From the NCBI GenBank assembly GCA_019326865.1, contig GCA_019326865.1_4101.1: a DNA stretch of 64,000 nt; one strand, written 5' to 3'. This document shows, in pieces, positions 1-64,000 of the stretch. The notes beneath the pieces are model-generated. The model saw only the letters and a program-made list of their open reading frames with translations, made no database searches and was not told the origin of the DNA. Position 1 is the stretch's first letter. The number at the start of each line of letters is the position of its first letter. This DNA comes from a phage. Both the position numbers and the translations under genes were made by a program.

Positions 1-34
1 TTAAAGTATTTTTGCAAAAAGTAATAAAAAGTAC

Positions 35-62
35 TTGCACGATTAAGAGATTAGAGTATAAT
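35..62 (+). promoter_or_regulatory. sigma70-like promoter
   Basis: TTGCAC-16nt-TATAAT upstream of ATG 108. Confidence 0.5.
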
Positions 63-107
63 TAATTACATCAAGACAAGACACCTTAACTAACTGAGGA
101 TATAAAG

Positions 108-260
108 ATGAATACTTATGAACTGGATTGTTTTACTTTACAAGTAATGTCAGTATGCAGTAAAAAAGATTGGTCATCAAAGGAATTTAAAGCAGTTATT
201 GCGTGTGCAAAACACGGCAAGACTATCAATGAAACGGCATCAATCATTGATAAACTTTAA
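108..260 (+). CDS. hypothetical small protein (50 aa)
   Basis: hand-translated MNTYELDCF...IIDKL; SD GAGGA 6 nt upstream; below ORF-track size cutoff. Confidence 0.4.
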   Translation: MNTYELDCFTLQVMSVCSKKDWSSKEFKAVIACAKHGKTINETASIIDKL

Positions 261-268
261 AAAATAGT

Positions 269-297
269 TTGACAATAGTTTTAAGTACTGCGATAAT
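269..297 (+). promoter_or_regulatory. sigma70-like promoter
   Basis: TTGACA-17nt-GATAAT; same cassette recurs at 6834. Confidence 0.55.
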
Positions 298-331
298 ACA
301 TACATCAACTACTGAATAGGAATAAAAAACA

Positions 332-559
332 ATGGCTATCGTAATCACTCGCGTAACTGGTACTACTGGCACTGCTTCAAATGTTGCTGTAATTACTAAT
401 AAGAAAGGTGCAGAATTACATTTTGCAATGGATAAATGGGCCGTTAATGAGTTTGGTCAGTGGGCAAGTGTAGCATACATTGAAACCTATCAAGTGCCAT
501 CGATTAGCTTAACTGATTTAGGTGTAGAACGTATCCTTTGCCTGGATGAATTAAATTAA
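332..559 (+). CDS. hypothetical protein (75 aa)
   Basis: ORF track; SD AGGAAT upstream; promoter 269-297. Confidence 0.6.
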   Translation: MAIVITRVTGTTGTASNVAVITNKKGAELHFAMDKWAVNEFGQWASVAYIETYQVPSISLTDLGVERILCLDELN

Positions 560-567
560 AAAAGTAC

Positions 568-595
568 TTGCAAAGTAAATCGAATAAAGTATAAT
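568..595 (+). promoter_or_regulatory. sigma70-like promoter with 5' leader hairpin
   Basis: TTGCAA-16nt-TATAAT, followed by GGGGAGAA..TTCTCCCC stem-loop 608-628 and SD AAGAGGAAA. Confidence 0.55.
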
Positions 596-645
596 ACATT
601 ACATCAAGGGGAGAAAATGGTTCTCCCCACTAAGAGGAAACTAAT

Positions 646-789
646 ATGAAAACTTGTCAATGTGGTAAAAAATCTATTACTGGTTTGAAACGGGGCGTTG
701 CACTTTGCCAGTACCATTATAATTTACAAGTATGGGGTAAAGAATGGGCCGATCAGGTGGAAGCAATAAAGAAAGCAAAAAGTAAGTAA
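646..789 (+). CDS. hypothetical Cys-rich small protein (47 aa)
   Basis: hand-translated MKTCQCGKK...CQYHY...; SD AAGAGGAAA; below ORF-track cutoff. Confidence 0.45.
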   Translation: MKTCQCGKKSITGLKRGVALCQYHYNLQVWGKEWADQVEAIKKAKSK

Positions 790-869
790 AAAATATTATC
801 ACAGTACTATTGACATAGATTGATAGTACTGGCATAATAGATTTTATTAAAACAACTGAGGAAATTAAA
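790..869. repeat. promoter cassette copy 1 (about 80 bp, near-identical copies at 1081 and 3744)
   Basis: AAAATATTATCACAGTACTATTGACATAGATTGATAGTACTGGCATAATAG...GAGGAAATTAAA; contains TTGACA(810)-17-CATAAT. Confidence 0.8.
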
Positions 870-1082
870 ATGGCTATCATTACTAAAATCAAAGTAAACA
901 AAACACTGGTTAAGCTGGAACAAGTGAAAGAAGGTTATAAAGTATCTTGGTGCGGTATGTATCGGACGTTCGCAGATGTAGACGATGCAATCAATTACTA
1001 CACTGACACGGTTAAAAACTTTGTTCGTGCTGATGTGGTTATGGCAGTGGCAACATATAAAGCATCAAAAGAAAGTAAGTAA
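870..1082 (+). CDS. hypothetical protein (70 aa)
   Basis: ORF track; cassette promoter and SD GAGGAAA. Confidence 0.6.
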   Translation: MAIITKIKVNKTLVKLEQVKEGYKVSWCGMYRTFADVDDAINYYTDTVKNFVRADVVMAVATYKASKESK

Positions 1083-1164
1083 AAATATTATCACAGTACT
1101 ATTGACATAGATTGATAGTACTGGCATAATAGATTTTATCAAGACAACTAAGAGGAAATTAAAA
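1081..1164. repeat. promoter cassette copy 2
   Basis: near-identical to 790-869; TTGACA(1101)-17-CATAAT. Confidence 0.8.
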
Positions 1165-1509
1165 ATGGCTAACATCAATACTATAGCAGCACAAAATATC
1201 AACCTGTCTTCTGTTGAAGTTGTACACATTGCCGCCCGGCGTTGGTTCCAGGCGTCTTATGGTAATACGTATTTCTCTTTAACGGTAGATGTTGAAATCA
1301 ATGGCGAATTTATTGAAGTAGTAAACGTGCCGTTCCAATATGGCTACGGGGATCATTTTGACACTGTAGCAATGGAAGAATTTAGCAAGGTTATTAATAT
1401 GGAAGGTAAAGAGTTTTTACGCGGTTCTTATCTTTCCCGTTTTTGCCGTGATAATAATATCACTGTTTATAGTTCTGTTAGTGATGTTAAACGCAAAAAA
1501 GATCTTTAA
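1165..1509 (+). CDS. hypothetical protein (114 aa), paralog of 7526..7849
   Basis: ORF track; shares GNTY, YGYG and C-terminal DVKRKKD with 7526..7849. Confidence 0.65.
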   Translation: MANINTIAAQNINLSSVEVVHIAARRWFQASYGNTYFSLTVDVEINGEFIEVVNVPFQYGYGDHFDTVAMEEFSKVINMEGKEFLRGSYLSRFCRDNNITVYSSVSDVKRKKDL

Positions 1510-1589
1510 TTAGCTTTACTTTATGCAGATACTTTGATATAGTGTCTGCATAGGGGAAAGAAATTAAATCAACTTAAGAGGATAGTAAA

Positions 1590-1859
1590 ATGAAAAATAT
1601 CAGTACTTTAATCGATGCAGGTACACATGTTCGTCGGTCTATGGTTGCAACCAGTTCTACAAAACAAGTAGCGAGCGGTTATCTTGTATTTGTGCACGAT
1701 GGAAAACTCCTGGAACGTTCAATCAATTTTGATGTTAAAAACAATTGCCGTTTTATTATCTTTCGCCGTGAACAATACAAGATCGACATTCCAGCAAAGC
1801 CCATTAGCGGGGCGTACAACGTGCAATCATTGTTTGAGCGTCAACCATACACCTATTAA
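1590..1859 (+). CDS. hypothetical protein (89 aa)
   Basis: ORF track; SD AAGAGGA upstream; overlapping 1684..1911 frame rejected. Confidence 0.6.
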   Translation: MKNISTLIDAGTHVRRSMVATSSTKQVASGYLVFVHDGKLLERSINFDVKNNCRFIIFRREQYKIDIPAKPISGAYNVQSLFERQPYTY

Positions 1860-1910
1860 TCAAAACATCGTTAGCGGTCGATTTAGGCCGCTTATACTGG
1901 GGATTATATA

Positions 1911-2183
1911 ATGAATACTAATCAAGTACTGAATGAGATTGAAAGCATCATTAAACCGATGAAGCGTACTGATGCAATGTTAACACCGGAAGAATGCCGC
2001 CTATATGAGCGTTATAGCGTCGAACAAGTCCAGGAAATGGCTATGGCTATCCCTGCCGTTCAACAGCCTGAGAATGCGTCACAGGACGTTACAGGGGATT
2101 ATAACATCAATCCAGTACTAGGGAAGATTACACCAATTACCGAAGAAGAAAAAGACTACTTAAGCCAGTACTTAAAAGGTTAA
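1911..2183 (+). CDS. hypothetical protein (90 aa)
   Basis: ORF track; tightly packed after previous gene. Confidence 0.55.
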   Translation: MNTNQVLNEIESIIKPMKRTDAMLTPEECRLYERYSVEQVQEMAMAIPAVQQPENASQDVTGDYNINPVLGKITPITEEEKDYLSQYLKG

Positions 2184-2188
2184 TTAAT

Positions 2189-2398
2189 ATGCTTACTGTA
2201 CAGGATAAGATCGACATCTTAAAGGTTAATATGTATGTGATTGATGCAGATCCTGAAAAAGTATTTGCATACGATGATTCTAATCGTAGTCCTTTTTATT
2301 GTAGTCATGTAGTTGGATATGTGCCGTTATCGTATGTTATCGAAAGAGTGGTTGATTCAGCATACAAACATTTTTTAGAAAATAGTACTTGCAATTAG
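2189..2398 (+). CDS. hypothetical protein (69 aa)
   Basis: ORF track. Confidence 0.5.
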   Translation: MLTVQDKIDILKVNMYVIDADPEKVFAYDDSNRSPFYCSHVVGYVPLSYVIERVVDSAYKHFLENSTCN

Positions 2399-2416
2399 TT
2401 TTTAGTACTGTATAAT
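2389..2416 (+). promoter_or_regulatory. sigma70-like promoter with 5' leader hairpin
   Basis: TTGCAA-16nt-TATAAT; GGGGGG..TTCTCCCC hairpin 2429-2448. Confidence 0.5.
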
Positions 2417-2466
2417 GTTTTACATGAAGGGGGGAAATGATTCTCCCCAATAACAGGAGAAACAAA

Positions 2467-2619
2467 ATGAAACAATACAACGCTCGGTTTGATGTTACTA
2501 TCGGCAACGGCAAAGGTCAATTCTCTTTCAGTGCTCGTAAGAGTTATACAGAAAACTTCTTGCGTAATTGTGCACTGACCGCCGCACAAATTAAACATTA
2601 TTTTCAGGCTAAAAAATGA
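2467..2619 (+). CDS. hypothetical small protein (50 aa)
   Basis: start moved from track ATG 2437 (inside hairpin loop) to ATG after SD AGGAGAAAC. Confidence 0.5.
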   Translation: MKQYNARFDVTIGNGKGQFSFSARKSYTENFLRNCALTAAQIKHYFQAKK

Positions 2620-2705
2620 AATCATTAGCTTATTATAGCTCGGCCCTGGTCGGTGCATTGATCGCGGCATTGTTAGTAGCTTATCTATTCTTTATGGTGA
2701 TTTAA
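2616..2705 (+). CDS. hypothetical hydrophobic peptide (29 aa)
   Basis: hand-translated MKSLAYYSSALVGALIAALLVAYLFFMVI; ATGA-coupled to upstream gene; single TM-like helix. Confidence 0.3.
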   Translation: MKSLAYYSSALVGALIAALLVAYLFFMVI

Positions 2706-2843
2706 ATGAATCCTAACGGTATAATTTACAGTACTCCTAAAACTAAAGCAGATAAAGCGGAAGCACGTAAAGCGAAAGTAAAGGAGTACATCAAGCAAGG
2801 TATGACACGAAAGGCGGCGATTCTAAAAGCTAAAAATAAATGA
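2706..2843 (+). CDS. hypothetical basic small protein (45 aa)
   Basis: hand-translated MNPNGIIYSTPKTKADKAEARKAK...; directly follows previous stop. Confidence 0.35.
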   Translation: MNPNGIIYSTPKTKADKAEARKAKVKEYIKQGMTRKAAILKAKNK

Positions 2844-2975
2844 AAAAAAGTGGTTGACTTCGGTCAGCCATTTTGCTATTATATATTCATTGAGAGATAG
2901 CTCACTAGCCCACAGGGTGCGGGAGTGTATCTATTATATAAGTATTGAGTACTGAAAACTATTTTAAAAGTACAT
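2844..2975. repeat. intergenic element R copy 1 (terminator-like hairpin + promoter + conserved core)
   Basis: hairpin TGGTTGAC-TTCG-GTCAGCCA with flanking A/T runs; TTGACT(2854)-17-TATTAT; core CTAGCCCACAGGGTGCGGGAGTGTATC. Confidence 0.75.
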
Positions 2976-2986
2976 GTATAAAGTAC

Positions 2987-3014
2987 TTGCAAACTATCTC
3001 AATTGGCGTATAAT
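2987..3014 (+). promoter_or_regulatory. sigma70-like promoter with 5' leader hairpin
   Basis: TTGCAA-16nt-TATAAT; AGGGGAAA..TTTCCCCT hairpin 3028-3046. Confidence 0.55.
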
Positions 3015-3065
3015 GTTTTACATCGAGAGGGGAAACGGTTTCCCCTAGTAATAAGGAATAAAATC

Positions 3066-3407
3066 ATGACTATTGCAATTGTACAATCTAACTTTGAAAA
3101 TGAAATCATCGCCCAAGCACTGCGTTTAAATGATGGTCGGGCCGAAATTAATTACGGTTTCAATTCAGGCGGTTGTGAAAAATATCAGTACTTTATAACT
3201 GCTGATGGCGGTGTCCTGGGTATTAATACAGTTATTGTAAACATTCAGAAAATTAATTTCAATGATCCAGACGATAGCCAGTTTTACATTGTAGGCGTAG
3301 ACGTGAACTATGAGGATGACTCACTAACTGATGATTACACTGGCGAGAAGTTAGAAAGTGCATACGGTGAAGATGATTATCAGTCAGTACCGGAAGATTT
3401 TGAATAA
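3066..3407 (+). CDS. hypothetical acidic protein (113 aa)
   Basis: start moved from track 3003 to ATG after SD AAGGAAT; acidic C-terminus. Confidence 0.6.
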   Translation: MTIAIVQSNFENEIIAQALRLNDGRAEINYGFNSGGCEKYQYFITADGGVLGINTVIVNIQKINFNDPDDSQFYIVGVDVNYEDDSLTDDYTGEKLESAYGEDDYQSVPEDFE

Positions 3408-3421
3408 TATTAAAAAATAGT

Positions 3422-3449
3422 TTGACAATAGATTATAGTACTGTATAAT
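3422..3449 (+). promoter_or_regulatory. sigma70-like promoter with double leader hairpin
   Basis: TTGACA-16nt-TATAAT; two stem-loops (GGGAAGTTTTAAAAACTTCCC and GGGAGAATAGTTCTCCCC) before SD. Confidence 0.55.
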
Positions 3450-3531
3450 AGTTTACATCAAGGGCGACGGGAAGTTTTAAAAACTTCCCTATAGGGAGAA
3501 TAGTTCTCCCCACTAACAGAGAGAAAACAAA

Positions 3532-3744
3532 ATGGCTAATATCTGCACTGTACTGAAAAATGCAAAACAAGTTTTATTTTCTGATCACGATCATTTAAAC
3601 AAGGATATTACTGGCGTTCGGAATATCAAAGATGTAAAACGTGTTATGGGTATCTATTGCAATATGAAACGTGTCGGCACGTTCGGTAATAAATTTCTAT
3701 ACCAGGCGGGGGATTACAATTTTACACTGACTATCATTAACTAA
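3532..3744 (+). CDS. hypothetical protein (70 aa)
   Basis: ORF track; SD AGAGAGAAA. Confidence 0.6.
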   Translation: MANICTVLKNAKQVLFSDHDHLNKDITGVRNIKDVKRVMGIYCNMKRVGTFGNKFLYQAGDYNFTLTIIN

Positions 3745-3823
3745 AAATATTATCACAGTACTATTGACATAGATTGATAGTACTGGCATAATAGATTTTA
3801 TTAAAACAACTGAGGAAATTAAA
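3744..3823. repeat. promoter cassette copy 3
   Basis: near-identical to 790-869; TTGACA(3764)-17-CATAAT. Confidence 0.8.
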
Positions 3824-4003
3824 ATGGCTATCATCGCAAAAACTGAAATCATCGGCCTGGATTCTATCATCATGACGTTTGAAGATCAAAAAGGTATGTA
3901 TGTAGTTTCCTATGGTGATTATGTTCGGGAGTATGAAACGGTAGACGAAGCCTTTGAAAGTTACATTCGCCAGGTGAATAAAGCATACGACGATTACCGC
4001 TAA
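3824..4003 (+). CDS. hypothetical protein (59 aa)
   Basis: hand-translated MAIIAKTEIIGLD...DDYR; same cassette and N-terminal MAII as 870..1082. Confidence 0.5.
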   Translation: MAIIAKTEIIGLDSIIMTFEDQKGMYVVSYGDYVREYETVDEAFESYIRQVNKAYDDYR

Positions 4004-4030
4004 AATATATTACCAGTACTATCAAAGCTA

Positions 4031-4058
4031 TTGACAACGTTTGATAGTACTGTATAAT
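4031..4058 (+). promoter_or_regulatory. sigma70-like promoter
   Basis: TTGACA-16nt-TATAAT. Confidence 0.55.
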
Positions 4059-4104
4059 AAGTTTTATCAACTGTAGTTAACTTAACAAAAGAGAGAGAAA
4101 CAAA

Positions 4105-4248
4105 ATGATCGCACTGGATTCATTCATCGATGCAGTTCTGGCAAAAACTGGCGAGGATCTGACCGCAGAACAATACGCGATGATCGAGCAATGCCAGCAA
4201 GACGGTAAATCGGTGAAAGATACTGTTAAGATTATCCGCAAGATGTAA
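4105..4248 (+). CDS. hypothetical small protein (47 aa)
   Basis: hand-translated MIALDSFIDAVLAKTGEDL...; SD AGAGAGAGAAA; followed by hairpin AGCCCA..TGGGCT. Confidence 0.45.
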   Translation: MIALDSFIDAVLAKTGEDLTAEQYAMIEQCQQDGKSVKDTVKIIRKM

Positions 4249-4354
4249 GATTATAAGCCCATTAGTTAACGCTGGTGGGCTTTAATCATTTACCCTATAC
4301 AATGCCAGTACTAAACCGTTTATCTCGTTAGAATGCATTACAGGACGTTTAACA

Positions 4355-4552
4355 ATGATTAGCATGAAATCAGTACAAAAACAAATAGAAACATTATCAA
4401 AAATTAAACGTAAACAGTACTCATTAGAATATAATATCAATGGTAACTATCATCTAATGAAAGAGAATAATTTTATCGTCATTGATGAATCATTGCAAAT
4501 TATTAGTATAGTACTGAAAGCATTAATTAATGATAGAAAAAGGTTAAAATAA
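4355..4552 (+). CDS. hypothetical protein (65 aa)
   Basis: ORF track; no strong promoter seen. Confidence 0.4.
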   Translation: MISMKSVQKQIETLSKIKRKQYSLEYNINGNYHLMKENNFIVIDESLQIISIVLKALINDRKRLK

Positions 4553-4809
4553 TGGCAGTAGGATTCGCGAAAGATGGAGCCGAGCAAGATGAGATTAACG
4601 CAGTTATTCAAGCCGCCGTTAACCACGCTAGAAAGCAAATTAACGCACAAATAGAATCACTGATACATTGCCTCGACTGCGGCGATAAAATCCCTGAGAA
4701 TCGCCGACAGGCTGTTAAGGGATGTAAGTACTGCATAACCTGCCAGGAAGATCATGATAGTACTTTTAAACGAGATCCGCGTAATTGTTGGCATAGATCT
4801 ATGAGATAA
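4552..4809 (+). CDS. TraR/DksA-type C4 zinc-finger protein
   Basis: CLDCGDKIPENRRQAVKGCKYCITCQ = C-x2-C-x17-C-x2-C typical of TraR/DksA fingers. Confidence 0.55.
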   Translation: MAVGFAKDGAEQDEINAVIQAAVNHARKQINAQIESLIHCLDCGDKIPENRRQAVKGCKYCITCQEDHDSTFKRDPRNCWHRSMR

Positions 4810-4816
4810 AAAGTAA

Positions 4817-4844
4817 TTGACAGTACTGAAAGATAGTGTATAAT
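4817..4844 (+). promoter_or_regulatory. sigma70-like promoter
   Basis: TTGACA-16nt-TATAAT. Confidence 0.55.
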
Positions 4845-4873
4845 GTTTTATATCTTAACTGAGGATAGAAATC

Positions 4874-5230
4874 ATGGGAATACAACATATCACGCTGACC
4901 ACTGACAATGGCGAGATCACTGGTTATCAAGTACAGGGCAAAGTAGCACAATTGCAGTACTGGTTTGTTAAACGTGGAATCATTGCACCGGATCTTGATT
5001 ATGACCGTGTAGCGTTTATTGATTCTCTTTATGTTGATCCTGAAAGTCGGGGCAATGGTGAAGGTAACGAATTAATGAATGCCTTTATTGATGCCGCCGA
5101 TGATTCAGATTGTATCATTTTAGAATGCGATACGGGAGAAGATAACGCCTTCAATCTTAAAGAATGGTATGAAGGTTTCGGATTCGAAGTACTGATCGAT
5201 AGTGAATATCCTATCATGATTTTATCATAG
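4874..5230 (+). CDS. small GNAT-family acetyltransferase-like protein
   Basis: VDPESRGNGEGNELM resembles GNAT motif A (R-G-x-G-x-G); NAFNLKEWYEGFGF resembles motif B. Confidence 0.5.
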   Translation: MGIQHITLTTDNGEITGYQVQGKVAQLQYWFVKRGIIAPDLDYDRVAFIDSLYVDPESRGNGEGNELMNAFIDAADDSDCIILECDTGEDNAFNLKEWYEGFGFEVLIDSEYPIMILS

Positions 5231-5244
5231 TACTAAAAAAGTAA

Positions 5245-5272
5245 TTGACAGTACTATCAGATAGTATATAAT
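5245..5272 (+). promoter_or_regulatory. sigma70-like promoter with 5' leader hairpin
   Basis: TTGACA-16nt-TATAAT; AGGGGAA..TTCCCCT hairpin 5283-5302. Confidence 0.55.
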
Positions 5273-5319
5273 GTTTTACATAGAGGGGAAACATCTTCCC
5301 CTACTAAGAGGAAAGAAAA

Positions 5320-5508
5320 ATGGAAAACTTATCAAGTATTTTAGTACAAGATGATTTTGGTAATCCTGGAAGTGCTATCATTGTTCGGGGTAATAAAGCA
5401 ACGTTTGTTATTGCTGGTGGACCTGTACAGCGTAGCATTAAAAACAATGCTGTTACTATTAATAATGTACGCTATCGCTTAGATAAAGAATTGATTCATA
5501 AACTGTAA
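5320..5508 (+). CDS. hypothetical protein (62 aa)
   Basis: ORF track; SD AAGAGGAAAG. Confidence 0.55.
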   Translation: MENLSSILVQDDFGNPGSAIIVRGNKATFVIAGGPVQRSIKNNAVTINNVRYRLDKELIHKL

Positions 5509-5535
5509 TATTAATTTAATAGAGGATAACAATAA

Positions 5536-5859
5536 ATGTACATTCATACTACTATCACAAAGGAAGTCCGTTGCCAGTTCGAAAGTATTCCGGGCGTATG
5601 TTTCATCACTGGTACGTTTTCCCCTGGTGATCGTGATAATCCAGTACTGTTACAGTTACGCCATCCATTATGGGATAAAGCATTTGATCTACCGTTGAAT
5701 GAATTCGCAACTACTGCTGAAAAGTACATTAAAAATATTCGCGAGAATGATCGACTATTCATTAATGCTTTTAGTGATTCCGCGTTAAGCGAGATCCACG
5801 GCGTATTGGTTGCAATCATGGAATCAATGGAGAAAACTAAATTCAAACAAGGTGAATAA
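5536..5859 (+). CDS. hypothetical protein (107 aa)
   Basis: ORF track; SD AGAGGATAA. Confidence 0.6.
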   Translation: MYIHTTITKEVRCQFESIPGVCFITGTFSPGDRDNPVLLQLRHPLWDKAFDLPLNEFATTAEKYIKNIRENDRLFINAFSDSALSEIHGVLVAIMESMEKTKFKQGE

Positions 5860-5865
5860 AAACTA

Positions 5866-5893
5866 TTGACAATGTAATCTAGTACTGTATAAT
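5866..5893 (+). promoter_or_regulatory. sigma70-like promoter with 5' leader hairpin
   Basis: TTGACA-16nt-TATAAT; GGGGAGAAATGATTCTCCC hairpin. Confidence 0.55.
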
Positions 5894-5943
5894 AAGTTAC
5901 ATGAAGGGGAGAAATGATTCTCCCTACTAAGAGGAAAGAAAAA

Positions 5944-6156
5944 ATGCAAGGTCAACTAATCGTTCGTAAATGGTCTGATACTAATGAAAAACCGTGGGAT
6001 GTACAATACATCGGACCGGATGGGGTATCACGTTATCAGCCTGGCGTAACGCATAGTACTGAGCAATATGCCGCCGCTCATCGTGAACGCCTGTTAGAAT
6101 CTATGCAACAGGGTTTAGGTGAAAAATTCATTCAAGATCATTGGCTGAAAGATTAA
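5944..6156 (+). CDS. hypothetical protein (70 aa)
   Basis: start moved from track 5914 (ATG in hairpin loop) to ATG after SD AAGAGGAAAG. Confidence 0.55.
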   Translation: MQGQLIVRKWSDTNEKPWDVQYIGPDGVSRYQPGVTHSTEQYAAAHRERLLESMQQGLGEKFIQDHWLKD

Positions 6157-6164
6157 AAAGTACT

Positions 6165-6191
6165 TGTGTAGTATAGAAAATAAAGTATAAT
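6165..6191 (+). promoter_or_regulatory. sigma70-like promoter with 5' leader hairpin
   Basis: TTGTGT-15nt-TATAAT; GGAAGGGGAATAGTTCCCCTCC hairpin. Confidence 0.45.
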
Positions 6192-6242
6192 GTTTAATAC
6201 AGGAAGGGGAATAGTTCCCCTCCTAACAAAAAGGAAAGTAAC

Positions 6243-6416
6243 ATGATTCATGTAGAATTGTCAGTACTGAGAGATTTGTTTTATCGGATGGGTACTACTG
6301 GCGAATATCCGAAGGGTGATACTGCAAAACTTTTTGTATCTCTCGACTTATGGCAACGCGAACAATTAGTAATGTCGTGGCGTAAAGGTAAAGCAGATCG
6401 CGAGGTGAAAGCATGA
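6243..6416 (+). CDS. hypothetical protein (57 aa)
   Basis: hand-translated MIHVELSVLRDLFYRMG...; SD AAAGGAAAG. Confidence 0.4.
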   Translation: MIHVELSVLRDLFYRMGTTGEYPKGDTAKLFVSLDLWQREQLVMSWRKGKADREVKA

Positions 6417-6562
6417 AAGAATTTTTATTCGAAGTAGTTTTTATTGGTGTAAGTAGTCACCAATTGATTCGCTCAAGTGGTTACAATGTTTGCCAGGCAT
6501 GGAATAACATTAAACAAATGTACCCGAACGCTATCACATATCGCAACCCAAAACAAGTTTAA
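6413..6562 (+). CDS. hypothetical protein (49 aa)
   Basis: hand-translated MKEFLFEVVFIGVSSHQ...; ATGA-coupled to upstream ORF. Confidence 0.35.
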   Translation: MKEFLFEVVFIGVSSHQLIRSSGYNVCQAWNNIKQMYPNAITYRNPKQV

Positions 6563-6570
6563 AAATAATT

Positions 6571-6705
6571 AAAAAAAGGATTGACTTCGGTCAGTCCTTT
6601 TTGCTATTATATATTCATTGAGAGATAGCTCACTAGCCCACAGGGTGCGGGAGTGTATCTATTATATGTTGGTGGGTGTATTATCTAGTACTGAAAACTA
6701 TTTGA
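6571..6705. repeat. intergenic element R copy 2
   Basis: hairpin GGATTGAC-TTCG-GTCAGTCC; TTGACT(6581)-18-TATTAT; conserved core as in copy 1. Confidence 0.75.
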
Positions 6706-6715
6706 TAAAAAGTAC

Positions 6716-6743
6716 TTGCATTGTACTTAGAATCAAGTATAAT
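6716..6743 (+). promoter_or_regulatory. sigma70-like promoter driving an ORF-less structured leader
   Basis: TTGCAT-16nt-TATAAT; followed by about 80 nt with nested inverted repeats and no ORF before the next promoter. Confidence 0.45.
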
Positions 6744-6833
6744 GTTTTACATCAGGACAGGGAACGAAATAAGTAACTTCCCGTTAAGTAGCCCAGGAGT
6801 AAGGCATACGAAAAACTCCCCTGATAAAATAGT

Positions 6834-6862
6834 TTGACAATAGTTTTAAGTACTGATAAAAT
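6834..6862 (+). promoter_or_regulatory. sigma70-like promoter
   Basis: TTGACA-17nt-TAAAAT; cassette homologous to 269-330. Confidence 0.5.
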
Positions 6863-6894
6863 AATCACATCAACTACTGATAAGGAAACATAAA

Positions 6895-7170
6895 ATGCGG
6901 GTTCTTCTGACAGCTAACGAAATCGAGCAAGTACTTACTACTAACCTGGAACAATGGAAACGTGAAGCAGATATCCAGGCGGTTCAATTGTTAAATGAGA
7001 AGTTAACGCCGGATGATTTAAGTAAGATTGTAGATCCTCAATTCTACGAAGATATTCACGACACCGCGTTAAGCGTCGAGGATGTACTAGATAAACACTA
7101 CATTGATACTAATTTACAGGGTTACGGTCGTAAAAATTTTATTACTATTCACGACATTTACAATAATTAA
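6895..7170 (+). CDS. hypothetical protein (91 aa)
   Basis: ORF track; SD AAGGAAAC. Confidence 0.6.
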   Translation: MRVLLTANEIEQVLTTNLEQWKREADIQAVQLLNEKLTPDDLSKIVDPQFYEDIHDTALSVEDVLDKHYIDTNLQGYGRKNFITIHDIYNN

Positions 7171-7173
7171 GTA

Positions 7174-7201
7174 TTGACAAAGTATCTTAGTACTGTATAA
7201 T
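7174..7201 (+). promoter_or_regulatory. sigma70-like promoter with 5' leader hairpin
   Basis: TTGACA-16nt-TATAAT; GAGGGGAATGGTTCCCCTC hairpin; cassette repeated at 7443. Confidence 0.6.
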
Positions 7202-7256
7202 AGTTTACATCAAGTGAGGGGAATGGTTCCCCTCCTAACAAAGAGAGAAATAAAAA

Positions 7257-7439
7257 ATGGCTAAGTGCACTATCTGTAAGAAAGAAATAGTATTAGTTCC
7301 AAGTGCCCGTGAGCGTGCAGCTCGGTTCGGTGGCAAAGCGTCAGACTATACAAAAATGTTTACTACTCATGCAAATTGCCAGGTAGCAAAACGTTCACAA
7401 GAAAGCGTAGAATTAATGCGTAAACTTTCCAAAAAATAA
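7257..7439 (+). CDS. hypothetical Cys-containing protein (60 aa)
   Basis: ORF track; CTIC...H..C possible zinc ligands. Confidence 0.55.
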   Translation: MAKCTICKKEIVLVPSARERAARFGGKASDYTKMFTTHANCQVAKRSQESVELMRKLSKK

Positions 7440-7442
7440 GTA

Positions 7443-7470
7443 TTGACAAAGTATCTTAGTACTGTATAAT
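7443..7470 (+). promoter_or_regulatory. sigma70-like promoter with 5' leader hairpin
   Basis: TTGACA-16nt-TATAAT; near-identical to 7174 cassette. Confidence 0.6.
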
Positions 7471-7525
7471 AGATTACATCAAGTGAGGGGAAACGGTTCC
7501 CCTCCTAACAAAGAGAGAAATAAAA

Positions 7526-7849
7526 ATGACTATGATCCTTGCCCAGAAAGTAGAACTGAAAATTGTAACTTCCTTTGACATTAAAGTTAATCGCTGGACT
7601 GATCGGAACGGTAATACTTACCACTCTTGCTACGTGTCTGCATTGATTGGTGATCGTTGGGAAGACTTGGGACACGAAACCTTTACATACGGTTACGGTA
7701 CGCAAGGCGAATACACTGGTTTGGAGATCATTAAAGAAACCGTTATAGGTTTCAACCCGAAAGAAAAAGTTATTCACCGCATCGAAAAAGAGATTAATAA
7801 AGAAATAACAGTTCGCTACTACGATGTAAAACGTAAGAAAGACATGTAA
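7526..7849 (+). CDS. hypothetical protein (107 aa), paralog of 1165..1509
   Basis: ORF track; shared YGYG and C-terminal DVKRKKD. Confidence 0.65.
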   Translation: MTMILAQKVELKIVTSFDIKVNRWTDRNGNTYHSCYVSALIGDRWEDLGHETFTYGYGTQGEYTGLEIIKETVIGFNPKEKVIHRIEKEINKEITVRYYDVKRKKDM

Positions 7850-7871
7850 TAGAATCCATTTAAAGTACTAT

Positions 7872-7900
7872 TTGACATTACACAGATAGTACTTTATAAT
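7872..7900 (+). promoter_or_regulatory. sigma70-like promoter
   Basis: TTGACA-17nt-TATAAT. Confidence 0.55.
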
Positions 7901-7935
7901 AGACTCTAACTTGTAGTATTAACTTAACTAATAGG

Positions 7936-8340
7936 ATGTATACCATGATTACTAAATTCTACGCTACCCGTGAAGCTGCCCGTATTGTTGCACGCGAGGA
8001 AGGAGCGGCATTTAAAGACATGGGCAAAGATGCACCGAAAGGCCAACGCTGGAGCGTACAGTTCAAAGAAATCTCTGATATTGTGAATTCACCTGAACCA
8101 GTACTGACAGCAGCAGAACAGAAGAAAGCTGATGAACTGGCGGCAATTCTTAACGCTCAAGATGAATTCGTCGAGGGTGCTGATATCCAGGTTGTAGTAA
8201 ATTCGAATGCATGGACTCACGCGGATCATCTGGCTAACCTGAAGCGTCCAAGCGTATTGATTCGCAACCATAAAGAGATCCGACACGACCGCAAGGGCAA
8301 CCGTGTTACTGTATACAGTAAACGCCGCCAGGTTATCTAA
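7936..8340 (+). CDS. hypothetical protein (134 aa)
   Basis: ORF track; alternative start ATG 7945; followed by terminator. Confidence 0.6.
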   Translation: MYTMITKFYATREAARIVAREEGAAFKDMGKDAPKGQRWSVQFKEISDIVNSPEPVLTAAEQKKADELAAILNAQDEFVEGADIQVVVNSNAWTHADHLANLKRPSVLIRNHKEIRHDRKGNRVTVYSKRRQVI

Positions 8341-8362
8341 TACCTAGCAGTACTAACAACAC

Positions 8363-8388
8363 GGCGGGATCTGTTCCCGCCTTTTTTA
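8363..8388 (+). terminator. rho-independent terminator
   Basis: GGCGGGA-TCTGT-TCCCGCC followed by TTTTTT. Confidence 0.7.
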
Positions 8389-8402
8389 CAGGATAAACTA
8401 AA

Positions 8403-8657
8403 ATGATTAAGGTAAAACTATCTAAAGATAATATCTTGCGGGTACACTATAAAGCCCCTCAGAGAATCATCACAAAGGCCGTACAGCTTGCGAATGAGTT
8501 TATTAATGGTAATCTATTACCTAGGAAGTTAAGCAACGGAAAACTGCGTGTAATCGATGTAGACACTAACAACAGAATAGTAATAGAGAATACCGGAAAG
8601 ATAAACCTATATGAACACCAACAATATAATAAGAAAATAAAACTAATTAGTCGTTGA
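8403..8657 (+). CDS. hypothetical protein (84 aa)
   Basis: ORF track. Confidence 0.55.
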   Translation: MIKVKLSKDNILRVHYKAPQRIITKAVQLANEFINGNLLPRKLSNGKLRVIDVDTNNRIVIENTGKINLYEHQQYNKKIKLISR

Positions 8658-8711
8658 CAGTACTCAAATGTTTTAGTACTATATATCTATACCAACACGG
8701 AGAGAAACAAA

Positions 8712-8930
8712 ATGAAATTATCTAAAATCGAAAAGAAAACTATTGACGTAGCTATCCAACATGGTTACACCTTTCGTAATGATTTACATTTTACCAATTT
8801 TCAACAAGGGTATCGTACTATTAAAAAACTAATTGACAAAGGTTTATTAGTTAAAGTAGACAACGGCAACGGCGTTGAATATCAACCAACACAGGACGCA
8901 TTTAATTTTAAGAAATATAATATTATCTAA
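8712..8930 (+). CDS. hypothetical protein (72 aa), possible winged-helix DNA binder
   Basis: ORF track; promoter TTGACA 8654; IKKLIDKGLLVKVDNGNG wing-like segment (weak). Confidence 0.5.
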   Translation: MKLSKIEKKTIDVAIQHGYTFRNDLHFTNFQQGYRTIKKLIDKGLLVKVDNGNGVEYQPTQDAFNFKKYNII

Positions 8931-8987
8931 TTGACAGTACTCAAATGTTTTAGTACTATATCTATACCAACACAGGAAAAAAACAAA

Positions 8988-9572
8988 ATGCGTAATTATA
9001 CTAAATTCATCCGTACACTGTCAGAAATGGAAACCAACAAAGAGATCTTGACAGCTTGTCGGTTAGCTGGTCTGGAGATCATCGGTGCGGGGTCTTCCCG
9101 TATTGTATTCGCTTTAAATGATCGGTTAGTGATTAAGGTCGCGAATTGTGATGCGGGTGTAGAACAAAATGAAACAGAATGTAAAGTATGGAATTTTTTA
9201 GATTATGACCGACCTCAGTTGAAACAGTTCTTTGCTAAAGTACATATGCATTTAAGCGATCCTGATAATATGTTTATTGTTATGGATCGGTTGAGTACTG
9301 CAAGTAAAGGCAGTGTAAAGCACGTTAACGCGTGCAACGAATTAAAGTACAATATTAAACGTAATGCAATCGAACGCCAGCACCGCTTTGCTGATGCACT
9401 ACAACACGTCGATGATACATTATCAACACTAACGATCAGAGATATCAGAAAACAGAATATCGGACAGGATCGAAATGGACTGATTAAAGTACTTGATTAT
9501 GGTTTAACCCGCAATATCTGGAATCAGTACTATAAAAAGCGTGATGTAAAAGCCGTAACTATAACACGATAA
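8988..9572 (+). CDS. compact protein-kinase-like protein (194 aa)
   Basis: start moved from track TTG 8931; Gly-loop IGAGSSRIVF, VIKV lysine, catalytic-loop-like RDIRKQN, DFG-like LDYG. Confidence 0.5.
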   Translation: MRNYTKFIRTLSEMETNKEILTACRLAGLEIIGAGSSRIVFALNDRLVIKVANCDAGVEQNETECKVWNFLDYDRPQLKQFFAKVHMHLSDPDNMFIVMDRLSTASKGSVKHVNACNELKYNIKRNAIERQHRFADALQHVDDTLSTLTIRDIRKQNIGQDRNGLIKVLDYGLTRNIWNQYYKKRDVKAVTITR

Positions 9573-9580
9573 AAAAGATT

Positions 9581-9705
9581 AAAAAAGGGATTGACTCCGG
9601 TCAGTCCCTTTGCTATTATATATTCATTGAGAGATAGCTCACTAGCCCACAGGGTGCGGGAGTGTATCTATTATATAAGTATTGAGTACTGAAAACTATT
9701 TTTAA
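9581..9705. repeat. intergenic element R copy 3
   Basis: hairpin GGGATTGAC-TCCG-GTCAGTCCC; TTGACT(9591)-17-TATTAT; conserved core. Confidence 0.75.
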
Positions 9706-9713
9706 AAAGTACT

Positions 9714-9740
9714 TGCATTGTACTTAGATTCAAGTATAAT
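9714..9740 (+). promoter_or_regulatory. sigma70-like promoter with 5' leader hairpin
   Basis: TTGCAT-15nt-TATAAT; imperfect GGGGGAACGTCCC hairpin; SD AAGGAAT. Confidence 0.55.
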
Positions 9741-9787
9741 GTTTTATATCGAGAGGGGGAACGTCCCTGATAATAAGGAATAAAATC

Positions 9788-10009
9788 ATGACTACAATGA
9801 CTTGCATTTACGCTTCCAATCTTCTGAATGATGCTGTTTTTAATGTTGATTCAGAATATCAATGTTATCGGGATGAAAATAAAAAAGTTTTTGTAGTTGA
9901 TAATAATGGTTTCCATATTGAATTACAATCCGGCTTCACTGGTGTTGATGGTAAATCAGTATGGGGCGTACAGGATGATAAAGGCACATATCATTTTAAA
10001 CGTAATTAA
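9788..10009 (+). CDS. hypothetical protein (73 aa)
   Basis: ORF track; SD AAGGAAT. Confidence 0.6.
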   Translation: MTTMTCIYASNLLNDAVFNVDSEYQCYRDENKKVFVVDNNGFHIELQSGFTGVDGKSVWGVQDDKGTYHFKRN

Positions 10010-10012
10010 GTA

Positions 10013-10040
10013 TTGACAAAGTATCTTAGTACTGTATAAT
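10013..10040 (+). promoter_or_regulatory. sigma70-like promoter with double leader hairpin
   Basis: TTGACA-16nt-TATAAT; same double hairpin as at 3460-3510. Confidence 0.6.
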
Positions 10041-10124
10041 AGTTTACATCAAGGGCAACGGGAAGTTTTAAAAACTTCCCTATAGGGAGAACAGTTCTCC
10101 CCGATACTAAAAGGAAACAAAAAT

Positions 10125-10397
10125 ATGTCTAGCTACTCCGCTACTATGATCATTAAAGATATGAACGGTAATCCTACTGCTGCTGGTGGATCATTTGGAA
10201 ACATTAACTTAGATGGTCGGTTAACCATGCAATCAGCCATCAATGCAGCGAAAGAAGTTTTTAAGAATGAATGCACTGTAAGTAAGCTGGATTATATGGG
10301 ATTCGCTATCGAGAAAACTAATCGTTTTGTGAACTACAAAAATCCACTGATGATTGATACTAACCTGAAAGCTAACGAAGTGGAATACTTATTATGA
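10125..10397 (+). CDS. hypothetical protein (90 aa)
   Basis: ORF track; SD AAAGGAAAC. Confidence 0.6.
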   Translation: MSSYSATMIIKDMNGNPTAAGGSFGNINLDGRLTMQSAINAAKEVFKNECTVSKLDYMGFAIEKTNRFVNYKNPLMIDTNLKANEVEYLL

Positions 10398-10585
10398 CAG
10401 TTGAAGAAGTTAAAAAAGTACTGGCAGTTCTACGCTATCATAACCATTGCAAGGTGAAGAATGATTCTGATTATCTTGATTCATCCCTTGAGGAAGACAC
10501 ATTAAACGCAATAAGCTATATGCAAACATTATTAAAACGTATGACCGAAAAGAATAGACCGGACTATATCGGAAATAAAATTTAA
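10394..10585 (+). CDS. hypothetical protein (63 aa)
   Basis: ORF track; ATGA-coupled. Confidence 0.5.
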   Translation: MTVEEVKKVLAVLRYHNHCKVKNDSDYLDSSLEEDTLNAISYMQTLLKRMTEKNRPDYIGNKI

Positions 10586-10593
10586 AAAGTACT

Positions 10594-10620
10594 TGCATTG
10601 TAGTTAGATTAACGTATAAT
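10594..10620 (+). promoter_or_regulatory. sigma70-like promoter with 5' leader hairpin
   Basis: TTGCAT-15nt-TATAAT; GAGGGGAAATGGTTTCCCCTC hairpin. Confidence 0.55.
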
Positions 10621-10671
10621 GTTTTATATCGAGAGGGGAAATGGTTTCCCCTCAAGTCCAGGAGATACACA

Positions 10672-10935
10672 ATGAACACTATCGAAATCACTATCAATGC
10701 TCACGTATACGACAACGTAGTACTGCAAACTACTATGACCGCTAATGATACCAGTACTTTGCGGAATACTGTTATTAGTGCTGTATGTGCCGCTATCGGT
10801 GATGTCGCCCTGGAAAATGCAAAACACGTAAACGATGGTTTCACTATGTGCAAGCGTGATAACGCAAAACATATCATCGTAGAAGGTTACGGCGGTGTAG
10901 AATATAATGTTTATATGAAAAAAGTACTTGCATAA
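10672..10935 (+). CDS. hypothetical protein (87 aa)
   Basis: ORF track; SD CAGGAGA; 3' end overlaps next promoter. Confidence 0.6.
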   Translation: MNTIEITINAHVYDNVVLQTTMTANDTSTLRNTVISAVCAAIGDVALENAKHVNDGFTMCKRDNAKHIIVEGYGGVEYNVYMKKVLA

Positions 10936-10955
10936 TAACTAAAACAAAGTATAAT
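10928..10955 (+). promoter_or_regulatory. sigma70-like promoter with 5' leader hairpin
   Basis: TTGCAT-16nt-TATAAT; GGGGGAGATATCCTCCCCC hairpin. Confidence 0.55.
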
Positions 10956-11002
10956 GTTTTGCATAGGGGGAGATATCCTCCCCCACTAAAAGGAGTAATA
11001 AA

Positions 11003-11227
11003 ATGGCTAACTTTGATGAACTGATGCGGGAAGTAGCTAACCTGGCAGAAGAGAAGAAATCATTCGATTCTATCTATAACACCTCTTACCGTGATTCAGT
11101 ACTGGCATGTAACCAGGATCAAAAAGATGAACTAATCGCCACCTATTATGAAGCATGGAAGTACTACCGACAATGGGAGAAAGAAGAAAGTGAGTCTACC
11201 ATTGACGGCCTCAATAATCTAATCTAA
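11003..11227 (+). CDS. hypothetical protein (74 aa)
   Basis: ORF track; SD AAAGGAG. Confidence 0.6.
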   Translation: MANFDELMREVANLAEEKKSFDSIYNTSYRDSVLACNQDQKDELIATYYEAWKYYRQWEKEESESTIDGLNNLI

Positions 11228-11245
11228 AGTTTTATTTCAGTACTA

Positions 11246-11274
11246 TTGACATAGATTGATAGTACTGATATGAT
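11246..11274 (+). promoter_or_regulatory. sigma70-like promoter
   Basis: TTGACA-17nt-TATGAT; partial copy of the 790 cassette. Confidence 0.45.
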
Positions 11275-11302
11275 AACTTTACTATCTACAAGGGGAAACA
11301 TC

Positions 11303-11560
11303 ATGGAACAATTCACACAATATCGGGTAAATCCTCAAGCTATGGCATACGTAGAAGACCATAAAACGTTACCAGTACAAACACCAATTAAAGGCCATAT
11401 CTATCGTGCAATGTCATGGAATCCGGCCCAGTATGGCTATAACACCGTAGCCGTGGGCATGTACTGCGGCAATGGTGAATGGTTTGATCCTAACAATCCG
11501 ATTGCACTTGATAGTACTGAAAAAATGAAATGGGCCGACTACATCGAAGATATTTCATAA
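11303..11560 (+). CDS. hypothetical protein (85 aa)
   Basis: start moved from track 11270 (ATG inside -10 region) to ATG after SD AAGGGGAAA. Confidence 0.55.
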   Translation: MEQFTQYRVNPQAMAYVEDHKTLPVQTPIKGHIYRAMSWNPAQYGYNTVAVGMYCGNGEWFDPNNPIALDSTEKMKWADYIEDIS

Positions 11561-11567
11561 AAATTAT

Positions 11568-11595
11568 TTGACAGTACTAACCAGTAATGTATAAT
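11568..11595 (+). promoter_or_regulatory. sigma70-like promoter with 5' leader hairpin
   Basis: TTGACA-16nt-TATAAT; GCGGGGGAATAGTTCTCCCGC hairpin. Confidence 0.55.
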
Positions 11596-11650
11596 GTTTT
11601 ACATAGAGCGGGGGAATAGTTCTCCCGCCAATAGTTTGGAGTAAAACATT

Positions 11651-11851
11651 ATGTCTATCGCTATCGCCCTGGTCGAAGTACTGAAAGAAGCTAAAGCCAA
11701 CCTTATCGATGTACAGATTAAGGAATTGCAAAATGGCTTAATCGGCTGTACTTGTACCGCTGGTGGCCCGTCAGACTATCGGGAATTCGAATCACTTGAA
11801 TCGATGGTCCGTTATCTTACAATCATCGTAGAAGATTGGAGAATCATCTAA
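11651..11851 (+). CDS. hypothetical protein (66 aa)
   Basis: ORF track; SD TTTGGAG. Confidence 0.55.
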   Translation: MSIAIALVEVLKEAKANLIDVQIKELQNGLIGCTCTAGGPSDYREFESLESMVRYLTIIVEDWRII

Positions 11852-11865
11852 CAAAAAAAAAGAAT

Positions 11866-12005
11866 AAAAAGGGATTGACTCCGGTCAGTCCCTTTGCTAT
11901 TATATACGCATAGACAAAAACTAGCCCACAGGGTGCATAGGTGTATCTTAAATATATAGTTAATAACGGTGAGTAACTATCTGCTGGTGGGGTGAAAACT
12001 ATTAA
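11866..12005. repeat. intergenic element R copy 4 (diverged)
   Basis: same hairpin and TTGACT(11875)-17-TATTAT; central part diverged, keeps CTAGCCCACAGGGTGC. Confidence 0.7.
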
Positions 12006-12014
12006 TAAAAAGTA

Positions 12015-12043
12015 TTGACAAAGTATATCAGTACTGCAATAAT
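12015..12043 (+). promoter_or_regulatory. sigma70-like promoter
   Basis: TTGACA-17nt-AATAAT. Confidence 0.45.
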
Positions 12044-12097
12044 GTATCTCGTAGGGCGGCAATGGTGCGACGGTCCACAAAGTTAGGAGATTCACAA

Positions 12098-12430
12098 ATG
12101 AGTACTTCAATCGCTATCGTTAAAGCTTTCATCCGTACCAACGTTTCATCTGTATTCATTGACGGACTGGATCGGGAAGTAGAATACTCAATCATTATCG
12201 CACAAACTGCAAACGGTGCTCGGTACATCCTTAATAATAGTGAAGCAAATCACTACTACTTCACTAAAGCCACTGGCTTTAAACGCATCGATGCTGATGT
12301 AGTATACGCTAAGATGAATAAGCTGGTAGACAAGATTAACGCGAAAGGTACTATCGATTTACAGTACTGGACCGAAACCGATCCAGAATATGGATCTCAC
12401 CGCTACCTGAATCCAGGTATTAAAATGTAA
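12098..12430 (+). CDS. hypothetical protein (110 aa)
   Basis: start moved from track 12062 to ATG after SD AGGAGA. Confidence 0.6.
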   Translation: MSTSIAIVKAFIRTNVSSVFIDGLDREVEYSIIIAQTANGARYILNNSEANHYYFTKATGFKRIDADVVYAKMNKLVDKINAKGTIDLQYWTETDPEYGSHRYLNPGIKM

Positions 12431-12437
12431 AAAGTAC

Positions 12438-12465
12438 TTGCATAGTACTTAGATTTAAGTATAAT
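12438..12465 (+). promoter_or_regulatory. sigma70-like promoter with 5' leader hairpin
   Basis: TTGCAT-16nt-TATAAT; GAGGGGGAAATGGTTCTCCCTCC hairpin. Confidence 0.55.
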
Positions 12466-12519
12466 GTTTTTCATAGAGAGGGGGAAATGGTTCTCCCTCC
12501 TAAATTAAGGAGTTTTATC

Positions 12520-12921
12520 ATGACCTTCTCAATCACTTCCTTCGCTGACGTTTTAGTACTGGCTCGGACTTTCGGCAAAGCTGGCCTTGAGCACGCTGTA
12601 AGTAATGGTTATATGCACCCGGAATATTGCCGCATTATCGGTAGCTGTAAACGTTGGGCCGTGTCCCGTAATATTGAGATTGAAAACTTCAATGATGGTA
12701 ACAACGAATATACAGTTGATGCAGTATTCGAATCCGTTGATCTCGGCGGTATCTATAACACTAACCTGAATGATGTGCGTATTGTTCGCACGGGGTTCGG
12801 TGCTTATGATGTATCTATCCGTGAAGCGATGGACAAGGGATACATTAGCAAGGATCAGTTAGCTTACATTATGCAGCAGACTAAAGAGCGTAATGAAGCA
12901 CGCACTATCTTAGGTCTGTAA
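12520..12921 (+). CDS. hypothetical protein (133 aa)
   Basis: start moved from track 12487 (ATG in hairpin loop) to ATG after SD AAGGAG. Confidence 0.6.
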   Translation: MTFSITSFADVLVLARTFGKAGLEHAVSNGYMHPEYCRIIGSCKRWAVSRNIEIENFNDGNNEYTVDAVFESVDLGGIYNTNLNDVRIVRTGFGAYDVSIREAMDKGYISKDQLAYIMQQTKERNEARTILGL

Positions 12922-12989
12922 GCATTACACATCACTAAACATCATAGGCCGCTCTCTAGCGGCCTTAACTATATCAGGAGTACATACAC

Positions 12990-13199
12990 ATGATCTATAC
13001 AGTATACAGTGTTCTAGGCACTATTGCAGGTGTACACGATAATGTCGATGATACTATGATTACAGTACTGCAACAGGTTCCACTAAAGCCTAAGACAGTT
13101 AAGAAGATGACCGCACGACTAACCAGGGCGACGGCTGGCGTGGAAGTATGGCAGGACTACGGGGATACACAGGTAATCGTAAGCGTAACGAGGGATTAA
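12990..13199 (+). CDS. hypothetical protein (69 aa)
   Basis: ORF track; SD CAGGAG; preceded by hairpin AGGCCGCT-CTCT-AGCGGCCT. Confidence 0.55.
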   Translation: MIYTVYSVLGTIAGVHDNVDDTMITVLQQVPLKPKTVKKMTARLTRATAGVEVWQDYGDTQVIVSVTRD

Positions 13200-13418
13200 T
13201 ACGTAAAATGATTTAGTACTGATTCAGAAAAAAGTCAAGGCGTTTTTAAAATTATGCGTTAAAAAAATGCATAGGTAATCCCTTGACTTTTTTGAAATAA
13301 AAGGGATTGGACTATGGCAAAATGCGTAGGGGGGCTAAAGTGCGGGTAACTTAGCGGCTTCGATAAAGGGGTATTACGAATAAAATGTTATTGACTTTTT
13401 ATATAAATCGTATAAAAT

Positions 13419-13646
13419 ATGATTGATAATAATTTTAAGGGAGTCCCTGTGCGTATTTTAACTCAAGCAGAACACCACGAAAGACTTATCAATAACATGG
13501 CTATGATAATGTATAAGTCCCATGACCGTGGTATTGCCTATAAGCGTGAATTAGTACTGGAACTATTCATTGGAACTAACTTTCAGGAAAGGTATGTCAA
13601 CGATTGGATTTGGTATTTAATTGAAGATATAACGAGTAAACTATGA
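13419..13646 (+). CDS. family A paralog (LGTNYQ motif), hypothetical
   Basis: famA motif IGTNFQERYV; start may be GTG 13446 after SD AGGGAG. Confidence 0.6.
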   Translation: MIDNNFKGVPVRILTQAEHHERLINNMAMIMYKSHDRGIAYKRELVLELFIGTNFQERYVNDWIWYLIEDITSKL

Positions 13647-13837
13647 TCATTTTAAATAAAGAAGAATATCAAGAACTGTTACGTAAAAACTTTGTAAAGA
13701 TTTATAATACAGACACACACGTAGAACGAATGGAGTTATACCTTTTGATTACATTGGGAACTAACTATCAGGAAAGATGGGTGATTCAATATATGGATAC
13801 ATTGAAAAATAAAATATTGTCCACGAGGAAACAATGA
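13643..13837 (+). CDS. family A paralog, hypothetical
   Basis: famA LGTNYQERWV; ATGA-coupled. Confidence 0.6.
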   Translation: MIILNKEEYQELLRKNFVKIYNTDTHVERMELYLLITLGTNYQERWVIQYMDTLKNKILSTRKQ

Positions 13838-14043
13838 AAACTATAACACGAACCCAATCATTCGGACTTATCTTGAAATACATGGACTTAATGGTGGATA
13901 TCAGCAAAGACCTGCCTAAAACTGCAATTGAAGTTGCAAGAGCAGAGATCCGCATGTTGGCTGTACTGAACACAAACCATCAGGAAGAGTATGTTGACGA
14001 TTGGATTCGATTTTTAATAGAAGATATTAAGAGTAAACTATGA
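13834..14043 (+). CDS. family A paralog, hypothetical
   Basis: famA LNTNHQEEYV; ATGA-coupled. Confidence 0.6.
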   Translation: MKTITRTQSFGLILKYMDLMVDISKDLPKTAIEVARAEIRMLAVLNTNHQEEYVDDWIRFLIEDIKSKL

Positions 14044-14252
14044 TTATATTAACACCTGAAGAATATAAGAAACGTTTTAATTCTGTCCAGACTGAAATAT
14101 TACTTATATACCTTTCAAATGCAGATCTTAACTTATCAAGGGTAATGGAGAAGGATTTACTTATGGGTGCATTTTTGGATACAGACTTTCAGGAGTATTA
14201 TGTAGGGGAATACTTTATTGCACTTCAGAACCACATTAAGAGTAAACTATGA
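14040..14252 (+). CDS. family A paralog, hypothetical
   Basis: famA LDTDFQEYYV; ATGA-coupled. Confidence 0.6.
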   Translation: MIILTPEEYKKRFNSVQTEILLIYLSNADLNLSRVMEKDLLMGAFLDTDFQEYYVGEYFIALQNHIKSKL

Positions 14253-14464
14253 TTATTCTAGAAAAATCATATCAATATACTGAACGCATCGCTGCCAGAC
14301 AACTTGAAATCCTCATAATATACGAAGAGACTTCTGATTTAAACTTAGCCGAGGTATTGGAAAATGAAATACTTTTGGGTGCATTCTTGGGAACAGACTA
14401 TCAGGAGTATTATGAGGAAAAGTATTTGTCATCTCTTGAGAAATACGTCAGGAGCAAACTATGA
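14249..14464 (+). CDS. family A paralog, hypothetical
   Basis: famA LGTDYQEYYE; ATGA-coupled. Confidence 0.6.
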   Translation: MIILEKSYQYTERIAARQLEILIIYEETSDLNLAEVLENEILLGAFLGTDYQEYYEEKYLSSLEKYVRSKL

Positions 14465-14688
14465 AACATTTAAGTAATATAGAGAAGAATAAAATTATCA
14501 TTGCTGTAATAAACAAATATTTTACACTTCCACAAAAAGAATGTTTATCTATAAGGGAACACAGGATAAACACCACCGAGATTCGCATGTTGGCTGTACT
14601 GGGGACTAACTTCCAAGAAGGCTATGTTCATGAGCACATCGTTGCACTCACTAATTACATAATGGACAAATGCAATGAACATCATTAA
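14461..14688 (+). CDS. family A paralog, hypothetical
   Basis: famA LGTNFQEGYV. Confidence 0.6.
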   Translation: MKHLSNIEKNKIIIAVINKYFTLPQKECLSIREHRINTTEIRMLAVLGTNFQEGYVHEHIVALTNYIMDKCNEHH

Positions 14689-14899
14689 TAACTTTGAATA
14701 CGAGGCCCGTGTTAAGAGTGCCAGAAAAAAAGAGAACACCATTTACTTCACTATGATGTACTTACAATGGACTGAAATTGAAGAAAAGGTTGCTGAAGTA
14801 TGGATGTTGGAATTCATGGGGACGCAGTATCAGAATAGGTTTGCGGGTGAGTATATCAATGTTCTTATGAAACAAATAGAAAGGAAGGAAAAGAACTAA
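14675..14899 (+). CDS. family A paralog, hypothetical
   Basis: famA MGTQYQNRFA. Confidence 0.55.
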   Translation: MNIINNFEYEARVKSARKKENTIYFTMMYLQWTEIEEKVAEVWMLEFMGTQYQNRFAGEYINVLMKQIERKEKN

Positions 14900-14988
14900 T
14901 GGAGGGATGCTGTACTTTATTGGAACTTTTATATATTCATGAACACATAGTTGCCCTCACAAATCTAATAAAGGATAAATGTAAATGA
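14899..14988 (+). pseudogene. truncated family A remnant (29 codons)
   Basis: encodes MEGCCTLLELLYIHEHIVALTNLIKDKCK, matching only the C-terminal end of 14461..14688. Confidence 0.45.
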
Positions 14989-15242
14989 AACACTTGACTG
15001 ATGATGAACATGAAACTATAATTCGTAAACTAACCCCCATCACAAGGATAGTCTACGGTGATCCCAGCCTCACATGGAACCAAATGCGAGCTAAAGTTAA
15101 TGAGCTATGGTTGCTGTACTTTATGGGGACTCAATATCAAGATAAGTTTTGCACAGAATATATCGAACAATTAACGAATGTTATACAGGATAAACTAAAT
15201 GAACGAATTGTGGAAAAATATGAAAACTTTATCAAGCATTGA
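14985..15242 (+). CDS. family A paralog, hypothetical
   Basis: famA MGTQYQDKFC; N-terminus MKHLTDDEH shared with 17780. Confidence 0.6.
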   Translation: MKHLTDDEHETIIRKLTPITRIVYGDPSLTWNQMRAKVNELWLLYFMGTQYQDKFCTEYIEQLTNVIQDKLNERIVEKYENFIKH

Positions 15243-15471
15243 GTATCAGACTGCCCTCTTCTCTCTTCTAAACACCCTCCGCACGAACAATAAACTTTAT
15301 AATTCACGTGAAGCTGATATTGTCAACGCTGATGTATATCTTAATAAATTTATAGGGACTAACTATCAAGAACTGTTTGTTTTACGATATATCTCTGCAC
15401 TAAGAAACGAAATATCAGATAAAACCCGCCAAGCCAGAAGAGAATGGAAGAGACAATGCAACAAAGACTAA
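15199..15471 (+). CDS. family A paralog, hypothetical
   Basis: famA IGTNYQELFV; start may be ATG 15220. Confidence 0.55.
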   Translation: MNELWKNMKTLSSIEYQTALFSLLNTLRTNNKLYNSREADIVNADVYLNKFIGTNYQELFVLRYISALRNEISDKTRQARREWKRQCNKD

Positions 15472-15707
15472 ATCACAAAATGTATTGTAAACTATTACAG
15501 AATCTAGGACAAAAACACTATGATACAGTATCTGAAATATTACCCTATGATATCATGCGTTTAATTCATAGTGAGGCAGAGATGCTTGTACTGATGACCG
15601 GTACTGATAAAACAGCAATCACCAGATCGATAGAGCAATATATTGATGCACACTGTCAATGTATTAGAACTGAGATATGGAGGCGAGTAAATGAAAGTAC
15701 TGAATGA
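15444..15707 (+). CDS. family A-like divergent paralog, hypothetical
   Basis: position in array; degenerate motif MTGTDKTAI. Confidence 0.5.
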   Translation: MEETMQQRLNHKMYCKLLQNLGQKHYDTVSEILPYDIMRLIHSEAEMLVLMTGTDKTAITRSIEQYIDAHCQCIRTEIWRRVNESTE

Positions 15708-15906
15708 GTATCAGTATCATTGGAGGTTACAAACTATAAGAGGGAAAGTTGTTAGTATTTCTTTAGACAAGTCTATTGCACAAGAGGACAAATGTGTTAT
15801 AATAGCTGAAATGAAGTTGGGTGTATTTGTAGGAACAAACTATCAAAACATCTACACTGACGTATTATTAAGTGCCTTACGCAACAAGGTGTTATCCAGA
15901 GAATGA
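15691..15906 (+). CDS. family A paralog, hypothetical
   Basis: famA VGTNYQNIYT. Confidence 0.6.
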   Translation: MKVLNEYQYHWRLQTIRGKVVSISLDKSIAQEDKCVIIAEMKLGVFVGTNYQNIYTDVLLSALRNKVLSRE

Positions 15907-16121
15907 GAAAATTAATAGGTTACGAATATGTTAAGCTTCTGAAAACCTGTAGTATTAGCAGGGTAAAGATTCAATCTGATAAGAGTATTCCTGTTGAACT
16001 AAAGTACGCAATGATGGCTGAACTTTATGTAGGTGCACTATTGGGGACAAACTATCAACAAATGTATGTAGACCTATGGGTTGACGCTCTACTGAAAGAG
16101 GTCCAAAGTAAATGCAAATGA
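15903..16121 (+). CDS. family A paralog, hypothetical
   Basis: famA LGTNYQQMYV; ATGA-coupled. Confidence 0.6.
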   Translation: MRKLIGYEYVKLLKTCSISRVKIQSDKSIPVELKYAMMAELYVGALLGTNYQQMYVDLWVDALLKEVQSKCK

Positions 16122-16333
16122 TTCATTTATCTTACTATGAATATCAAAAACGTTTAAATGCATCAAGGGATATAAGGATTAAAATCTACAATAACAAAAG
16201 ATTGAAATCTGAAGCCAAAAAAATCAAAATGATAGAAGCTGAATTATGCAACTTCCTTGGGACGAACTATCAGGATGATAAGGTAACAAACTATCTTAGA
16301 GAACTAATGATTAGTATCAAGAGTAAATGTTAG
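16112..16333 (+). CDS. family A paralog, hypothetical
   Basis: famA LGTNYQDDKV. Confidence 0.6.
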   Translation: MQMIHLSYYEYQKRLNASRDIRIKIYNNKRLKSEAKKIKMIEAELCNFLGTNYQDDKVTNYLRELMISIKSKC

Positions 16334-16337
16334 GCAG

Positions 16338-16595
16338 ATGTACATGAAAATGATTAAATTATCTCAAGCAAAATATAAAGAACGCCTGGAAAAAATTACA
16401 CCTAGACTTAATGAAATCCATCACGGAGAAGTCATTAAACACGGAAATAAGATGATTATGAAACTTGAGTTAAAGGTGGGTGCATTCATAGGAACAAACT
16501 ATCAGGAGTATTATGTAGATGAATACATAATCGCACTTAAGAGATACATTGGAAGAAAACTATATCTACAAACTAAAGAATTGTATTGCAAATAA
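16338..16595 (+). CDS. family A paralog, hypothetical
   Basis: famA IGTNYQEYYV. Confidence 0.6.
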   Translation: MYMKMIKLSQAKYKERLEKITPRLNEIHHGEVIKHGNKMIMKLELKVGAFIGTNYQEYYVDEYIIALKRYIGRKLYLQTKELYCK

Positions 16596-16876
16596 ATGCA
16601 AGGATAATGAATATGAAAATGATCAATTTAAGTAAAGATGAATATACCGAGCGTATGACAAAAATTACGCACAAACGTAATACAATCTATCACAACCCAG
16701 AAATTCAACACAGTAAGAAAATGATTATGATGCGTGAGTTAAAGATGGGTGTATTCTTGGGAACAAACTATCAAGATACAGAAGTAAATCGCTTAATCGC
16801 GGAGTTACTACTGGAAATCAGAGGTAAGCTGTACTTTCATCAAATGACCCAACCACTGAGGTGTACTAAGAAATGA
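16586..16876 (+). CDS. family A paralog, hypothetical
   Basis: famA LGTNYQDTEV. Confidence 0.6.
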   Translation: MQINARIMNMKMINLSKDEYTERMTKITHKRNTIYHNPEIQHSKKMIMMRELKMGVFLGTNYQDTEVNRLIAELLLEIRGKLYFHQMTQPLRCTKK

Positions 16877-17088
16877 TCAACATCACATTGCAAGAAAGAT
16901 TCATCCGAATCAACTATGCAATTACCAAATTAGATGCTACTATAGGATTCCAAAGTCTACCGTTCCAAACAAGAATGATATTAGAGTGCGAAGCTAAATT
17001 GGGTGTACTGTTAGGAACGCAACACCAACAACGATATGTGGAAATCTGGATTGATCTTTTAACCCAAAATGTACATGAGAAAATGTAA
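16873..17088 (+). CDS. family A paralog, hypothetical
   Basis: famA LGTQHQQRYV; ATGA-coupled. Confidence 0.6.
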   Translation: MINITLQERFIRINYAITKLDATIGFQSLPFQTRMILECEAKLGVLLGTQHQQRYVEIWIDLLTQNVHEKM

Positions 17089-17325
17089 ATGAAAAATGAA
17101 ATGATATACTTAACGAATGAAGAGTTTCAAGAGAAGATGTTAAAAATCTATGATAATACTCTTGAGTACGTTCCAAATCAATCAATATATGAAGTGTCTG
17201 CGAATGTATTATTTCAGAAGCTACCATACGTTCTTGGAACGGATAAACAAGAATTTATGGTCAAAAATATGATTGAACATCTTATGATGAGTATTAAGGA
17301 AAAAGTGAATGCAAAAGAAAAATGA
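17089..17325 (+). CDS. family A paralog, hypothetical
   Basis: famA LGTDKQEFMV. Confidence 0.6.
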   Translation: MKNEMIYLTNEEFQEKMLKIYDNTLEYVPNQSIYEVSANVLFQKLPYVLGTDKQEFMVKNMIEHLMMSIKEKVNAKEK

Positions 17326-17572
17326 AATGATATACTTAACACCTGCTGAGTTAACAGAAAGACTAGTTAAATCCAGAAGATATACAAATCAACTTCCTCA
17401 CAACCCAAATCAAACCCCAGCGGAAAGGAGTGCAGAAGTTTTATTCCAATCACTACCATACCTTCTTGGAACTAATAGACAAGAGTATCATATCGAACGT
17501 ATAATTAAATATCTTAAAATTACTATTAAGGAAAAAGTAAATGCTCAAGAATTTAAAAATCCTAACAGTTAA
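17309..17572 (+). CDS. family A paralog, hypothetical
   Basis: famA LGTNRQEYHI; N-terminus near-identical to 17089. Confidence 0.6.
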   Translation: MQKKNEMIYLTPAELTERLVKSRRYTNQLPHNPNQTPAERSAEVLFQSLPYLLGTNRQEYHIERIIKYLKITIKEKVNAQEFKNPNS

Positions 17573-17783
17573 TGAATATCATAAGATTGTAATGAAAACT
17601 AATAGTGCAATTTCTAAAAAATCAAACCCAAAGTACATACTGGAACACACATTTGAAGAACGTCAATTAGCTTTAGTTGAAGCAAAACTTCTTGCACTCT
17701 TAGGAACAAACTATCAGGAAGAATACATCAGAAAACTAATATACCTTTTAACTAAACACATCAGGAAAAGAAAAAAAGCATGA
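17541..17783 (+). CDS. family A paralog, hypothetical
   Basis: famA LGTNYQEEYI. Confidence 0.6.
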   Translation: MLKNLKILTVNEYHKIVMKTNSAISKKSNPKYILEHTFEERQLALVEAKLLALLGTNYQEEYIRKLIYLLTKHIRKRKKA

Positions 17784-18010
17784 AGCACTTGACAGATGAT
17801 GAACATGGGCTTATAGTAATGGATGTAATCAACATCGAATACAAAAAGTTGATACGCTATCGTTGTTATGAAGATAAGCAACTAGTTCTAGCAGAACAGA
17901 AGTTGTTTCGACTCTTAAACACAAACTTCCAAGCACAATACGAAGAATCGTATATGTACCTTTTGGCGAGGAAAGCAAAAAGAGATTATGAAAATTTTAA
18001 GCAAAGGTGA
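17780..18010 (+). CDS. family A paralog, hypothetical
   Basis: famA LNTNFQAQYE; ATGA-coupled. Confidence 0.6.
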   Translation: MKHLTDDEHGLIVMDVINIEYKKLIRYRCYEDKQLVLAEQKLFRLLNTNFQAQYEESYMYLLARKAKRDYENFKQR

Positions 18011-18209
18011 TTCAGTAATATTACTTATAGAGAGTTCAAATAAATTCTTAAACATAACACTGTCTGATATAGATGAAGATGATAAAGAAGTACTGAGAGC
18101 AGATTTAAGAGTACTGTTACATCTCGGAACAAACCTACAAGAAGAATATGTAGAGTACTACATTGATGAACTTAAAGAATCAGTACTGAGAAGATGCAAA
18201 TGCGAATGA
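17988..18209 (+). CDS. family A paralog, hypothetical
   Basis: famA LGTNLQEEYV. Confidence 0.6.
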   Translation: MKILSKGDSVILLIESSNKFLNITLSDIDEDDKEVLRADLRVLLHLGTNLQEEYVEYYIDELKESVLRRCKCE

Positions 18210-18421
18210 TTACCGACGAAGAATACCTAACAATTATAAATGGATTGTTTTTGAAGTTGTTTGTTATTAACACATCAGATATACCAGATATGGATAAAAT
18301 TATTAAGAGAAATGAAATCTATGTTCTAGCTACCCTGGGAACTAACTATCAAGAATGCAATATTAATGATTATATTAATACACTTAAAGGAGCGATTGAA
18401 CTAAAATGCCAAAACCACTAG
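18194..18421 (+). CDS. family A paralog, hypothetical
   Basis: famA LGTNYQECNI. Confidence 0.6.
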   Translation: MQMRMITDEEYLTIINGLFLKLFVINTSDIPDMDKIIKRNEIYVLATLGTNYQECNINDYINTLKGAIELKCQNH

Positions 18422-18621
18422 GAACAGCAGAATACATTGAACTCATGGGATTACACTTCTCATCCTTTCAGAAACTTATGCGAGAATCAAAGAATGATTT
18501 AGAATATACCATCAGAGGTTCAGATTTAAGAATGCTTCTCACCCTAGACACAGATTCCCAAGAGAGATTTGTCAATGAGCATATTAGAGCACTTTTAATG
18601 GAAATTAAAAGTAAACTATGA
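18406..18621 (+). CDS. family A paralog, hypothetical
   Basis: famA LDTDSQERFV. Confidence 0.6.
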   Translation: MPKPLGTAEYIELMGLHFSSFQKLMRESKNDLEYTIRGSDLRMLLTLDTDSQERFVNEHIRALLMEIKSKL

Positions 18622-18833
18622 AGGTAATATCAAACCAAGAGTACTTGGCACTATTCAGGAAGAATAATCACAAATATATGGCACTTGATTCAAGAACTGA
18701 TATAGGGGAACTTGAAAAAAATCTTTTGCGTTCAGAGATGATAGTACTGACACTCTTAGGAACACAACATCAAGAGAGAACTGTTGATTCATATATTGAG
18801 ATTCTTAAGAAGCTTATACAGGAAAAACTATGA
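18618..18833 (+). CDS. family A paralog, hypothetical
   Basis: famA LGTQHQERTV; ATGA-coupled. Confidence 0.6.
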   Translation: MKVISNQEYLALFRKNNHKYMALDSRTDIGELEKNLLRSEMIVLTLLGTQHQERTVDSYIEILKKLIQEKL

Positions 18834-19060
18834 GAATCATAACACAAACAGACATATTTAAGTTAGCAAGGGAACATACATCTGAAATTGATGCTATAGT
18901 ATCAAAAAGTTACAATGACCCTTATACACAAGATGTGCACTACAATGAATTATGGGTGTATATACTTTTAGGTACAAATTATCAAGAGCAAGCAGTACAG
19001 AAGTATTTGGCAGCTTTAAGTACTGCTACTGCTAATAGTATAGGTATTAAAAAATGCTAG
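18830..19060 (+). CDS. family A paralog, hypothetical
   Basis: famA LGTNYQEQAV; ATGA-coupled. Confidence 0.6.
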   Translation: MRIITQTDIFKLAREHTSEIDAIVSKSYNDPYTQDVHYNELWVYILLGTNYQEQAVQKYLAALSTATANSIGIKKC

Positions 19061-19290
19061 TACTGACAGAACTAGAAATGTATCATAGATTTAATAAGTA
19101 CTATCATTTACTTAAGCCTATACAGAGGATTAAATGTCCATTTGAAGAGAAACAGGTATTAATTTATGAGCATAAGTTATTTGTATCATTAGGTACGAAT
19201 GAACAAGAGTATTATTTGAAGTTGTACTTAATTACTTTAATTGAATTGATTAATCACAAAACACAGAAAGCTAAGAAATCTAAAAAATGA
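19054..19290 (+). CDS. family A paralog, hypothetical
   Basis: famA LGTNEQEYYL. Confidence 0.6.
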   Translation: MLVLTELEMYHRFNKYYHLLKPIQRIKCPFEEKQVLIYEHKLFVSLGTNEQEYYLKLYLITLIELINHKTQKAKKSKK

Positions 19291-19625
19291 AAACTAATAT
19301 TCAACTCAAGGTATACATATCTTATGAATCTATATACATCAAATGCAGTCTATGTAAAGATGTAATGGATTATAAAGGTAAGCCATTCACAATTACTTAC
19401 AGTCTAACAGGAGGCTTTTATATATCTTTTGTTGATTACGAAAATAAAATATACAAGCACATTGATATTAAAGATTTAAGTACCTTGTCAGATGAGGAAT
19501 ACTTTCAAGAATCATTAGTATGGGATTTAGAGTTTCCTATGACATTAGTACACAAAATGATAGTACTAATGAAAGAAACTAAACCTGAGCCGAGTGGTTA
19601 TGAAGAATTCATTATTGAGTATTAA
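19287..19625 (+). CDS. family B paralog (acidic-FQxS motif), hypothetical
   Basis: famB SDEEYFQESLVWD; sits inside family A array. Confidence 0.6.
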   Translation: MKTNIQLKVYISYESIYIKCSLCKDVMDYKGKPFTITYSLTGGFYISFVDYENKIYKHIDIKDLSTLSDEEYFQESLVWDLEFPMTLVHKMIVLMKETKPEPSGYEEFIIEY

Positions 19626-19637
19626 GAGTACTGATAT

Positions 19638-19853
19638 ATGAAAAGATTATCATACAAAGATTACAGTAAACTTATCAGTACTTTACAACCAGAAATTAGA
19701 AGAATTAATTATCTTCCTATATCTAACGAAGAACGTGTAGTACTGAAAAATGAGTTAATATTAAAACGCACAGTAGGTACTAACTATCAAGATAATAGTG
19801 TTTGCGATTTAATTAGAGGGTTAATGATCACAATAAAGGCCAAGTGCTATTGA
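19638..19853 (+). CDS. family A paralog, hypothetical
   Basis: famA VGTNYQDNSV. Confidence 0.6.
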   Translation: MKRLSYKDYSKLISTLQPEIRRINYLPISNEERVVLKNELILKRTVGTNYQDNSVCDLIRGLMITIKAKCY

Positions 19854-19859
19854 CAGTAC

Positions 19860-19888
19860 TTGACGGAGCTTTTCATTACTGATATAGT
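19860..19888 (+). promoter_or_regulatory. sigma70-like promoter
   Basis: TTGACG-17nt-TATAGT upstream of 19918. Confidence 0.45.
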
Positions 19889-19917
19889 ATACTAACGTTA
19901 ATCATAGGGTAGAAATT

Positions 19918-20163
19918 ATGTTAAAATTTTTAAATTTCCTTATCGTCTTGTGTATTGTTCTTGGGATTGCACCGTTTGTACTGGTGTATATGGATTCAGA
20001 TGAAATGCAAAAGATGAATTGCACAAAGACGGGACAGAGTAGAGAAGAGACGATTCTTATGCCTGTTACTGTTATTGTTAATAATATGCCCATTACAAAC
20101 ATGGTCCCTACCCTAACGACAACGTACCAGTACTCTTGTACAGACGGGGAGAGGTGGAGATGA
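19918..20163 (+). CDS. hypothetical membrane protein (81 aa)
   Basis: ORF track; N-terminal hydrophobic helix FLNFLIVLCIVLGIAPFVLVY. Confidence 0.55.
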   Translation: MLKFLNFLIVLCIVLGIAPFVLVYMDSDEMQKMNCTKTGQSREETILMPVTVIVNNMPITNMVPTLTTTYQYSCTDGERWR

Positions 20164-20480
20164 AATTTAATATAGCAAAAACATCGAATGTATGTATATT
20201 TGGTTATGCAGAAGAGTTAGGTGATATTGACATTCTTTTGTACAAAAAGGATGGTGTTATGCATTTCAAGTACCAGGATGAAGAGGCAGACAATTATCTT
20301 TTGCCTAATTTAGTACAAATGCAGGAAGAGGAATTATTCCAGTACAGCTTAGTATATGACATTGATATTTGCACGATGCCAGTACTAATTAATATTCAAA
20401 AAGTGATGCTCGATGTGTTTGATAGGCTAATACAAGGCACACAAGGAAGAACCATATATGTCAATGTACAAGACAATTAA
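20136..20480 (+). CDS. family B paralog, hypothetical
   Basis: famB QEEELFQYSLVYD. Confidence 0.6.
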   Translation: MYRRGEVEMKFNIAKTSNVCIFGYAEELGDIDILLYKKDGVMHFKYQDEEADNYLLPNLVQMQEEELFQYSLVYDIDICTMPVLINIQKVMLDVFDRLIQGTQGRTIYVNVQDN

Positions 20481-20673
20481 TCAAGAATGGAAGAATCAAA
20501 AGTACAGAGAATTCAATAGGAATTTTACAAAAGACGAATTGAATATAAAAACAACAGAATTTGATATGTTTATTTTTCTCGGAACACGTTCTCAGGAGCA
20601 ATTTGTTCATTATTATATAAATTCGTTGCGAGCGGAGATAGTATGCAAAACAAAGGGTATTATAAAAAGGTAA
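20458..20673 (+). CDS. family A paralog, hypothetical
   Basis: famA LGTRSQEQFV. Confidence 0.55.
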   Translation: MSMYKTINQEWKNQKYREFNRNFTKDELNIKTTEFDMFIFLGTRSQEQFVHYYINSLRAEIVCKTKGIIKR

Positions 20674-20909
20674 ACCAACATTTGTACGCTACAAAGTACA
20701 GGGATTTTTGTTTAAAGGGTGGTGATGAAGATTTTTCTTTGCGATTATCAGAATTTAATCTGTTATTTTATCTTGGTACATCGGAACAAGAAGAAATGGC
20801 ACAGAAATTTCTCAATCACCTTGTACAAAAAATTAATATGCAAATTTTGATGCTTAAGTTACAGGATGAGATAAATGAATATGAACCCAACAATAGTACA
20901 GGATCTTAA
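20643..20909 (+). CDS. family A paralog, hypothetical
   Basis: famA LGTSEQEEMA. Confidence 0.55.
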   Translation: MQNKGYYKKVNQHLYATKYRDFCLKGGDEDFSLRLSEFNLLFYLGTSEQEEMAQKFLNHLVQKINMQILMLKLQDEINEYEPNNSTGS

Positions 20910-21270
20910 ACAAGTAATATTCCTTTTGAATACAAGAAGTGAATTGTATACAGAGTTTAAAGAGATTAATGCATTTTATCAGAATTTTGTAATTCAAGAG
21001 TTCAGTGATTTAATTACAGATGCATTATTTGAATTATCGGAAAAATACAAAGGAACAGAGTTCAGTGTTAAAAATGTATTACGTTCTTTATCAACGCGTA
21101 TAATAAAATTAGATCATTTCAAATTTGAAAATAAAGATTTATTCAGTCACAATCCAAGTACAGCTTTATATTTTATTCCTGATTCAGACAAAAATCATCC
21201 TATTCATTACGGATGGATTTTGTCGTACATAGTACAAGGAAAGGAGTATCCTATTAAATGGAACGATTAG
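20875..21270 (+). CDS. hypothetical protein (131 aa)
   Basis: ORF track; no family motif. Confidence 0.5.
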   Translation: MNMNPTIVQDLKQVIFLLNTRSELYTEFKEINAFYQNFVIQEFSDLITDALFELSEKYKGTEFSVKNVLRSLSTRIIKLDHFKFENKDLFSHNPSTALYFIPDSDKNHPIHYGWILSYIVQGKEYPIKWND

Positions 21271-21418
21271 GGCGATTAGATTATTACACAATTAATACAA
21301 ATTATTTGTTGCGTAATATAAAATCCGATTACAAAATATGGATAAAGAACAGAGATAGCATGTGTTATGAATTTTATTTAGATTATGCTATCAAACGATT
21401 TTTAAGAGAAGAACATTA

Positions 21419-21622
21419 GTGCAAAATAGTAATACGATAACATTAAATGCATTACAGGATTCATTATTAGATAGTATTAAGATGTATTACAATATACATT
21501 TGAGGGGTGGCATTGATGATTATAATTATTATTTGAGTTTAATTGTAATTGAGCACCTTTCAGTACAGGACAGGATTTTACATCCTACAAATCCTAGGTA
21601 TCCATCGATAGGTAAATTATGA
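21419..21622 (+). CDS. hypothetical protein (67 aa)
   Basis: ORF track; start is GTG per track. Confidence 0.4.
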   Translation: MQNSNTITLNALQDSLLDSIKMYYNIHLRGGIDDYNYYLSLIVIEHLSVQDRILHPTNPRYPSIGKL

Positions 21623-22176
21623 ATGAGATAGAGTTATTAGCACACAAGATAAGTACAATAATGCTTATCCTCAATAACAACCATCCTATATCGCAGATAG
21701 ATGGAATCCTGAGTCAGAGGACAGGTGGTAGTTTATATTTGTCCCTAAACGCAAATATCGCAAGGAAATACATTGACATTGGTGATGTTGATGCTGAAAT
21801 CGAATGTGATACAACTGGAATTGTTGATGTAGGTGCATTAATCAGTTCAAATCCTGTATCAGTATCCCCGTTGACCAAAGGTGTTAGTACAGGATTCGAA
21901 GGATATTTGTGGTATAATGCTAATGATAATTATTTTATATATCAGCATTCTAATACAAATTATGATGAAGATAAATTTGAGTTCATTGACCCTTATGATG
22001 AAGCTGGAGTATTTCAACAATCATTAATCACAAAACCACATCAAATGATGTATCTAATGTTATTCAGTACAATGAATTTGAATCCATTAATTAATGGTTT
22101 AAAGTTTTATATTCAATTGAATTTGGTTCATGTAGTTTATGATTTATTAATGCAAGGATATAGTTATGAAGTATAA
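21619..22176 (+). CDS. family B paralog, hypothetical
   Basis: famB DEAGVFQQSLITKP; ATGA-coupled. Confidence 0.6.
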   Translation: MNEIELLAHKISTIMLILNNNHPISQIDGILSQRTGGSLYLSLNANIARKYIDIGDVDAEIECDTTGIVDVGALISSNPVSVSPLTKGVSTGFEGYLWYNANDNYFIYQHSNTNYDEDKFEFIDPYDEAGVFQQSLITKPHQMMYLMLFSTMNLNPLINGLKFYIQLNLVHVVYDLLMQGYSYEV

Positions 22177-22468
22177 AATGATGTATACTCCAGATATGAT
22201 TTATGTTGAATTAGAAGACGATGACGACGGCTGGAATTTGATTTATTCAATTAGTTCAGGTTGGTACATGGCACATTTAAATGATAACAAAGTTACAGAT
22301 TATTTTGTAGATTTCAACACCTTATCCGATGAAGAATTGTTTCAACAACAATTAGTGATTGATACAGGTGGTTATGATGTGTTATTATTAAAAAAGATAC
22401 AGAAAGCTGTTATTGATTTTAAGCCCAATATGTTGCAAAGGAAATATTATGACATCGAAGTACAATAA
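22166..22468 (+). CDS. family B paralog, hypothetical
   Basis: famB SDEELFQQQLVID. Confidence 0.6.
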   Translation: MKYKMMYTPDMIYVELEDDDDGWNLIYSISSGWYMAHLNDNKVTDYFVDFNTLSDEELFQQQLVIDTGGYDVLLLKKIQKAVIDFKPNMLQRKYYDIEVQ

Positions 22469-22802
22469 TGTATTTGATATTAAGAAATTAAAAGAATGGG
22501 TTTATAGTATTGAAATTGAAGCAATTCCTTATCATAGATACAAACAATATGATTTATGTAATATAGATATTCGTGAGTTGTACGCATATTATCAGAGTGC
22601 ATTAGAGATGCATAAGATATTTTTGAGTTCAAATTACATGACACGTTGTAATGATGCTTTTAAAGAATTTAATAATTATAATTTAGTACAAAAATATGTA
22701 GTATCAAAGTACATGTACAATCAAGGAATTAAAGGTTGTATTGAATTCAATTCGGTCTTTGCTTTAGTTGAGATAATTTTATGCAGTACATGTCTGATTT
22801 AG
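22449..22802 (+). CDS. hypothetical protein (117 aa)
   Basis: track ORF 22413..22802; start moved to ATG 22449 (MTSKYNNV) to reduce overlap. Confidence 0.5.
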   Translation: MTSKYNNVFDIKKLKEWVYSIEIEAIPYHRYKQYDLCNIDIRELYAYYQSALEMHKIFLSSNYMTRCNDAFKEFNNYNLVQKYVVSKYMYNQGIKGCIEFNSVFALVEIILCSTCLI

Positions 22803-23278
22803 AGTTTAGTTTAGATGCTGCTTTTAAATTTGTACACAAGATAGAAACAATATATCGTACATTATGTGCAATACGATTAGTAACATCTGAACTTGATGTT
22901 GGTAAAAGGTATCAGGTATGGAATAACACATTTCTAGACAAAGAGCGTTGTTCAACTGGGTTTAATATTTTATCATTTAATCCAAGTAATTGTTACCCAG
23001 AGAAGCATGAGCGTTATCCGAATGATGACATGTGGTTTGAGTACAAAGAAGATGGTGATATGTCGTTCATTGAAGTTCCTGATGATTTTAATGCACAAGA
23101 TTTAACAGAAGAATGGTGGTTCCAGCAGAATTTAGTCCACGATGATATTGATTTATTTTTTTATGTAGTATTTAAAATGCTTTATCACAACAAGATAGTA
23201 CAAGATAGTGTATTTTTTTCATGTCTATATATTGATGATTTGTACAATGAAATTCAAATCAACATGCCTGTATCGTAA
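22781..23278 (+). CDS. family B paralog, hypothetical
   Basis: famB TEEWWFQQNLVHDD. Confidence 0.6.
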   Translation: MQYMSDLEFSLDAAFKFVHKIETIYRTLCAIRLVTSELDVGKRYQVWNNTFLDKERCSTGFNILSFNPSNCYPEKHERYPNDDMWFEYKEDGDMSFIEVPDDFNAQDLTEEWWFQQNLVHDDIDLFFYVVFKMLYHNKIVQDSVFFSCLYIDDLYNEIQINMPVS

Positions 23279-23303
23279 GATATGGGCTTTTTTTGTTTTG
23301 GTA

Positions 23304-23332
23304 TTGACATAGAAGTACAAAACTGTTATCAT
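23304..23332 (+). promoter_or_regulatory. sigma70-like promoter
   Basis: TTGACA-17nt-TATCAT; SD AAAGGAGG before ATG 23359. Confidence 0.5.
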
Positions 23333-23358
23333 GGGTAATCATTTTAAAGGAGGAATTT

Positions 23359-23880
23359 ATGGCGAGTTTTATGGTTCCAAGTACATACGAAGATGCATCA
23401 AGTGCAGTGCATAAGGTTCATCATATTTTTAATTTAATTATTAATGCATCAAAAAATAAAATGTATGCACCTCTAGTGAAATTTAATAAAAATGAGGAAA
23501 TTTTTGTTAGTACAGAACAAACGATTTTTCCATATTTCAATAAAGATAGATTATGGTTCATGCATTCAGTTGCATTACAAAGATATAATATAACAAGATC
23601 CAACGAAAATCATAATCCAGGATATTTGCATATATCGTTATACCATCCCGATATTGGAGAGGATGTATATTTTCAGTACAGCACAGTACACTGCCATGAA
23701 GATATCTTTGCTGCTATGCTTATTGCTAAACTGAACACCGTTGATTTGGAGTACCACAAATACAATAATAAATCATTTAAGATCATAATCCCTGCATTCA
23801 TAGCTCTTTATGATTATGTGGTGCATAACAAAAAAGATGATACATATGCTTTCAATGAAGAGTATTTGGATTTTTTTTAA
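23359..23880 (+). CDS. family B paralog, hypothetical
   Basis: famB GEDVYFQYSTVHCHED. Confidence 0.6.
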   Translation: MASFMVPSTYEDASSAVHKVHHIFNLIINASKNKMYAPLVKFNKNEEIFVSTEQTIFPYFNKDRLWFMHSVALQRYNITRSNENHNPGYLHISLYHPDIGEDVYFQYSTVHCHEDIFAAMLIAKLNTVDLEYHKYNNKSFKIIIPAFIALYDYVVHNKKDDTYAFNEEYLDFF

Positions 23881-23889
23881 GGAGAACAT

Positions 23890-24435
23890 ATGAGCAGTAC
23901 AACAGTACAGAAAGCAATGACATTCAATGAAATTGGTGCATTTAAAGATAAGATTATTGATAGTATTGAATATTTGATTTGTTGTAACATCAATAAGATA
24001 GATGTATATAACAAGGTAAATGGTTCATGTCACACAATGTACATGACAAACAACAATGGAACTATTCCATTTATTTCGGATAGTACAATATGGTACGCAT
24101 GTGATACAACAAAATACACAGCAGGTTCGTATGTGTTAGGGACACATAAGGAATTAATTATTCCTGAGCATTGTATACAAGAAGAAGAATATTTTCAAAT
24201 GCAGTTAGTACACGCACCATTAGAGATGGTTGCTTTATATATGATACCTTATATCTCTAAATGTGTTCATGAGAATAAAGCTCCATGGAATCATGAATTT
24301 GGTTCGTTGAAGTTATTGTATAATGTTTTAGCACAATATTATGATTACAGACACGAGGGTACAATCAGCGATGTATGGGATTTTGAATCACTAAGGGTGA
24401 AAACATACACAGGTGAATTATATGTCCAGAATTAA
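23890..24435 (+). CDS. family B paralog, hypothetical
   Basis: famB QEEEYFQMQLVHAP; SD AAGGAGAA. Confidence 0.6.
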   Translation: MSSTTVQKAMTFNEIGAFKDKIIDSIEYLICCNINKIDVYNKVNGSCHTMYMTNNNGTIPFISDSTIWYACDTTKYTAGSYVLGTHKELIIPEHCIQEEEYFQMQLVHAPLEMVALYMIPYISKCVHENKAPWNHEFGSLKLLYNVLAQYYDYRHEGTISDVWDFESLRVKTYTGELYVQN

Positions 24436-25036
24436 AATGTGTGATTTGATGCAGTACAGTAAAATTGCAATTCCAGTACTTAATAAAGTTCTTGATGCAT
24501 TCATTGCAAAATACCCTGAGAATTCAGAATTACGTATTCCGTTTCGTGTACCAGACATAGATGATACATTCTATGTAAATGTCAGTACACGTGGTATTAC
24601 ATTGCAGCAGAAATACAGGGATACAGAATACTATGGAATAAAGTTGGATTCGGGGCAGGGTTCTAAATCATCCTATGATTTTTTTGTTCCTAATAATATA
24701 GAGTCATGGGAAACAAACATTTCAAAGAAAGATGAAAATGATGTTCCTATTAGTGGTGAATTAAGCAATAAAGTTTTTTATTATTACGAAACTGATAAAT
24801 TCCCTGAAGAGTTATATTACAATTCAGAAATGAGTGAAGATGTAGATGCATTCATGTTTCAATTATCTTTAGTACAGGATATAATTAATGTTCAAGAGTT
24901 AAGAGCAGAAATCAATTTAGCTAAAGAGTTGTCGGACATGTTGCCACCGTTTAGTATGATTTTTTGTGAAGGAGGTTATTTTACAAAAGAAGTGTTTGAA
25001 CATTTCGTAGATGTTGTAAAAGGGTTGGATATATAG
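24413..25036 (+). CDS. family B paralog, hypothetical
   Basis: famB DVDAFMFQLSLVQD. Confidence 0.6.
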   Translation: MNYMSRIKMCDLMQYSKIAIPVLNKVLDAFIAKYPENSELRIPFRVPDIDDTFYVNVSTRGITLQQKYRDTEYYGIKLDSGQGSKSSYDFFVPNNIESWETNISKKDENDVPISGELSNKVFYYYETDKFPEELYYNSEMSEDVDAFMFQLSLVQDIINVQELRAEINLAKELSDMLPPFSMIFCEGGYFTKEVFEHFVDVVKGLDI

Positions 25037-25037
25037 T

Positions 25038-25268
25038 ATGCTTACTGATGATATTAAACAAAAATACCGTAAGTTTGATTGGTTCACCGACAGTTTCCAG
25101 CTTGAATTACTGCATTTGAATATAAGTGAGACATTATGTGCAGAAACACAAGATGAATTTGATGACAGAGTTCTTAACATAGTAATGCTTTCTTGCTTTA
25201 AACACTTTGGTTATTTTTCGAACAGGATTAAGGTACAAAATGCATCAACACAAGCATCATTCATATGA
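25038..25268 (+). CDS. hypothetical protein (76 aa)
   Basis: ORF track; no family motif. Confidence 0.45.
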   Translation: MLTDDIKQKYRKFDWFTDSFQLELLHLNISETLCAETQDEFDDRVLNIVMLSCFKHFGYFSNRIKVQNASTQASFI

Positions 25269-25755
25269 TTTTGCAATTAACATTATGAAGTTCATTCGAG
25301 CGTTGGAGGATGGGAAGCTTAGTCATAAGTACAGGAAAGAGGGTAACAATTGGTTCAGAAATGATTCCGAGTTCAGGAGTCATAACATCGTGTATAGCAA
25401 TCAGTACAGTGCTAATTACCTACAAGATGTAGTGATGTGTTTTGAATATGTATTGCAGTTCAGGGGTACAATCCAGAATGAATTAATGGATCACATGTAC
25501 ATCCGATACCTTCCAATGCATAAAGATGAAAATGCATTATTAGGTTCAATATACCAACGAGTAAGGGAAATTGAGTGCAGGGATATATTAGATACAGAAG
25601 AATCGTATTTCCAGCAATCTCTTATTACTGCACCTGATTCATTACAGGCACATAATTTGTTTAATACATTACGTCAGAACATCAGTACAGACATATTTTT
25701 GTCATTATTGGATTATGATACATTTGTCAAAGATTTAGAGGAAATAGGTTTATGA
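25240..25755 (+). CDS. family B paralog, hypothetical
   Basis: famB TEESYFQQSLITAPD; start moved from track 25207 to ATG 25240. Confidence 0.55.
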   Translation: MHQHKHHSYDFAINIMKFIRALEDGKLSHKYRKEGNNWFRNDSEFRSHNIVYSNQYSANYLQDVVMCFEYVLQFRGTIQNELMDHMYIRYLPMHKDENALLGSIYQRVREIECRDILDTEESYFQQSLITAPDSLQAHNLFNTLRQNISTDIFLSLLDYDTFVKDLEEIGL

Positions 25756-26108
25756 GTATATTTTCGGTTTATATAGTAAACGTCCACAACGATGGTAGTT
25801 TAATTGAATTTGATCTAGTTGATAACGATGATAATGCATATGGTATTAAAGTGCAGGGAGATGAAGTGCAGTTCACTACAAGAACAAATTTTGAAAATCC
25901 AGTCCAAGTTCCTAATTTCATAGAAGATGAAGCTGCACGATTCCAATACGAAACGATATACGAGAATGTACATATGCATACTGTTATGCAACAAAGTTTA
26001 GTTCAATTAGTTCCTTTGTTTAAACAAAATATATATGTACATGAATTGTCGATTAATGACGTTCGCAGTTCCGTTTTGTTCGGTTCCAGTGATACCGATG
26101 ATATGTAA
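25752..26108 (+). CDS. family B paralog, hypothetical
   Basis: famB DEAARFQYETIYEN; ATGA-coupled. Confidence 0.55.
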   Translation: MSIFSVYIVNVHNDGSLIEFDLVDNDDNAYGIKVQGDEVQFTTRTNFENPVQVPNFIEDEAARFQYETIYENVHMHTVMQQSLVQLVPLFKQNIYVHELSINDVRSSVLFGSSDTDDM

Positions 26109-26117
26109 GGAAGTGTT

Positions 26118-26666
26118 ATGAGTTTATTAGATACATTAGAAAAAGACCGAAGTGCAATTAAACGATTAAAAAAGCAAATTCAAAAGATTGTATACAACGT
26201 TGATAAGTTTGAGGTTCCTGGGAGAGTAGGTGATATTTCCCATACTGAGATCAAATCCCTTAAGTCAGATTTGTTGTTAAAAAATAAAAATGAGTTGATT
26301 TTAGTTTTGAGTTCAGATATGATGGGGGTAAGATATGGTTTTAATTCAGTATCAGTGCATCCTAAGAGTGAAGGGATATATCTATCACAGGGTTTCAATA
26401 GCAACGAGCAGAAGTGTTTTTACGATGCTGTACATGAACCTTTGAAGTTTACGAGAAGTGAAGCTCAAGCGTTATTAGAGCTATCAGACGAGAGTTTGTT
26501 TCAGTACAGTACAATGTACGACAATGACAAGCTTCGTTGTATGTACGCAGTGAAGCATTATGCACATGAGTTCTCTGGATTTGAATACCTTTTAGTTAGA
26601 ACCAATACAATGTATCTTGATATGTTAGAAGAATACATCGATAAAGTTGTTAATGAGTATCACTAA
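26118..26666 (+). CDS. family B paralog, hypothetical
   Basis: famB SDESLFQYSTMYDND. Confidence 0.6.
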   Translation: MSLLDTLEKDRSAIKRLKKQIQKIVYNVDKFEVPGRVGDISHTEIKSLKSDLLLKNKNELILVLSSDMMGVRYGFNSVSVHPKSEGIYLSQGFNSNEQKCFYDAVHEPLKFTRSEAQALLELSDESLFQYSTMYDNDKLRCMYAVKHYAHEFSGFEYLLVRTNTMYLDMLEEYIDKVVNEYH

Positions 26667-26819
26667 TGAAAGAGTTATTTGAAGATCAGTTCAATACCTA
26701 TGTGGATAATATTCTTTATTCCAATCGTGCCAGTCAACGAGGAAATCGTGCTTACAATATTGATTACCTATTAGTGGTACTGAGTTCACAGTACACACAC
26801 GCTGTACAGAGGATGTATT

Positions 26820-27023
26820 ATGAATAGTTATCACGATATTGCAAAGGAGAAGTTGGAGTGTAGTTTAGATTACGGTTTAAATAATTTTCTTACATGCACA
26901 ATGTACAGGGATGAAGATTATGAACAATCCGTAATTTCGTTGCATAGATATTTCGAAATAATTTACGCAAGATATCTTAGAAGGTTAGACGGGATAGGGG
27001 ATTGGAATTATGATTACGTTTGA
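26820..27023 (+). CDS. hypothetical protein (67 aa)
   Basis: ORF track. Confidence 0.45.
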   Translation: MNSYHDIAKEKLECSLDYGLNNFLTCTMYRDEDYEQSVISLHRYFEIIYARYLRRLDGIGDWNYDYV

Positions 27024-27264
27024 AGAACCTGAAACAATGAGTCCATATACGATGAAAGGTTTTGAATTCATGATGGATTCGATTTTGAAGAGTTCGTGTT
27101 TAGTACACAATCCTGGATGTGCTACAGTGAGGGAATATCAGGACAATGCATTGCATCGTGTAATGAATATGTACAGGAATACGAGCCGTAAGCTTTGTGC
27201 GATTAAAAGGATTAAAGAAATCAAGGCTTCTAAGATGAATAAAATCAATCCGTGTGATTTTTGA
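27010..27264 (+). CDS. hypothetical protein (84 aa)
   Basis: ORF track. Confidence 0.45.
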   Translation: MITFEEPETMSPYTMKGFEFMMDSILKSSCLVHNPGCATVREYQDNALHRVMNMYRNTSRKLCAIKRIKEIKASKMNKINPCDF

Positions 27265-27300
27265 AATCTTCGTATTCATATATCATAAGGTTTAATAAAA

Positions 27301-28029
27301 ATGAAATATAAAGAATTTTGTATAAAAACATGGATGTACACTGGTGAATTGCTTACGTGCTGTAATTTGTACAAGCGTGATGTAAACTTCACAAAGGACA
27401 AAGTTATCAAGTATGAAAATTCTCAATTTTATTTGATGGATTTTAGTACTGGGTTTCATGGTAAATCAACCGAGATGCTGGATTATACATTAATGGATGA
27501 GGCGGCACTATTTCAAGAATCATTAGTATTTGATAAGAAGTACATCTGTACATTAGAAGAGATGATTGAAATTCAGAATAAAATTAAATGTGTTCACAGG
27601 GAATGTATTGATAAATGGTGTAAAACTGGTGAAACTGATTTTAGTAATCATTTTAATTTAGGAGAAAGAGTGATGGAATTTGATTTTTTAATATCAGTGC
27701 ATACATTCAAGAATACACATCAGTACTTTTGTAATTTAAACAAAGGTGATTTAATGCACAGTGCGAATGAGTATATTCATTTTATGGATGGTAAATTCAC
27801 ATTCATTGATTACAGTTCATTACAATATCCACATCAAGATATGCCGGACTATACAATAATGAATGAGGCTGAACTATTTCAAGCTTCATTAGTATTTGAC
27901 AAGAAGTACATCTGTACATTTGAAGAAGTAATTACTATACAAAATGAAATGAAGGAGTATGCATCTTTGAATAAACCCAATGAAGGTATTAATCAAGAAT
28001 ACAAATTCAATATAGAGATTCCAAAATGA
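27301..28029 (+). CDS. family B paralog with internal tandem duplication
   Basis: two motif copies: DEAALFQESLVFDKKYICTLEEM and NEAELFQASLVFDKKYICTFEEV. Confidence 0.6.
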   Translation: MKYKEFCIKTWMYTGELLTCCNLYKRDVNFTKDKVIKYENSQFYLMDFSTGFHGKSTEMLDYTLMDEAALFQESLVFDKKYICTLEEMIEIQNKIKCVHRECIDKWCKTGETDFSNHFNLGERVMEFDFLISVHTFKNTHQYFCNLNKGDLMHSANEYIHFMDGKFTFIDYSSLQYPHQDMPDYTIMNEAELFQASLVFDKKYICTFEEVITIQNEMKEYASLNKPNEGINQEYKFNIEIPK

Positions 28030-28385
28030 CATATGATTATTCTATGTACTATTATAAGTTACCTAAAGGATGGGACTTGTGCTGTAATCTTATTAAGGGA
28101 GACTCGGAACATGAGTTGAATTTATATATGCACTACAAAGATTCTTGTTTTAAATTTATTCATGTATCACATGATGACTATGACTATGAATCTGAGAGTC
28201 TTATAGATTATACAGTACTGGACGATGGCGAACTATTTCAGGAAGCATTAGTGTTTGATAAGAATAAGTACTCCTGTACATTTGAAGAAATGGTTTCTTT
28301 GCAAACTGAAATGAAGAGATTTGAAAAAGAAAACGTATTTAATCCATCCCCATCAAGAACGAATAATTATTATTTCAATATATGA
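28026..28385 (+). CDS. family B paralog, hypothetical
   Basis: famB DDGELFQEALVFDKNKYSCTFEEM; ATGA-coupled; third copy of the unit in 27301..28029. Confidence 0.6.
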   Translation: MTYDYSMYYYKLPKGWDLCCNLIKGDSEHELNLYMHYKDSCFKFIHVSHDDYDYESESLIDYTVLDDGELFQEALVFDKNKYSCTFEEMVSLQTEMKRFEKENVFNPSPSRTNNYYFNI

Positions 28386-28394
28386 GATTATAAA

Positions 28395-28877
28395 ATGACA
28401 TTACAGAGTTCATTGGAAAAAGCAAAGAAGATTCATGAGTACATGAATATGGCAAAAGAAGGTTCAGTTTACGGTGTTTTCAAAGACACAAGTACTCAAT
28501 ATTATGTGCCGGATAACCTCCTTTATAATGACTACTCAGATACAGAAACGTGCGTACTGGATACCGACCCTAAAGATTATGAATGTTTCATTGATATGCA
28601 TTATGAGTACATGGTCTATATTAATGATGCAGATATTACCATATACAGTACTGACTGCGATTCTGATGACATTATAATTCCTAGTGAAGTTCTGAATGGC
28701 CCGTGGGATAGTGAAGAGTATTACTTCCAACAAAGTACTGTATACAATGAAGAAGTACTTGATGTTATTATAATTATGTGGTACTTTAAAAATATTGGTT
28801 CTGATAACTTCTATTTCGATTACAGATACGTAAAGAAAGCTATAGATAACGATATTAATAAACCACACGGGGGTTGA
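28395..28877 (+). CDS. family B paralog (WYFK subgroup)
   Basis: famB DSEEYYFQQSTVYNEE...WYFKN; N-terminus MTLQSSLEKAKK. Confidence 0.65.
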   Translation: MTLQSSLEKAKKIHEYMNMAKEGSVYGVFKDTSTQYYVPDNLLYNDYSDTETCVLDTDPKDYECFIDMHYEYMVYINDADITIYSTDCDSDDIIIPSEVLNGPWDSEEYYFQQSTVYNEEVLDVIIIMWYFKNIGSDNFYFDYRYVKKAIDNDINKPHGG

Positions 28878-28878
28878 A

Positions 28879-29349
28879 ATGAGTTTAGAAAGAGCATTAG
28901 AGATTGCGAAGTTAATTGATTTATGCAGCAAAGAAATTGTATCAAATTGTCTCAATGGATATCTATTCAAGGAAGGTAAATCATATTGTCGAATGAGATA
29001 CGATGACAGTAGTGAGTATATTCACATGTATGAAGAAGACCTTGATGATTCCGAAATAACACTGAATGGGTGTGATGTTAATCTGGAAGATAATTACATT
29101 TACTTCAGTCGTGGTGCTGATATTTTAATACAAGAAACATCAATTCAACATGTGAATCCAGATGTATATCTTCCATATTCAGTACTGGATAATGACTGGG
29201 GAAGTGAAGAGGTTTACTTTCAGCATAATACTATCTACGATGAAGATGTGCTTGACAAGCTTGTCATTCTGTGGTACTTTAAGAACACTGATACTCCCAA
29301 CTTCTATATGGATTTGGATCTACTACGAGTTATAAAAGAGGATATATGA
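28879..29349 (+). CDS. family B paralog (WYFK subgroup)
   Basis: famB GSEEVYFQHNTIYDED...WYFKN. Confidence 0.65.
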   Translation: MSLERALEIAKLIDLCSKEIVSNCLNGYLFKEGKSYCRMRYDDSSEYIHMYEEDLDDSEITLNGCDVNLEDNYIYFSRGADILIQETSIQHVNPDVYLPYSVLDNDWGSEEVYFQHNTIYDEDVLDKLVILWYFKNTDTPNFYMDLDLLRVIKEDI

Positions 29350-29789
29350 GTTTAGCAAGTGCACTTAAACTGGCACACAAAATACATCACTTCCACGATA
29401 ACATAAAAAGTGGGTTCAATGGTGATAAAGTAAGTGCATTGGGTAATGAGTATTATCTATCAGGTATAAAGACATACTCTGATGATATTTTACTTATGGG
29501 ACATGATAAAGACAATACTATACAGTACTCTTCATGTAGTCAATATACTAGTTTTATGGTATATATTCCAGGTACTAAGATTACGTTTGACACATCAAAT
29601 TCACCTGTTGACTTCGGGGTACTTGATGGCCCGTGGGGTACTGAAGAGTATTACTTCCAACAGAGTCTTATTTTCAACCAAGAAATTCTTGATTCCTTGG
29701 TTGTTTTGTGGTACTTTAAGGAATTGAATTTTGAACCATTCTTTCTTGACTGGGGAGCATGTGAGTATTTAAGTACAGGGGATTTGTAA
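29346..29789 (+). CDS. family B paralog (WYFK subgroup)
   Basis: famB GTEEYYFQQSLIFNQE...WYFKE; ATGA-coupled. Confidence 0.65.
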   Translation: MSLASALKLAHKIHHFHDNIKSGFNGDKVSALGNEYYLSGIKTYSDDILLMGHDKDNTIQYSSCSQYTSFMVYIPGTKITFDTSNSPVDFGVLDGPWGTEEYYFQQSLIFNQEILDSLVVLWYFKELNFEPFFLDWGACEYLSTGDL

Positions 29790-30277
29790 TGTCGTTACAA
29801 AGTGCATTAAAAGAAGCAAAGAAAATCCATGAGTACATGATTATGGTACAAGAAGGTTCAGTCCCAGGTGTGTATAAAACATCTGATACTGAATTTTTTG
29901 TAAAAGACCGTGACGATTATGATGAGTCAGAGATATGTGCAGAAACGTTAGTACTGCACACTGATACTGGTGATAGTGATAACTGTGAATATCATATGTA
30001 CAATCAATACATTAGTTATTGCCGTAATGAAGATATTACCATCTACAACACAGATATTGATGCTGATGACACTATCATTCCGTATTCAGTACTGGAAGGT
30101 CCGTGGGATAGTGAAGAGTATTACTTTCAGAATAGTACTATCTACAATGAAGAAGAACTGGATGTTATTGTGATTATGTGGTACTTTAAAAGTATTGACT
30201 CCAGTAGTTTCTATTTTGATTATGAATATGTAGAGAATACAGTAGGAGAAGGTAATGTCATTACAAAGTGCTCTTGA
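29789..30277 (+). CDS. family B paralog (WYFK subgroup)
   Basis: famB DSEEYYFQNSTIYNEE...WYFKS. Confidence 0.65.
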   Translation: MSLQSALKEAKKIHEYMIMVQEGSVPGVYKTSDTEFFVKDRDDYDESEICAETLVLHTDTGDSDNCEYHMYNQYISYCRNEDITIYNTDIDADDTIIPYSVLEGPWDSEEYYFQNSTIYNEEELDVIVIMWYFKSIDSSSFYFDYEYVENTVGEGNVITKCS

Positions 30278-30701
30278 AAAAGCAAAAGAACTACATGGAT
30301 ACTTTGAAGATATAAAGGCAGGAAAGTTCAAAGAAGTATACAAAGCCGAGAACGGTAACTACTACAAAGATGAAATATATAATAATTCCGTTGGTGTAAG
30401 GGTTATTCTTGGGTTGAATTCCAATAGTCCTGTGTCGTTTTCTGAATACAATAGAGATGCAGAATTCATTAGTTATGTTGAAAATGGTAGCATTCGTTTT
30501 ATTAATAGACAAAAACCATTAATTTTGAATTATGAAGTTCTGGATGGTCAATGGGATAATGAAGAGTATTACTTCCAAAACAGTACTGTATACGACGATG
30601 AAGTACTTGAAGCATTAGTTATTATGTGGTACTTCAAGAGTATTAACTGTCCTCGATTTTATTTGGATTTCGAAGAACTTGGTAAAGATCCAGAGGTATA
30701 G
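30255..30701 (+). CDS. family B paralog (WYFK subgroup)
   Basis: famB DNEEYYFQNSTVYDDE...WYFKS; SD AGGAGAAGG. Confidence 0.65.
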   Translation: MSLQSALEKAKELHGYFEDIKAGKFKEVYKAENGNYYKDEIYNNSVGVRVILGLNSNSPVSFSEYNRDAEFISYVENGSIRFINRQKPLILNYEVLDGQWDNEEYYFQNSTVYDDEVLEALVIMWYFKSINCPRFYLDFEELGKDPEV

Positions 30702-31017
30702 AATGAAAAACTTATTCAGTGTTCAGTACGTTCCAGGTGAAATTAGTTTATTGTATCTCTTTGACCATGATAATTCATTATTACTAGTAGTAAAGAAATG
30801 TCAAGCTAGTTCGTTTGTTGAATACATTCACGATAATGAATATATACCTGATTTTTTAGAGTGCGATTATTACGATGATCATGAATCATTTATTTTTCAG
30901 GAATCGCTAGTATGGGACAAATCGATTAACTTCTTTACGTTAATTGAATTACAAAAGCAAGTGAAGTATCATTGGGATTATTTAATTACACAGGATTACA
31001 TTGAGATAGAAATATAA
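30679..31017 (+). CDS. family B paralog, hypothetical
   Basis: famB DHESFIFQESLVWDKS. Confidence 0.55.
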   Translation: MVKIQRYRMKNLFSVQYVPGEISLLYLFDHDNSLLLVVKKCQASSFVEYIHDNEYIPDFLECDYYDDHESFIFQESLVWDKSINFFTLIELQKQVKYHWDYLITQDYIEIEI

Positions 31018-31325
31018 TGACTAAAAATGAATTTGATTCACTTTGTACTGTTTATAATTCATTAACAGAAATACCTAACTTTATTAGTTATATTTCAGCT
31101 TTAAATCACATTATGCATAGTTTTGAACAATCGTTTGAGGAGAAATATGCTGGAAGAAAAGTTCTATGTCATATGCCAATGTACTTAGGAGATGGTGAGC
31201 CTTACACTACAAGTACTACATGTGAAATAAAAAAATATAATATATTATTGGGTACTATAGAATTCACAGTATCCAATGGCGGTAGTTATATGTACTTTAG
31301 AGATGGAGTGGTTGAATTATTATGA
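31017..31325 (+). CDS. hypothetical protein (102 aa)
   Basis: ORF track; no family motif. Confidence 0.5.
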   Translation: MTKNEFDSLCTVYNSLTEIPNFISYISALNHIMHSFEQSFEEKYAGRKVLCHMPMYLGDGEPYTTSTTCEIKKYNILLGTIEFTVSNGGSYMYFRDGVVELL

Positions 31326-31771
31326 GTTACGAAAGTGCAATCAAGAAAGCAAATGATATTCTACGCGTCGTTCAATTCTTCAAAGAAAATCCTGAATACG
31401 TAGATGATAAAAACCAAGAGCACGATGAGAGATTGAGACGAAAAATTATCTCTTTATTTGACACTAATAAAGATAATTGGAGTCTAATTGAGTTAGCATA
31501 CGATTATATTTCATTGAACCGAAATGATGATGTAGTTAAGATAGAAAGGCATGAATCAGAAGAATCTTTTAAAATTTCAGATATTTTATCCCTGAGTACT
31601 GAAGAAGGGTACTTCCAGGGTAGCACTCTTTATAATGAAGAAACACTTGACAATCTATGCACATTCAGTGTAATATATCAGAAATCTGTACTAGATATAT
31701 TTTATCTTGACACTGCTGAACTGCATACCCTAACCAATTTTGTTACTACCGAAGAGGCTACATTCGAGTGA
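31322..31771 (+). CDS. family B paralog, hypothetical
   Basis: famB STEEGYFQGSTLYNEE; ATGA-coupled. Confidence 0.6.
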   Translation: MSYESAIKKANDILRVVQFFKENPEYVDDKNQEHDERLRRKIISLFDTNKDNWSLIELAYDYISLNRNDDVVKIERHESEESFKISDILSLSTEEGYFQGSTLYNEETLDNLCTFSVIYQKSVLDIFYLDTAELHTLTNFVTTEEATFE

Positions 31772-32304
31772 TGAAAGTTAACATTAATGACTTTGATGCA
31801 TTACAAGATTTATCAAAAAAGATTCGCACCATCGTACCAGTACTTAAAAAATGCAGTACTGGTTTAATCGATCCTAGTTCTGTTGTCAATGAGAAGTACA
31901 ATTTTCATCGTGTATTACAGGGGACAGGTGCATTTCAGAAGTGTGAGGTACGTGAGAAACATGTAATTGATACATCGTTGTTTTCTATTGGTGCACCTGT
32001 GTCAAACAATACTATTTTCCTGGATGCATCTGGAAATATTCAACAATTAACATTTAAGAAAAGGAAAAAGAATAATAACATTGGTGTGTACGCGATGAAG
32101 TGGGGACAGCCAGCGTTGATGCGTGACATTCACATTCCTAAGTACAATTTCAATGCATTTGAAGAACAGTGTTTTCAACTTTCTTGTACTGACCCTGACT
32201 ATGCTATCATTCAATTCTATATGGAATTGCAGATTGCATTTAATAGTAATTTGTATATTAACTTATTGGCAATGAACATAGATGAAGTATTCAAAAACAT
32301 TTAA
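31768..32304 (+). CDS. family B paralog, hypothetical
   Basis: famB AFEEQCFQLSCTDPD; ATGA-coupled. Confidence 0.55.
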   Translation: MMKVNINDFDALQDLSKKIRTIVPVLKKCSTGLIDPSSVVNEKYNFHRVLQGTGAFQKCEVREKHVIDTSLFSIGAPVSNNTIFLDASGNIQQLTFKKRKKNNNIGVYAMKWGQPALMRDIHIPKYNFNAFEEQCFQLSCTDPDYAIIQFYMELQIAFNSNLYINLLAMNIDEVFKNI

Positions 32305-32500
32305 TCGAATTGAATACATGAGAACTGTGAGAGCGGTGTGGAATATATGGTACACTACTAAACCAAAAATGGATTACCATGATTTTAAGCTCTTGTTCTT
32401 TGTTGGCTCTAACAAACAGGATGTTGCAATGAAGGGTTATATTCAGCACTTACAGGAACTAATCCAGAAGAGAATATATGAAAATAATAGACCAAAATGA
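32282..32500 (+). CDS. family A paralog, hypothetical
   Basis: famA-like VGSNKQDVAM; stray copy inside family B array. Confidence 0.5.
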   Translation: MKYSKTFNRIEYMRTVRAVWNIWYTTKPKMDYHDFKLLFFVGSNKQDVAMKGYIQHLQELIQKRIYENNRPK

Positions 32501-32669
32501 CATTGCTAAACTATTCAATATATATTCTACTAGAATGATGCAAACAGATTCATATAGTACTAAATTCAAAGAGTTGAAAGTACTGATGTACTTGGGAACA
32601 CAATATCAGGAACAAGTTATTTTAGAATATATTAATTCATTAAAGAAGGATATCCGTGATGTACGATGA
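32478..32669 (+). CDS. family A paralog, hypothetical
   Basis: famA LGTQYQEQVI. Confidence 0.55.
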   Translation: MKIIDQNDIAKLFNIYSTRMMQTDSYSTKFKELKVLMYLGTQYQEQVILEYINSLKKDIRDVR

Positions 32670-33219
32670 TTTAGATCTTGCGTTTGAACGCATGAAAATT
32701 TTAATGCAATGCAATGAAATGCATGAGACAATCCGTCGCACCAAAGGGATTGAATATACAAGTAAACTATTCTCATACGAAAGTCGTCGAGGGATGGATC
32801 ATTTTTACTGCACTGATTGTTCAAAGTTTTCAGTACTGAAATATTATCATCCTACTGTTTCCAATAATAGTTTAATATCCACATATGACGGTGATCTGTT
32901 TAGTGTAATGTATGACACATTACATCCATCAATTTCAATATATAAAGATTGCGATAGTAGTCTATCGTATATAATTGAAGATTACTTATCTCCTAATACT
33001 GAAGAGAATATATTTCAAAACAGTGTATTGCATGATGAATTAAGTATAAAATGCATCTATATGTTCAATAAGTTAAAAGAATACGTTGATAATAATTACT
33101 TAATTGATGAGTTAGCTGTGTTTTCGGTTTCAGTTTTCAATACAAATGATGTTGATATGAAATACTATAATGAAATTTGTAAAGTACATAACATGTATAA
33201 GGAACTCTTATGCTACTAA
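32656..33219 (+). CDS. family B paralog, hypothetical
   Basis: famB TEENIFQNSVLHDE. Confidence 0.55.
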   Translation: MMYDDLDLAFERMKILMQCNEMHETIRRTKGIEYTSKLFSYESRRGMDHFYCTDCSKFSVLKYYHPTVSNNSLISTYDGDLFSVMYDTLHPSISIYKDCDSSLSYIIEDYLSPNTEENIFQNSVLHDELSIKCIYMFNKLKEYVDNNYLIDELAVFSVSVFNTNDVDMKYYNEICKVHNMYKELLCY

Positions 33220-33812
33220 ATGCCAATAAATGTTGTAGTGCAGATGTGCATTTGTTTTTTAAGAAATTGGCAAATGATATTATATATATGCAGGAAATGA
33301 TTTACCACAAACGAACAGATTTAGAAAAAGCATTAGTACAGTTCTCCTTTATGCTTGATGGTGATATATTTCTACATGGTGATACATTGCGAACAGTACT
33401 GGACGGAAATTCAAATAGAAGTTTCATTTGTACAAATAATAAATTTTCTTCCACGATGTGCCGTACTTTTTATAATCCTGATTCGGACTTATATCAAGTG
33501 TCGTATTCTAAAGGTGCAGTTGAATCATCATATTGTGATAGTTCAGCTTTAGGTAAAAGTCGTCCATATATGCAATCATTTGAAATTGAACTCATCAGTA
33601 CTGATGAAGATGCAATGTTCACAAATGATATAACGATGGATCGTGAATCTGCAATGATATATATTACAAATTCTATGCATACATTCTTTCAACGATTAGA
33701 ATTTGATAATGTATATATATCAAATGTAAATATTTTCAATGATCTGTGTCAGTACTTGAAAAGTGTTTGTGATTTTGATGAAAGCTATTGTAAGCTTTAT
33801 ACTGAGGTATAA
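33210..33812 (+). CDS. hypothetical protein (200 aa), possible degenerate family B
   Basis: ORF track; weak motif TDEDAMFTNDITMD. Confidence 0.5.
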   Translation: MLLNANKCCSADVHLFFKKLANDIIYMQEMIYHKRTDLEKALVQFSFMLDGDIFLHGDTLRTVLDGNSNRSFICTNNKFSSTMCRTFYNPDSDLYQVSYSKGAVESSYCDSSALGKSRPYMQSFEIELISTDEDAMFTNDITMDRESAMIYITNSMHTFFQRLEFDNVYISNVNIFNDLCQYLKSVCDFDESYCKLYTEV

Positions 33813-33817
33813 AACAA

Positions 33818-34180
33818 ATGAACACATTAAGTATTACATACTATACAACTAAAAAATTAGTTACTTGTTTAATATCATTGAAGTCAAAAAATGATGATAT
33901 GTTTGATATGGCTGCATATGAATTAGAATTATCAGAAGATGGTTTCAAGATCTATGAAGTATATAGCTATGTTCGTGAAGATGTAATTGACACTACACTA
34001 ATGCAAGAGGATGAGTTATTCCAAGAAAGTTTAGTATGGGATAATAAGTACGATTGTAACTTTGATTTCTTATGTTTAATCCAAAAAGAAATGAAAAGAA
34101 TCTTTGATAATTATCCAATCAAACGTTTCAGTACTGCACCTGAGCAATATAAAAGGATTATATTCACCTATGAAGATTGA
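33818..34180 (+). CDS. family B paralog, hypothetical
   Basis: famB QEDELFQESLVWDNKYDCNFD. Confidence 0.6.
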   Translation: MNTLSITYYTTKKLVTCLISLKSKNDDMFDMAAYELELSEDGFKIYEVYSYVREDVIDTTLMQEDELFQESLVWDNKYDCNFDFLCLIQKEMKRIFDNYPIKRFSTAPEQYKRIIFTYED

Positions 34181-34547
34181 ATTTGAAGTTATTACATATA
34201 GTATAGGTGATGGTATCCGTTGCTACGTACAAGCAAGGCATATTGTTCCTGATGATAAACTGTCACCCAAAAGTTTCCTTATTACACAAGAACTCTTAGA
34301 TATTAACAGAGAGAACAAGTATACATATTATCTCACTAAGGGTTATTGTGGTTCGCGTGGTTTTAATATTGTAGCTGTTTCTAGAGATGAAATTGATGAT
34401 TTAACTGAGTACGGTGAAGAAGAGATGTTCCAGTACAGTACTGTTTTTAATGATCTGGATGTGTTTCTGTTACGAAAAATACAACACATTATGCAAGAAT
34501 GTTTGCATCATAAGAGAGGTATTGTATGCGACGTGAAATTGAATTAG
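34170..34547 (+). CDS. family B paralog, hypothetical
   Basis: famB GEEEMFQYSTVFND; start moved from track 34104 to ATG 34170. Confidence 0.55.
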   Translation: MKIEFEVITYSIGDGIRCYVQARHIVPDDKLSPKSFLITQELLDINRENKYTYYLTKGYCGSRGFNIVAVSRDEIDDLTEYGEEEMFQYSTVFNDLDVFLLRKIQHIMQECLHHKRGIVCDVKLN

Positions 34548-34867
34548 TTAAAGTAATGTACGCTACTCATATTAAACTACTACTTGTGAAATTTGATTAT
34601 AATAAAAAACATAATGATTTCTATACGTTGATTCGTGATGAAAATTCATTCTCCTTGCGATGCAACAATATACAGTGGACGATAAATGATTTTTCTTCAC
34701 TTGACGAAGGTGAATTATTTCAAGAATCATTAGTTCTTAATAGTAATATAAAAATTGATATAGAAGCTATTAAAAAATACCAGATTTTATTAAACAAAAT
34801 TATGAATTGTTATCCATGTGAAATAGGCGGTAATATGCAGTTCAAATCAAAAATGTATGAATTATGA
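34526..34867 (+). CDS. family B paralog, hypothetical
   Basis: famB LDEGELFQESLVLNS. Confidence 0.55.
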   Translation: MRREIELVKVMYATHIKLLLVKFDYNKKHNDFYTLIRDENSFSLRCNNIQWTINDFSSLDEGELFQESLVLNSNIKIDIEAIKKYQILLNKIMNCYPCEIGGNMQFKSKMYEL

Positions 34868-35411
34868 GGTTTATATGTTAGATGAAAAAATGAACGCTGG
34901 AACTCAATATAATCATCTTAAGTTGGATACATTTGAATCAGCTATCAGTACTGCACAAGATATTATCGATATTATTAAGTACATTAAAGAAAATAAGTTA
35001 AAATGTGTGAAAACACCCGAACGTACAATGTATAAAGATGACTGTATTCACGTATCTGTTGTTAATCCAAAAGATAAGGATGGTAATAGAGATTTCTATA
35101 ATAACAGTGAGCAGTTCGAATGTGAATATGATCCAGAATTCAGAGGCGGTTTCATGTGTTACAGTATGAAGGATACCTCACACATTGAGATACGTTCATC
35201 TAAAGGTGGCATACGTACATTAGAGTTCATTGATATAGTTTTAAATCAGGAATACTACTTTCAACTATCATTATTGTTTCCTGCATACGATTTAGGAGTT
35301 CTATTCATGTATAAGTACTTTTATGAGCACTTGAATGAAGACTTCTATCTGGACTTAGAAGATTACCAATTAGTTTGGGAAGAAATGGTAGAACTTCGCA
35401 ACCACCCTTGA
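34857..35411 (+). CDS. family B paralog, hypothetical
   Basis: famB NQEYYFQLSLLFPA. Confidence 0.55.
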   Translation: MNYEVYMLDEKMNAGTQYNHLKLDTFESAISTAQDIIDIIKYIKENKLKCVKTPERTMYKDDCIHVSVVNPKDKDGNRDFYNNSEQFECEYDPEFRGGFMCYSMKDTSHIEIRSSKGGIRTLEFIDIVLNQEYYFQLSLLFPAYDLGVLFMYKYFYEHLNEDFYLDLEDYQLVWEEMVELRNHP

Positions 35412-35470
35412 CACCCACCGATTCTTTGTGATATAATCCCTTTATATTAATTTTAAAGGGTTATAACACA

Positions 35471-35947
35471 ATGTCAAACGAACTCACATTCACCAATGCA
35501 CAAAAGATAGCAAAAGACATTATCAGGGTTTATAAATTCCTTGCGAATGTTACTGAAGATTTTTTAATTGATAAAAATAAAGTTATTAAGCGAAATGGAT
35601 ACCTTTCCTTTATGGATGGGTTGCTCTATAGTTCAGATGAGTCAGCTTGTAGTATTAGAGTACTTGATACTGTACCAAGTGGTGATTTTATTTCATACCA
35701 TTTTCCAAGTTCAGATAAGTTCAAATACTACAATAGTATTCTCATAGCAGAAGACTTTGATACGATTGTAATTAACACTGAAGAAGAGTTCTTCCAGTAC
35801 AGTACTGTGTACCCAGAGAGGATTGTTTTCAGTTCAGTGATTTACACTACCCTTAAAAATGAACTAAATTCCGATAGTGATCATTTCTACTTGGACCTGA
35901 ATAATATCGATTGTATTATTGAGTACATGGAGAAAAATGGTTTATGA
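35471..35947 (+). CDS. family B paralog, hypothetical
   Basis: famB TEEEFFQYSTVYPE. Confidence 0.6.
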   Translation: MSNELTFTNAQKIAKDIIRVYKFLANVTEDFLIDKNKVIKRNGYLSFMDGLLYSSDESACSIRVLDTVPSGDFISYHFPSSDKFKYYNSILIAEDFDTIVINTEEEFFQYSTVYPERIVFSSVIYTTLKNELNSDSDHFYLDLNNIDCIIEYMEKNGL

Positions 35948-36447
35948 TTACTACAGAATATGATTACAATAGTGTCCTTGAATTTGCAGAAAATATATAT
36001 CGTATTGCAAAGGAGTTCAGAAGTCCTGAGCCGTTTGGTGGTATGTTCGAATACGATGAGTTTAGTTCATCAAAAGGAAGACTTGCATTTACTAATGGTA
36101 GAGGTAATCAAATCTACACAGAGTACTTTGATGACAATGACTTTCATCACAAAGCCGAATACATTTCATATTGCCCTGGGTCTGATTTGAAGATTCATAT
36201 TGAAAGAGATATAGAAAATGTATTTGTTCCATATACTGATTTAGTCTTCATGTCAGAGGAAATGTACTTTCAGGAATCATTGATTCATGATACAAAAGTA
36301 CTTAATACTATATTATTATATGGTACACTACTTAATCATTACAAATACAATCAAAGATTCTTTTTAGATTTAGTAGTATACCATCAATGTGTGGATTATT
36401 TGAATGCAAAATCAGACAACAATTCAGTACATGACCGATGGTTCTGA
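35944..36447 (+). CDS. family B paralog, hypothetical
   Basis: famB SEEMYFQESLIHDT; ATGA-coupled. Confidence 0.6.
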   Translation: MITTEYDYNSVLEFAENIYRIAKEFRSPEPFGGMFEYDEFSSSKGRLAFTNGRGNQIYTEYFDDNDFHHKAEYISYCPGSDLKIHIERDIENVFVPYTDLVFMSEEMYFQESLIHDTKVLNTILLYGTLLNHYKYNQRFFLDLVVYHQCVDYLNAKSDNNSVHDRWF

Positions 36448-36766
36448 ATACTTTGTTTCAAGATATGTAATAAATCACAACCATTATGTAACCTATATTC
36501 CAGAGTACAATCAATTTTATATCCAGATTTATCAACATAATGGAAAGAGAAATGATATATATTCAGAAATAAAAATCCCTGATTATAGTTCTTTATCAGA
36601 AGAGGAATTGTTTCAGGAGAGCACTATCAGTACTGAAGATGTGTACGAAATAATGGAGTACCAGAAGGTACTTAAACATTTTCATGAAACAAATGATATA
36701 CAAATAGATATTGTTAAACCGTGGTGTTACAATACATATGAGGTAAATTATGTTAGAAATGATTAA
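36431..36766 (+). CDS. family B paralog, hypothetical
   Basis: famB SEEELFQESTISTED; start moved from track 36404 to ATG 36431. Confidence 0.55.
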   Translation: MTDGSEYFVSRYVINHNHYVTYIPEYNQFYIQIYQHNGKRNDIYSEIKIPDYSSLSEEELFQESTISTEDVYEIMEYQKVLKHFHETNDIQIDIVKPWCYNTYEVNYVRND

Positions 36767-37163
36767 AATTATGCAACGCTGTCTTATTGACAAATACGGG
36801 ATATATGGATATCGTTTAAGTGCTCCTATTGACAAAAATAAAACAACCTATGTAAGTTATAATGCTGTACAAGGGTTTGATATATTCATTAGTACTAATT
36901 ATCAAATCAAACAAGCTAAAGATGTGTCTATAATGACCCCTGATGAGTTATTTCAGTACAGCTTAGTTCTTCCTACATGTATCGATTTACAACGTCTAGG
37001 AGCGATACAGAAGGTTTTACGCGAACATAAAGTACAACCCAATAAAGTCACGCACATTCCAGAAACAATCTTCAAAACTATAGAAGTAGAAACCCCTGAT
37101 TATATGTTAAGTGATGATGAATTCTACGAGAAGCACTTCCCTGGTAAAGTTTGGAGAGACTAA
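36750..37163 (+). CDS. family B paralog, hypothetical
   Basis: famB TPDELFQYSLVLPT. Confidence 0.55.
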   Translation: MLEMIKIMQRCLIDKYGIYGYRLSAPIDKNKTTYVSYNAVQGFDIFISTNYQIKQAKDVSIMTPDELFQYSLVLPTCIDLQRLGAIQKVLREHKVQPNKVTHIPETIFKTIEVETPDYMLSDDEFYEKHFPGKVWRD

Positions 37164-37645
37164 TGAACCGAAAGTACAGAGAAACTATGAAGTTCGCTAA
37201 GGAGTGTTTAGAGACATTTGATTTCATTTTCGATAACAAAGACTCACTTGGTCATTACTTCGTAATTACAAAAAAAGAAGATGAGAGATACAAGTGTCAA
37301 AGATTAGGATACAGTATTGAGTTATCCTTAATGAGTGATGGTATGATAAACTCCATATATGAATCTGGTAAGACAGATTACATTTCATTTAGATCATGGA
37401 GTGATAATATAATGTTCTTGAGTCCTAATGGAAGTAAATATCCATTCATTAATGATTTATCAGAAGAAAGTTACTTTCAAAACAGTTTAATTTATACAGA
37501 AAAAGAACTCAAAATGTTATTCATAATGTCGTACTTTAAAAAGTACTGTAAATTTAAATCATTATCTTTTGAGATTTCTGCGATGAAAGTATTCATTAAA
37601 AATGTAAAAGAATTAAAGAGGGCTTTTAATGTACATAGAAAATGA
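37151..37645 (+). CDS. family B paralog, hypothetical
   Basis: famB SEESYFQNSLIYTEKE...SYFKK. Confidence 0.6.
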   Translation: MERLMNRKYRETMKFAKECLETFDFIFDNKDSLGHYFVITKKEDERYKCQRLGYSIELSLMSDGMINSIYESGKTDYISFRSWSDNIMFLSPNGSKYPFINDLSEESYFQNSLIYTEKELKMLFIMSYFKKYCKFKSLSFEISAMKVFIKNVKELKRAFNVHRK

Positions 37646-38171
37646 GAATGTAAAATGCATCACTGACATTTGTATAAAATTAATGAAAATTTTCATTAAC
37701 CCAAAATACAAGACTCGTTCTTTACGTCATAATATTGATGAGCATTGTACCATTAATATCCTAGGTAGTATTCTTGATGTAAAATATGATGGTAAACTGT
37801 TATTCGGTATAAGAGAAGAGAAAATGGATGATGCATTCTTTTCTTGTAAAGATAAATTTGAACCTTCTGATTATAAAGTAATTATTCGTGATGATAGCAT
37901 CTATATTAGTAGTGATTATTCAAATTACTTCGATAAAATATACACTGAAAACGTTGATTACCATTATGAAATGCTAGATTTACCAGTAACAGACATTGAT
38001 ATGGAGAGAATCAAATTTTCATTATCAGATAATGAGTACTTAGGTATACAAACATATTATTCACTACAAGGAAAGATTCCACCTGCTATGTATATAAGGA
38101 TTGAGATTGGTAATGTATTCAATGATAAGGTTATATCAATTGCTGATAAAATATTGAGGGTTGAATTATGA
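37629..38171 (+). CDS. hypothetical protein (180 aa)
   Basis: ORF track; no clear family motif. Confidence 0.5.
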   Translation: MYIENENVKCITDICIKLMKIFINPKYKTRSLRHNIDEHCTINILGSILDVKYDGKLLFGIREEKMDDAFFSCKDKFEPSDYKVIIRDDSIYISSDYSNYFDKIYTENVDYHYEMLDLPVTDIDMERIKFSLSDNEYLGIQTYYSLQGKIPPAMYIRIEIGNVFNDKVISIADKILRVEL

Positions 38172-38731
38172 ATGGCCATGATTACCAATTCCATAGACTA
38201 GAATTTAGACACTGTGTTGCATATGCAAAAACATTAATGTGCATCATTGACACTCTTTCATCCGAACAATTTCGTAAGGATAATGATTTATTGCTGAAAA
38301 AAGGTCGTATAACATCATCCGATATCGGTATTGAACTATTTGTTGAAATCAGTGTTGATACCGGAGACAGTACAAGGGCTGGTTGTATAGGTCATATTGG
38401 CACACATTGTTTCACATGGAATCCAAATACAAGTCAAGTTAGAATTGATTATAGAAATTCACGTTGGGTTGATCTTAGTACTGAATCAGATTTAGAATCA
38501 GTTATGTTCCAGCTAAGTTTAATTCACGATCCTAATGAACTTCTTTATATTATTACTTTCAGTTATCTGTTACAAAACTACGATAGTCCATCAGGGTTTT
38601 TCATAGAATCAGATATAGATGAAATTATGGAAGAGATTCCTAGTTTAAAGAATATTCTGGAAGAAAAAGATTTCTATAAGGACTTCAGAGATTTATACGA
38701 CATGCACTTGGAGTTATTTAAGAATGGATAA
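38168..38731 (+). CDS. family B paralog, hypothetical
   Basis: famB LESVMFQLSLIHDPNE; ATGA-coupled. Confidence 0.55.
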   Translation: MNGHDYQFHRLEFRHCVAYAKTLMCIIDTLSSEQFRKDNDLLLKKGRITSSDIGIELFVEISVDTGDSTRAGCIGHIGTHCFTWNPNTSQVRIDYRNSRWVDLSTESDLESVMFQLSLIHDPNELLYIITFSYLLQNYDSPSGFFIESDIDEIMEEIPSLKNILEEKDFYKDFRDLYDMHLELFKNG

Positions 38732-39242
38732 AGATGATATTCTAATTAGACTAGTTCAGAGTTTGATAAAGTTCGCAAATAATGATATCAATACATACAA
38801 AGTAGGTGATATTGAATTCAAATCATTTGGTATGTACGGTGATGACGAAACATATTATGCTTCAATGAAATTTCAAGAATTTCACGAGATGTTAATATCG
38901 TTATCATACGAAGATGTTGACCCAAGATGGAGTTCCAGTATTTCACTATCGAGAATGGTAATTCGTAGTAAGCATCGTTACATTTCGTCAAAGAATACTC
39001 CTAACTTGATTAATATTGTGTTGAATGAAAATACAAACCCCCTATCTAAATATGATATCGTACCTTTAACCGATGAAGCAATTTTTCAATTGAGTACCAT
39101 TTGTGATGAAGATGTGATATCATGTATGAAAATTTATGAGAAAGTTGGGGGTGATATTCCCATGAACTATTACCTAACTATAGATGAAACGTATCTCCAA
39201 GATGATGTTCTGGCGTACATTGACAGTGTTTTACCAAAATAA
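38724..39242 (+). CDS. family B paralog, hypothetical
   Basis: famB TDEAIFQLSTICDED; followed by terminator. Confidence 0.55.
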   Translation: MDKDDILIRLVQSLIKFANNDINTYKVGDIEFKSFGMYGDDETYYASMKFQEFHEMLISLSYEDVDPRWSSSISLSRMVIRSKHRYISSKNTPNLINIVLNENTNPLSKYDIVPLTDEAIFQLSTICDEDVISCMKIYEKVGGDIPMNYYLTIDETYLQDDVLAYIDSVLPK

Positions 39243-39266
39243 AGACCCGTTATGGGTCTTTTTGTG
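39243..39266 (+). terminator. rho-independent terminator
   Basis: GACCC-GTTAT-GGGTC followed by TTTTTG. Confidence 0.6.
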
Positions 39267-39274
39267 TTTATGGC

Positions 39275-39303
39275 TTTACAAGAGCATTCAGGTGTGTTAT
39301 ACT
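39275..39303 (+). promoter_or_regulatory. sigma70-like promoter
   Basis: TTTACA-17nt-TATACT; SD GGAGGAAT before ATG 39319. Confidence 0.5.
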
Positions 39304-39318
39304 TGATTTCAAATAGAG

Positions 39319-39894
39319 TTGGAGGAATCTATGAGTACTGAATTAATTAAAGAAGTTACCTTACTTCTGAAGCATTGTTTTAAGTTCATTCCTGATACTG
39401 GTTCACGCCAGTACATTAAAGTTAATGAGAAATATAACATCAATATCCTTGTATCTGAAACTGCGAGCAGCTATGCTAACATTGAGTTGGATTCTGAAGA
39501 AAAATATACAGTATTACAAATCATAGCAGATGTACAACGTAAACAAGATTATCGTTCTTCATTTGACAACGATTATCTGTGTGTTTGCTCAAACTTCAGT
39601 GAGAATAAAATTGTGTATAAGAATTTATACACACATGAAGTGATTGATACATATAATTATAAAATTTCATCTGATGAATACAATGTGCTAATGTTCAACG
39701 CAAACCTTTTGTATGATGCCAGTACTGTACGCTGTTTAGAGTTAGCATATAAAATTCCAAAGATCATGGAAAGAAAAGATTTGATTCACTTTAAAACTAT
39801 TTTAAAATACAGTACAAAAGAATTAGAAGATTTAGTACAGGCTCTTAAGAATTTCATTAATGAACATGTACCTGTTAAATTAGAGGACTTATAA
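39319..39894 (+). CDS. hypothetical protein (191 aa), possible degenerate family B
   Basis: ORF track; degenerate SDEYNVLMFNANLLYD. Confidence 0.5.
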   Translation: MEESMSTELIKEVTLLLKHCFKFIPDTGSRQYIKVNEKYNINILVSETASSYANIELDSEEKYTVLQIIADVQRKQDYRSSFDNDYLCVCSNFSENKIVYKNLYTHEVIDTYNYKISSDEYNVLMFNANLLYDASTVRCLELAYKIPKIMERKDLIHFKTILKYSTKELEDLVQALKNFINEHVPVKLEDL

Positions 39895-40478
39895 TGCAAG
39901 TTGAACACATTCAAATTATGAAATTGATGCATGACATTGCGGAACTATCTGATAAGTACGATATTACTGTTCATGAGCCTATTGGAAATTATCGACTTAA
40001 AATTGAAAACAAATCACCACATCGTTTTGGTTCTGTAACTCTTGAATATTATAAAGTTTACGGTTATGAAACGGCAAAAAAAGGTTTCTGGGATACTATG
40101 GCAATGTATATCCGTACATCAAGACGTAGAGAACAAATCGGTTCAATCACGCCACATATGATATTTGTCAATGCTGTACACAGTGATATTAATCGAATTG
40201 TTGAATCTAATTTTGGTGACGTTGAGAACGATACATATTTAGAAATTCCACCAGAACTAGATCAATGTGAAGACATTCGTGAAGCATACATTTTCCAGAG
40301 ATCATTACTTGACAACTTCAATGAGTTTGAGTACTTGATGCTTTGCTATGAAACTGCAAAAGCTATTAAGACTGGTGAATTGGTAATGTATAATAATTTC
40401 ATTAACTGCAAATCCGATACACTTAAAGAGTTACACACTGCCATAAAAAACATCAAGGATACATATGAACGCTTATAG
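39894..40478 (+). CDS. family B paralog, hypothetical
   Basis: famB IREAYIFQRSLLDN. Confidence 0.55.
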   Translation: MQVEHIQIMKLMHDIAELSDKYDITVHEPIGNYRLKIENKSPHRFGSVTLEYYKVYGYETAKKGFWDTMAMYIRTSRRREQIGSITPHMIFVNAVHSDINRIVESNFGDVENDTYLEIPPELDQCEDIREAYIFQRSLLDNFNEFEYLMLCYETAKAIKTGELVMYNNFINCKSDTLKELHTAIKNIKDTYERL

Positions 40479-41043
40479 TTACATGACAGAACGTCATCAG
40501 ATATTATATGATATCAGTACTAAAATGTTATCAATTGTTAGTAGTGCGAAAGAAATTGAAAAACAATACCTCATCCGTGATGTAGCAATTTCATCTAAAT
40601 GTTGGTCCAATGAATATTACGATCATGGTATTCTTACTATTTCTGGGGCTAGAAATATTTGTATTGTAAAAAATAAGAAAAAATGCAATGAAGAGTGTGA
40701 GATTAGAACCGATATACAAATTAAGGATGATGGAAGTTTTTCACACCACCCATTCCATATTAGTACTGTTGGTGTTTTATATAATATTAAAGTACTATTC
40801 GGTGATGAAGAGTATGTGTTAAAAGCTATCAATCCAGAATCAAGTACAGTTGAAGAAGAACTGTTCCAGATGAGCACGGTTATACCTGAAGAGGTTCTTA
40901 GTACTGTTATTTTTTGTAGTTTAATTTATCATGAATACAAAAAGAACCAGTTCGATTTCCACATGTTAGGAACGTACATCTTCAATAATTTGAGCGTAGA
41001 TCGTTTAAAAGCATTAAATTCAGCGATGGATAAGGTTCTATAA
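40465..41043 (+). CDS. family B paralog, hypothetical
   Basis: famB VEEELFQMSTVIPEE. Confidence 0.6.
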   Translation: MNAYSYMTERHQILYDISTKMLSIVSSAKEIEKQYLIRDVAISSKCWSNEYYDHGILTISGARNICIVKNKKKCNEECEIRTDIQIKDDGSFSHHPFHISTVGVLYNIKVLFGDEEYVLKAINPESSTVEEELFQMSTVIPEEVLSTVIFCSLIYHEYKKNQFDFHMLGTYIFNNLSVDRLKALNSAMDKVL

Positions 41044-41471
41044 TGACAAGAGATGATTGTTTGTACATATGGGATGTAGTTGAAAATACACTTTCAAATC
41101 CAGAAAATTATAAAACACAAAAAAGACAGCGACACAAAACATGGATAGATTTGTTCGTTGAGGACATACATGCAGTGACTATTTGGGATTCACCGAGGGC
41201 ATCAGCATCTACTCTATTGGACAATGAATGCATTGATTGCATTAATTCCACTTTTCATCTACACGGTTCTACAATTTTTGGTACATTTCTGGATATTGAA
41301 AATAAAGATGATATTGATTCACTTGCGTTACAATATCAAGTACTGTATAATACTAAATTAATTTACGATTTAGTACTAGCTTCTTATGTGTATAAATTAA
41401 TGATGAAATATAATCACATTTCAGTATCAGTTTATACCAAGGATATTCTTTCATTAAGAGACAAAACATGA
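41043..41471 (+). CDS. hypothetical protein (142 aa)
   Basis: ORF track; motif degenerate. Confidence 0.5.
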   Translation: MTRDDCLYIWDVVENTLSNPENYKTQKRQRHKTWIDLFVEDIHAVTIWDSPRASASTLLDNECIDCINSTFHLHGSTIFGTFLDIENKDDIDSLALQYQVLYNTKLIYDLVLASYVYKLMMKYNHISVSVYTKDILSLRDKT

Positions 41472-41977
41472 GTTTATTAAATGCACGAGAATTAGTTGAG
41501 ATGTATGAGATCTTATCTTCATATAAAAATTCCCCAAAAGATGTAATTCTCAACAAAAAGTTCCATGTCAATGTTGATCATATGAAAAATATAGATATGA
41601 TTTCTTTAGTGGAAAGTAGTAAATCGGGTCTTGAGCGTGATATCATGCGTTTGATTTATATTACCAAACCATCATATACTAATGATAGTTCAATTAGTAA
41701 TGAGACATTTTTGTACACTCCTTATACTGATTGTACTTTAGTTTCAGTGTCTAATCAGAAACAAGATACTATCCAATTCATCAATACCAGTACTGATAAC
41801 ATTGAAGAAAATGAATTCCAAAACAATACATTAAGTTCATGTAGTAGTGTTATAACCTTTATGTCATATCTGTGGTCAATAAAATCAAATGCAATTGTAT
41901 ATAGTTCTAATTACACACAAGATAGTATTGTTGAATCATATAAAGCTCTGAAGGAATACTATGAAAATAACAAATGA
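41468..41977 (+). CDS. family B paralog, hypothetical
   Basis: famB IEENEFQNNTLSS; ATGA-coupled. Confidence 0.5.
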   Translation: MSLLNARELVEMYEILSSYKNSPKDVILNKKFHVNVDHMKNIDMISLVESSKSGLERDIMRLIYITKPSYTNDSSISNETFLYTPYTDCTLVSVSNQKQDTIQFINTSTDNIEENEFQNNTLSSCSSVITFMSYLWSIKSNAIVYSSNYTQDSIVESYKALKEYYENNK

Positions 41978-42542
41978 TTTTTTTAAATGTTTAGTACACC
42001 CTATGCTGAGTGTTATGAAAAAATTACAGAATCTACCGGAAGACAACGATTACAAGTTTAATCGTTTTGATTCAGATGTATTTTGTATTGAAATTGAAAT
42101 GAATAATAATCGTAATTTGCATTTAAAATTCAAAGAATCGTCAAGTCCGTATTACAACTTTGATATGAATTTTAAAATAGATACTGACATTGAAGAAAAC
42201 GTAATATCAAATCATACTAGCAAAAATGGTTTTAAGCATAGAACTACTATGTACAATAATAAAAATAGTATTATATCTAAATGGTTTCACCAATTCACCA
42301 AAATTGGTGAAATTGAATATAGTGATTTTGGTGAAGAGCAATACTTTCAGTTGAGTACAATTCATGAACTTCCACCATATGATTATGTTAAAACATGGTT
42401 TGATATTCATAATATAATTGATGATGCAATCAAACTTCCATTTGGGGTATCAATATCATATACTGCTCCTAAAACATTTGTTTTTACGGAAGATATGATT
42501 ATGAAAAAGATATGGGCAATTATCCCACTTATGATGGATTAA
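41961..42542 (+). CDS. family B paralog, hypothetical
   Basis: famB GEEQYFQLSTIHE. Confidence 0.6.
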   Translation: MKITNDFFKCLVHPMLSVMKKLQNLPEDNDYKFNRFDSDVFCIEIEMNNNRNLHLKFKESSSPYYNFDMNFKIDTDIEENVISNHTSKNGFKHRTTMYNNKNSIISKWFHQFTKIGEIEYSDFGEEQYFQLSTIHELPPYDYVKTWFDIHNIIDDAIKLPFGVSISYTAPKTFVFTEDMIMKKIWAIIPLMMD

Positions 42543-42546
42543 ATTT

Positions 42547-42575
42547 ATACCAGGGGTTGACTCTGGTATTTTTGT
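42547..42575 (+). terminator. rho-independent terminator (weak)
   Basis: ATACCAG-loop-CTGGTAT followed by TTTTT. Confidence 0.45.
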
Positions 42576-42603
42576 ATGATACATTATCCTAAAGGAGAAT
42601 TTT

Positions 42604-43155
42604 ATGAACTACAATCATGATCTTTTTACATTATGTGCATCAAAATGTGTTGATGGTTGGGCAGATAAAATCAATACCATAATTCATCGATATCTCGTCT
42701 TTAGTTCCCGTGCACGAAGTGAGGGGGCTATGGATTTCAAATATACACTATCTATTGATGGTGTAACTATCCATGCAGACGAAGAACGTCTGAGCATTAA
42801 TTTGTATGATTCCTGTGTATTTGCTATTCACCAAAAGATGGGGAAAGGATGGGGTTGTAATAACATTAACTCCAAAGCTATCTTTTGGGTTGGTCACCAT
42901 CAGACAGTACTTGATCCTTCAATTAAATCTAATCTTTTATCCGATAATATGGTTTATGATTTATTGTACTCCGAAGAACAACATTTTCAATTAAGTACAT
43001 TGCATGATCTGGCACAGTACGAGGATTGTTACAAAACATTAGAACTATGCCATTCCCTTGAACTCAAAGATAAATTGATACAAGTTTACCCTTCATTCTT
43101 TCATGAAGAAGTACAATGCACACTAGAACATATTTTATATGGGTACGACAAATGA
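42604..43155 (+). CDS. family B paralog, hypothetical
   Basis: famB SEEQHFQLSTLHD; SD AAGGAGAA. Confidence 0.6.
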   Translation: MNYNHDLFTLCASKCVDGWADKINTIIHRYLVFSSRARSEGAMDFKYTLSIDGVTIHADEERLSINLYDSCVFAIHQKMGKGWGCNNINSKAIFWVGHHQTVLDPSIKSNLLSDNMVYDLLYSEEQHFQLSTLHDLAQYEDCYKTLELCHSLELKDKLIQVYPSFFHEEVQCTLEHILYGYDK

Positions 43156-43754
43156 GAAAAAGTTATCAAAAAACTATTGACCTAATTAGAGAAGTTATTA
43201 AAGTGGCTCCTGGTGCGATAGCATTCAAGAAGTCCCTATATAAAAAGTATGGCTCCATGTCAAATATGTGTTGTCAAAAGAAACGTAGTAAATTCACTAC
43301 GCAGTACTGGCATGATTCTATTATTCTTAGTAATGAACATCATCGTATTTTAACAATCGAATCAGTAGATAATCAATATGGTGAAGGAATGATTTGTGTA
43401 CCTGATTATGATGAAATTAACTTCAACTGCGGTGATTTTGAAACAACATTATTACTTCACGAGGGTTATCCAGAAGGTGATGTATTAGCTGAGTACAATC
43501 CAAAAACTAAAATTCTCAAAAGAGGAATCCAGTTCACTATTAATAACAAAGATGATGTTGAAGCAGCACTAATGCAACTGAGTACAAGTGAACCTATTAC
43601 TATTAGTGTAGAAGAGTTATGGGGAATTATTTCAGTACTTAATGAGTGCTACAAAGTAAAATCATTACGTAATCACACCCTTATATTGCATACTAATATA
43701 GCACATATAAAATGTAAGCACATTCAAGAAATGGCGGTTCCAGATGGACTTTAA
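43152..43754 (+). CDS. family B-like paralog, hypothetical
   Basis: variant motif VEAALMQLSTSEP; start moved from track 43116 to ATGA-coupled ATG 43152. Confidence 0.5.
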   Translation: MRKSYQKTIDLIREVIKVAPGAIAFKKSLYKKYGSMSNMCCQKKRSKFTTQYWHDSIILSNEHHRILTIESVDNQYGEGMICVPDYDEINFNCGDFETTLLLHEGYPEGDVLAEYNPKTKILKRGIQFTINNKDDVEAALMQLSTSEPITISVEELWGIISVLNECYKVKSLRNHTLILHTNIAHIKCKHIQEMAVPDGL

Positions 43755-44337
43755 AGAAATTGAAAGTAAATTAAAGTACTTCAAAGATATCAAACTTCTT
43801 TGGGAAAAGTATAAAATTGATTACAAATTCAGTGATGATGAGACAATAAAATCCATTGATATTAATATCAAAATCAAGTTCAAGAATAATAATTATGGTG
43901 AAGTAAGCTTAAATCATACTGGTGTATCACTCAGGGACTATGATGGTTCAACACTCGCATATTTCGACTTCATTCCAGAACCAGGTGAAACACTACTTAG
44001 TGAGATAAATTCCTATGATATGGAAATATTCGGCGGGAATCCGTTACTGTTCCGACTGTCCGAAGAGTGGAGTGAAGAATACTACACTTACAAAGATGGT
44101 GTAGTACTTGACATTCATGGAGAAGTTGTGAATGACTTGGAAGAACGTTTGTTCCAAGAATTGTGTGTTTCAAATACTTCATATGCATACAATCATATCC
44201 TTGACATGTTTGATTTATATAGTAAAATAGATGCTGAAATGAATGCACATGGTATTCATTACCTTACAATTAACGACTATGCACAACTCGAAACCGCTGT
44301 GACAGCATTGTCTAAAGTACTGAAAATAGGAACGTAA
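43744..44337 (+). CDS. family B paralog, hypothetical
   Basis: famB LEERLFQELCVSN. Confidence 0.55.
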   Translation: MDFKEIESKLKYFKDIKLLWEKYKIDYKFSDDETIKSIDINIKIKFKNNNYGEVSLNHTGVSLRDYDGSTLAYFDFIPEPGETLLSEINSYDMEIFGGNPLLFRLSEEWSEEYYTYKDGVVLDIHGEVVNDLEERLFQELCVSNTSYAYNHILDMFDLYSKIDAEMNAHGIHYLTINDYAQLETAVTALSKVLKIGT

Positions 44338-44338
44338 T

Positions 44339-44752
44339 ATGAAACTGTACCATGCGAGTACTGTAAAAATTGATAACTTTTATATCCCGTATGGTGGTCT
44401 ACATATGGGAGGCAAACACAGTGCTTTGGAAGCTGCATTACGCAAGCTGAGAAGCCCACTGAACGTCGTAGACGCATGTACAGTATACTTGCATACCTTA
44501 GAAGTTGATGTTGATAACGTGCTTCTGTGTGAAGATTTAGGCAGTGATGATGAGTGGCGTTCACTTATTGAGAATTGCACTGTTCAAGGATATGATGCTG
44601 TTCAGTACAAAAATGATTACGAGCCAGACAATGTTCCTAGTTATATGATTTGGGATGCATCTAAAGTTCGTATAGTTGAAGTTGATGCTATGCATATGGA
44701 TGATGCTGAAATGATTATCGAAGATTTTCTTGATGAATATGAAGGTGTATAA
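44339..44752 (+). CDS. hypothetical protein (137 aa), unrelated to families A/B
   Basis: ORF track; no family motif; looks slightly GC-richer than neighbours by eye. Confidence 0.55.
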   Translation: MKLYHASTVKIDNFYIPYGGLHMGGKHSALEAALRKLRSPLNVVDACTVYLHTLEVDVDNVLLCEDLGSDDEWRSLIENCTVQGYDAVQYKNDYEPDNVPSYMIWDASKVRIVEVDAMHMDDAEMIIEDFLDEYEGV

Positions 44753-45288
44753 TGTCTGACCCGATGGTAGCACTGGCACGTACTAAATTACTATTAAAGA
44801 TTGGTGAGATATTCACAGATCTTCTGTGCAATAAAATTGATATTACCGATCTAGATATTAAGCAACCGTGGGAAGTGACTATGTTCTCGGCGTTCCACCG
44901 ATTGTCATATAAAGGTGAAAGTGTTCTTGATTTTAACCCCAAAGCAAAATTCATAGATTATGCCGCGTTGTACCGAGCGTTGCACAAAAATAGTTATTCA
45001 GGTTGTATAACCAATAACTTTGAACGAATTCAAGTTCAAACAGCATCACATGAGTTCAATGATTTACTCTATCCAGAATTTAATCTAACTGAAGAATTAC
45101 TATTTCAGTACTCGTTAATTCTTACAAATCTCGAAACGCTAGAGTACTACAAAGAGTTAGTAGATATTTTTATGAATACACGACTTTCAAAAGATATTGT
45201 GATATTCTGGTATACAGAGCATATTACAGAGGAATTGCTTAATGAATTTCTTCTAAATATGACAGCTATAAAGGAGAAGTTATGTTAG
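44752..45288 (+). CDS. family B paralog, hypothetical
   Basis: famB TEELLFQYSLILTN. Confidence 0.6.
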   Translation: MSDPMVALARTKLLLKIGEIFTDLLCNKIDITDLDIKQPWEVTMFSAFHRLSYKGESVLDFNPKAKFIDYAALYRALHKNSYSGCITNNFERIQVQTASHEFNDLLYPEFNLTEELLFQYSLILTNLETLEYYKELVDIFMNTRLSKDIVIFWYTEHITEELLNEFLLNMTAIKEKLC

Positions 45289-45755
45289 ATATTTTAGGAA
45301 ACATCGATACTGCAAATTATTTTATCCAAGACGCACTATTTAATACACTACAAAAAGGTTTAGAAGTTCGTTACAACGTATATCAAGGTGATGGATATTT
45401 TGTTGATATTCTAGAAACACGTAAAAATACATTTAATGTTAACATTACGACGTTTGGAAGACAGAACATTGCACGAATTTTAGTAAGTAAAGATGAAATA
45501 GTACTGAGATACAGTGCTAAGTTTATGTTGACGTACAAGAAAAAAACAGACATGTTCAGTACTAATTTATTTGATGAACCATTTGACCTTGTAGATATTG
45601 AAGCTACTTTCTTTACTCAAAGTACTATGGTAAAATACACTGATGTTCAATTTTCATCAGACGTTATGTCTGAAACATTACAAATGATCAAGGTATTATT
45701 TTATGCATTTGAGCAATTCAGAGAAGAAAGAAACAAGGTTAACAACCACAGATGA
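45282..45755 (+). CDS. hypothetical protein (157 aa), possible degenerate family B
   Basis: ORF track; degenerate IEATFFTQSTMVKY. Confidence 0.5.
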   Translation: MLDILGNIDTANYFIQDALFNTLQKGLEVRYNVYQGDGYFVDILETRKNTFNVNITTFGRQNIARILVSKDEIVLRYSAKFMLTYKKKTDMFSTNLFDEPFDLVDIEATFFTQSTMVKYTDVQFSSDVMSETLQMIKVLFYAFEQFREERNKVNNHR

Positions 45756-46116
45756 ACTAATAGAGGCGATCACTAAGGAGTCAAAATACCACAAAGGGAT
45801 TCGTCTATATTTTATAGATCTTGGTTCAATGGACGGCATATACATTTATGGTTCACAATCTTTATCTTATGATGTAATGCCAAAAAAATATGTAAAAATC
45901 TTTTTAGGGTCAAATAAGAAAACTTTCTTGACAATTAATGATAAAAACGTTATTATGAATTCTTTGGGTCATGATAAAGTGAAAATTGATCTAAACACGC
46001 TGGATGATATTGATTTTTTTCAATACGAATGTTTAGGTGTTGACTTACATGGAATCAGTAGTGATATGATAAAATCATTAATCAAATATTTCGAAGGCGT
46101 TCATAAATGTATCTAA
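45703..46116 (+). CDS. family B paralog, hypothetical
   Basis: famB DDIDFFQYECLGVD; 53-nt overlap with upstream ORF, start uncertain. Confidence 0.45.
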   Translation: MHLSNSEKKETRLTTTDELIEAITKESKYHKGIRLYFIDLGSMDGIYIYGSQSLSYDVMPKKYVKIFLGSNKKTFLTINDKNVIMNSLGHDKVKIDLNTLDDIDFFQYECLGVDLHGISSDMIKSLIKYFEGVHKCI

Positions 46117-46613
46117 CTAAATCGATGAAAAATTCATTTGATAAAATCAAGAGTTGTCTTGATGGAGAGAATATTACAAGTGTTACACAATCTGCTGACC
46201 AAATTCAATGCAGTTCAAGTGATTGTACTGTTATTTTGGGTTTACATAGTCTGCGTTTGTCAATAGTAAATAATATTGACAACACTGCTATTGTAATCAC
46301 ACCGTGCAATATTCAAAATGAGAATGGTGTATATCTTCATCACATGGGAACCGCATTTTATATTTTCAATACAAACAATACACTCGAAACAATCGTTAAG
46401 GAATATAATACACTTAACATTGATCCTGGTGAGTTATTTCAGATGAGTACGTTGTATTCATGTGATTTTACTGATACCTCACGTATTTTACCATTTTTCT
46501 TGGAAATTTTAAAGAAAATGGATAATTTAAATCGTCAATACAATAAAAAAATGGTTCCAGAAGCTATATTAAATATTACTGATGCTATGGAAAAATATAA
46601 AGCAGTGCCTTAA
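46107..46613 (+). CDS. family B paralog, hypothetical
   Basis: famB PGELFQMSTLYSCD. Confidence 0.55.
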   Translation: MYLTKSMKNSFDKIKSCLDGENITSVTQSADQIQCSSSDCTVILGLHSLRLSIVNNIDNTAIVITPCNIQNENGVYLHHMGTAFYIFNTNNTLETIVKEYNTLNIDPGELFQMSTLYSCDFTDTSRILPFFLEILKKMDNLNRQYNKKMVPEAILNITDAMEKYKAVP

Positions 46614-46656
46614 TAAAAAACGCACATGGAGTGCATATGAAGATCAAGGATAGATC

Positions 46657-47130
46657 ATGGAGATTAAAACTGTTGAAAATGGGAAAATTGATGACATTTT
46701 AGACTTGGACGCATTCAAAGTTCATGATATAATGTTTAATGTGAAGGACATTATTCAATGTCTGTTTTTATGCAGCAAGACTATGCATGATTTTTTTCAC
46801 AACCCGAATACTAATGTTTTTATACTTACAATCAGTACTGAAAACTCGTTTATCATGGGTATGCCCATGAGTACAAATGAACAGTATATTGATTGTGTTA
46901 TTCGCAATAATGATTGTATTACCCCACAATCTGAAGTTCGCAAAAAGAAAAACACTTACACAATCAAAGATGATAAAATCATGATGTGTTGCAGTAAAGG
47001 ATTTATATTGGACAATTTCATCGTCAAAGATAGTTATCATGACTTTAAAATTTCCGAAAATCAATCCAATGTAGTTCTTTATGCTAGTGATATCGAAAGT
47101 TTAACAGTCAAAGATCCTAGTTTGGAGTAA
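46657..47130 (+). CDS. hypothetical protein (157 aa)
   Basis: ORF track; no family motif. Confidence 0.5.
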   Translation: MEIKTVENGKIDDILDLDAFKVHDIMFNVKDIIQCLFLCSKTMHDFFHNPNTNVFILTISTENSFIMGMPMSTNEQYIDCVIRNNDCITPQSEVRKKKNTYTIKDDKIMMCCSKGFILDNFIVKDSYHDFKISENQSNVVLYASDIESLTVKDPSLE

Positions 47131-47132
47131 GT

Positions 47133-47264
47133 ATGGCTAAGAAAGTAAACAATTTCGTACAGAAACACATGAATGAGTTTAACAAGCCTCAGACACATGT
47201 GGATCGTAAAAAAGAAATGAAAAATGGTAAAGTAAAACACAAGTCGAGATTTATTCTCGACTAA
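47133..47264 (+). CDS. hypothetical basic small protein (43 aa)
   Basis: hand-translated MAKKVNNFVQKHMNEF...KHKSRFILD; 3' end lies in terminator stem. Confidence 0.35.
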   Translation: MAKKVNNFVQKHMNEFNKPQTHVDRKKEMKNGKVKHKSRFILD

Positions 47265-47270
47265 TTTTTT
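47243..47270 (+). terminator. rho-independent terminator
   Basis: GTCGAGA-TTTAT-TCTCGAC followed by TAATTTTTT. Confidence 0.6.
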
Positions 47271-47287
47271 GTCTAAATTTTTGAGGA

Positions 47288-48142
47288 TTGTATATGTTGG
47301 ACATTTCAGATTTTCTTAATTTTAAAAAGTATTCAGTACTTGAACATATCAACGAATTTCTGAATTCCCCAACACCATTTGGTATCAGTACATCAGATTC
47401 ATACGATGGATATAGAATCTTCCCATGCAATGACTTTCAAATTTCTGTCAAAAAAGGTTTTACAAAAGAAGTTGCAATTCGTGATGTAGTAATGTATAGC
47501 GATTCTTCTATTTCTTACTGTCATGATGTGAACAATTTTGAATCTCTTTCAACACCTAATTGTTCATACTACAAATCCCATGACACGATGATGTATAAAG
47601 AACAACATATCAATGGTGTTTCGTTCTACAAAACTAGCAGTGATAAATCATATACATCTAGAGATGATTTTGGAAAATACACATGTACTATGCACACGGA
47701 TAATGAAAAAACAAATTACACTCATTCATTCGAGTCCAAATTCCAAGAGAGTGAAGTTTCAAATATCACTATACAAGAACAGGTTTCAGAAGGCATTGTA
47801 TATCGTAGTACTGCATTCTTTCGCATGAAAGATGTTGCCACAGGCAGACCAATGATGTACAATATTGACATATACATGAAAGGTGATATATCAGAAGTAG
47901 TGATTAGTACTGGTTATCGTGAAAAATATACAGTTACAATGGAATCACCAGATGCATCGTTAGTTCACCTCTTTAACAATTTATATACATTCCAATTCGA
48001 ACTTAGTTTAGACTACAATGAATATCAAATATTCGATATATTAAAAAGTAATATTATTAATAAGTTAGAATATTACTACAAGTTAGGTGGTAAGATGTGC
48101 ATAGTTAATACTATGTTACATAACATAAAAGAAACATTATAA
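47288..48142 (+). CDS. hypothetical protein (284 aa), possible family B relative
   Basis: ORF track; C-terminal LYTFQFELSLDYNE. Confidence 0.55.
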   Translation: MYMLDISDFLNFKKYSVLEHINEFLNSPTPFGISTSDSYDGYRIFPCNDFQISVKKGFTKEVAIRDVVMYSDSSISYCHDVNNFESLSTPNCSYYKSHDTMMYKEQHINGVSFYKTSSDKSYTSRDDFGKYTCTMHTDNEKTNYTHSFESKFQESEVSNITIQEQVSEGIVYRSTAFFRMKDVATGRPMMYNIDIYMKGDISEVVISTGYREKYTVTMESPDASLVHLFNNLYTFQFELSLDYNEYQIFDILKSNIINKLEYYYKLGGKMCIVNTMLHNIKETL

Positions 48143-48158
48143 ATCTGGAGGATTTGGT

Positions 48159-48452
48159 ATGGATACTAAATTCAAAATTATTTTTAAAACTAAGCCGTAT
48201 ATTCCACATACAGCAGAACGTTTTATACCACATGATGCAGAGGAAATTATTCATCAAGATGGTACAAAGTTATATCTAGTGCCATGTTCATATGAACGTG
48301 CAGTAGAAATGTTACTCATGAATTCTAAATTATGTACAAACAAGTACATTAGTTACTTATATAATGAACATATTTTAGATTTTAATGATGAAAATATGTT
48401 TATTCTGGCAATTGAAGATTTTAATAATTGGTACAACATTATTAAAATCTGA
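48159..48452 (+). CDS. hypothetical protein (97 aa)
   Basis: ORF track; SD GGAGGA. Confidence 0.55.
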   Translation: MDTKFKIIFKTKPYIPHTAERFIPHDAEEIIHQDGTKLYLVPCSYERAVEMLLMNSKLCTNKYISYLYNEHILDFNDENMFILAIEDFNNWYNIIKI

Positions 48453-48522
48453 TAAAATATTGTGAACATATTAAATCTTTATGATATAATGTTCACATAT
48501 TTTTTTGATAATGGAGATATAG

Positions 48523-48909
48523 ATGAATACAAGTTCAATCCTAAAAGCAATTGGTGGTGTTTTACTTATTGAAGTGAAAGGTGAACCAAAACTGTGCTGT
48601 TTGGAAGATATGAAGAATACAAAACACTTCAGTACTGGTCAGATTTTTAATGCCATTCGTGTTCTAAATGATAAATCAATCGCTGATTATGGTAAAGTTT
48701 GGCCTGTATATCAAAACGCAGATGGTGATATCAGTTCTGACTGGAAAACCATTGAAGCAGTCCGACAAAGTTGTGATAGCGACTGGGACTTCATTGTAGA
48801 AGTATGTGACCAACTTCAAGAAGATGTACCAGAAATTGTGGAACGAAAGGAAGTTCTGGCAAATCTAGAAAAGTTCCGTCATGGAACACTACCATATGAT
48901 ACAATCTAA
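48523..48909 (+). CDS. hypothetical protein (128 aa)
   Basis: ORF track; SD TGGAGA; palindrome TGTGAACAT..ATGTTCACA upstream. Confidence 0.55.
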   Translation: MNTSSILKAIGGVLLIEVKGEPKLCCLEDMKNTKHFSTGQIFNAIRVLNDKSIADYGKVWPVYQNADGDISSDWKTIEAVRQSCDSDWDFIVEVCDQLQEDVPEIVERKEVLANLEKFRHGTLPYDTI

Positions 48910-48959
48910 TCTACTTATTAAAAAATAGCTAGTTAACATTATATAAAAAGGAATTTAAA

Positions 48960-49265
48960 ATGGAAGATAATGGAATGAAATTTGATATGTTTGAGGGTGT
49001 ACCTGAGTTTGATTTTAACAAACTAGAAAATGGTGAAGAGTCAGAACTCGTTAGTGTTACACTTAAAGCAGATTCTAAGAAGAAATATTCATCAGCAGTA
49101 CGTTCACGTTCACAAGAAGAATACGAAACATTTATTGAAAGTATTCATTATGAAACATTCCATCATGCAGATGGAACTCCATATGAAGTACGTGTAACAG
49201 TACTGAAGCCTGAAGTAAATCCAATGGAAAATCTACGTCCTGTTTACTGCTGGGCAAGTCACTAA
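48960..49265 (+). CDS. hypothetical protein (101 aa)
   Basis: ORF track; SD AAAGGAAT; followed by terminator. Confidence 0.55.
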   Translation: MEDNGMKFDMFEGVPEFDFNKLENGEESELVSVTLKADSKKKYSSAVRSRSQEEYETFIESIHYETFHHADGTPYEVRVTVLKPEVNPMENLRPVYCWASH

Positions 49266-49273
49266 TAAACCAA

Positions 49274-49306
49274 AGGACGGGATTTGTTATTTCGTCCTTT
49301 TTTTTG
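49274..49306 (+). terminator. rho-independent terminator
   Basis: AGGACG-14nt loop-CGTCCT followed by TTTTTTTT. Confidence 0.6.
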
Positions 49307-49317
49307 TCTGGAGATGT

Positions 49318-50172
49318 ATGAAACTTTATCTAATCGTTGACTACAATAAGGATTATGCTGGTAACTTCACCGAAGATTCGGATGGATATTGCACATCGAC
49401 TAATGTCAATGTACGTAGCAGTAGTGCTCATGAACATGAATCTTGTAAAAATCTAAAAGATTTTATCACATACCGAGCATTTGAAAAGAACTTCTGCCGC
49501 AGTAGATATTCTAAGTTTGAGTACCCATTAATTGATGTTCCTGATGAATTGATGTTCCAGCTAATGTTAACTGGAGTTCAAGATTATGATTATATTGCTT
49601 ATAATCACATAACAAAGAAGATTTACATTGGAACATCAGTACACGATACTTCCATGTATGCATCATGCCCAGATGATCGAATGAAGCATAGAAATTCATA
49701 CTATAGTGGATCAGTTGGTTCAAATAATTCATCAAATAAAAATTCATTCTTTGAGTACGTGTATGATTACCATCACGAGAAAAAAGAACGTGAAGATTAC
49801 TGTATAGAGATTGATAGTACTAATGGATATGAAGACGTAAAAGAAGCTCTTATGCCATACATTATAGAAAAATACTACAAAGATTTTCAGTACTGTAGTA
49901 ATTTTCTAATCAGAAATTCTATTCAAATCGGTCGTCAATCCACTGCATACGCTATGTACTACAGTGATTCTCCAGTTGTAGCAGGAAATGAAAGGGGTGA
50001 TATCCTACCAATTCCACGTGAAGATATGACATTCATTTTTACATCTTTTATTGAGGATGATGAATTGTACGTTAAAAATAAGCATCGTTTCATGCCAAGT
50101 AAAATTGAGATTATTAGAAGCATCAGTGTTGATATATTAACCAATTTTACTGAAAAAACTGAATATAACTGA
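49318..50172 (+). CDS. hypothetical protein (284 aa), possible family B relative
   Basis: ORF track; N-proximal VPDELMFQLMLTGVQD. Confidence 0.55.
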   Translation: MKLYLIVDYNKDYAGNFTEDSDGYCTSTNVNVRSSSAHEHESCKNLKDFITYRAFEKNFCRSRYSKFEYPLIDVPDELMFQLMLTGVQDYDYIAYNHITKKIYIGTSVHDTSMYASCPDDRMKHRNSYYSGSVGSNNSSNKNSFFEYVYDYHHEKKEREDYCIEIDSTNGYEDVKEALMPYIIEKYYKDFQYCSNFLIRNSIQIGRQSTAYAMYYSDSPVVAGNERGDILPIPREDMTFIFTSFIEDDELYVKNKHRFMPSKIEIIRSISVDILTNFTEKTEYN

Positions 50173-50202
50173 GACAAAATAGAAGTTAATGATATAATGT
50201 GA

Positions 50203-50231
50203 GGTGACAGTATATACTGTCACCTTTTTTT
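50203..50231 (+). terminator. rho-independent terminator
   Basis: GGTGACAGTATATACTGTCACC palindrome followed by TTTTTTT. Confidence 0.75.
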
Positions 50232-50849
50232 AATCCTGAAAGGTTCCTATAAGGAAATGATTAAAAGCCTAATCCACTCGAAAATGTAGAGGGTAGATGA
50301 GTAGTCCTTTCAGTACGAACAGCAGATGAAACCCGTTAGATGATGGCATAGTTTGAACCACTCACGGCAATGCGGCTGTATAAAGAACTCCAATAGGATA
50401 AAGAGAGTTCCTAGATAGACATATAAGGATCGCACCTTACCAATTATCTAAGGGAGATTTCATAAGAAATATGCGGTCGGAATTATACAATATAGTTGCG
50501 TCCAAATTTTGTGAAATCAAATACAAGTACTGGTCATATGGTATTTGTATTATGTGTCGGGATGTTTAAGACCGACGACCGTTGCTACAAGAACCGCGAT
50601 AGAGAGAAACAGAGCAACCCGCTTTCGTCTCGTAAGAGAATTCGTGATATGAACTATGTGAAGGCCACCAGCGTCAAACTTTTTTGTTCTTTCCCCTGCG
50701 GGGGGATGAAATATGCTCAAGCAAACCTCGTCAATATTAATTAAAAGACTTTATAATACTTGTAGAATTGTACATGCACCGCATGGAGAATTCTACTGAT
50801 GTTGATGTAATCAACATCACGTATATTCATTGATGTTTCCATAGGAATA

Positions 50850-51395
50850 ATGATGGCATTTATTAAAAAAGAAAAAACTATTACTTATAAAACTTTGAAT
50901 TTTGATGATTGTATTAATCAATCACAGGACGAAAATATTTTTACTGGATATGTGGTTATTAAAGAAAAAGGATGCATTTCTTATATAAAGGAATTGCAAA
51001 ATGGCATTGAAGTCACTTCAGTTAAATTACTTCCTACACAAAAACCAACAATATCAAAAGCCCAGTACGGTAATTATTTCGAGGAAAGATACAGTAATAA
51101 TTTAATAAGTGTTAAAGCTCATATTGTAAAAGGAGAACTAGAAGGAGAATATAGAAAATTCAACCCACAAGGAAAATGTGTTTGGGTTAAATACTACAAT
51201 TCAGGTGTTGATATAACATCTGAAATTATAGAGTTCTTAGGGTTGTCATGTACACCTGAAACTCTTCATGACTACAAATTTAATACTGAAGAAGAGTTTA
51301 ATCTGATGATGCGTTATGGATCACATTTTAAATTTTTATATGAATATAACGTTGACAGTAGTATTTTTGATAAAATAGTACATAACTGTCTATAA
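50850..51395 (+). CDS. hypothetical protein (181 aa), possible MORN/YwqK-like repeats
   Basis: ORF track; repeat-like GEYRKFNPQGKCVWVKYYNSG (weak). Confidence 0.5.
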   Translation: MMAFIKKEKTITYKTLNFDDCINQSQDENIFTGYVVIKEKGCISYIKELQNGIEVTSVKLLPTQKPTISKAQYGNYFEERYSNNLISVKAHIVKGELEGEYRKFNPQGKCVWVKYYNSGVDITSEIIEFLGLSCTPETLHDYKFNTEEEFNLMMRYGSHFKFLYEYNVDSSIFDKIVHNCL

Positions 51396-51411
51396 CAAAA
51401 GGATTTATATA

Positions 51412-51933
51412 ATGTCGAAGAAGGATACTTCGAATAAGCACTCAGTTCATTTCAGTACTGGAAAAGATAACTGGACAACCCCAAAAGATTTTTTTGAAGA
51501 TTTAGATGAGTTATGGGGATTTACACTTGATGCTGCTTGTGTAGATGAGACTGCATTGTGTGATAATTTTTTCACTCCAGAAGATGATTCACTGTCACAG
51601 GATTGGGGAAATAATATAGTTTGGTTGAATCCACCATATAGTGACTTAAAAACATGGTTATCTAAAGCTGTAGATGCATATAATAACGGAGCAACTGTAG
51701 TTATTCTTGTACCCTCAAGAACCGATACAATTGCTTTTCAGGATTATGCTGCTAAAATATGTGATTGTATTTGTTTTATTAAGGGAAGATTGCGATTTGG
51801 TATACCAGAAGAACCCGATAAGAAAACTGATTCAGCACCATTTCCTTCGTGTCTGATAGTTCTGGATAAGTACTTAACCACTGCTAAAATCAATTGTCTT
51901 AAATCTCTCGGATTGGTGATGAAGAATTTATGA
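51412..51933 (+). CDS. phage Dam-type DNA N6-adenine methyltransferase
   Basis: catalytic NPPY in WLNPPYSD; size and N-terminal DNWTTPKDFFEDL layout as in small phage Dam MTases (recalled, not searched). Confidence 0.65.
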   Translation: MSKKDTSNKHSVHFSTGKDNWTTPKDFFEDLDELWGFTLDAACVDETALCDNFFTPEDDSLSQDWGNNIVWLNPPYSDLKTWLSKAVDAYNNGATVVILVPSRTDTIAFQDYAAKICDCICFIKGRLRFGIPEEPDKKTDSAPFPSCLIVLDKYLTTAKINCLKSLGLVMKNL

Positions 51934-52463
51934 AAGAAACATGTATATTATCATTTATGAGATGTAACCCAGTCCACAATGGACATGGTTTAGTTTTTGA
52001 AAAGGCCAAAACATTACAAGAACAGTACAATGCTGATTTAAAAATTTATCTAAGCACTAGTACTGACAATATAAAAAACCCACTACCACCTGAACTAAAA
52101 ATGTATTATACAGAGGGATTCTATCCTTCAGTGCAAGAGAACATCTACACAGAGGACAATCTATTTGATATAATGAGAGAACTGGATGGAAAGTACTTAG
52201 ATGTTCTCTTCATATGTGGTTCTGACCGTATTGATTCTTTTCAGAAAACCCTTGACACTTACAATGGGAAGTTGTATAATTTTTGTAATATAAAAGTAAT
52301 TCAAGCAGGTATTGACCGCCAATCAAGTCGATATAGCTCAACACAAATGCGTAAGTTTGCCAAAAATGAAGATTTTGATAGTTTTCGTGAGTTTTTGCCT
52401 GGAAATGACGAGAACTTAAAAATTCAATTATTTGAAGATGTTATAAAATACATGAGGAAATAA
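51930..52463 (+). CDS. HxGH nucleotidyltransferase, NMN adenylyltransferase-like
   Basis: N-terminal RCNPVHNGH (H-x-G-H) and SSTQMRKF (S-x-T-x-x-R) as in short NMNAT/cytidylyltransferases; ATGA-coupled to methyltransferase. Confidence 0.55.
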   Translation: MKETCILSFMRCNPVHNGHGLVFEKAKTLQEQYNADLKIYLSTSTDNIKNPLPPELKMYYTEGFYPSVQENIYTEDNLFDIMRELDGKYLDVLFICGSDRIDSFQKTLDTYNGKLYNFCNIKVIQAGIDRQSSRYSSTQMRKFAKNEDFDSFREFLPGNDENLKIQLFEDVIKYMRK

Positions 52464-52465
52464 TT

Positions 52466-52759
52466 ATGTCAGTACTGTTCAAAACTAATCCAGTACTTTG
52501 GGAACAAAATGAACAATCAGGATTTCGTTCCATCCATGTTGAATACAAAGGTAATACAGTAGTTGCAATTATTGCTAACAAAACTCTAGGAAAATGGACC
52601 GCACAGGTTGTTCCTATGGGCTATTCTTATACATCTGATGAGGTTCAATTTTTAGCTGAACTTTATCGTCAAGTTCCTTTTATTATTAATGTGTTAGAAG
52701 GCAATGATACATTATCACATGAAGATGTGATTGATTTTCTTGGAAACTTACATGTGTGA
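52466..52759 (+). CDS. hypothetical protein (97 aa)
   Basis: ORF track. Confidence 0.5.
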   Translation: MSVLFKTNPVLWEQNEQSGFRSIHVEYKGNTVVAIIANKTLGKWTAQVVPMGYSYTSDEVQFLAELYRQVPFIINVLEGNDTLSHEDVIDFLGNLHV

Positions 52760-53039
52760 TGAAATAAATCTTACAGGATATTTTTTACAAGAATCTATGA
52801 TCAAATTTAGTGAACATTTCCCAGTACTGGATGGTATCGAAATGTGGCATGTCAAACCACTGTTTCACACTTTCAGTAAAGAGCACAAAATGTTATTGAC
52901 TGAAGCGAGTAAATCAAATAACATATGTGAAATCAAAATTGGTGTAAATGTCTATAAAGGGATGGTTATCTTTTTTGACAATAACAGCAACTACTTTTAT
53001 ATTGTTAAGGAGCAATACGTTGACAAATACAAATACTAA
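52752..53039 (+). CDS. hypothetical protein (95 aa)
   Basis: track ORF 52731..53039; start moved to ATG 52752 overlapping upstream stop. Confidence 0.45.
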   Translation: MCDEINLTGYFLQESMIKFSEHFPVLDGIEMWHVKPLFHTFSKEHKMLLTEASKSNNICEIKIGVNVYKGMVIFFDNNSNYFYIVKEQYVDKYKY

Positions 53040-53628
53040 TACATACTTCCGTTATCTTCGTTTAGGTCTTTCCCTTCGACCAATCCGTGGAAAGTGTGAT
53101 TCACTCGCAGACCTTGACTATGCATATGCATTACATCATGAGGGTGTACAGTATGTATTGGGTGATTATGGTGAATTTGAAGAAACAAATGACAGTACTG
53201 GAATTAATGCTGGTGTAGAAAATCTCAACAACATTGCAAACAGTTCGCGTCATGATATTGTGTTACAGATTCAAAACTTTATTGAGCAACACACTGGTAA
53301 ACGTGTTTGGTGTTATGTCGGAACTGATGCACAAATGTCTATTTCATTCGGTAATGATGACGGATATGTCGCACAGCTAATTATGGATTTTGAATCTGAA
53401 GAGAAGTTTTTAGAATTTAAAGATAAAATCATCAAATCACTCGTTGATATGGGTATCCCAGAAGATAAAATGCCAGAAGTTCAAAACATTGATGAATTTG
53501 TTTTGATTCCATCTGATGAGAAATACGATGCTATGTTTTCTGCTCTTAATATTCCAGGAGTCATTGTGGAGTACTTTGATGATGGTGATGATAGCATCTA
53601 TATCGATTTAGATGACGATGATGAATAA
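52948..53628 (+). CDS. hypothetical acidic protein, start unresolved
   Basis: track ORF with no in-frame ATG for about 130 codons; C-terminus DDGDDSIYIDLDDDDE; possible frameshift with 52752..53039. Confidence 0.4.
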   Translation: MSIKGWLSFLTITATTFILLRSNTLTNTNTNTYFRYLRLGLSLRPIRGKCDSLADLDYAYALHHEGVQYVLGDYGEFEETNDSTGINAGVENLNNIANSSRHDIVLQIQNFIEQHTGKRVWCYVGTDAQMSISFGNDDGYVAQLIMDFESEEKFLEFKDKIIKSLVDMGIPEDKMPEVQNIDEFVLIPSDEKYDAMFSALNIPGVIVEYFDDGDDSIYIDLDDDDE

Positions 53629-53633
53629 TATAT

Positions 53634-53661
53634 AGCCCGACATAAGTTCGGGCTATTTTTG
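53634..53661 (+). terminator. rho-independent terminator
   Basis: AGCCCGA-CATAAGT-TCGGGCT followed by ATTTTTG. Confidence 0.7.
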
Positions 53662-53672
53662 TAAGGGGAAAT

Positions 53673-53948
53673 ATGAATTATAAATTTCTACAATATACAT
53701 ACACAATATTATTTGATTTACATCACAATGGACGATATATCAACACAATACGAGAAAACACATTTACTCATATGTTATGGATTGATTACTTAGAAACGAT
53801 TCGTGCATATTTTGTTAATACTGAGATAATCATTCGTGGTAAAAAACAGAAGATTCAACATGTTAATAGTTATGGTGGTAAATTAACTCTAACATTTACC
53901 GATAATAATACTAATGAAATGTGTTGTATCGAGTTGGTGAACATATGA
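53673..53948 (+). CDS. family C paralog (about 90 aa), hypothetical
   Basis: N-terminus MNYKFLQYTYTILFDL; first of 5 tandem copies. Confidence 0.6.
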   Translation: MNYKFLQYTYTILFDLHHNGRYINTIRENTFTHMLWIDYLETIRAYFVNTEIIIRGKKQKIQHVNSYGGKLTLTFTDNNTNEMCCIELVNI

Positions 53949-54211
53949 ATTATAAAGATTTCCAATTAACATATAAGATTATTCGCAATCTAGCACACAG
54001 CAATAATAGCCCTAGTCTAGAAGACACATGCACAGAAATGATCCATACGATTCGTGCAAAGATTGAAGAAAATTTCAGTACTGTTATTATTAATGATGAC
54101 CATGCAGAATTTTCTGATATAATCATTAGACGTGATGGTAAAGTTGAGGTTCAGTACTACACTGATTTTGGATTTACAAGTGTACCGTTGGAGATATTCC
54201 CTTGGGATTAA
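53945..54211 (+). CDS. family C paralog, hypothetical
   Basis: MNYKDFQLTYKIIRNL; start moved from track 53921 to ATGA-coupled ATG. Confidence 0.55.
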   Translation: MNYKDFQLTYKIIRNLAHSNNSPSLEDTCTEMIHTIRAKIEENFSTVIINDDHAEFSDIIIRRDGKVEVQYYTDFGFTSVPLEIFPWD

Positions 54212-54513
54212 ATTTAAATGATATACAATTCACTTATAAGGTACTATATGATTTGTATGATGCATACCTTGTTAGTAACAAAATAGGTTCACATAACCCA
54301 ACCAAAGAACAATCATTTATTGATTTATATATTGAGTACTTAGATTCTATTGAAAACTATCTCAAAAAGAATTACAGTACTTTTATCGATGGAAATGATA
54401 CATTCGATTTCTATGGTGTGCAATCATATGATGGTATAATCCATGTTCAATTTCAGGAAAGAACCGATAGGGAATTTATCGAAATTAAAGTTGTGAAGTT
54501 GGTGAATTTATAA
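54202..54513 (+). CDS. family C paralog, hypothetical
   Basis: LNDIQFTYKVLYDL; track start is TTG, no in-frame ATG nearby. Confidence 0.5.
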   Translation: MGLNLNDIQFTYKVLYDLYDAYLVSNKIGSHNPTKEQSFIDLYIEYLDSIENYLKKNYSTFIDGNDTFDFYGVQSYDGIIHVQFQERTDREFIEIKVVKLVNL

Positions 54514-54523
54514 GAGGTTACAT

Positions 54524-54835
54524 ATGTTATTAAATGATATACAATTTACATACAAATTTTTGTATATCCAATTCGCAACGGTTGATGCTGGTGAATATAT
54601 CTACAGTGAAGTTTATCGTTCGATATGGATAAAGTTTTTAGATGAATTACATGAATATTACCATGATTTGCGTATAGTTCGTAATAATAAAATATACAAA
54701 TTCCGCGATATTGTTAGTCATAGCGGTAAGCTACGATTGGAATTAAGTACTGATAGTGATGTTGATTGGATTGGTGTAAATTTACTGGAGTTGGAGAATG
54801 AAAAGCAACTTAAAGGAAATACAAGTATTTTATAA
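54524..54835 (+). CDS. family C paralog, hypothetical
   Basis: MLLNDIQFTYKFLYIQF. Confidence 0.6.
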   Translation: MLLNDIQFTYKFLYIQFATVDAGEYIYSEVYRSIWIKFLDELHEYYHDLRIVRNNKIYKFRDIVSHSGKLRLELSTDSDVDWIGVNLLELENEKQLKGNTSIL

Positions 54836-55082
54836 ATTCTTATACTTGTCATATGTTAAAGATGAGTACTATGAAAGTGTGTATTATTTTTTATGGCAAC
54901 ATTACCGTACTATAGTAAGAGATTTATATCTAGGAAAATCTATCATATACAATGGTGAAAAATGTACATGTACGGATGTAGTTAGTTTTAATGGTTCTTT
55001 AACACTGTGTTTCAGATGCGATAATAATAGTGGGTCATTTTCATTAAACGTATATCAGTTAGAAGGAATAAATTTTGAATAA
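54798..55082 (+). CDS. family C paralog, hypothetical
   Basis: LKEIQVFYKFLYLSY. Confidence 0.55.
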   Translation: MKSNLKEIQVFYKFLYLSYVKDEYYESVYYFLWQHYRTIVRDLYLGKSIIYNGEKCTCTDVVSFNGSLTLCFRCDNNSGSFSLNVYQLEGINFE

Positions 55083-55275
55083 GTGTCCATATTGTAACAG
55101 TACTCAATTAGCTCGTTTCCGTTTAGATTCAGACTGGGCAACTGGTGCTGGGGATTTCTTCCCTATTAATGATGATGCGGAATACACCGAAGAACAACAC
55201 AAAGATTTTGATAAATCATGGCGACCGGACATTGAGTGCATTTATTGCCTTAATTGTGAGCGTGTCCATGACTAA
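55075..55275 (+). CDS. zinc-ribbon protein (66 aa)
   Basis: CPYC near N-terminus and CIYCLNC near C-terminus (paired CxxC). Confidence 0.55.
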   Translation: MNKCPYCNSTQLARFRLDSDWATGAGDFFPINDDAEYTEEQHKDFDKSWRPDIECIYCLNCERVHD

Positions 55276-55531
55276 AGCTGAACTAATAGTTCATACATAT
55301 AAAATGATATCAAGTACTGAGTTATCATATAGTGAAGATAATCCGGTACTGGATTATTTTGTGGAATTATTGAAAGACCATTATATTGGTAAATCACTGA
55401 ATCTTAATAATATTAATTTCACTGTAAAGGATGTAGCACCAGGTAAAAACGTACTAATAGTATGTGTTACTTCATCTGATAACCCAGTATACCCAATATC
55501 AATAACTTTTGAGATATTAGGGGATGTATGA
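55268..55531 (+). CDS. hypothetical protein (87 aa)
   Basis: track ORF 55145..55531; start moved to ATG 55268 (MTKAEL) just before upstream stop. Confidence 0.5.
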   Translation: MTKAELIVHTYKMISSTELSYSEDNPVLDYFVELLKDHYIGKSLNLNNINFTVKDVAPGKNVLIVCVTSSDNPVYPISITFEILGDV

Positions 55532-55818
55532 ATATCATTTTAATACAAAAAACATATACTCTACTAATGAAAGAATATGCTAATACTTATGATGAAAGGT
55601 GTAGTGCAATTCATAATATGTATGAATTTATTACTCAAGAGTACAGGGATTATATATATGCTGCGTTAGTGGGTAGATATTTCAGTACTAGAAAATACCC
55701 AAAACTTCAAATAGTTGATGTTTCTTTTTATTTCAATGGTCATATTACTATTCATAGTTTAGACCAAGATTCAACAACGTACTTAAACTTTTCATTTGAT
55801 GAGGTAACATTTTTATGA
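55528..55818 (+). CDS. hypothetical protein (96 aa), family C-like
   Basis: MNIILIQKTYTLLMKEY resembles family C N-termini; ATGA-coupled. Confidence 0.5.
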   Translation: MNIILIQKTYTLLMKEYANTYDERCSAIHNMYEFITQEYRDYIYAALVGRYFSTRKYPKLQIVDVSFYFNGHITIHSLDQDSTTYLNFSFDEVTFL

Positions 55819-55997
55819 GAACAGTATTTTTTATCTGGAGTCTTTTTTCATTGGCAGTACTGACAGTTTCAGGTGCTTATTCATTTTTAACAATGAACAC
55901 ATGGTATGTTAATTTACTATTCCCAATTGTTGGTGTTGGTTTAGGATTTAGTTTACATAGTGTATGTAAGGATTACAATGACAAATACAACAAATGA
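55815..55997 (+). CDS. small membrane protein (60 aa)
   Basis: two hydrophobic helices FFIWSLFSLAVLTVSGA and LLFPIVGVGLGFSL. Confidence 0.5.
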   Translation: MRTVFFIWSLFSLAVLTVSGAYSFLTMNTWYVNLLFPIVGVGLGFSLHSVCKDYNDKYNK

Positions 55998-56262
55998 AGT
56001 TCTTATTGCTGAAACAATGAAGATGATTTACTTTATTACTACGGCACAGGATTTGTCTTATCCAGTGAAATCGTTACTTAGGTCAATGTATCTTGATATT
56101 GTAAAAGAATATTATAAATCTAAACACAGAAGCATTATTAGTGTTTATCGTGATTATGAAAGGATTCGTATTTTATTCTGGAACAAGAATCGAGTACGTT
56201 CTGAATGTGATCTAGTAGATTTTAAATTAGAGAATCTTTATTCTTACAAAGCGGGACAATAG
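55978..56262 (+). CDS. hypothetical protein (94 aa)
   Basis: track ORF 55960..56262; start moved to ATG 55978. Confidence 0.45.
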   Translation: MTNTTNEVLIAETMKMIYFITTAQDLSYPVKSLLRSMYLDIVKEYYKSKHRSIISVYRDYERIRILFWNKNRVRSECDLVDFKLENLYSYKAGQ

Positions 56263-56320
56263 TTTAAATCATGATATAATAATGGATAAGGAACAATAAC
56301 TAACACAAGGAGTGTGTAAA

Positions 56321-57049
56321 GTGCTTGACCGTATCCGTTTCGCTACAGAGATGGCGAATGAATTAAACATGGCAAATTTCCAAATGTTAACATCAGTAAT
56401 GGCTGAACATGCATGTGCTTATTCTGTAAGCGGGGTGCAGTGTGGTCAGGAAAATATGTTAGCAGATGTTTATAGTGAAGTTCAAAGTAAACAATATAGT
56501 GTAAAGACTTACAAGGACAAGTTTGTCAGTCTTTACATGAATGAAGATATTAAAGAAGATCGTAAATTCACTGATTTTATTATTGAACGTCGAGTATCGG
56601 GTGTATCTAATCCTAATGCATCAAGTGATGAAGTATTTGTGGAAGTACTTCAAGATATATATGAAAATGAATTGAAAAGTAAGAATCATTACAATGTACG
56701 TGAAACTAGCACAGTGCTCTTGGGATATGATGAAGACGAACAATATTATTATTTCCGTATGACTGAAGTTCCATTTGAATATAAATCACCAAACACCACA
56801 TCAGTTAAAGAATTTACTGAAAAAAGTAAAAATTACATGAAACATGAAGGTAATCGCTGTAGTGTGAATGGTTATGATGAAAATGGTGTTCATGTTTACG
56901 AGTGGATTCATCCTAACTGTCAGACATACACCCGTTGCTTGAAAAAACGTTATAATTTAGAAGAGCATGACTCATTCTATTTTAAGGTAAAGAAACAAGA
57001 TTACCGTCGCCCTGATGATTCTGAATTAATGGGGATGGTCTATTTCTAA
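56321..57049 (+). CDS. hypothetical protein (about 242 aa)
   Basis: track ORF starts GTG 56312 only 1 nt after SD AAGGAG; GTG 56321 has better spacing. Confidence 0.5.
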   Translation: MLDRIRFATEMANELNMANFQMLTSVMAEHACAYSVSGVQCGQENMLADVYSEVQSKQYSVKTYKDKFVSLYMNEDIKEDRKFTDFIIERRVSGVSNPNASSDEVFVEVLQDIYENELKSKNHYNVRETSTVLLGYDEDEQYYYFRMTEVPFEYKSPNTTSVKEFTEKSKNYMKHEGNRCSVNGYDENGVHVYEWIHPNCQTYTRCLKKRYNLEEHDSFYFKVKKQDYRRPDDSELMGMVYF

Positions 57050-57059
57050 AGGAATCGTC

Positions 57060-57344
57060 ATGGATTTATACTCACATGCTTGGACATTCGAACAGTATAT
57101 TTCATTATATAATGAAATTTACAATACTGATATGTCATACTGCAATTATTTTCGCAATATGATCGATGAATATTCAAAGGAATTTAATAGTTTATACCTT
57201 TATGTTAATAAAGAAGTTACACATAAGACTATGAATAAAACAGGTACAATTGATGAAATTTCATTTGATTCCTATGGTGTGTATTTCTATATTACATTTT
57301 CTGATGATACTTTAGGTATACACACTTATAGTGAGTTAAAATAA
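57060..57344 (+). CDS. hypothetical protein (94 aa)
   Basis: ORF track; followed by terminator. Confidence 0.55.
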   Translation: MDLYSHAWTFEQYISLYNEIYNTDMSYCNYFRNMIDEYSKEFNSLYLYVNKEVTHKTMNKTGTIDEISFDSYGVYFYITFSDDTLGIHTYSELK

Positions 57345-57351
57345 AAATATA

Positions 57352-57376
57352 GGCCAGCGTTTGCTGGTCTTTTTTC
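57352..57376 (+). terminator. rho-independent terminator
   Basis: GGCCAGC-GTTT-GCTGGTC followed by TTTTTT. Confidence 0.65.
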
Positions 57377-57388
57377 GCAGGTACAAAG

Positions 57389-57691
57389 ATGATCAGTATA
57401 GATTTAATTGATAGTACTATAAAAATGTTGGCTGATTTAGTGAGACAATCCAATGAAACTTTATACCAATCAATGTATAAAATGTTTGACCGATACATCA
57501 AGGATTGTAACATATCATTATATGGACTTGCTGTTGATATAGACGATTACTATGGTATTAATACTTCATATGAAACAGGAATTTTAATTGGTATTAATAT
57601 AAAGATGGGATATTATCCTTATTACTGTATAGGATTACCAGATAATACGTTGGTAGAATATCCAGCCAGTACTATTAAATTAAGAGGATAA
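57389..57691 (+). CDS. hypothetical protein (100 aa)
   Basis: ORF track. Confidence 0.5.
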   Translation: MISIDLIDSTIKMLADLVRQSNETLYQSMYKMFDRYIKDCNISLYGLAVDIDDYYGINTSYETGILIGINIKMGYYPYYCIGLPDNTLVEYPASTIKLRG

Positions 57692-57698
57692 AACTAAA

Positions 57699-58277
57699 AT
57701 GAATGTATTAGAATTAAGTACGAAGCTGATTAGTATGCGTAACGAGTGGTACGATTGGTTTTATAATGGTACTGATATGGATTTTTCAAAATATCCATTT
57801 ATGGAATCAGGATGTGATTCAAGATACCGCTGGTTGAGCAAAAGTGGTTCTGGTTTATTCATTCGTGTTGATGATAGTGGTCGAGGAATTATAAAAGATT
57901 TCATTCAAGTTGAAGAACTCGTCTATGATAATTGGGGTGATAACGATCCATACCTTGGAAATATGATTTATGTAAGTGAAAATGATTGCATATTCGTTAT
58001 CCAGCGTCATGGTGATTCTATGTTTTATGTAGCGGACAACAATACACCTGACGGTGCAGCAGCCGATGGACTTATGCCTAAGATTGATATATTGGAATTT
58101 GGATTACCTGAGCATTTTCAGATTAGTACTTTATACGATATCCCACCACTTGAGTTCTTTGAAGAATTTAAATTATACTACAATGAACTTCAAAAATTGA
58201 GTACTGAACATCGAATTGAAATAACAGTCAAGTACATAGATGGGACAAAATTAACCGATACGGGGATAGAATTTTGA
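57699..58277 (+). CDS. family B paralog (distal stray), hypothetical
   Basis: famB GLPEHFQISTLYDIPP. Confidence 0.55.
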   Translation: MNVLELSTKLISMRNEWYDWFYNGTDMDFSKYPFMESGCDSRYRWLSKSGSGLFIRVDDSGRGIIKDFIQVEELVYDNWGDNDPYLGNMIYVSENDCIFVIQRHGDSMFYVADNNTPDGAAADGLMPKIDILEFGLPEHFQISTLYDIPPLEFFEEFKLYYNELQKLSTEHRIEITVKYIDGTKLTDTGIEF

Positions 58278-58963
58278 TTAAAGATTTAGATAGAATTTTA
58301 TATGTACTAAGGGGTGTAATTACATTACATCCACACATCAATCGAATTGAAAGTACATTTCAGTTGGAGTCAAGAGAAACTCAATATTCACATATATCAA
58401 ATGTAGTTGGCTCACTTAGTACTGAAGACTCGCCTTACGATATTTGTGTATGTGAAGTACAACCAAGTTCGGATCTTGGATTTGCTATTTTTGATAAAAA
58501 TCAAAATCTCATTAGTATGTTTCAGTGCAATAATCCTTTTTGGAAAACATGCCTGTATCCAGAGTGGGCTATGCTTGATCCAACCAAGAGCACCATTAAA
58601 GTTTATGACTCTAAAAATGATGAAGTCGTTATTGATTTGGATGAGTCAATGTCCGAGGAAGAACACTTTCAGCTAATGATGATGCGTGCTATGCCTGAAT
58701 ACAATGCAATGATTAACACTGTGCAATACATTAAGGATACCATGCCATCATTGCGTACACATGAGTTTTGTCATCCGGTATTGTATGAACATTTAGATTT
58801 AGATTTCAGTACTATTAAATTTAAAGATAGTGTCATTGAGTATATCCAAGAGGTTACTAAATTCGATTTCATTAGTACAATGAATAATAACCCTGAAACA
58901 AATTTCAGACGACAATACAATGAATCTTTGTCTAATGGACGTGATACAAGTTGGTGGAAATAA
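58274..58963 (+). CDS. family B paralog (distal stray), hypothetical
   Basis: famB SEEEHFQLMMMRAMPE; ATGA-coupled. Confidence 0.55.
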   Translation: MIKDLDRILYVLRGVITLHPHINRIESTFQLESRETQYSHISNVVGSLSTEDSPYDICVCEVQPSSDLGFAIFDKNQNLISMFQCNNPFWKTCLYPEWAMLDPTKSTIKVYDSKNDEVVIDLDESMSEEEHFQLMMMRAMPEYNAMINTVQYIKDTMPSLRTHEFCHPVLYEHLDLDFSTIKFKDSVIEYIQEVTKFDFISTMNNNPETNFRRQYNESLSNGRDTSWWK

Positions 58964-58964
58964 T

Positions 58965-59228
58965 ATGAATATTCAAGATAGATTACAATTACTATACACT
59001 ATTGAACAGGCTGCTTTTGAACTTGTTAATAAAATCTCCGAAGAACTTCCCAAAGGAACTATAGTTCGTGTACGTGAGAGGGATTATGAATCTGGAGAAA
59101 TTGAAGAACTAGTACTGACCGTGAATAAAGTAACATACTATGAATCTGAGTTGGCTATCCAATGTAGATCGGAAGATGGTAAAATATACTATTATGACAC
59201 TGGTGTAGATATAGAGGTAATAAAATGA
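58965..59228 (+). CDS. hypothetical protein (87 aa)
   Basis: track ORF 58920..59228; start moved to ATG 58965 after upstream stop. Confidence 0.5.
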   Translation: MNIQDRLQLLYTIEQAAFELVNKISEELPKGTIVRVRERDYESGEIEELVLTVNKVTYYESELAIQCRSEDGKIYYYDTGVDIEVIK

Positions 59229-60367
59229 CCCTTTTGCAAATATATGAAGATTTAATGCACTTGTGCAATACAAACGATGCGTTCTTTTATGTGGATCATA
59301 AAAGTCCTGCTGGTGGAACGTATCGTGTATTCAGTTATCGTCTAGCATCATATACTGATTTCATGCAACCCAATGCATTAGAAACCCGTGGATCTATGTG
59401 GGAAATTGATGAAGAAGGTAATATGATTCGTTGTGCTGCTCGTACTATGAAAAAGTTCTTTAATGCTTACGAGAATCCTGCTACAATGTTCCCTGCTAAC
59501 ACCACATGCGATGACATTGCAGTAGTGATGCCTAAATTGGATGGTTCAGTGATCAGTACTTACCGTGACAATGATGGTGAGATTCGTTGTAAATCACATA
59601 CTGCATTGTATTCTGACCATGCGATTAACAGTACTCGACTTATTAACGAGAACCAGAATCTATATCAGTACATCGATGAAGCTGAACGTTTAGGTTACAC
59701 AGTTAATATGGAGTATACAAGCCCAGAGTACCGAATTGTATTACCGTATCAGGTAGAACAATTGTTTGTGCTGAACGTTCGTCATCGTGTAAGTGGTGAG
59801 TTGCTATGTGGTAAAGCATTACGTGATAAGTTTCCATGTCTTTCACAGTACAGCACTAATATGACAGGAAAAGATATTCATCACACTTTTCCTGTGCGAA
59901 ATTCATTCCGTGAAAGCGTTGATGAAGTTCATAAAATGCTTGACATTGAGGGTTTTGTTTGCATTTTAAAAGATGGGACAATGTGTAAAATAAAGACTGA
60001 CTGGTACAGTTCATTACATCTTACAAAAGATAGTATTATTATTGATTCTCATTTATATGAAGCTGTATTAAATGGTTCAAGTGATGATTTAAAACAATTG
60101 TTCAGTTCTGACGAATATGCTATGCAAAAGATATTAAGAATGGAACAGTTGGTTTTTTCGTGCTATAATGCATTACAAGATGAAGTAGAAAGCTTCGTCA
60201 ATGAACACAAGCACTTAGAGCGAAAGGAATTCGCATTGAAGGTTCAGACGTGCTTATCTAGTGAACTGAATCGTCAGGGCTTGGCATTTGCAATGTATAA
60301 TAATAAGAAAGTTGATTACAAAGATACACTTATCAAATACATGAAAATTATACTAAAAGATTTTTAG
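59225..60367 (+). CDS. rnlA: RNA ligase 1 (T4 RnlA-like)
   Basis: FFYVDHKSPAGGTYRVFSYRLASYTDFMQPNALETRGSMWEID aligns with the T4 Rnl1 N-terminus as recalled; nucleotidyl-lysine motif KLDGS; CILKDGTMCKIKTDWY as in T4. Confidence 0.85.
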   Translation: MTLLQIYEDLMHLCNTNDAFFYVDHKSPAGGTYRVFSYRLASYTDFMQPNALETRGSMWEIDEEGNMIRCAARTMKKFFNAYENPATMFPANTTCDDIAVVMPKLDGSVISTYRDNDGEIRCKSHTALYSDHAINSTRLINENQNLYQYIDEAERLGYTVNMEYTSPEYRIVLPYQVEQLFVLNVRHRVSGELLCGKALRDKFPCLSQYSTNMTGKDIHHTFPVRNSFRESVDEVHKMLDIEGFVCILKDGTMCKIKTDWYSSLHLTKDSIIIDSHLYEAVLNGSSDDLKQLFSSDEYAMQKILRMEQLVFSCYNALQDEVESFVNEHKHLERKEFALKVQTCLSSELNRQGLAFAMYNNKKVDYKDTLIKYMKIILKDF

Positions 60368-60397
60368 TACTAACTAGCCTAAGCACAAGGAGAAGTG

Positions 60398-60652
60398 ATG
60401 GCTAAACCTAAGTATAAAAATGACGGTTCCCTTTCTCCAACTGAGTTCAGGAAAATACAACAAGAAATCGATGAATTACAGCACAAACGCTCAATGAAAG
60501 GTGTGAAGATAAGTAAGAAGAGAATCGAGAATACTTTCGGATGTAGTAGTACTGAATATAAGAAGAAAAGGAAACCGAAGGGTGTTAAGCCGAGAATACA
60601 TGATGTAACTCGCTATACATCAAAACGTGAAAATAAATTTGATCCACTATAA
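60398..60652 (+). CDS. hypothetical basic protein (84 aa)
   Basis: track starts GTG 60395; ATG 60398 follows SD AAGGAGAA. Confidence 0.5.
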   Translation: MAKPKYKNDGSLSPTEFRKIQQEIDELQHKRSMKGVKISKKRIENTFGCSSTEYKKKRKPKGVKPRIHDVTRYTSKRENKFDPL

Positions 60653-60661
60653 GGAGTTCAT

Positions 60662-60892
60662 ATGAAAGTTGAAGTTCAGCATAGTATTGTTCAAGATATG
60701 TCTGTAGTTAAATTTCTTTCATTAAAAGATTACTTTAGATGTATCAAGTTCCTAGAAGAATCTCATTTAAAATGGACTCCATTAAAGTACAGTTCATCCA
60801 AAGACACTGCTAGTATTCGTTGTGATGAAGCTGTACTCGTAAAAATCTCTAAAAGATTTGGGATAGGTAAAGTGAATGAGCACAGTAAATGA
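60662..60892 (+). CDS. hypothetical protein (76 aa)
   Basis: ORF track; SD AAGGAG. Confidence 0.55.
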   Translation: MKVEVQHSIVQDMSVVKFLSLKDYFRCIKFLEESHLKWTPLKYSSSKDTASIRCDEAVLVKISKRFGIGKVNEHSK

Positions 60893-61130
60893 ACTAAAAT
60901 ACTACAACAAAATTGCGGATACGTTTATTACTCATTTATATGAAGAATTCAGTAGTATCCGCAAGGAATATACAGGTAAATGTATTTTATATAGTTCTTA
61001 TCTTAGTGGAAGAATTGAACGTGCTTACATTACTAAAGTGAAGTTTTCTGATGATTATCAATTACTATTTGAATTGGATGATTGTTTAGTCATTGAAGCT
61101 GATTTAATAGTAGATGTGCTGAACAATTGA
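60876..61130 (+). CDS. hypothetical protein (84 aa)
   Basis: ORF track. Confidence 0.5.
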   Translation: MSTVNELKYYNKIADTFITHLYEEFSSIRKEYTGKCILYSSYLSGRIERAYITKVKFSDDYQLLFELDDCLVIEADLIVDVLNN

Positions 61131-61136
61131 GGACAT

Positions 61137-61451
61137 ATGAATAAAGAACTTGCATATAAGGGTATCGAAAAGCTAAAGTTCGTTGAAAAGGAACTAATAG
61201 AATCAGTTGAAACAATGGTTGAAGATTACGTTTTTGATTTTAAGAAAACATTAATTGGATGTAAAGTCAAATGCTGGGATCATACCATTAGAGAATGGTT
61301 CAGTGCTATAATTCTTGATGTTAAAGTATCTCGAACTGGTATTGGTAACTTAGTAAATGGTGAATGCTTTGTATACACTGAATACAATAACGGTACAAGA
61401 CACCTTTCAAAAGGATGGCACAATCTCGAAGATGTAGAATTCATTGAGTAA
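61137..61451 (+). CDS. hypothetical protein (104 aa)
   Basis: ORF track; SD TGAGGA. Confidence 0.55.
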   Translation: MNKELAYKGIEKLKFVEKELIESVETMVEDYVFDFKKTLIGCKVKCWDHTIREWFSAIILDVKVSRTGIGNLVNGECFVYTEYNNGTRHLSKGWHNLEDVEFIE

Positions 61452-61463
61452 CAAGGAGTAATA

Positions 61464-62396
61464 ATGCCAACTATCACCTTAACAATTGGGTTGCCTGGGT
61501 GTGGTAAAACTACATGGGCAGTGCAAGAGATTAAAAACGCCAAATCTAAGACTATCAACATCAACCGTGATGATATTCGTGAATCTATGGCGGGGTCACA
61601 TGATGCTTACAAATTCAACGATGCTAATGAGCAGTACGTAACTACTTTACAGTTCAGTGCAGCAAATTTAGCAGCAGAGAATGGTTGGAACATCATCATA
61701 TCCGATACGAACCTTAAACAACATTTCCGTGATCTCTGGAAAGTATGGGCTAAAGATAATGATTATGATTACAAAGAAAAGAACTTCTATGATGATTTTG
61801 TACCTAATGAAGACCGTGGTGCAGATGTTCATGAATTCTTTAAGATTAAAGAGTTCGTAAAACTTTGTAAGAAATATAACCGCCAGCGTGAGCGTTCAGT
61901 ACAAGATAATATCATTGACACTATGGCAGATACTTACTATTATAGTAAAGCAATGCACATTGGTTACTATGGTAATTCAAGAGAAGCCGCTGTTATCGTT
62001 GATATTGACGGAACTCTTGCTCATAAATGGGGTCGTAATCCTTACGATGAAAGTACTGTACTACAAGATACACCAGATGAAGAAGTTATTTTGTCTATTA
62101 TCGCTGAAGCAGTTTTCCATAAACGTAAGATTATTGTAATGAGTGGGCGTACTGAAGGGTGTCGTGCAGACACAGAACAGTGGCTTAAGAATTGGGGTGT
62201 TCCTTACGATGCATTGTTTATGCGAGGCATCGATGATAAACGACCCGATGATGTGGTAAAATATGAGTTGTATATGAATAACGTCGTGCATCATTACGAT
62301 GTTAAAAAAGTATACGATGACAGATCACAAGTCGTATTCATGTGGCGTAAACTACTTGGATTAAAAGTGATGCAAGTTGCAGAAGGAAATTTCTGA
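61464..62396 (+). CDS. pnk: polynucleotide 5'-kinase/3'-phosphatase (T4 Pnk-like)
   Basis: P-loop GLPGCGKTT; NINRDDIRES; HAD phosphatase motif IVDIDGTLA; C-terminus WRKLLGLKVMQVAEGNF aligns with T4 Pnk as recalled. Confidence 0.85.
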   Translation: MPTITLTIGLPGCGKTTWAVQEIKNAKSKTININRDDIRESMAGSHDAYKFNDANEQYVTTLQFSAANLAAENGWNIIISDTNLKQHFRDLWKVWAKDNDYDYKEKNFYDDFVPNEDRGADVHEFFKIKEFVKLCKKYNRQRERSVQDNIIDTMADTYYYSKAMHIGYYGNSREAAVIVDIDGTLAHKWGRNPYDESTVLQDTPDEEVILSIIAEAVFHKRKIIVMSGRTEGCRADTEQWLKNWGVPYDALFMRGIDDKRPDDVVKYELYMNNVVHHYDVKKVYDDRSQVVFMWRKLLGLKVMQVAEGNF

Positions 62397-62403
62397 CACA
62401 AAA

Positions 62404-62430
62404 GGGATCAATGTATGATCCCTTTTTCTT
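62404..62430 (+). terminator. rho-independent terminator
   Basis: GGGATCA-ATGTA-TGATCCC followed by TTTTTC. Confidence 0.7.
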
Positions 62431-62621
62431 TTAAGGTATATTATAATGAATGTAAAAACACAGATGTTATTACAAAAAGAATACTTAGAAAATATAGAAA
62501 TGTTCTATAGATTGTCTTTATACGAAAATAAACATAAAAAATATAACTTTTCTAAACAACTAACCACAAGTACTAATGATTATCTATTTTCATCAATGTT
62601 TTATGTGAGAGGTTTATTATA

Positions 62622-62879
62622 ATGGATAAATTTCACACAGATATAACACAGATAGGTAATCTTATCAATAGTCTAATTACTGATTTAGAAGAAAAGTACT
62701 TAGGTCGAAATGTATACGTTGAAATGTATGAAACATATGGTGTTATTGATATGATTTATTACAGTGCATTGAAGTGTGAAATACGTTTAACAGTATGTTT
62801 GTTTGAAAAAGATACATTCAACAGAAGTACTGCAATTCGTCAGGTTGGTGTAGATGACATTGAATTATATGAGGAATAA
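62622..62879 (+). CDS. hypothetical protein (85 aa)
   Basis: ORF track. Confidence 0.5.
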   Translation: MDKFHTDITQIGNLINSLITDLEEKYLGRNVYVEMYETYGVIDMIYYSALKCEIRLTVCLFEKDTFNRSTAIRQVGVDDIELYEE

Positions 62880-63133
62880 TGATGTTTGAACAGGACGTAG
62901 AGCTATTCAAAAGACATATTGAATATTTGACTGTTTTAGAGAATGATTTAACCACAAAATACAAAGGAATTAGAGTCCAGTGTTGGTATGATGACTGGGA
63001 TTATAAAAGGGAACTTACTATTGACCGAATTTATTTCAGTGATGGTGTACTGAATGTACATGGTGTAAATGATTTTGGTCATTCATATACATATTCTAAT
63101 AATGCTAAATTTAAAAGGATCTGCAATGAATGA
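62879..63133 (+). CDS. hypothetical protein (84 aa)
   Basis: ORF track; stop/start overlap with upstream. Confidence 0.5.
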   Translation: MMFEQDVELFKRHIEYLTVLENDLTTKYKGIRVQCWYDDWDYKRELTIDRIYFSDGVLNVHGVNDFGHSYTYSNNAKFKRICNE

Positions 63134-63428
63134 ATATTATCATAATTTATTCGATTACATAAAACTAATAGATGATCTTTCTTTTGAATTTCTCAGTACT
63201 GAAAAAGTTGATGAACCTCTCTATTATGATTGTATTAGTTCACTGTGTTTAGATGAAAAAGAGATATTAGCAAATAACTTACCATCCACGGTCTGTGTAA
63301 TCAATGGTTCCAAGGCTGTGGTGTCTGAGGTTAATTTTCATAAATCACTTAATACAATTGTTTACAAGTTCGATAACACTTGGTTTAATCACGTAACTAG
63401 TAATATTAAATCTGTGAGATTTTTATGA
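63126..63428 (+). CDS. hypothetical protein (100 aa)
   Basis: track ORF 63069..63428; start moved to ATG 63126 (MNEYYHNL) overlapping upstream stop. Confidence 0.5.
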   Translation: MNEYYHNLFDYIKLIDDLSFEFLSTEKVDEPLYYDCISSLCLDEKEILANNLPSTVCVINGSKAVVSEVNFHKSLNTIVYKFDNTWFNHVTSNIKSVRFL

Positions 63429-63721
63429 ATATAAAAAAATTATTTGAACAAGTAAATTTATTGTACTGGTGTTCAGACGGCTCAGATAAGGAATATAGTG
63501 AAGTTTATTTAGAACTATTTAGAACTGAAATACATCTAATTCGAAGATACCTAATTGATAACAAAACTGAAGTAAAAGTTAGATACCATAATGGTACTTT
63601 AAAGAATGGTATAATTATTGGATTGATAGTTACACGAATGTCCAGTAATATTAAAGTTGCAGTAAGATTAATGACTGATGATGGTGTCTACACAATAGAA
63701 GCTAATGAGATTATATATTAA
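63425..63721 (+). CDS. hypothetical protein (98 aa)
   Basis: ORF track; ATGA-coupled. Confidence 0.5.
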   Translation: MNIKKLFEQVNLLYWCSDGSDKEYSEVYLELFRTEIHLIRRYLIDNKTEVKVRYHNGTLKNGIIIGLIVTRMSSNIKVAVRLMTDDGVYTIEANEIIY

Positions 63722-64000
63722 ATGGATATACAAACATTCAATAAACTAAAGTACTATGATAATGGTTTTGTATTAATAATTAACGAACTTGATAGTATAC
63801 CATACGAATATCATAATCAAGTAATGAATATAGTAAAAAATATATGTGAAGAACTAAAAAGTATATTTAAAAATGAATATGTTTATGATTTAGGTAATAA
63901 TAGAACAAAACTATACATAAAGAAATTCTGGGGAACACATTGTGGTTTGATGGTCGATTTGGGTTTAAGTTTAGACAATAATTTCGAATCATGTTCATTA
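63722..64000 (+). CDS. hypothetical protein, 3'-truncated by window edge
   Basis: ATG 63722 right after upstream stop; open frame MDIQTFNKLKYYDNGF... runs to window end. Confidence 0.4.
   Translation, partial: MDIQTFNKLKYYDNGFVLIINELDSIPYEYHNQVMNIVKNICEELKSIFKNEYVYDLGNNRTKLYIKKFWGTHCGLMVDLGLSLDNNFESCSL

Follow-up and report, generated by a model that had tools for sequence, protein, structure and literature searches.

A conserved, very probably pseudoknotted RNA domain follows early promoters of Asteriusvirus, T7-like phages and enterobacterial prophages

The closest described systems to the leader RNA reported here are the phage antitermination RNAs put and nut. The put RNA of HK022 is ~70 nt long, lies just after PL and contains an RNA triplex, with a −10-like pause element next in line; it consists of two stem-loops arranged in a V shape and contains no pseudoknot (PMC9378689). 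The element described here is likewise a structured RNA directly after an early promoter of phages relying on the host RNA polymerase, lies in its temperate relatives just after the leftward early promoter as putL does, and has triplex potential, with an A-rich loop 3 over stem S1 to be compared with the triplex of put stem I. In contrast to put, it is predicted to form a pseudoknot, and it shares no sequence similarity with put; a search of the HK022 genome with the pseudoknot model gave no match. Whereas putL leads into a −10-like pause element, the element usually leads into a real promoter. The put RNA, which counters termination in cis by RNA alone, without factors and through the zinc-binding domain of β′, has proven activity and is not coupled to boxA, whereas our element is often coupled to boxA and its role is proposed from its setting.

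In lambda nut and in rrn leaders (boxB–boxA–boxC), a structured element and boxA lie in an early leader, in one orientation and at a fixed short distance, an arrangement that the element resembles. In SfV-type prophages, it occupies the same place relative to repressor, promoter and first terminator as lambda nutL. It differs from nut in that a pseudoknot domain replaces the boxB hairpin with its GNRA-like, N-bound pentaloop, in that its virulent phages carry no adjacent N-like arginine-rich protein and its downstream genes are unrelated, and in that the copy at the locus studied here lacks boxA. The preQ1-I, preQ1-II and SAM-II aptamers are H-type pseudoknots whose loop 1 is a single nucleotide and whose loop 3 is A-rich. 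Together with the T4 gene 32 leader pseudoknot, they share H-type topology and 5′ leader location with the element, which differs from them in having no covariance-model match, no expression platform and no tie to a gene family and in carrying two extra helices, P1 and P2. The PeSL units of T4-type phages combine a promoter, a leader stem-loop and a small ORF, and their conserved ends allow shuffling (PMC2839356, PMC4122927). The cassettes around the element fit this type. The element has the promoter and initial leader bases in common with them, is flanked by promoter sequences and has moved from one phage genus to another as a unit. A PeSL is a simple hairpin with a gene, whereas the element is gene-less, forms a multi-helix pseudoknot and is conserved beyond the phages that share cassettes.

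We analysed 64,000 nt of phage DNA (the window, by which we mean this whole stretch). Its identity of ~87–90% to Asteriusvirus genomes (PBECO4, 121Q, UB and others) over the tested stretch identifies it as the early region of an Asteriusvirus, a PBECO4/121Q-like jumbo coliphage; in those Asteriusvirus records that annotate a direct terminal repeat, the corresponding region lies inside it. The first 12 kb of the window are a mosaic of cassettes, each with a sigma-70-type promoter, a leader of the form A(C/U)AUCGAGAGGGGAAA..UUUCCCC, a Shine–Dalgarno (SD) sequence and a small ORF. The exception is the promoter at 6716–6743, which is followed by ~85 nt without a credible ORF. The features of this locus are:

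6716–6743, plus strand: upstream early promoter (promoter P1), −35 TTGCAT 6716–6721, 16-nt spacer, −10 TATAAT 6738–6743
6751–6756, plus strand: 5′ strand AUCAGG of the predicted closing helix P1, pairing with 6820–6825
6757–6784, plus strand: predicted P2 hairpin, GGGAA 6760–6764 with UUCCC 6778–6782, 13-nt loop, found in MFE and centroid folds
6788–6809, plus strand: predicted pseudoknot stem S1, GUAGCC 6788–6793 with GGC 6803–6805 and UAC 6807–6809, A6806 bulged, found in the MFE fold
6796–6799, plus strand: 5′ strand GGAG of the predicted pseudoknot stem S2, pairing with CUCC 6816–6819, found in the centroid fold
6810–6815, plus strand: loop 3 (L3) GAAAAA, the A-rich strand crossing S1
6816–6825, plus strand: S2 3′ strand CUCC 6816–6819, then P1 3′ strand CCUGAU 6820–6825
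6834–6862, plus strand: second promoter, TTGACA 6834–6839, 17-nt spacer, TG-TAAAAT 6857–6862, 11/12 match
6895–7170, plus strand: first downstream gene, SD sequence, ATG at 6895, 91 aa, PHROG 14947 with no assigned function
8363–8387, plus strand: strong intrinsic terminator in the same rightward unit, GGCGGGATCTGTTCCCGCC plus T6

The −35 of the upstream promoter matches the consensus at three of six positions, and therefore this promoter is missing from a simple promoter scan. It differs by one mismatch, in the spacer, from the promoter at 9713–9740 that drives the ORF at 9788 (direct-repeat families D1/D5), and the orthologous elements in A73, muut and PBECO4 stand behind canonical TTGACA/TATAAT promoters. 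The transcript likely starts at A6749 or A6751. It includes the second promoter, and the order promoter–element–promoter recurs in A73, muut, PBECO4 copy A, L083, L095, and T7/T3 (A1–A2). An earlier, sequence-only reading had noted a promoter at 6716–6743, an ORF-less stretch (given as ~80 nt) and a second promoter at 6834, all of which are present, and had pointed to the homologous cassette at 9707, which does run into an SD sequence and ATG. Its description as a gene-less leader with an expanded hairpin also holds: the 5′ part of the element, AUCAGGACGGGGAAC, is a variant of the standard AUCGAGAGGGGAAAC leader, and no conserved ORF lies over the element. The only ORFs that overlap it in the window are a TTG ORF (6721–6837), which starts within the promoter, and a minus-strand GTG ORF (6752–6868), and both are disrupted by 1–2-nt indels in relatives.

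We found no intrinsic terminator between 6744 and 6895 and no recognisable processing site after the element in the window. With no terminator before 6895, transcription from 6716 should pass the second promoter into the 91-aa gene. A specific tie of the element to this gene is not apparent; other copies precede unrelated genes. Further along the same unit, an ORF of 84 aa (8403–8657) with an SD sequence and no promoter begins 16 nt past the terminator at 8363–8387, so that some polymerases must read through. Terminator and ORF together are a candidate read-through target of the element, a link that we infer from this arrangement.

Several other observations concern the surroundings of the element. 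Promoters of the window come in two flavours, exemplified by 6716 and 6834, which may differ in strength or timing: (i) AAAAAGTACTTGCA..TATAAT with a −35 of TTGCAw and a 16-nt spacer, and (ii) canonical TTGACA..TATAAT, or TTGACA-17-TG-nATAAT. Window cassette leaders (e.g. 2965–3045 and 10571–10651) start with AUCGAGAGGGG.., and the T7 A1 transcript starts identically (AUCGAGAGGGACACGG; L085 498–520); early promoter and initial transcribed region may be a module common to very different coliphages. A composite repeat at 2844–2969, 6572–6697, 9581–9706 and 11855–11914 contains a terminator-like hairpin, AAAGGGATTGACTCCGGTCAGTCCCTTT, with a −35 TTGACT in its loop and stem, followed by a TATTAT −10 and ~60 conserved nt (..AGCCCACAGGGTGCGGGAGTGTATCTATTATAT). 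It stands upstream of the element, of ordinary cassettes and of PBECO4 copy A (L006 1255–1335), and may represent a terminator/promoter composite or another small RNA. Paralogous small-gene arrays at 13500–20000 and 27400–36700 (direct-repeat families D2, D8, D9, D11–D13, D15 and D17–D20) suggest repeated tandem duplication of early or accessory genes.

The nested pairing proposed in the sequence-only reading is confirmed for ATCAGG 6751–6756 with CCTGAT 6820–6825 and for GGGAA 6760–6764 with TTCCC 6778–6782; that pairing list omitted the main feature, a predicted pseudoknot at 6788–6819. This H-type pseudoknot combines one half from the MFE fold (S1, 6 bp) with one half from the centroid fold (S2, 4 bp), and S1 encloses loop L1 (C6794), the 5′ strand of S2 and loop L2 (UAA 6800–6802). 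P2 is the variable insert of the family. Taken alone, the fold of the window copy is not beyond chance, and only comparison with other members makes it significant: its MFE is −15.6 kcal/mol (z = −1.29), 23 of 200 shuffled sequences are equally stable, and a closing helix of at least 6 bp arises in 145 of 2000 shuffles. A covariance model of 34 members matches the window at 6782–6826 with 56.9 bits (E = 3.4e-11), a score that is partly circular, as the window sequence is one of the 34 training rows. By its sequence, 6751–6825 is a complete family member, in which P1, P2, S1, S2 and L3 are all present. Neither the covariance model nor sequence search finds further copies of the element in the 64-kb window.

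Within Asteriusvirus, UB, ELP-22 and PBECO4 all retain the element at the syntenic position; among these three phages, the spacer of the second promoter exists as two unrelated alleles, and PBECO4 has an extra upstream ORF. By BLAST with 90 nt, each Asteriusvirus genome has two copies separated by ~10.6 kb, or four if its record gives the terminal repeat twice. The same search returns copies of 87–91% identity from a small number of Vequintavirinae (A73, W70, A7_1, A5-4) and Stephanstirmvirinae (muut, outra, EmilieFrey), and element identity ranges from 87 to 99% across Asteriusvirus copies and phages of other subfamilies. The conserved block spans the transcription start to just before the next −35, and flanking promoters and genes differ. 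Relatives keep the P2 stem as ACGGGG/CCCCGU, the P2 loop takes indels and substitutions, and GUAG[C/U]C covaries with AAG[G/A]C among close copies. Among relatives, 1–2-nt indels break all reading frames on both strands. Several GenBank records annotate a minus-strand hypothetical protein across the element (ELP22_0051 at 832–951 of L002, SD-phage records, A71_225 of A7_1); these short ORFs are probably spurious, because the frame is not kept among relatives. Some Asteriusvirus-like metagenomic contigs carry a third, divergent copy on the minus strand (9741–9785 of L147, OERD01000139.1; 5673–5717 of L130), with S2 CCAG/CUGG and a weak P1, which runs directly into an SD sequence and gene with no second promoter.

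We gathered members of the wider family by (i) pattern scans of IMG/VR and metagenomes, (ii) BLAST (416 phage records) and (iii) a scan anchored on boxA. Some pattern hits were set aside as coding or as lacking promoter context, and those also lacked S2 complementarity; the BLAST-derived and boxA-anchored sets are free of this selection. A pattern family from soil metagenomes (L099, L144 and others) was left out as probably coding, because its substitutions are 3-periodic. Members were recognised by an S1 of the form GUAGNC with GN′C(N)UAY, a form that the window copy has with a C–G middle pair. The core consensus consists of S1 GUAGNC with GN′C(A)UAC, an L1 of 1 nt, an S2 of 4–5 bp, L2 UAA and L3 GAAAAA. 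A weak BLAST hit led to T7-like Kayfunavirus phages, which have the same core between two host-type promoters, with GCCUG/CAGGC replacing GGAG/CUCC. In addition to T7-like phages, we distinguish class C, a third sequence class without L2, of the form AAGUAGCC-G-S2-GGCAUAY-GAAnn-S2′.

Covariation among related phages had been named beforehand as a check on the locus; we ran it, and all four helices covary across the three sequence classes. In 34 distinct cores, 94.7% of the pairs are formed, compared with 20–40% when partners are slid by 1–3 columns, and the covariation score is 0.40 versus 0.13 in shuffles (0/500). S1 is paired at 94.6%, and its middle pair is AU in 20, UA in 7, CG in 5 and GC in 1 core. 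Three to four S2 pairs change on both sides, and S2 exists in at least nine versions, including GGAG/CUCC, GCCUG/CAGGC, GCUUG/CAAGC, ACCUG/CAGGU, CCAG/CUGG, CCUUG/CAAGG, CCCGG/CCGGG, CCGGU/ACCGG and CCAGU/ACUGG. Versions of P1 elsewhere include GCGGC/GUCGC, AGGUCAG/CUGACCU, AUCGGUU/AAUCGAU, GCGACG/CGUUGC and AGGAAC/GUUCCU, and hairpins equivalent to P2 also covary (GGC..GCC in class C, CCGG..CCGG in T7-like phages). For 24 full elements of T7-like phages, the four helices are 92.1% paired, and 11 pairs show double-sided changes versus 3.2 ± 1.1 in shuffles. For 21 distinct class C elements, collected without a pairing filter, the four helices are 95.2% paired versus 28–40%; P1 pair 11/72 is GC in 11 and AU in 10 of them, and S2 pairs occur as UA, CG and GC. 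Over the three classes together, helices are 92–95% paired versus 20–42% in slid controls. The G–U pairs are valid only on the plus strand, so that the fold is that of the transcript. Its unpaired positions (UAAG.., L2 UAA, the bulged A and GAAAAA) are common to T7 and the jumbo myovirus, a conservation that points to specific recognition; L3 varies to GAACAA in some T7-like phages and to GAAGU, GAAUA or similar in class C. From these comparative data, we consider the family to be, with high confidence, a conserved, pseudoknotted RNA domain that is absent from Rfam.

All compared members follow an early sigma-70 promoter at a distance of at most ~60 nt and are on the strand that it transcribes; in the window, the −10 is at 6738–6743 and the domain begins at 6751. 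Hosts of the family are Asteriusvirus, some Vequintavirinae and Stephanstirmvirinae, T7/T3/K1F-like phages, a T5-like phage and prophages. T7 itself (L085), T3 and phiA1122 are members, and T3 has the element filling the space from the annotated A1 −10 (467–472) to the annotated A2 −35 (572–577). In T7-like phages, the P1 5′ strand (GUCAA) is the loop of a small upstream hairpin, and in T7 and T3 the P1 3′ strand UUGAC is transcribed from the A2 −35 hexamer TTGACA (L085 535–598; L020 515–580). T7-like P1 variants keep the pairing (GUCAC/GUGAC, GUCAUC/GAUGAC, GUCGGU/ACCGAC, GAUUAG/CUAAUC), and phages with another P1 sequence have the next promoter placed further downstream. In T7, another hairpin comes first, and the element begins at a distance of ~40 nt from the 5′ end. 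A downstream promoter is absent from many members.

Class C, as located by BLAST, occurs in the temperate phages SfV, SfII, SfIV, ST64B, SEN34 and ZF40 and in phages of Yersinia, Klebsiella and Aeromonas; the T5-like Providencia phage PR1 has it in its terminal repeat. In SfV and ST64B, the element is the first sequence transcribed from a promoter past a cI-like repressor gene and its terminator and precedes the first leftward early gene; SfV has an annotated terminator after the element. In the related L273 promoter, a palindrome in the spacer suggests repressor/operator control. Prophages in 1,419 of 5,426 complete E. coli genomes (26%) carry the class C pseudoknot–boxA module, in each case without annotation. 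At the one E. coli locus that we examined (2013C-4187, L326 ~3530–3630), it lies in a CPS-53/SfV-like prophage just downstream of a cI-like repressor gene.

The coupling to boxA is evident from a scan of IMG/VR with the boxA-type motif GCTCTTTAACAATCTGG alone, which gave 113 loci. The pseudoknot is found within 450 nt upstream of boxA at 52 of these loci, in 45 cases at a distance of 39–42 nt, and at none of the 113 does boxA lie upstream of the knot. This boxA-anchored scan also revealed new T7-like variants with L3 GAACAA. A boxA follows the knot in T5-like PR1 (after 19 nt), in L042 and L050 (~25 nt) and in T7, where it comes after A3. No GCUCUUUAACAA-like boxA lies near the window copy or anywhere in the early region of the window, and the 11 matches with at most two mismatches elsewhere in the window are at chance level; all Asteriusvirus and rV5-like copies likewise lack a boxA nearby.

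We compared the element to known RNAs and signals. The window contains no tRNA or tmRNA, and Rfam 15, at gathering and permissive thresholds, gives no match at the element in the window, at T7-like loci or at class C loci; this empty search argues against hammerhead, pistol, ToxI and known riboswitches. A hidden small ORF or peptide is contradicted by frames broken through 1–2-nt indels, by the lack of a conserved start and by the non-conserved minus-strand ORF. The GGAG of S2 is not conserved (T7-like phages and class C substitute GCCUG, CCAG or CCCGG), and we therefore dropped the ideas of an SD decoy and of a CsrA or RegB target. The element is not an RNase III site, as T3 R0.3 is annotated elsewhere (822–875). 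A mimic of a host RNA was rejected, as none of 5,426 E. coli genomes matched the window version; among 185,579 species genomes scanned with a strict pattern, two contigs only were hit, both with T7-like promoter/leader sequence and apparently phage DNA. A link to a particular downstream gene was rejected as well, the neighbours being unrelated proteins without Pfam hits and with PHROGs of unknown function only. Full-text literature searches by topic and sequence string, with older subscription papers outside their scope, found the T7 A1–A3 sequence printed and the fold undescribed.

We tentatively propose that the element is a cis-acting leader RNA of the nut/put kind, which would make the host RNA polymerase resist termination, an inference from its position and association only. 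Host sigma-70 RNA polymerase would start at 6716–6743, and 6751–6825 would form the 5′-proximal domain of the early transcript. The domain would fold while leaving the polymerase, with P1 joining the first transcribed bases to bases past the knot and P2 inside. Transcription would continue past the domain, through the second promoter and into the 91-aa gene and beyond, and the folded domain, alone or with host factors, would make the polymerase resistant to pausing and termination in cis. In many relatives, it would cooperate with a boxA/NusB–NusE site 40 nt downstream. Polymerases from the first promoter could then pass downstream promoters and terminators, in the window for example the one at 8363–8387. 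Some findings count against antitermination. The copy in the window, like every Asteriusvirus and rV5-like copy, is without a neighbouring boxA, and the fold is unlike the two stem-loops of put. In T7-like phages, only A1 transcripts carry the element, and A2 and A3 transcripts do not. In BLAST searches, only few Vequintavirinae and Stephanstirmvirinae records matched, a patchy distribution that looks more like that of an accessory element than that of a regulatory site belonging to the core. The next −10 lies anywhere from ~20 to 45 nt past the domain, and no fixed pause geometry is evident. To our knowledge, no unusual termination resistance has been reported for T7 A1, which has been studied in vitro for decades, and we regard this as weak evidence.

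Part of the evidence would also fit a role in stability or processing of the 5′ end, where the knotted domain would shield early mRNAs or a leader fragment from attack by RppH and RNase E. Compact pseudoknots with an A-rich loop 3 are of a type known as mechanically stable, and the element has this build; P1, which begins within 1–8 nt of the predicted start, closes off the 5′ region, and the element takes the place of an ordinary leader hairpin with the same first bases, as a sturdier version of the simple GGGGAAA..UUUCCCC hairpins at other window promoters would do. A plain hairpin suffices in dozens of neighbouring cassettes, however, and the T7 element, which is not at the very 5′ end, the unpaired nucleotides kept from T7 to the jumbo myovirus, the boxA spacing of 39–42 nt and the nutL-like position are left unexplained or point to specific recognition, so that we consider this role, including its sturdier-hairpin form, unlikely. 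A free decoy is hard to square with a coupling to boxA, itself a co-transcriptional signal, that is so tight and always in one orientation. Such a decoy would be a domain made abundantly from the earliest and strongest promoters, perhaps processed free, that would act in trans by titrating a host protein such as a defence nuclease, a toxin or a global RNA-binding protein. Pseudoknotted antitoxin RNAs are the precedent, pseudo-ToxI binding and titrating ToxN. Such a function would agree with the absence of a gene of its own in the window, with two to three copies per Asteriusvirus genome, doubled by the terminal repeat, and with a patchy, mobile-looking distribution across unrelated phage families. 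It would also agree with the T3 RNase III site (R0.3) annotated downstream in the leader, which, if cut as in T7, would release the element. The window element has neither a terminator nor a recognisable processing site past it, Rfam offers no antitoxin or sRNA match, and the genome scans turned up no look-alike in a host; together with the boxA coupling, this makes a trans-acting RNA improbable in our view. The discrete small RNA considered in the sequence-only reading is for its part without sequence support: no terminator follows, and other members lead straight into a gene or boxA; a stable fragment might still arise by processing.

The H-type topology, in which L1 is one nucleotide long and L3 is A-rich, the conserved loop nucleotides and the location in leaders, including the PL-like leftward early leader of temperate phages, are features that a ligand-sensing, riboswitch-like pseudoknot tuning early transcription to the state of the host would also have. 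We hold this to be very improbable: no Rfam riboswitch matches even at E up to 10, and in place of a conserved terminator/anti-terminator or SD-sequestering platform, a promoter, boxA or gene comes next. The remaining reading takes the element as a remnant of a deleted cassette, or as a DNA-level UP element or operator of the downstream promoter. Both ends of the element resemble the standard leader at 9741–9775, the early region is made of recombining promoter cassettes (PeSL model, PMC2839356), and in T7 and T3 the P1 3′ strand coincides with the A2 −35 hexamer. Against it, compensatory changes keep four RNA helices, G–U pairs fit one strand only, the element is conserved amid different flanks in several phage families, and the downstream promoter is missing from many members. 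Covariation has already largely refuted this reading, and we give it hardly any credence; the recombination remnant that had been suggested from the sequence is contradicted by the 87–99% conservation, the varied flanking promoters and genes and the compensatory changes in four helices.

If the structure is right, the element would be a cis-acting RNA that is uncatalogued and occurs very widely in phages of enterobacteria, among them the model phages T7 and T3 and common prophages of E. coli, Shigella and Salmonella. Its placement and its coupling to boxA raise a testable question, namely by what means phages that lack N prevent termination by the host polymerase within long early leaders and operons. 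With somewhat more reserve than for the antitermination role itself, we suggest that the domain could be a third kind of phage antitermination RNA beside nut and put, which would reprogram the RNA polymerase of E. coli, either by itself or together with NusB/NusE at boxA. If so, it would serve virulent phages of very different kinds (T7, T5-like, rV5-like, jumbo) as well as prophages that a quarter of E. coli genomes carry, and would have gone unnoticed in T7, within the most-used transcription template of the field. T7 A1 leaders are used in expression and in vitro systems; as a portable part, the element could provide insulation or read-through. The family is worth experimental follow-up, for which T7 is the easiest member.

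What the first reader, a model, noticed from the sequence alone, without database searches (positions are those of the whole stretch)
8988..9572. Compact protein-kinase-like ORF in the early module
The 194-aa product has, in the correct order, a Gly-rich loop (IGAGSSRIVF), a VAIK-like lysine (VIKV), a catalytic-loop-like RDIRKQN, and a DFG-like LDYG. Phage early kinases that phosphorylate host proteins are known (T7 gp0.7), but this is much smaller and not obviously related.
Basis: partly seen in the sequence, partly recalled or inferred. Interest (0 to 1): 0.6.

Follow-up and report, generated by a model that had tools for sequence, protein, structure and literature searches.

The report
Compact early kinase of a jumbo coliphage
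The 194-residue ORF is a real, conserved gene of an Asteriusvirus (PBECO4/121Q-like) jumbo phage that encodes a stripped-down protein-kinase fold with every catalytic residue intact; public records already call its orthologues "putative protein kinase", but nobody has tested what it phosphorylates.

Summary

The kinase reading is supported:
- A 27-sequence family profile hits only protein kinases in the PDB (200 hits; best MKK4, E 2e-6).
- K50, E64, D170 and G172 are invariant in 125 homologous domains.

It is not a canonical eukaryotic-type kinase. The chain ends 22 residues after the DYG motif, so the activation segment and helices F-I are missing, and it scores below Pfam's Pkinase threshold.

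It belongs to PHROG 4301 ("unknown function"). That family is distinct from the T7 kinase family, which these phages also encode in a separate gene.

The gene sits in the ~21-kb direct terminal repeat, behind a sigma-70-like promoter, and is under strong purifying selection (dN/dS ~0.09).

Most likely it is an immediate-early ATP-dependent protein kinase used for host takeover or anti-defence. No substrate is known.

Novelty is limited. GenBank, UniProt and a 2025 paper already label orthologues as kinases.

The parts
8931..8959 (+). Sigma-70-like promoter (TTGACA, 17 nt spacer, TACTAT; 10 of 12 matches), 29 nt upstream of the start codon
   Evidence: and my own regex scan. This is a consensus match only; I have no transcription data.
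8974..8977 (+). Shine-Dalgarno-like AGGA, 10 nt before the ATG
   Evidence: Read directly from the sequence.
8988..9572 (+). CDS of 194 aa (22.5 kDa, pI 9.4): minimal protein-kinase-fold protein, PHROG 4301
   Evidence: ORF and sequence. PHROG 4301 match, E 1.9e-42. dN/dS 0.09. AlphaFold2 model with pLDDT 92.7 and pTM 0.89.
9081..9110 (+). Gly-rich loop IGAGSSRIVF (residues 32-41), the turn between strands 1 and 2. The family signature is GxGSSRxV, with invariant R38 where the third Gly would be.
9135..9137 (+). K50, the strand-3 (VAIK-type) lysine
   Evidence: Invariant in 125 of 125 homologous domains.
9177..9179 (+). E64, the alpha-C glutamate, within the family motif G57-x-x-Q60-N61-x-x-E64
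   Evidence: Invariant in 125 of 125 domains. The model places helix 55-73 here.
9438..9458 (+). Catalytic loop RDIRKQN (residues 151-157), with D152 and N157
   Evidence: Aligned with HRDIKPSN of MKK4. Asp occupies this column in 77 of 125 domains and the adjacent column in 38 more; part of this may be an alignment shift, not resolved here. N157 varies in the wider family (N, H, S or Q).
9495..9503 (+). DYG (residues 170-172), the equivalent of the Mg-binding DFG motif
   Evidence: D170 and G172 are invariant in 125 of 125 domains. The chain ends 22 residues later.
9584..9611 (.). 12-bp-stem hairpin just after the stop codon. It contains the -35 hexamer (TTGACT) of the next promoter. Copies lie at 6573 and 11868.
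   Evidence: No T-run follows, so it is not a canonical intrinsic terminator; its role is unknown.

Best explanation
The gene encodes a stand-alone, minimal protein-kinase-fold phosphotransferase of an Asteriusvirus jumbo phage.

Shown:
- The protein has two N-terminal helices, a five-stranded N-lobe with helix C, helices D and E, the catalytic loop and the Mg-binding DYG, followed by one short C-terminal helix.
- It has the Lys-Glu pair, the catalytic Asp/Asn and the Mg-binding Asp needed to bind ATP and transfer its gamma-phosphate.
- The activation segment and helices F-I of canonical kinases are absent.

Inferred:
- The gene lies in the direct terminal repeat, so it is present at both genome ends and is on whichever end enters the cell first.
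- It is read by host RNA polymerase from its own sigma-70-type promoter, so the enzyme is made in the first minutes of infection.
- It then phosphorylates host proteins, and possibly phage proteins, on Ser/Thr to help takeover or blunt defence systems. This is analogous to the compact T7 kinase core, which is experimentally a hyper-promiscuous protein kinase.
- It may act alongside the separate T7K-like kinase that these phages also carry.

My layered confidence:
- Kinase fold and ATP binding: ~0.95
- Catalytically active phosphotransferase: ~0.8
- Substrates are proteins and the role is early takeover or anti-defence: ~0.55
For: Sequence:
- Pfam Pkinase and PK_Tyr_Ser-Thr are the only meaningful Pfam hits.
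- PDB searches return only protein kinases: single sequence, best E 0.012; 9-sequence profile, E 6e-4; 27-sequence profile, E 2e-6 with 200 kinase hits.

Structure:
- AlphaFold2 model with pLDDT 92.7 and pTM 0.89.
- Foldseek gives probability 1.0 to Lpg2603, MEK1, OSR1 and others.

Conservation:
- K50, E64, D170 and G172 are invariant in 125 of 125 domains.
- dN/dS is 0.09.

The ~190-aa unit is an autonomous domain. It recurs as 4 tandem copies in one protein and twice inside a tape-measure protein.

Timing:
- Location in the terminal repeat, and two copies per record in phages whose records include both repeats.
- The gene's own promoter, plus 30 strong sigma-70-like sites on the + strand against 1 on the - strand, 16 of them between 4 and 12 kb.

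Precedent:
- T7K is a validated promiscuous kinase that disarms defences (PMC13645617).
- Its core, and that of Sharanji gp144, likewise ends ~20-30 residues after the Mg-binding Asp.

Independent annotation:
- HHpred 99.9% to a kinase chain (6J5T_M) for the Muenster homologue.
- A kinase label for the 147-aa PBECO4 UniProt entry in BFVD.
Against: - No experiment exists for any member of PHROG 4301. I found none in the literature searches.
- The protein lacks every element that canonical kinases use to bind peptide substrates: the activation segment with its P+1 loop, and helices F and G.
- The Lys two residues after the catalytic Asp (HRDxK), typical of Ser/Thr kinases, is not conserved in the family.
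- TM-scores to solved kinases are modest (0.40-0.48 of the query).
- Early expression is inferred from promoter consensus and genome position, not measured.
- The same phages already carry a T7K-like kinase, so a redundant role is not obviously needed.
Confidence: 0.55

Rival explanations
1. It is an active kinase, but its substrate is not a protein. It could be a small molecule (antibiotic-like compound, sugar, nucleotide or signalling molecule) or a nucleic acid, as with aminoglycoside phosphotransferases or the compact archaeal RNA kinase ArkI.
For: - The peptide-binding elements of protein kinases are absent.
- The family keeps only the generic D-x4-N pattern, not HRDxKxxN.
- The protein is basic (pI 9.4).
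Against: - All sequence-level hits are protein kinases. No APH, choline-kinase or other small-molecule kinase family appears in Pfam or in the 200 PDB profile hits.
- The C-terminal helical substrate-binding subdomain of APH-type enzymes is also absent.
- T7K shows that an equally truncated core can phosphorylate proteins.
Confidence: 0.2
2. It binds ATP but works mainly as an ATPase or conformational switch, or as a pseudokinase scaffold that needs a partner. This would resemble other truncated kinase-like proteins such as RIO and Bud32 (comparison from my own knowledge).
For: - There is no activation segment or helix F-I substrate platform.
- N157 is replaced by H, S or Q in much of the wider family.
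Against: - Lys, Glu and both Asp residues are strictly conserved across 125 domains. That is unusual for scaffolding pseudokinases.
- RIO proteins rank no higher than ordinary protein kinases.
Confidence: 0.15
3. The motifs are a chance resemblance, and the protein is neither kinase-like nor ATP-binding.
For: - The Pfam score (18.6 bits) is below the gathering cut-off of 31.7.
- PHROG 4301 is labelled 'unknown function'.
Against: - Profile E 2e-6, with only kinases hit and all motifs in register.
- A confident model with a kinase-like fold.
- Catalytic residues invariant over 125 homologous domains.
- Independent HHpred 99.9% in the Muenster record.
Confidence: 0.02

Closest known systems
Phage T7 protein kinase gp0.7 (T7K; Pfam PF27024, PHROG 2828/15752), including the stand-alone T7K-like kinase of the same jumbo phages (Sharanji gp144, WNN14432.1)
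   Same: - It is an early phage gene.
- It has a compact kinase core: N-terminal helices, Gly-loop, VIKV lysine and a D-x4-N catalytic loop, with the Mg-binding Asp 13 residues further on.
- The core ends ~20-30 residues after that Asp, with no canonical C-lobe.
- All motifs align in register over 140 columns.
   Different: - Statistical support for a specific relationship is weak: hhalign probability 20%, E 1e-3.
- It matches no PF27024 or PHROG 2828 model.
- It has DYG instead of DPV/DPL.
- It has the family-specific GSSR and G-x-x-QN-x-x-E motifs.
- It has no shut-off (DNA-binding) domain.
- It is a separate gene: the T7K-like gene lies ~46 kb away in Sharanji and is not in this window.
Canonical eukaryotic-type Ser/Thr protein kinases (Pfam PF00069), e.g. 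MKK4/MKK7, PknB
   Same: - These are the best sequence and profile matches.
   Different: - Only Pkinase profile positions 26-152 of 263 have a counterpart.
- There is no activation segment or APE motif, and no helices F-I.
- The score is below Pfam's threshold.
- The third Gly of the loop is an invariant Arg.
- The D+2 Lys is not conserved.
PHROG 4301 (phage protein family, 'unknown function'), including RaK2, K64-1, Muenster, Munch, Kaldavass and EJP2 homologues (the BFVD fold search also finds similar small proteins in Pectobacterium phage CBB, at 22-24% identity)
   Same: The window protein is a full-length member (E 1.9e-42). All distant relatives I tested also map to this PHROG.
   Different: Nothing differs. 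This is the family it belongs to, and the family has no assigned function and no Pfam model.
YrbL (Pfam PF10707), a ~210-aa kinase-like protein of enterobacteria
   Same: It has a similar small size. One tandem-domain relative (P0033) touches PF10707 just below threshold (29.4 against 31.5 bits).
   Different: The window protein does not match PF10707. hhalign of the family profile against E. coli YrbL found nothing, but that is a weak test because the target was a single sequence.

Membership tests
Protein-kinase-like fold superfamily | Two-lobed fold: a five-stranded N-lobe sheet with helix C, then helix E, the catalytic loop and a Mg-binding loop | tested here: met
Protein-kinase-like fold superfamily | ATP-binding Lys (strand 3) paired with the helix-C Glu | tested here: met
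   K50 and E64 are invariant in 125 of 125 homologous domains.
Protein-kinase-like fold superfamily | Catalytic Asp and Asn (D-x4-N), with the Mg-binding Asp 13 residues later | tested here: met
   D152, N157 and D170. D170 is invariant. Asp occupies the D152 column in 77 of 125 domains and the adjacent column in 38 more. N157 is variable in the wider family.
Canonical eukaryotic-type protein kinase (Pfam PF00069) | Score above Pfam's gathering threshold | tested here: not met
   18.6 bits against a cut-off of 31.7. Only 4 of 27 family members hit Pkinase at E <= 0.01; the one relative tabulated individually (P0016) scored 26.2 bits, also below the cut-off.
Canonical eukaryotic-type protein kinase (Pfam PF00069) | Activation segment ending in APE, helix F (DxWxxG) and helices G-I | tested here: not met
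   The chain ends 22 residues after G172. The model has a single short helix (175-182) after DYG. Pkinase profile positions 153-263 are unmatched.
Canonical eukaryotic-type protein kinase (Pfam PF00069) | HRDxKxxN catalytic loop, with Lys at D+2 for Ser/Thr kinases | tested here: not met
   D+2 is R154 here, and R, K, S, H, N or T in relatives.
T7 kinase family (PF27024; PHROG 2828/15752) | Match to the family models | tested here: not met
   No PF27024 hit at E <= 10. No PHROG 2828 or 15752 hit at E <= 1. As a positive control, Sharanji gp144 hits both PHROGs.
T7 kinase family (PF27024; PHROG 2828/15752) | DPV (or DP) motif in place of DFG | tested here: not met
   This protein has DYG. The middle residue is Y in 93 and F in 16 of 125 domains. 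The motif definition comes from PMC13645617.
T7 kinase family (PF27024; PHROG 2828/15752) | Profile-profile homology to T7K | tested here: inconclusive
   hhalign probability 19.8%, E 1.2e-3, 140 columns with all motifs in register. The T7K alignment I used is shallow (Neff about 2).
PHROG 4301 | Full-length match to the family profile | tested here: met
   E 1.9e-42, residues 2-188.
YrbL (PF10707) | Match to the family model | tested here: not met
   No hit. hhalign against E. coli YrbL gave probability 0.6%.
Aminoglycoside/choline-type small-molecule kinases (APH) | C-terminal helical substrate-binding subdomain, and a sequence match to APH-type models | tested here: not met
Any kinase family | Demonstrated phosphotransfer activity and an identified substrate | not testable with these tools
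   This needs biochemistry or phosphoproteomics.

The most novel reading that the evidence does not exclude
PHROG 4301 is a second, independent lineage of minimal phage kinases.
- It is a ~190-residue autonomous catalytic unit lacking the whole substrate-binding half of the kinase C-lobe.
- Phages deploy it at the very first moment of infection in several ways: from terminal-repeat DNA, as tandem arrays of up to four copies, or fused into the ejected tape-measure protein.
- Its targets differ from those of T7K, which would explain why Asteriusvirus phages keep both enzymes.
Probability: 0.35. Interest if true: 0.6.

Novelty: new member of a known kind. Interest (0 to 1): 0.4.

Why it matters
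Phage kinases have recently become important. T7K was shown in 2024-2026 to disarm many bacterial defence systems by mass phosphorylation (PMC13645617).

This gene represents a different and untested kinase family:
- It has 136 clusters at E <= 1e-10 and 1,780 at E <= 1e-3 in a 1.84-billion-protein library.
- It has an equally stripped-down catalytic core.
- It coexists with a T7K-like kinase in the same jumbo phages.

If it is active, it would show that the kinase fold can work without helices F-I in more than one lineage. It would also give a second handle on how large phages take over cells.

For genome annotation, the practical point is modest: the gene should be called "putative protein kinase (minimal, PHROG 4301)" rather than "hypothetical protein".

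Tried and rejected
- **Shallow alignment for structure prediction.** The first AlphaFold2 run, with a 9-sequence alignment, gave a poor C-terminal half (pLDDT 36-50). I repeated it with 27 sequences.
- **Broader family profile.** A 66-sequence profile (A3) was less sensitive against the PDB than the 27-sequence one (one hit, E 9e-5). It was not used further.
- **Single-sequence hhalign targets.** Runs against single T7K and YrbL sequences were uninformative. The T7K homologue search returned only close relatives (>= 69% identity), so the T7K profile stayed shallow.
- **AFDB fold library.** It was not available.
- **Supplementary tables.** Those of the T7K paper are not held. I identified the jumbo-phage T7K homologue through the Sharanji record instead.
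- **Defence and naming libraries.** PADLOC gave only generic kinase cross-hits to PD-T4-6, and NCBIfam gave nothing useful.
- **Second copy in the window.** I found no second copy of the domain and no T7K-like gene.
- **Literature.** Four searches found no experiment on this family. The phAPEC6 virion-proteome paper does not mention this protein in its main text.
- **Rejected: the 213-aa ORF from TTG 8931.** That TTG lies in the promoter -35 hexamer.

Full report
**1. The observation**

The window is about 92% identical at the DNA level to Asteriusvirus jumbo coliphages (G17, Sharanji, PBECO4, phAPEC6 and others).

The mechanical ORF list extends the frame to a TTG at 8931. That TTG is the start of a TTGACA -35 hexamer, and every orthologue begins at MRNY, so the ATG at 8988 is the start. 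An AGGA lies 10 nt upstream.

The gene is under strong purifying selection. Against fEgEco12 there are 40 nucleotide but only 8 amino-acid differences (35 and 7 against Sharanji), and dN/dS is 0.09 against each. tblastn finds it in 54 phage records: Escherichia, Klebsiella, Salmonella, Erwinia and Xanthomonas jumbo phages.

**2. Is it kinase-like?**

Sequence evidence:
- Pfam gives only sub-threshold hits: Pkinase at 18.6 bits against a cut-off of 31.7, and PK_Tyr_Ser-Thr.
- Every one of the 60 PDB matches listed for the single sequence (96 at E <= 10) is a protein kinase. The catalytic loop and DFG region align residue for residue with MKK4 and PKC.
- A 9-sequence profile gives E 6e-4.
- A 27-sequence profile gives E 2e-6 to MKK4, with 200 hits at E <= 0.01; all 60 listed are protein kinases.

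Structure evidence:
- AlphaFold2 with the 27-sequence alignment gives pLDDT 92.7 and pTM 0.89.
- The order of elements is: two N-terminal helices, three strands, a long helix (55-73), further N-lobe strands, helices 109-120 and 129-145, two short strands, then one helix (175-182).
- Foldseek agrees.

Conservation evidence:
- Across 125 homologous domains, K50, E64, D170 and G172 are invariant.
- R38, G57 and Q60 are each conserved in 124 of 125.
- An Asp occupies the D152 column or the adjacent one in about 115 of 125.

The kinase fold and a complete catalytic apparatus are therefore well supported.

**3. What it is not**

The chain stops 22 residues after the DYG glycine. Pkinase profile positions 153-263 have no counterpart. 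Those positions cover the activation segment with APE, helix F and helices G-I.

The Lys two residues after the catalytic Asp is not conserved, and the third Gly of the loop is an invariant Arg. It is therefore an atypical, minimal kinase rather than a canonical eukaryotic-type kinase.

The ~190-residue unit is a self-sufficient domain. In metagenomic relatives it occurs in three other arrangements:
- four tandem copies in a single 923-aa protein (P0021);
- four adjacent ~270-aa paralogous genes next to tail-sheath genes;
- two copies inside a 3,248-aa tape-measure protein (PF10145).

Each repeat includes the N-terminal helices, so those helices are part of the domain.

**4. Family placement**

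The protein is a full-length member of PHROG 4301, labelled "unknown function" (E 1.9e-42). All distant relatives I tested map there too. There is no Pfam family for it. A scan of 1.84 billion cluster representatives finds 1,780 clusters at E <= 1e-3 and 136 at E <= 1e-10, mostly 160-280 aa long.

It is distinct from the T7 kinase family:
- It matches no PF27024 or PHROG 2828 model.
- It has DYG rather than DPV.
- hhalign against a T7K alignment reaches only 20% probability (E 1.2e-3), although the Gly-loop, VIKV lysine, D-x4-N loop and Mg-binding Asp all align in register over 140 columns.

The same phages encode a true T7K-like kinase in another gene, Sharanji gp144 (224 aa, "ITDPLS"). It reaches hhalign probability 96.7% to T7K and matches PHROG 15752/2828. 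That gene is not in this window.

T7K's core, and gp144, also end about 20-30 residues after the Mg-binding Asp. T7K is a proven, extremely promiscuous protein kinase (PMC13645617). A kinase core truncated in this way can therefore be fully active on proteins.

**5. Context and timing**

By alignment to fEgEco12, window position 1 corresponds to about 6.6 kb into the left direct terminal repeat. fEgEco12's termini and 20,993-bp repeat were confirmed by restriction digests (PMC13070987). The repeat would end near window position 13.3 kb, and the kinase gene (g044 in fEgEco12) lies inside it.

Muenster and Sharanji also place it in a ~20-kb repeat. Records that include both repeats show two copies.

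The gene has its own promoter-like site, TTGACA-17-TACTAT at 8931-8959. Strong sigma-70-type sites number 30 on the + strand against 1 on the - strand, and 16 of them lie between 4 and 12 kb.

This fits host-polymerase, immediate-early expression from the first DNA to enter the cell. It remains an inference, because I found no transcriptome data.

**6. Mechanism**

My best reading is an ATP-dependent phosphotransferase made at the start of infection that phosphorylates host proteins for takeover or counter-defence, by analogy with T7K (confidence 0.55).

The rivals are:
- a small-molecule or nucleic-acid kinase (0.2). It is favoured by the APH and ArkI structural matches and by the lack of peptide-binding elements. 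It is disfavoured because all sequence-level hits are protein kinases.
- an ATPase switch or partner-dependent pseudokinase (0.15);
- chance resemblance (0.02).

**7. Novelty**

The kinase assignment is already public:
- Muenster gp043: "putative protein kinase, HHpred 6J5T_M 99.9%".
- K64-1, Munch, SE_PL and fENko-Kae01: "(putative) protein kinase".
- fEgEco12 g044 and Turkey5: "serine/threonine-protein kinase".
- UniProt L7TKF0 of PBECO4: "Protein kinase domain-containing protein".
- The Sharanji paper: WNN14351.1, the direct orthologue, is "another protein kinase, which function is unknown" (PMC11895373).

What is not known is its activity, its substrates, and why these phages carry two different compact kinases. 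I rate the finding as a correct but already-annotated prediction, with moderate follow-up value.

Noticed in passing
window 13419-20909 (plus 32478-32669): A tandem array of 29 paralogous small genes (~70-85 aa each, PHROG 4148, unknown function), packed head to tail on the + strand. The array starts almost exactly where the ~21-kb terminal repeat would end, at about 13.3 kb.
   Followed up: partly
window 28395-30701, 35944-36447, 37163-37645: A second paralogous family of 7 ORFs of ~150-165 aa (PHROG 9317, unknown function).
   Followed up: partly
window 6573-6602, 9584-9611, 11868-11895; longer copies at 2831-3037, 6552-6764, 9570-9763, 11855-11958: A repeated intergenic element. A 12-13-bp-stem hairpin (AAAGGGATTGACTCCGGTCAGTCCCTTT) carries a -35 hexamer (TTGACT) inside its stem and is followed by a TATTAT -10. 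No T-run follows, so it is not a standard terminator. It might couple transcript-end structure with re-initiation.
   Followed up: partly
window 1-64000, mainly 4000-12000: Strong sigma-70-type promoter matches are extremely strand-biased (30 on +, 1 on -). They cluster in the terminal-repeat part of the window, often as perfect TTGACA-N16/17-TATAAT sites in front of single small genes.
   Followed up: partly
L006:2318-12064 (Logan SRR32481264 contig, protein P0083): A 3,248-aa phage tape-measure protein (PF10145) carries two internal copies of the same minimal kinase domain (about residues 666-834 and 856-1036). This suggests that some phages inject the kinase as part of a virion protein.
   Followed up: partly
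L007:204-2975 (P0021); L011:883-4166 (four adjacent genes): The minimal kinase domain also occurs as 4 tandem copies in one 923-aa protein. Elsewhere it occurs as four consecutive ~270-aa paralogous genes immediately upstream of phage tail-sheath genes on a 54-kb contig.
   Followed up: partly
L008:28183-28857 (Sharanji gp144, WNN14432.1; not in the window): Asteriusvirus phages carry a second, unrelated compact kinase of the T7K family (224 aa, DPL motif). It is annotated 'hypothetical protein' in the GenBank record.
   Followed up: yes
window 8712-8930: The 72-aa ORF directly upstream of the kinase gene has no PHROG match at E <= 0.001. It has its own promoter-like site at 8654-8682.
   Followed up: no

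Follow-up and report, generated by a model that had tools for sequence, protein, structure and literature searches.

A conserved intergenic junction at the probable right boundary of the direct terminal repeat in an Asteriusvirus jumbo phage

Genes and signals at the junction

The window, by which we mean the whole 64,000-nt stretch of phage DNA that was analysed, belongs to an Asteriusvirus (121Q/PBECO4-like jumbo coliphage): its positions 12400-14400 are 88-93% identical to about 40 Asteriusvirus genomes, the group of 121Q, PBECO4, G17 and slurp01, which are jumbo coliphages of roughly 350 kb. The junction considered here lies between a small gene at 12990-13199 and the first gene of a paralog array. 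The original prediction described this junction as an ORF-free stretch of 220 bp; it does lack ORFs, with none of at least 20 aa contained on either strand, but its true extent is 249 nt, from 13200 to 13448, the array gene beginning with a GTG at 13449. In three relatives, E9.1 (L009 274-401), SD-15_S21 (L016 635-835) and Turkey5 (L014 598-702), small CDS or misc features are annotated across the junction; these look like over-annotation, because the window has no ORF of at least 20 aa there. The product of 12990-13199 matches phrog_17833 (E = 4.6e-34), and in seven Asteriusvirus records no CDS stands between its homologue and the record end. Searches of Pfam and PHROGs with the genes flanking the junction returned no function. 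The features of the region are as follows, with a slash marking the predicted cut:

12990-13199, + strand: predicted last gene inside the direct terminal repeat (69 aa, from the ORF list; function not assigned)
13223-13296, + strand: long hairpin, read as a putative bidirectional intrinsic terminator (fold, 13-nt arms, A-run before, T-run at 13288-13293)
13303-13316, no strand assigned: block A, GGGATTGGACTATG, 36 nt before the predicted terminus; unique in the window
13322-13334, no strand assigned: block B, ATGCGTAGGGGGG, conserved in Asteriusvirus only
13344-13363, no strand assigned: block C, GGGTAACT/TAGCGGCTTCGA, spanning the predicted physical genome end
13391-13418, + strand: sigma-70 promoter, TTGACT-16-TAAAAT (score 10/12), predicted first promoter outside the terminal repeat
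13437-13443 and 13449-13646, + strand: ribosome-binding site AAGGGAG and first array gene, starting at GTG (65 aa, phrog_4148 paralog family)

A long inverted repeat with a spacer of about 40 nt had been predicted in the junction, and it is exact: the 13-nt arms, AAAAAAGTCAAGG (13228-13240) and CCTTGACTTTTTT (13281-13293), are 100% complementary and are separated by 40 nt. Dinucleotide shuffling of the 219-nt junction yields a perfect 13-nt inverted repeat in 0.04% of cases (P about 4e-4), and the whole 64-kb window contains four, with 0.25 expected. As + strand RNA, positions 13222-13300 fold into one long hairpin (-23.6 kcal/mol, z = -5.65); the fold of the - strand reaches -17.5 kcal/mol (z = -3.9). 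The hairpin resembles an intrinsic terminator in that it starts 24 nt past the stop codon of the upstream gene, on the same strand, and has a GUCAAGG/CCUUGAC stem leading into six U residues at the end of the right arm (T-run at 13288-13293). It is atypical in having a structured loop of 40 nt, and a simple terminator scan gave no call for this reason. The internal palindrome that had been proposed, ATGCGT-N7-ATGCAT, is present at 13254-13272 but is imperfect as DNA (5/6); what the RNA fold contains instead is a nested apical stem of 9 bp (13252-13260 with 13266-13274), G-U pairs included. Judging from the modelled fold, the inverted repeat most likely serves as a terminator for the early genes upstream of it. 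A candidate minus-strand promoter in its left arm (TTGACT-17-TAAATC) was ruled out, having a poor -10 and no leftward gene to serve.

The promoter-like sequence was originally given as a non-canonical TTGACT-14-TATAAA, which is the wrong register. TTGACT at 13391-13396 pairs with TAAAAT at 13413-13418 across a canonical 16-nt spacer. The -35 hexamer is identical to that of the window in the divergent relatives Turkey5 and JNE01 (100%) and nearly so in the close clade (98%); for the -10 hexamer the corresponding values are 100% and 75%, and the variants across relatives (TAAAAT, TATTAT and TAATAT) are all consensus-like. PBECO4 and BF17 retain the promoter although the gene that follows it differs. 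From its position, we predict that it drives the paralog array, the operon with which the unique region opens. The start codon of the first array gene is GTG 13449, not ATG 13419; relatives annotate a 198-nt CDS from the equivalent ATG. In two Salmonella phages of 310-326 kb, SD-15_S21 (L016) and SD-1_S14 (L017), the equivalent of 13366-13445, i.e. the array promoter, is absent and the terminus block abuts the first array gene, which may be a true deletion or an assembly effect at a step in coverage.

Correspondence with mapped genome ends of relatives

The record of vB_Ec-M-J annotates "Direct Terminal Repeats" at 1..21525, a feature that ends in the gap homologous to our junction, 152 nt past the last gene. 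We compared the ends of every record that holds both copies of the repeat: seven two-copy records (vB_Ec-M-J, fEgEco12, G17, E9.1, CRJP21, WPEC3 and WPEC5), some of which may owe their orientation to earlier records that were copied and not to end mapping of their own, end at one base, ...GGGTAACCT, which lies 152 nt past the last gene and is equivalent to window 13351/13352. The terminal sequence reads ...GGGCGGGTAACCT in vB_Ec-M-J, fEgEco12, E9.1 and CRJP21, and the same terminal base is found in reverse orientation in G17, WPEC3 and WPEC5. In the two-copy relatives, the second copy of the repeat stops at this site and the sequence beyond it is single, as expected at the inner edge of a direct terminal repeat (DTR).

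Published mapping agrees with this position, and in two relatives it does so to the nucleotide. The repeat of fEgEco12 was measured at 20,993 bp by PhageTerm, with restriction digests agreeing (PMC13070987), and the site maps to base 20993 of the fEgEco12 record. The repeat of Sharanji was measured at 20,668 bp, likewise by PhageTerm (PMC11895373), and its left and right sites lie exactly this far apart (36445-15778+1 = 20,668). For G17, about 20 kb was found at double coverage (PMC6563267). Not all records are equally precise: the repeat of UE-S1 has been flagged as mis-assigned (PMC13070987), and the record of ELP-22 (OR699282.2, L010) stops 24 nt past the last repeat gene, where the two-copy records listed above stop at 152 nt, so that its stated ends are probably not physical termini.

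An alignment with a single gap places the cut in the window at ...GGGTAACT/TAGCGGC, making 13351 the last repeat base and 13352 the first unique base. The window has a 1-nt deletion exactly here (AAC-TTAGCG, compared with AACCTTAGCG), and the other gap placement offered by MAFFT makes 13352 the last repeat base; the position thus carries an uncertainty of plus or minus 1 nt. It is by homology to the relatives that we assign the terminus of the window's own phage to 13351/13352. A scan of IMG/VR for GATTGGACTATG-N20-50-CCTTAG returned only 121Q itself and chance matches within coding sequence. A metagenome scan found three contigs that bear the junction, all with identical junctions; their ends lie 0.45-0.75 kb from the site and are uninformative on the cut.

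We consider it very probable that the junction is the right boundary of a DTR of about 21 kb, consisting of a terminator, a conserved cut-site module of about 60 nt and the first promoter of the unique region. This reading draws on homology to termini that were determined experimentally in relatives, on the pattern of conservation, on the stability of the hairpin and on the match and conservation of the promoter. The position of the genome end in close relatives is already published. The original prediction had not suspected a right end here. Its suggestion of a recombination site holds loosely, in that the edge of a DTR is where virion ends form and where the homology for circularising or concatemerising stops. 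Similarly, its suggestion of a regulatory switch for the array holds in the plain sense that a terminator-like hairpin closes the early genes and a conserved sigma-70 promoter opens the array.

We propose that the hairpin with its T-run (13223-13296) would end transcription by host RNA polymerase of the last individually promoted early gene borne by the repeat, and that the non-coding module GGGATTGGACTATG ... ATGCGTAGGGGGG ... GGGTAACT/TAGCGGCTTCGA (13303-13363, about 60 nt) would be the cis site for a packaging or end-forming nuclease. The right genome end would be cut after window 13351, and the sigma-70 promoter at 13391-13418, about 39 nt beyond the cut, would start the operon of the paralog array.

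Conserved blocks around the predicted cut and alternative readings

To describe conservation we aligned 13 Asteriusvirus junctions and expressed identity relative to the window, with Turkey5 and JNE01 as the most divergent members. Block A is 100% identical in Turkey5/JNE01 and 99-100% identical in the close clade, and the sequence of block C up to the cut, GGGTAAC(C)T, is 100% identical in both. Block B is less conserved (92% in the close clade, 73% in Turkey5/JNE01) and is absent from fENko-Kae01; it holds the G-rich block that had been noted from the sequence, a G-run at 13329-13334. Linker sequence falls to 0-43% identity in Turkey5/JNE01 (86-100% in the close clade). The invariant parts of the junction are hence GATTGGACTATG and GGGTAAC(C)T/TAGCG, neither of which the original prediction had singled out. 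By contrast, the inverted repeat appears from these comparisons to be the least conserved part of the junction. Its arms are 96-99% identical to the window in the close clade and 46-50% in Turkey5/JNE01, its loop 94% and 57%, respectively. Turkey5 and JNE01 have unrelated sequence in place of the hairpin, and the replacement in JNE01 is unfolded (z = 0.29); in fENko-Kae01 the inverted repeat is weak and not stably folded. Turkey5 also has an 80-nt tandem duplication (L014 381-560) that takes in the hairpin region and, upstream of it, the 3' end of the last repeat gene.

The arrangement extends beyond the genus. Klebsiella phage fENko-Kae01 has an ANI of about 29% to fEgEco12 (PMC13070987). Its PhageTerm-annotated repeat, 1..19736, ends ...GTCATGCCT/TAGCCACC (GCCT/TAGCC), with GATTGGACTATG about 35-45 nt upstream of the repeat end and TTGACA-17-TATACT 28 nt downstream of it. 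Since the neighbouring protein, the product of its last repeat gene, is only 36% identical to that of 12990-13199, the conservation of non-coding sequence is selective. A protein-guided search for the last repeat gene recovered two extra distant loci, contigs L043 and L044, which keep TGGACTATG ... CTTAGC ... and then a promoter (TTGACA-17-TATACT) in the same relative place. The layout shared by fENko-Kae01 and these contigs indicates that the order of last repeat gene, conserved block, CCT/TAGC cut and first unique promoter predates the genus, as far as can be judged from sequence. We suggest that blocks A and C are the protein-binding and cleavage determinants, with GGGTAACCTTAGCG among the cis-site sequences, and that block A is a candidate binding site of the end-forming (terminase) machinery.

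One alternative is that the junction is only an ordinary spacer between a terminator and a promoter, that the boundary falls here as cuts must avoid genes, and that the blocks serve transcription, for example by binding a regulator. The T-run hairpin and the conserved promoter do exist, and AAAGGGATTGGACT resembles AAAGGGATTGACT, the upstream/-35 part of the repeat-borne promoters at 9584 and 11868, all of which this explanation would accommodate. However, TTGGAC in block A has no -10 partner at 16-18 nt, which rules out a promoter there; the peak of conservation coincides with the mapped cut, GGGTAAC(C)T being invariant there; conservation of the cut survives loss of the promoter in the Salmonella SD-x phages, which keep blocks A to C, as well as loss of the hairpin in JNE01 and Turkey5; and the CCT/TAGC context of the cut recurs in another genus. 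We therefore regard the spacer explanation as unlikely.

Two further alternatives, a replication origin or structured non-coding RNA gene on the one hand and an injection stop of the kind proposed for phage T5 on the other, are both highly improbable, the origin or RNA gene slightly the more so. A replication site was among the original suggestions, and the junction is indeed non-coding, with AT-rich patches (GC 0.27 at 13200-13299), and it folds strongly at the local level (whole junction, z = -3.2). Nonetheless, there is no DnaA box (TTWTNCACA) between 12 and 15 kb, no iteron in the junction and no inflection of GC skew, so the suggestion of a replication site finds no support. As to a structured RNA, an Rfam search of the junction found no family at the gathering score (the best sub-threshold score was 24 bits against a cut-off of 80), positions 13294-13392, outside the hairpin, fold no better than shuffles (z = 0.01), and the conserved blocks do not pair with each other. 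In an injection stop of the T5 kind, the early-gene repeat would enter the cell first, transfer would pause at the boundary and the remaining DNA would be taken up once early proteins had been synthesised. The stop signal proposed for T5 is an untranslated stretch, with abundant repeats and palindromes, that lies across the end of the left terminal repeat; this region spans 1.2 kb and has conserved paired DnaA boxes and many direct repeats (bioRxiv 10.1101/866236). The position of our junction is analogous, and the repeat is packed with host-type promoters. Paired DnaA boxes are lacking between 12 and 15 kb, however, and the junction, at 249 nt, has a single inverted repeat, which the family as a whole does not conserve, and lacks repeat arrays; published accounts of fEgEco12, G17, Sharanji and CBB report no two-step transfer. 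The reading of the junction as the right boundary of the DTR is the one we retain below.

The two ends of the repeat, its early genes and known systems

When each boundary is read inward, from the flank into the repeat, the two look alike, with ...CACTA/AG on the left and, on the bottom strand, ...CGCTA/AG on the right:

fEgEco12: left, ...CCCACTA/AGTAGGCAG; right, bottom strand, ...GTCGCTA/AGGTTACCC
fENko-Kae01: left, ...CCGCTA/TATC; right, bottom strand, ...TGGCTA/AGGC

These matching sequences point to one short site 5' of each repeat strand, in inverted orientation. The two sites also vary together. Three phages, vB_Ec-M-J, BF17 and ELP-22, have an extra T at the right site (AACCT/TTAGCG), and exactly the same three, in three different flank backgrounds, have an extra A at the left site (CACTAA/AGTAGG). 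Neither extra base is found in fEgEco12, by sequence, or in 13-14 others, by right-site sequence or alignment length, and no phage is discordant; this covariation rests on the three phages, with many of the others placed by alignment lengths and with phylogeny ignored.

A tentative and rather doubtful extension of the DTR reading would account for this pattern. Directly 5' of the repeat on each strand there would be a 5'-RCTA^AG site (caret marking the nick), with CTAA^AG at both boundaries in vB_Ec-M-J, BF17 and ELP-22 and CTA^AG in the others. One nuclease would nick opposite strands, on the 5' side of each repeat strand at the inverted CTA^AG, the 21-kb repeat would then be copied by strand displacement, and the enzyme and its sites would co-evolve. 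Watson's 1972 model likewise duplicates a repeat by strand-displacement synthesis. Alternatively, linked inheritance may account for the covariation, and the core motif comprises only 5 nt. A search of the left terminus found neither block A nor block C, so that, apart from the 5-nt core, the two ends show no evident common recognition module; the 8-10-mers common to both junctions are all of the AGTACTGAA type, a genome-wide motif, such that none is terminus-specific. An inverted CTA^AG motif that covaries between repeat boundaries appears to be undescribed. The left genome end of vB_Ec-M-J (L005 1380-1550, L004 60-100) begins with a short hairpin, GGCAGAggaagTCTGCC, and has repeated AGTAATCA units to either side; a hairpin, TATCTTCTctgtataAGAAGATA, likewise stands at the start of the left end in fENko-Kae01.

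The part of the repeat that lies in the window is rich in promoters. On the + strand, 17 promoters match at least 11/12 positions of the consensus within 1-13351 (13.35 kb), versus 10 in the next 50.6 kb. This roughly sixfold higher density of consensus-grade promoters suggests, at the level of sequence, that the repeat is an immediate-early region read by the host polymerase. All matches (9/9) to an extended early promoter, TTGACA-N9-AGTACTG-TATAAT, are inside the repeat. An early region has been proposed for the related phage CBB (PMC5259590), and the organisation of the repeat here fits that proposal.

Two recurring sequences were observed alongside these promoters. The hexamer AGTACT occurs 202 times in the window (1-64000; 16.9 +/- 3.9 expected), for example at 3437, 7189, 10028 and 13215. 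Its density is about 5.8 per kb in the repeat part, drops to about 0.4 per kb across the paralog array (13.4-18 kb) and is about 2.7 per kb in the sequence after that. The strongest early promoters have the hexamer in their spacer, another recurring motif, AAAAAGTACTTGCA, contains it, and in relatives it is clustered immediately outside the left terminus. The sequence AAAGGGATTGACTCCGGTCAGTCCCTTT is present as two identical 28-nt copies, at 9584-9611 and 11868-11895; the scan scored it in two ways, as a terminator-like hairpin and as the part of a TTGACT-17-TATTAT promoter that comprises the -35 and the spacer, and its first 13 nt resemble block A save for one inserted base.

The junction is a landmark, since the genome would physically end here on the right, and the early genes borne by the repeat would give way here to the unique region. 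Such a landmark fixes orientation and annotation, and many Asteriusvirus records are arbitrarily permuted or have a mis-assigned repeat. The CBB terminase is T4-like (PMC5259590). How a terminase of this kind makes exact ends and how a 21-kb repeat is duplicated is a poorly understood step, for which GATTGGACTATG-N33-36-CCT/TAGC offers a short candidate cis element for study. The same motif could predict termini in unfinished genomes of Rak2-like jumbo phages.

Among known systems, the closest are the DTR boundaries of Asteriusvirus and Rak2-like phages themselves (fEgEco12, Sharanji, vB_Ec-M-J, G17, CBB and fENko-Kae01), which share the homologous locus, fixed ends and a repeat of about 20-22 kb. 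The publications consulted on these phages give only the lengths and coordinates of the repeat, and the conserved blocks, the CCT/TAGC context and the left-right motif are undescribed there; the sequence anatomy of the right boundary, i.e. the conserved cut-site module, thus appears to be new to published accounts. In kind, the junction is ordinary, with one modestly interesting detail; it is a well-delimited fresh example of a type of feature that is already known.

Phages with fixed ends of the T7/T3 type duplicate their repeat during packaging, by processing of concatemer junctions. The window's phage group resembles them in having exact, non-permuted ends with a direct repeat and differs in the length of that repeat, which is about 100 times greater here, in its terminase, which is T4-like in the related CBB, and in its cis motifs, which are unrelated. 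Exact, non-permuted ends with a direct repeat imply site-specific cutting at both boundaries together with copying of the repeat (PMC3896407). T5 provides a similarity at the end of its left terminal repeat (Repeat Region 3), where an untranslated region that bears inverted repeats straddles the inner end of a long repeat of pre-early genes; our region is five times shorter and has neither DnaA boxes nor arrays of direct repeats. Lastly, the terminal redundancy of Bacillus phage SPO1 is described as carrying a host-takeover module of small early genes with strong host-type promoters and terminators (Stewart et al., 1998, via PMC6873191; PMC3896407). SPO1 and the window have in common a long terminal repeat full of promoter-rich early genes, here with 17 promoters of consensus grade over its final 13.35 kb; the host, the phage family and the genes are unrelated, so that the likeness is one of organisation only.
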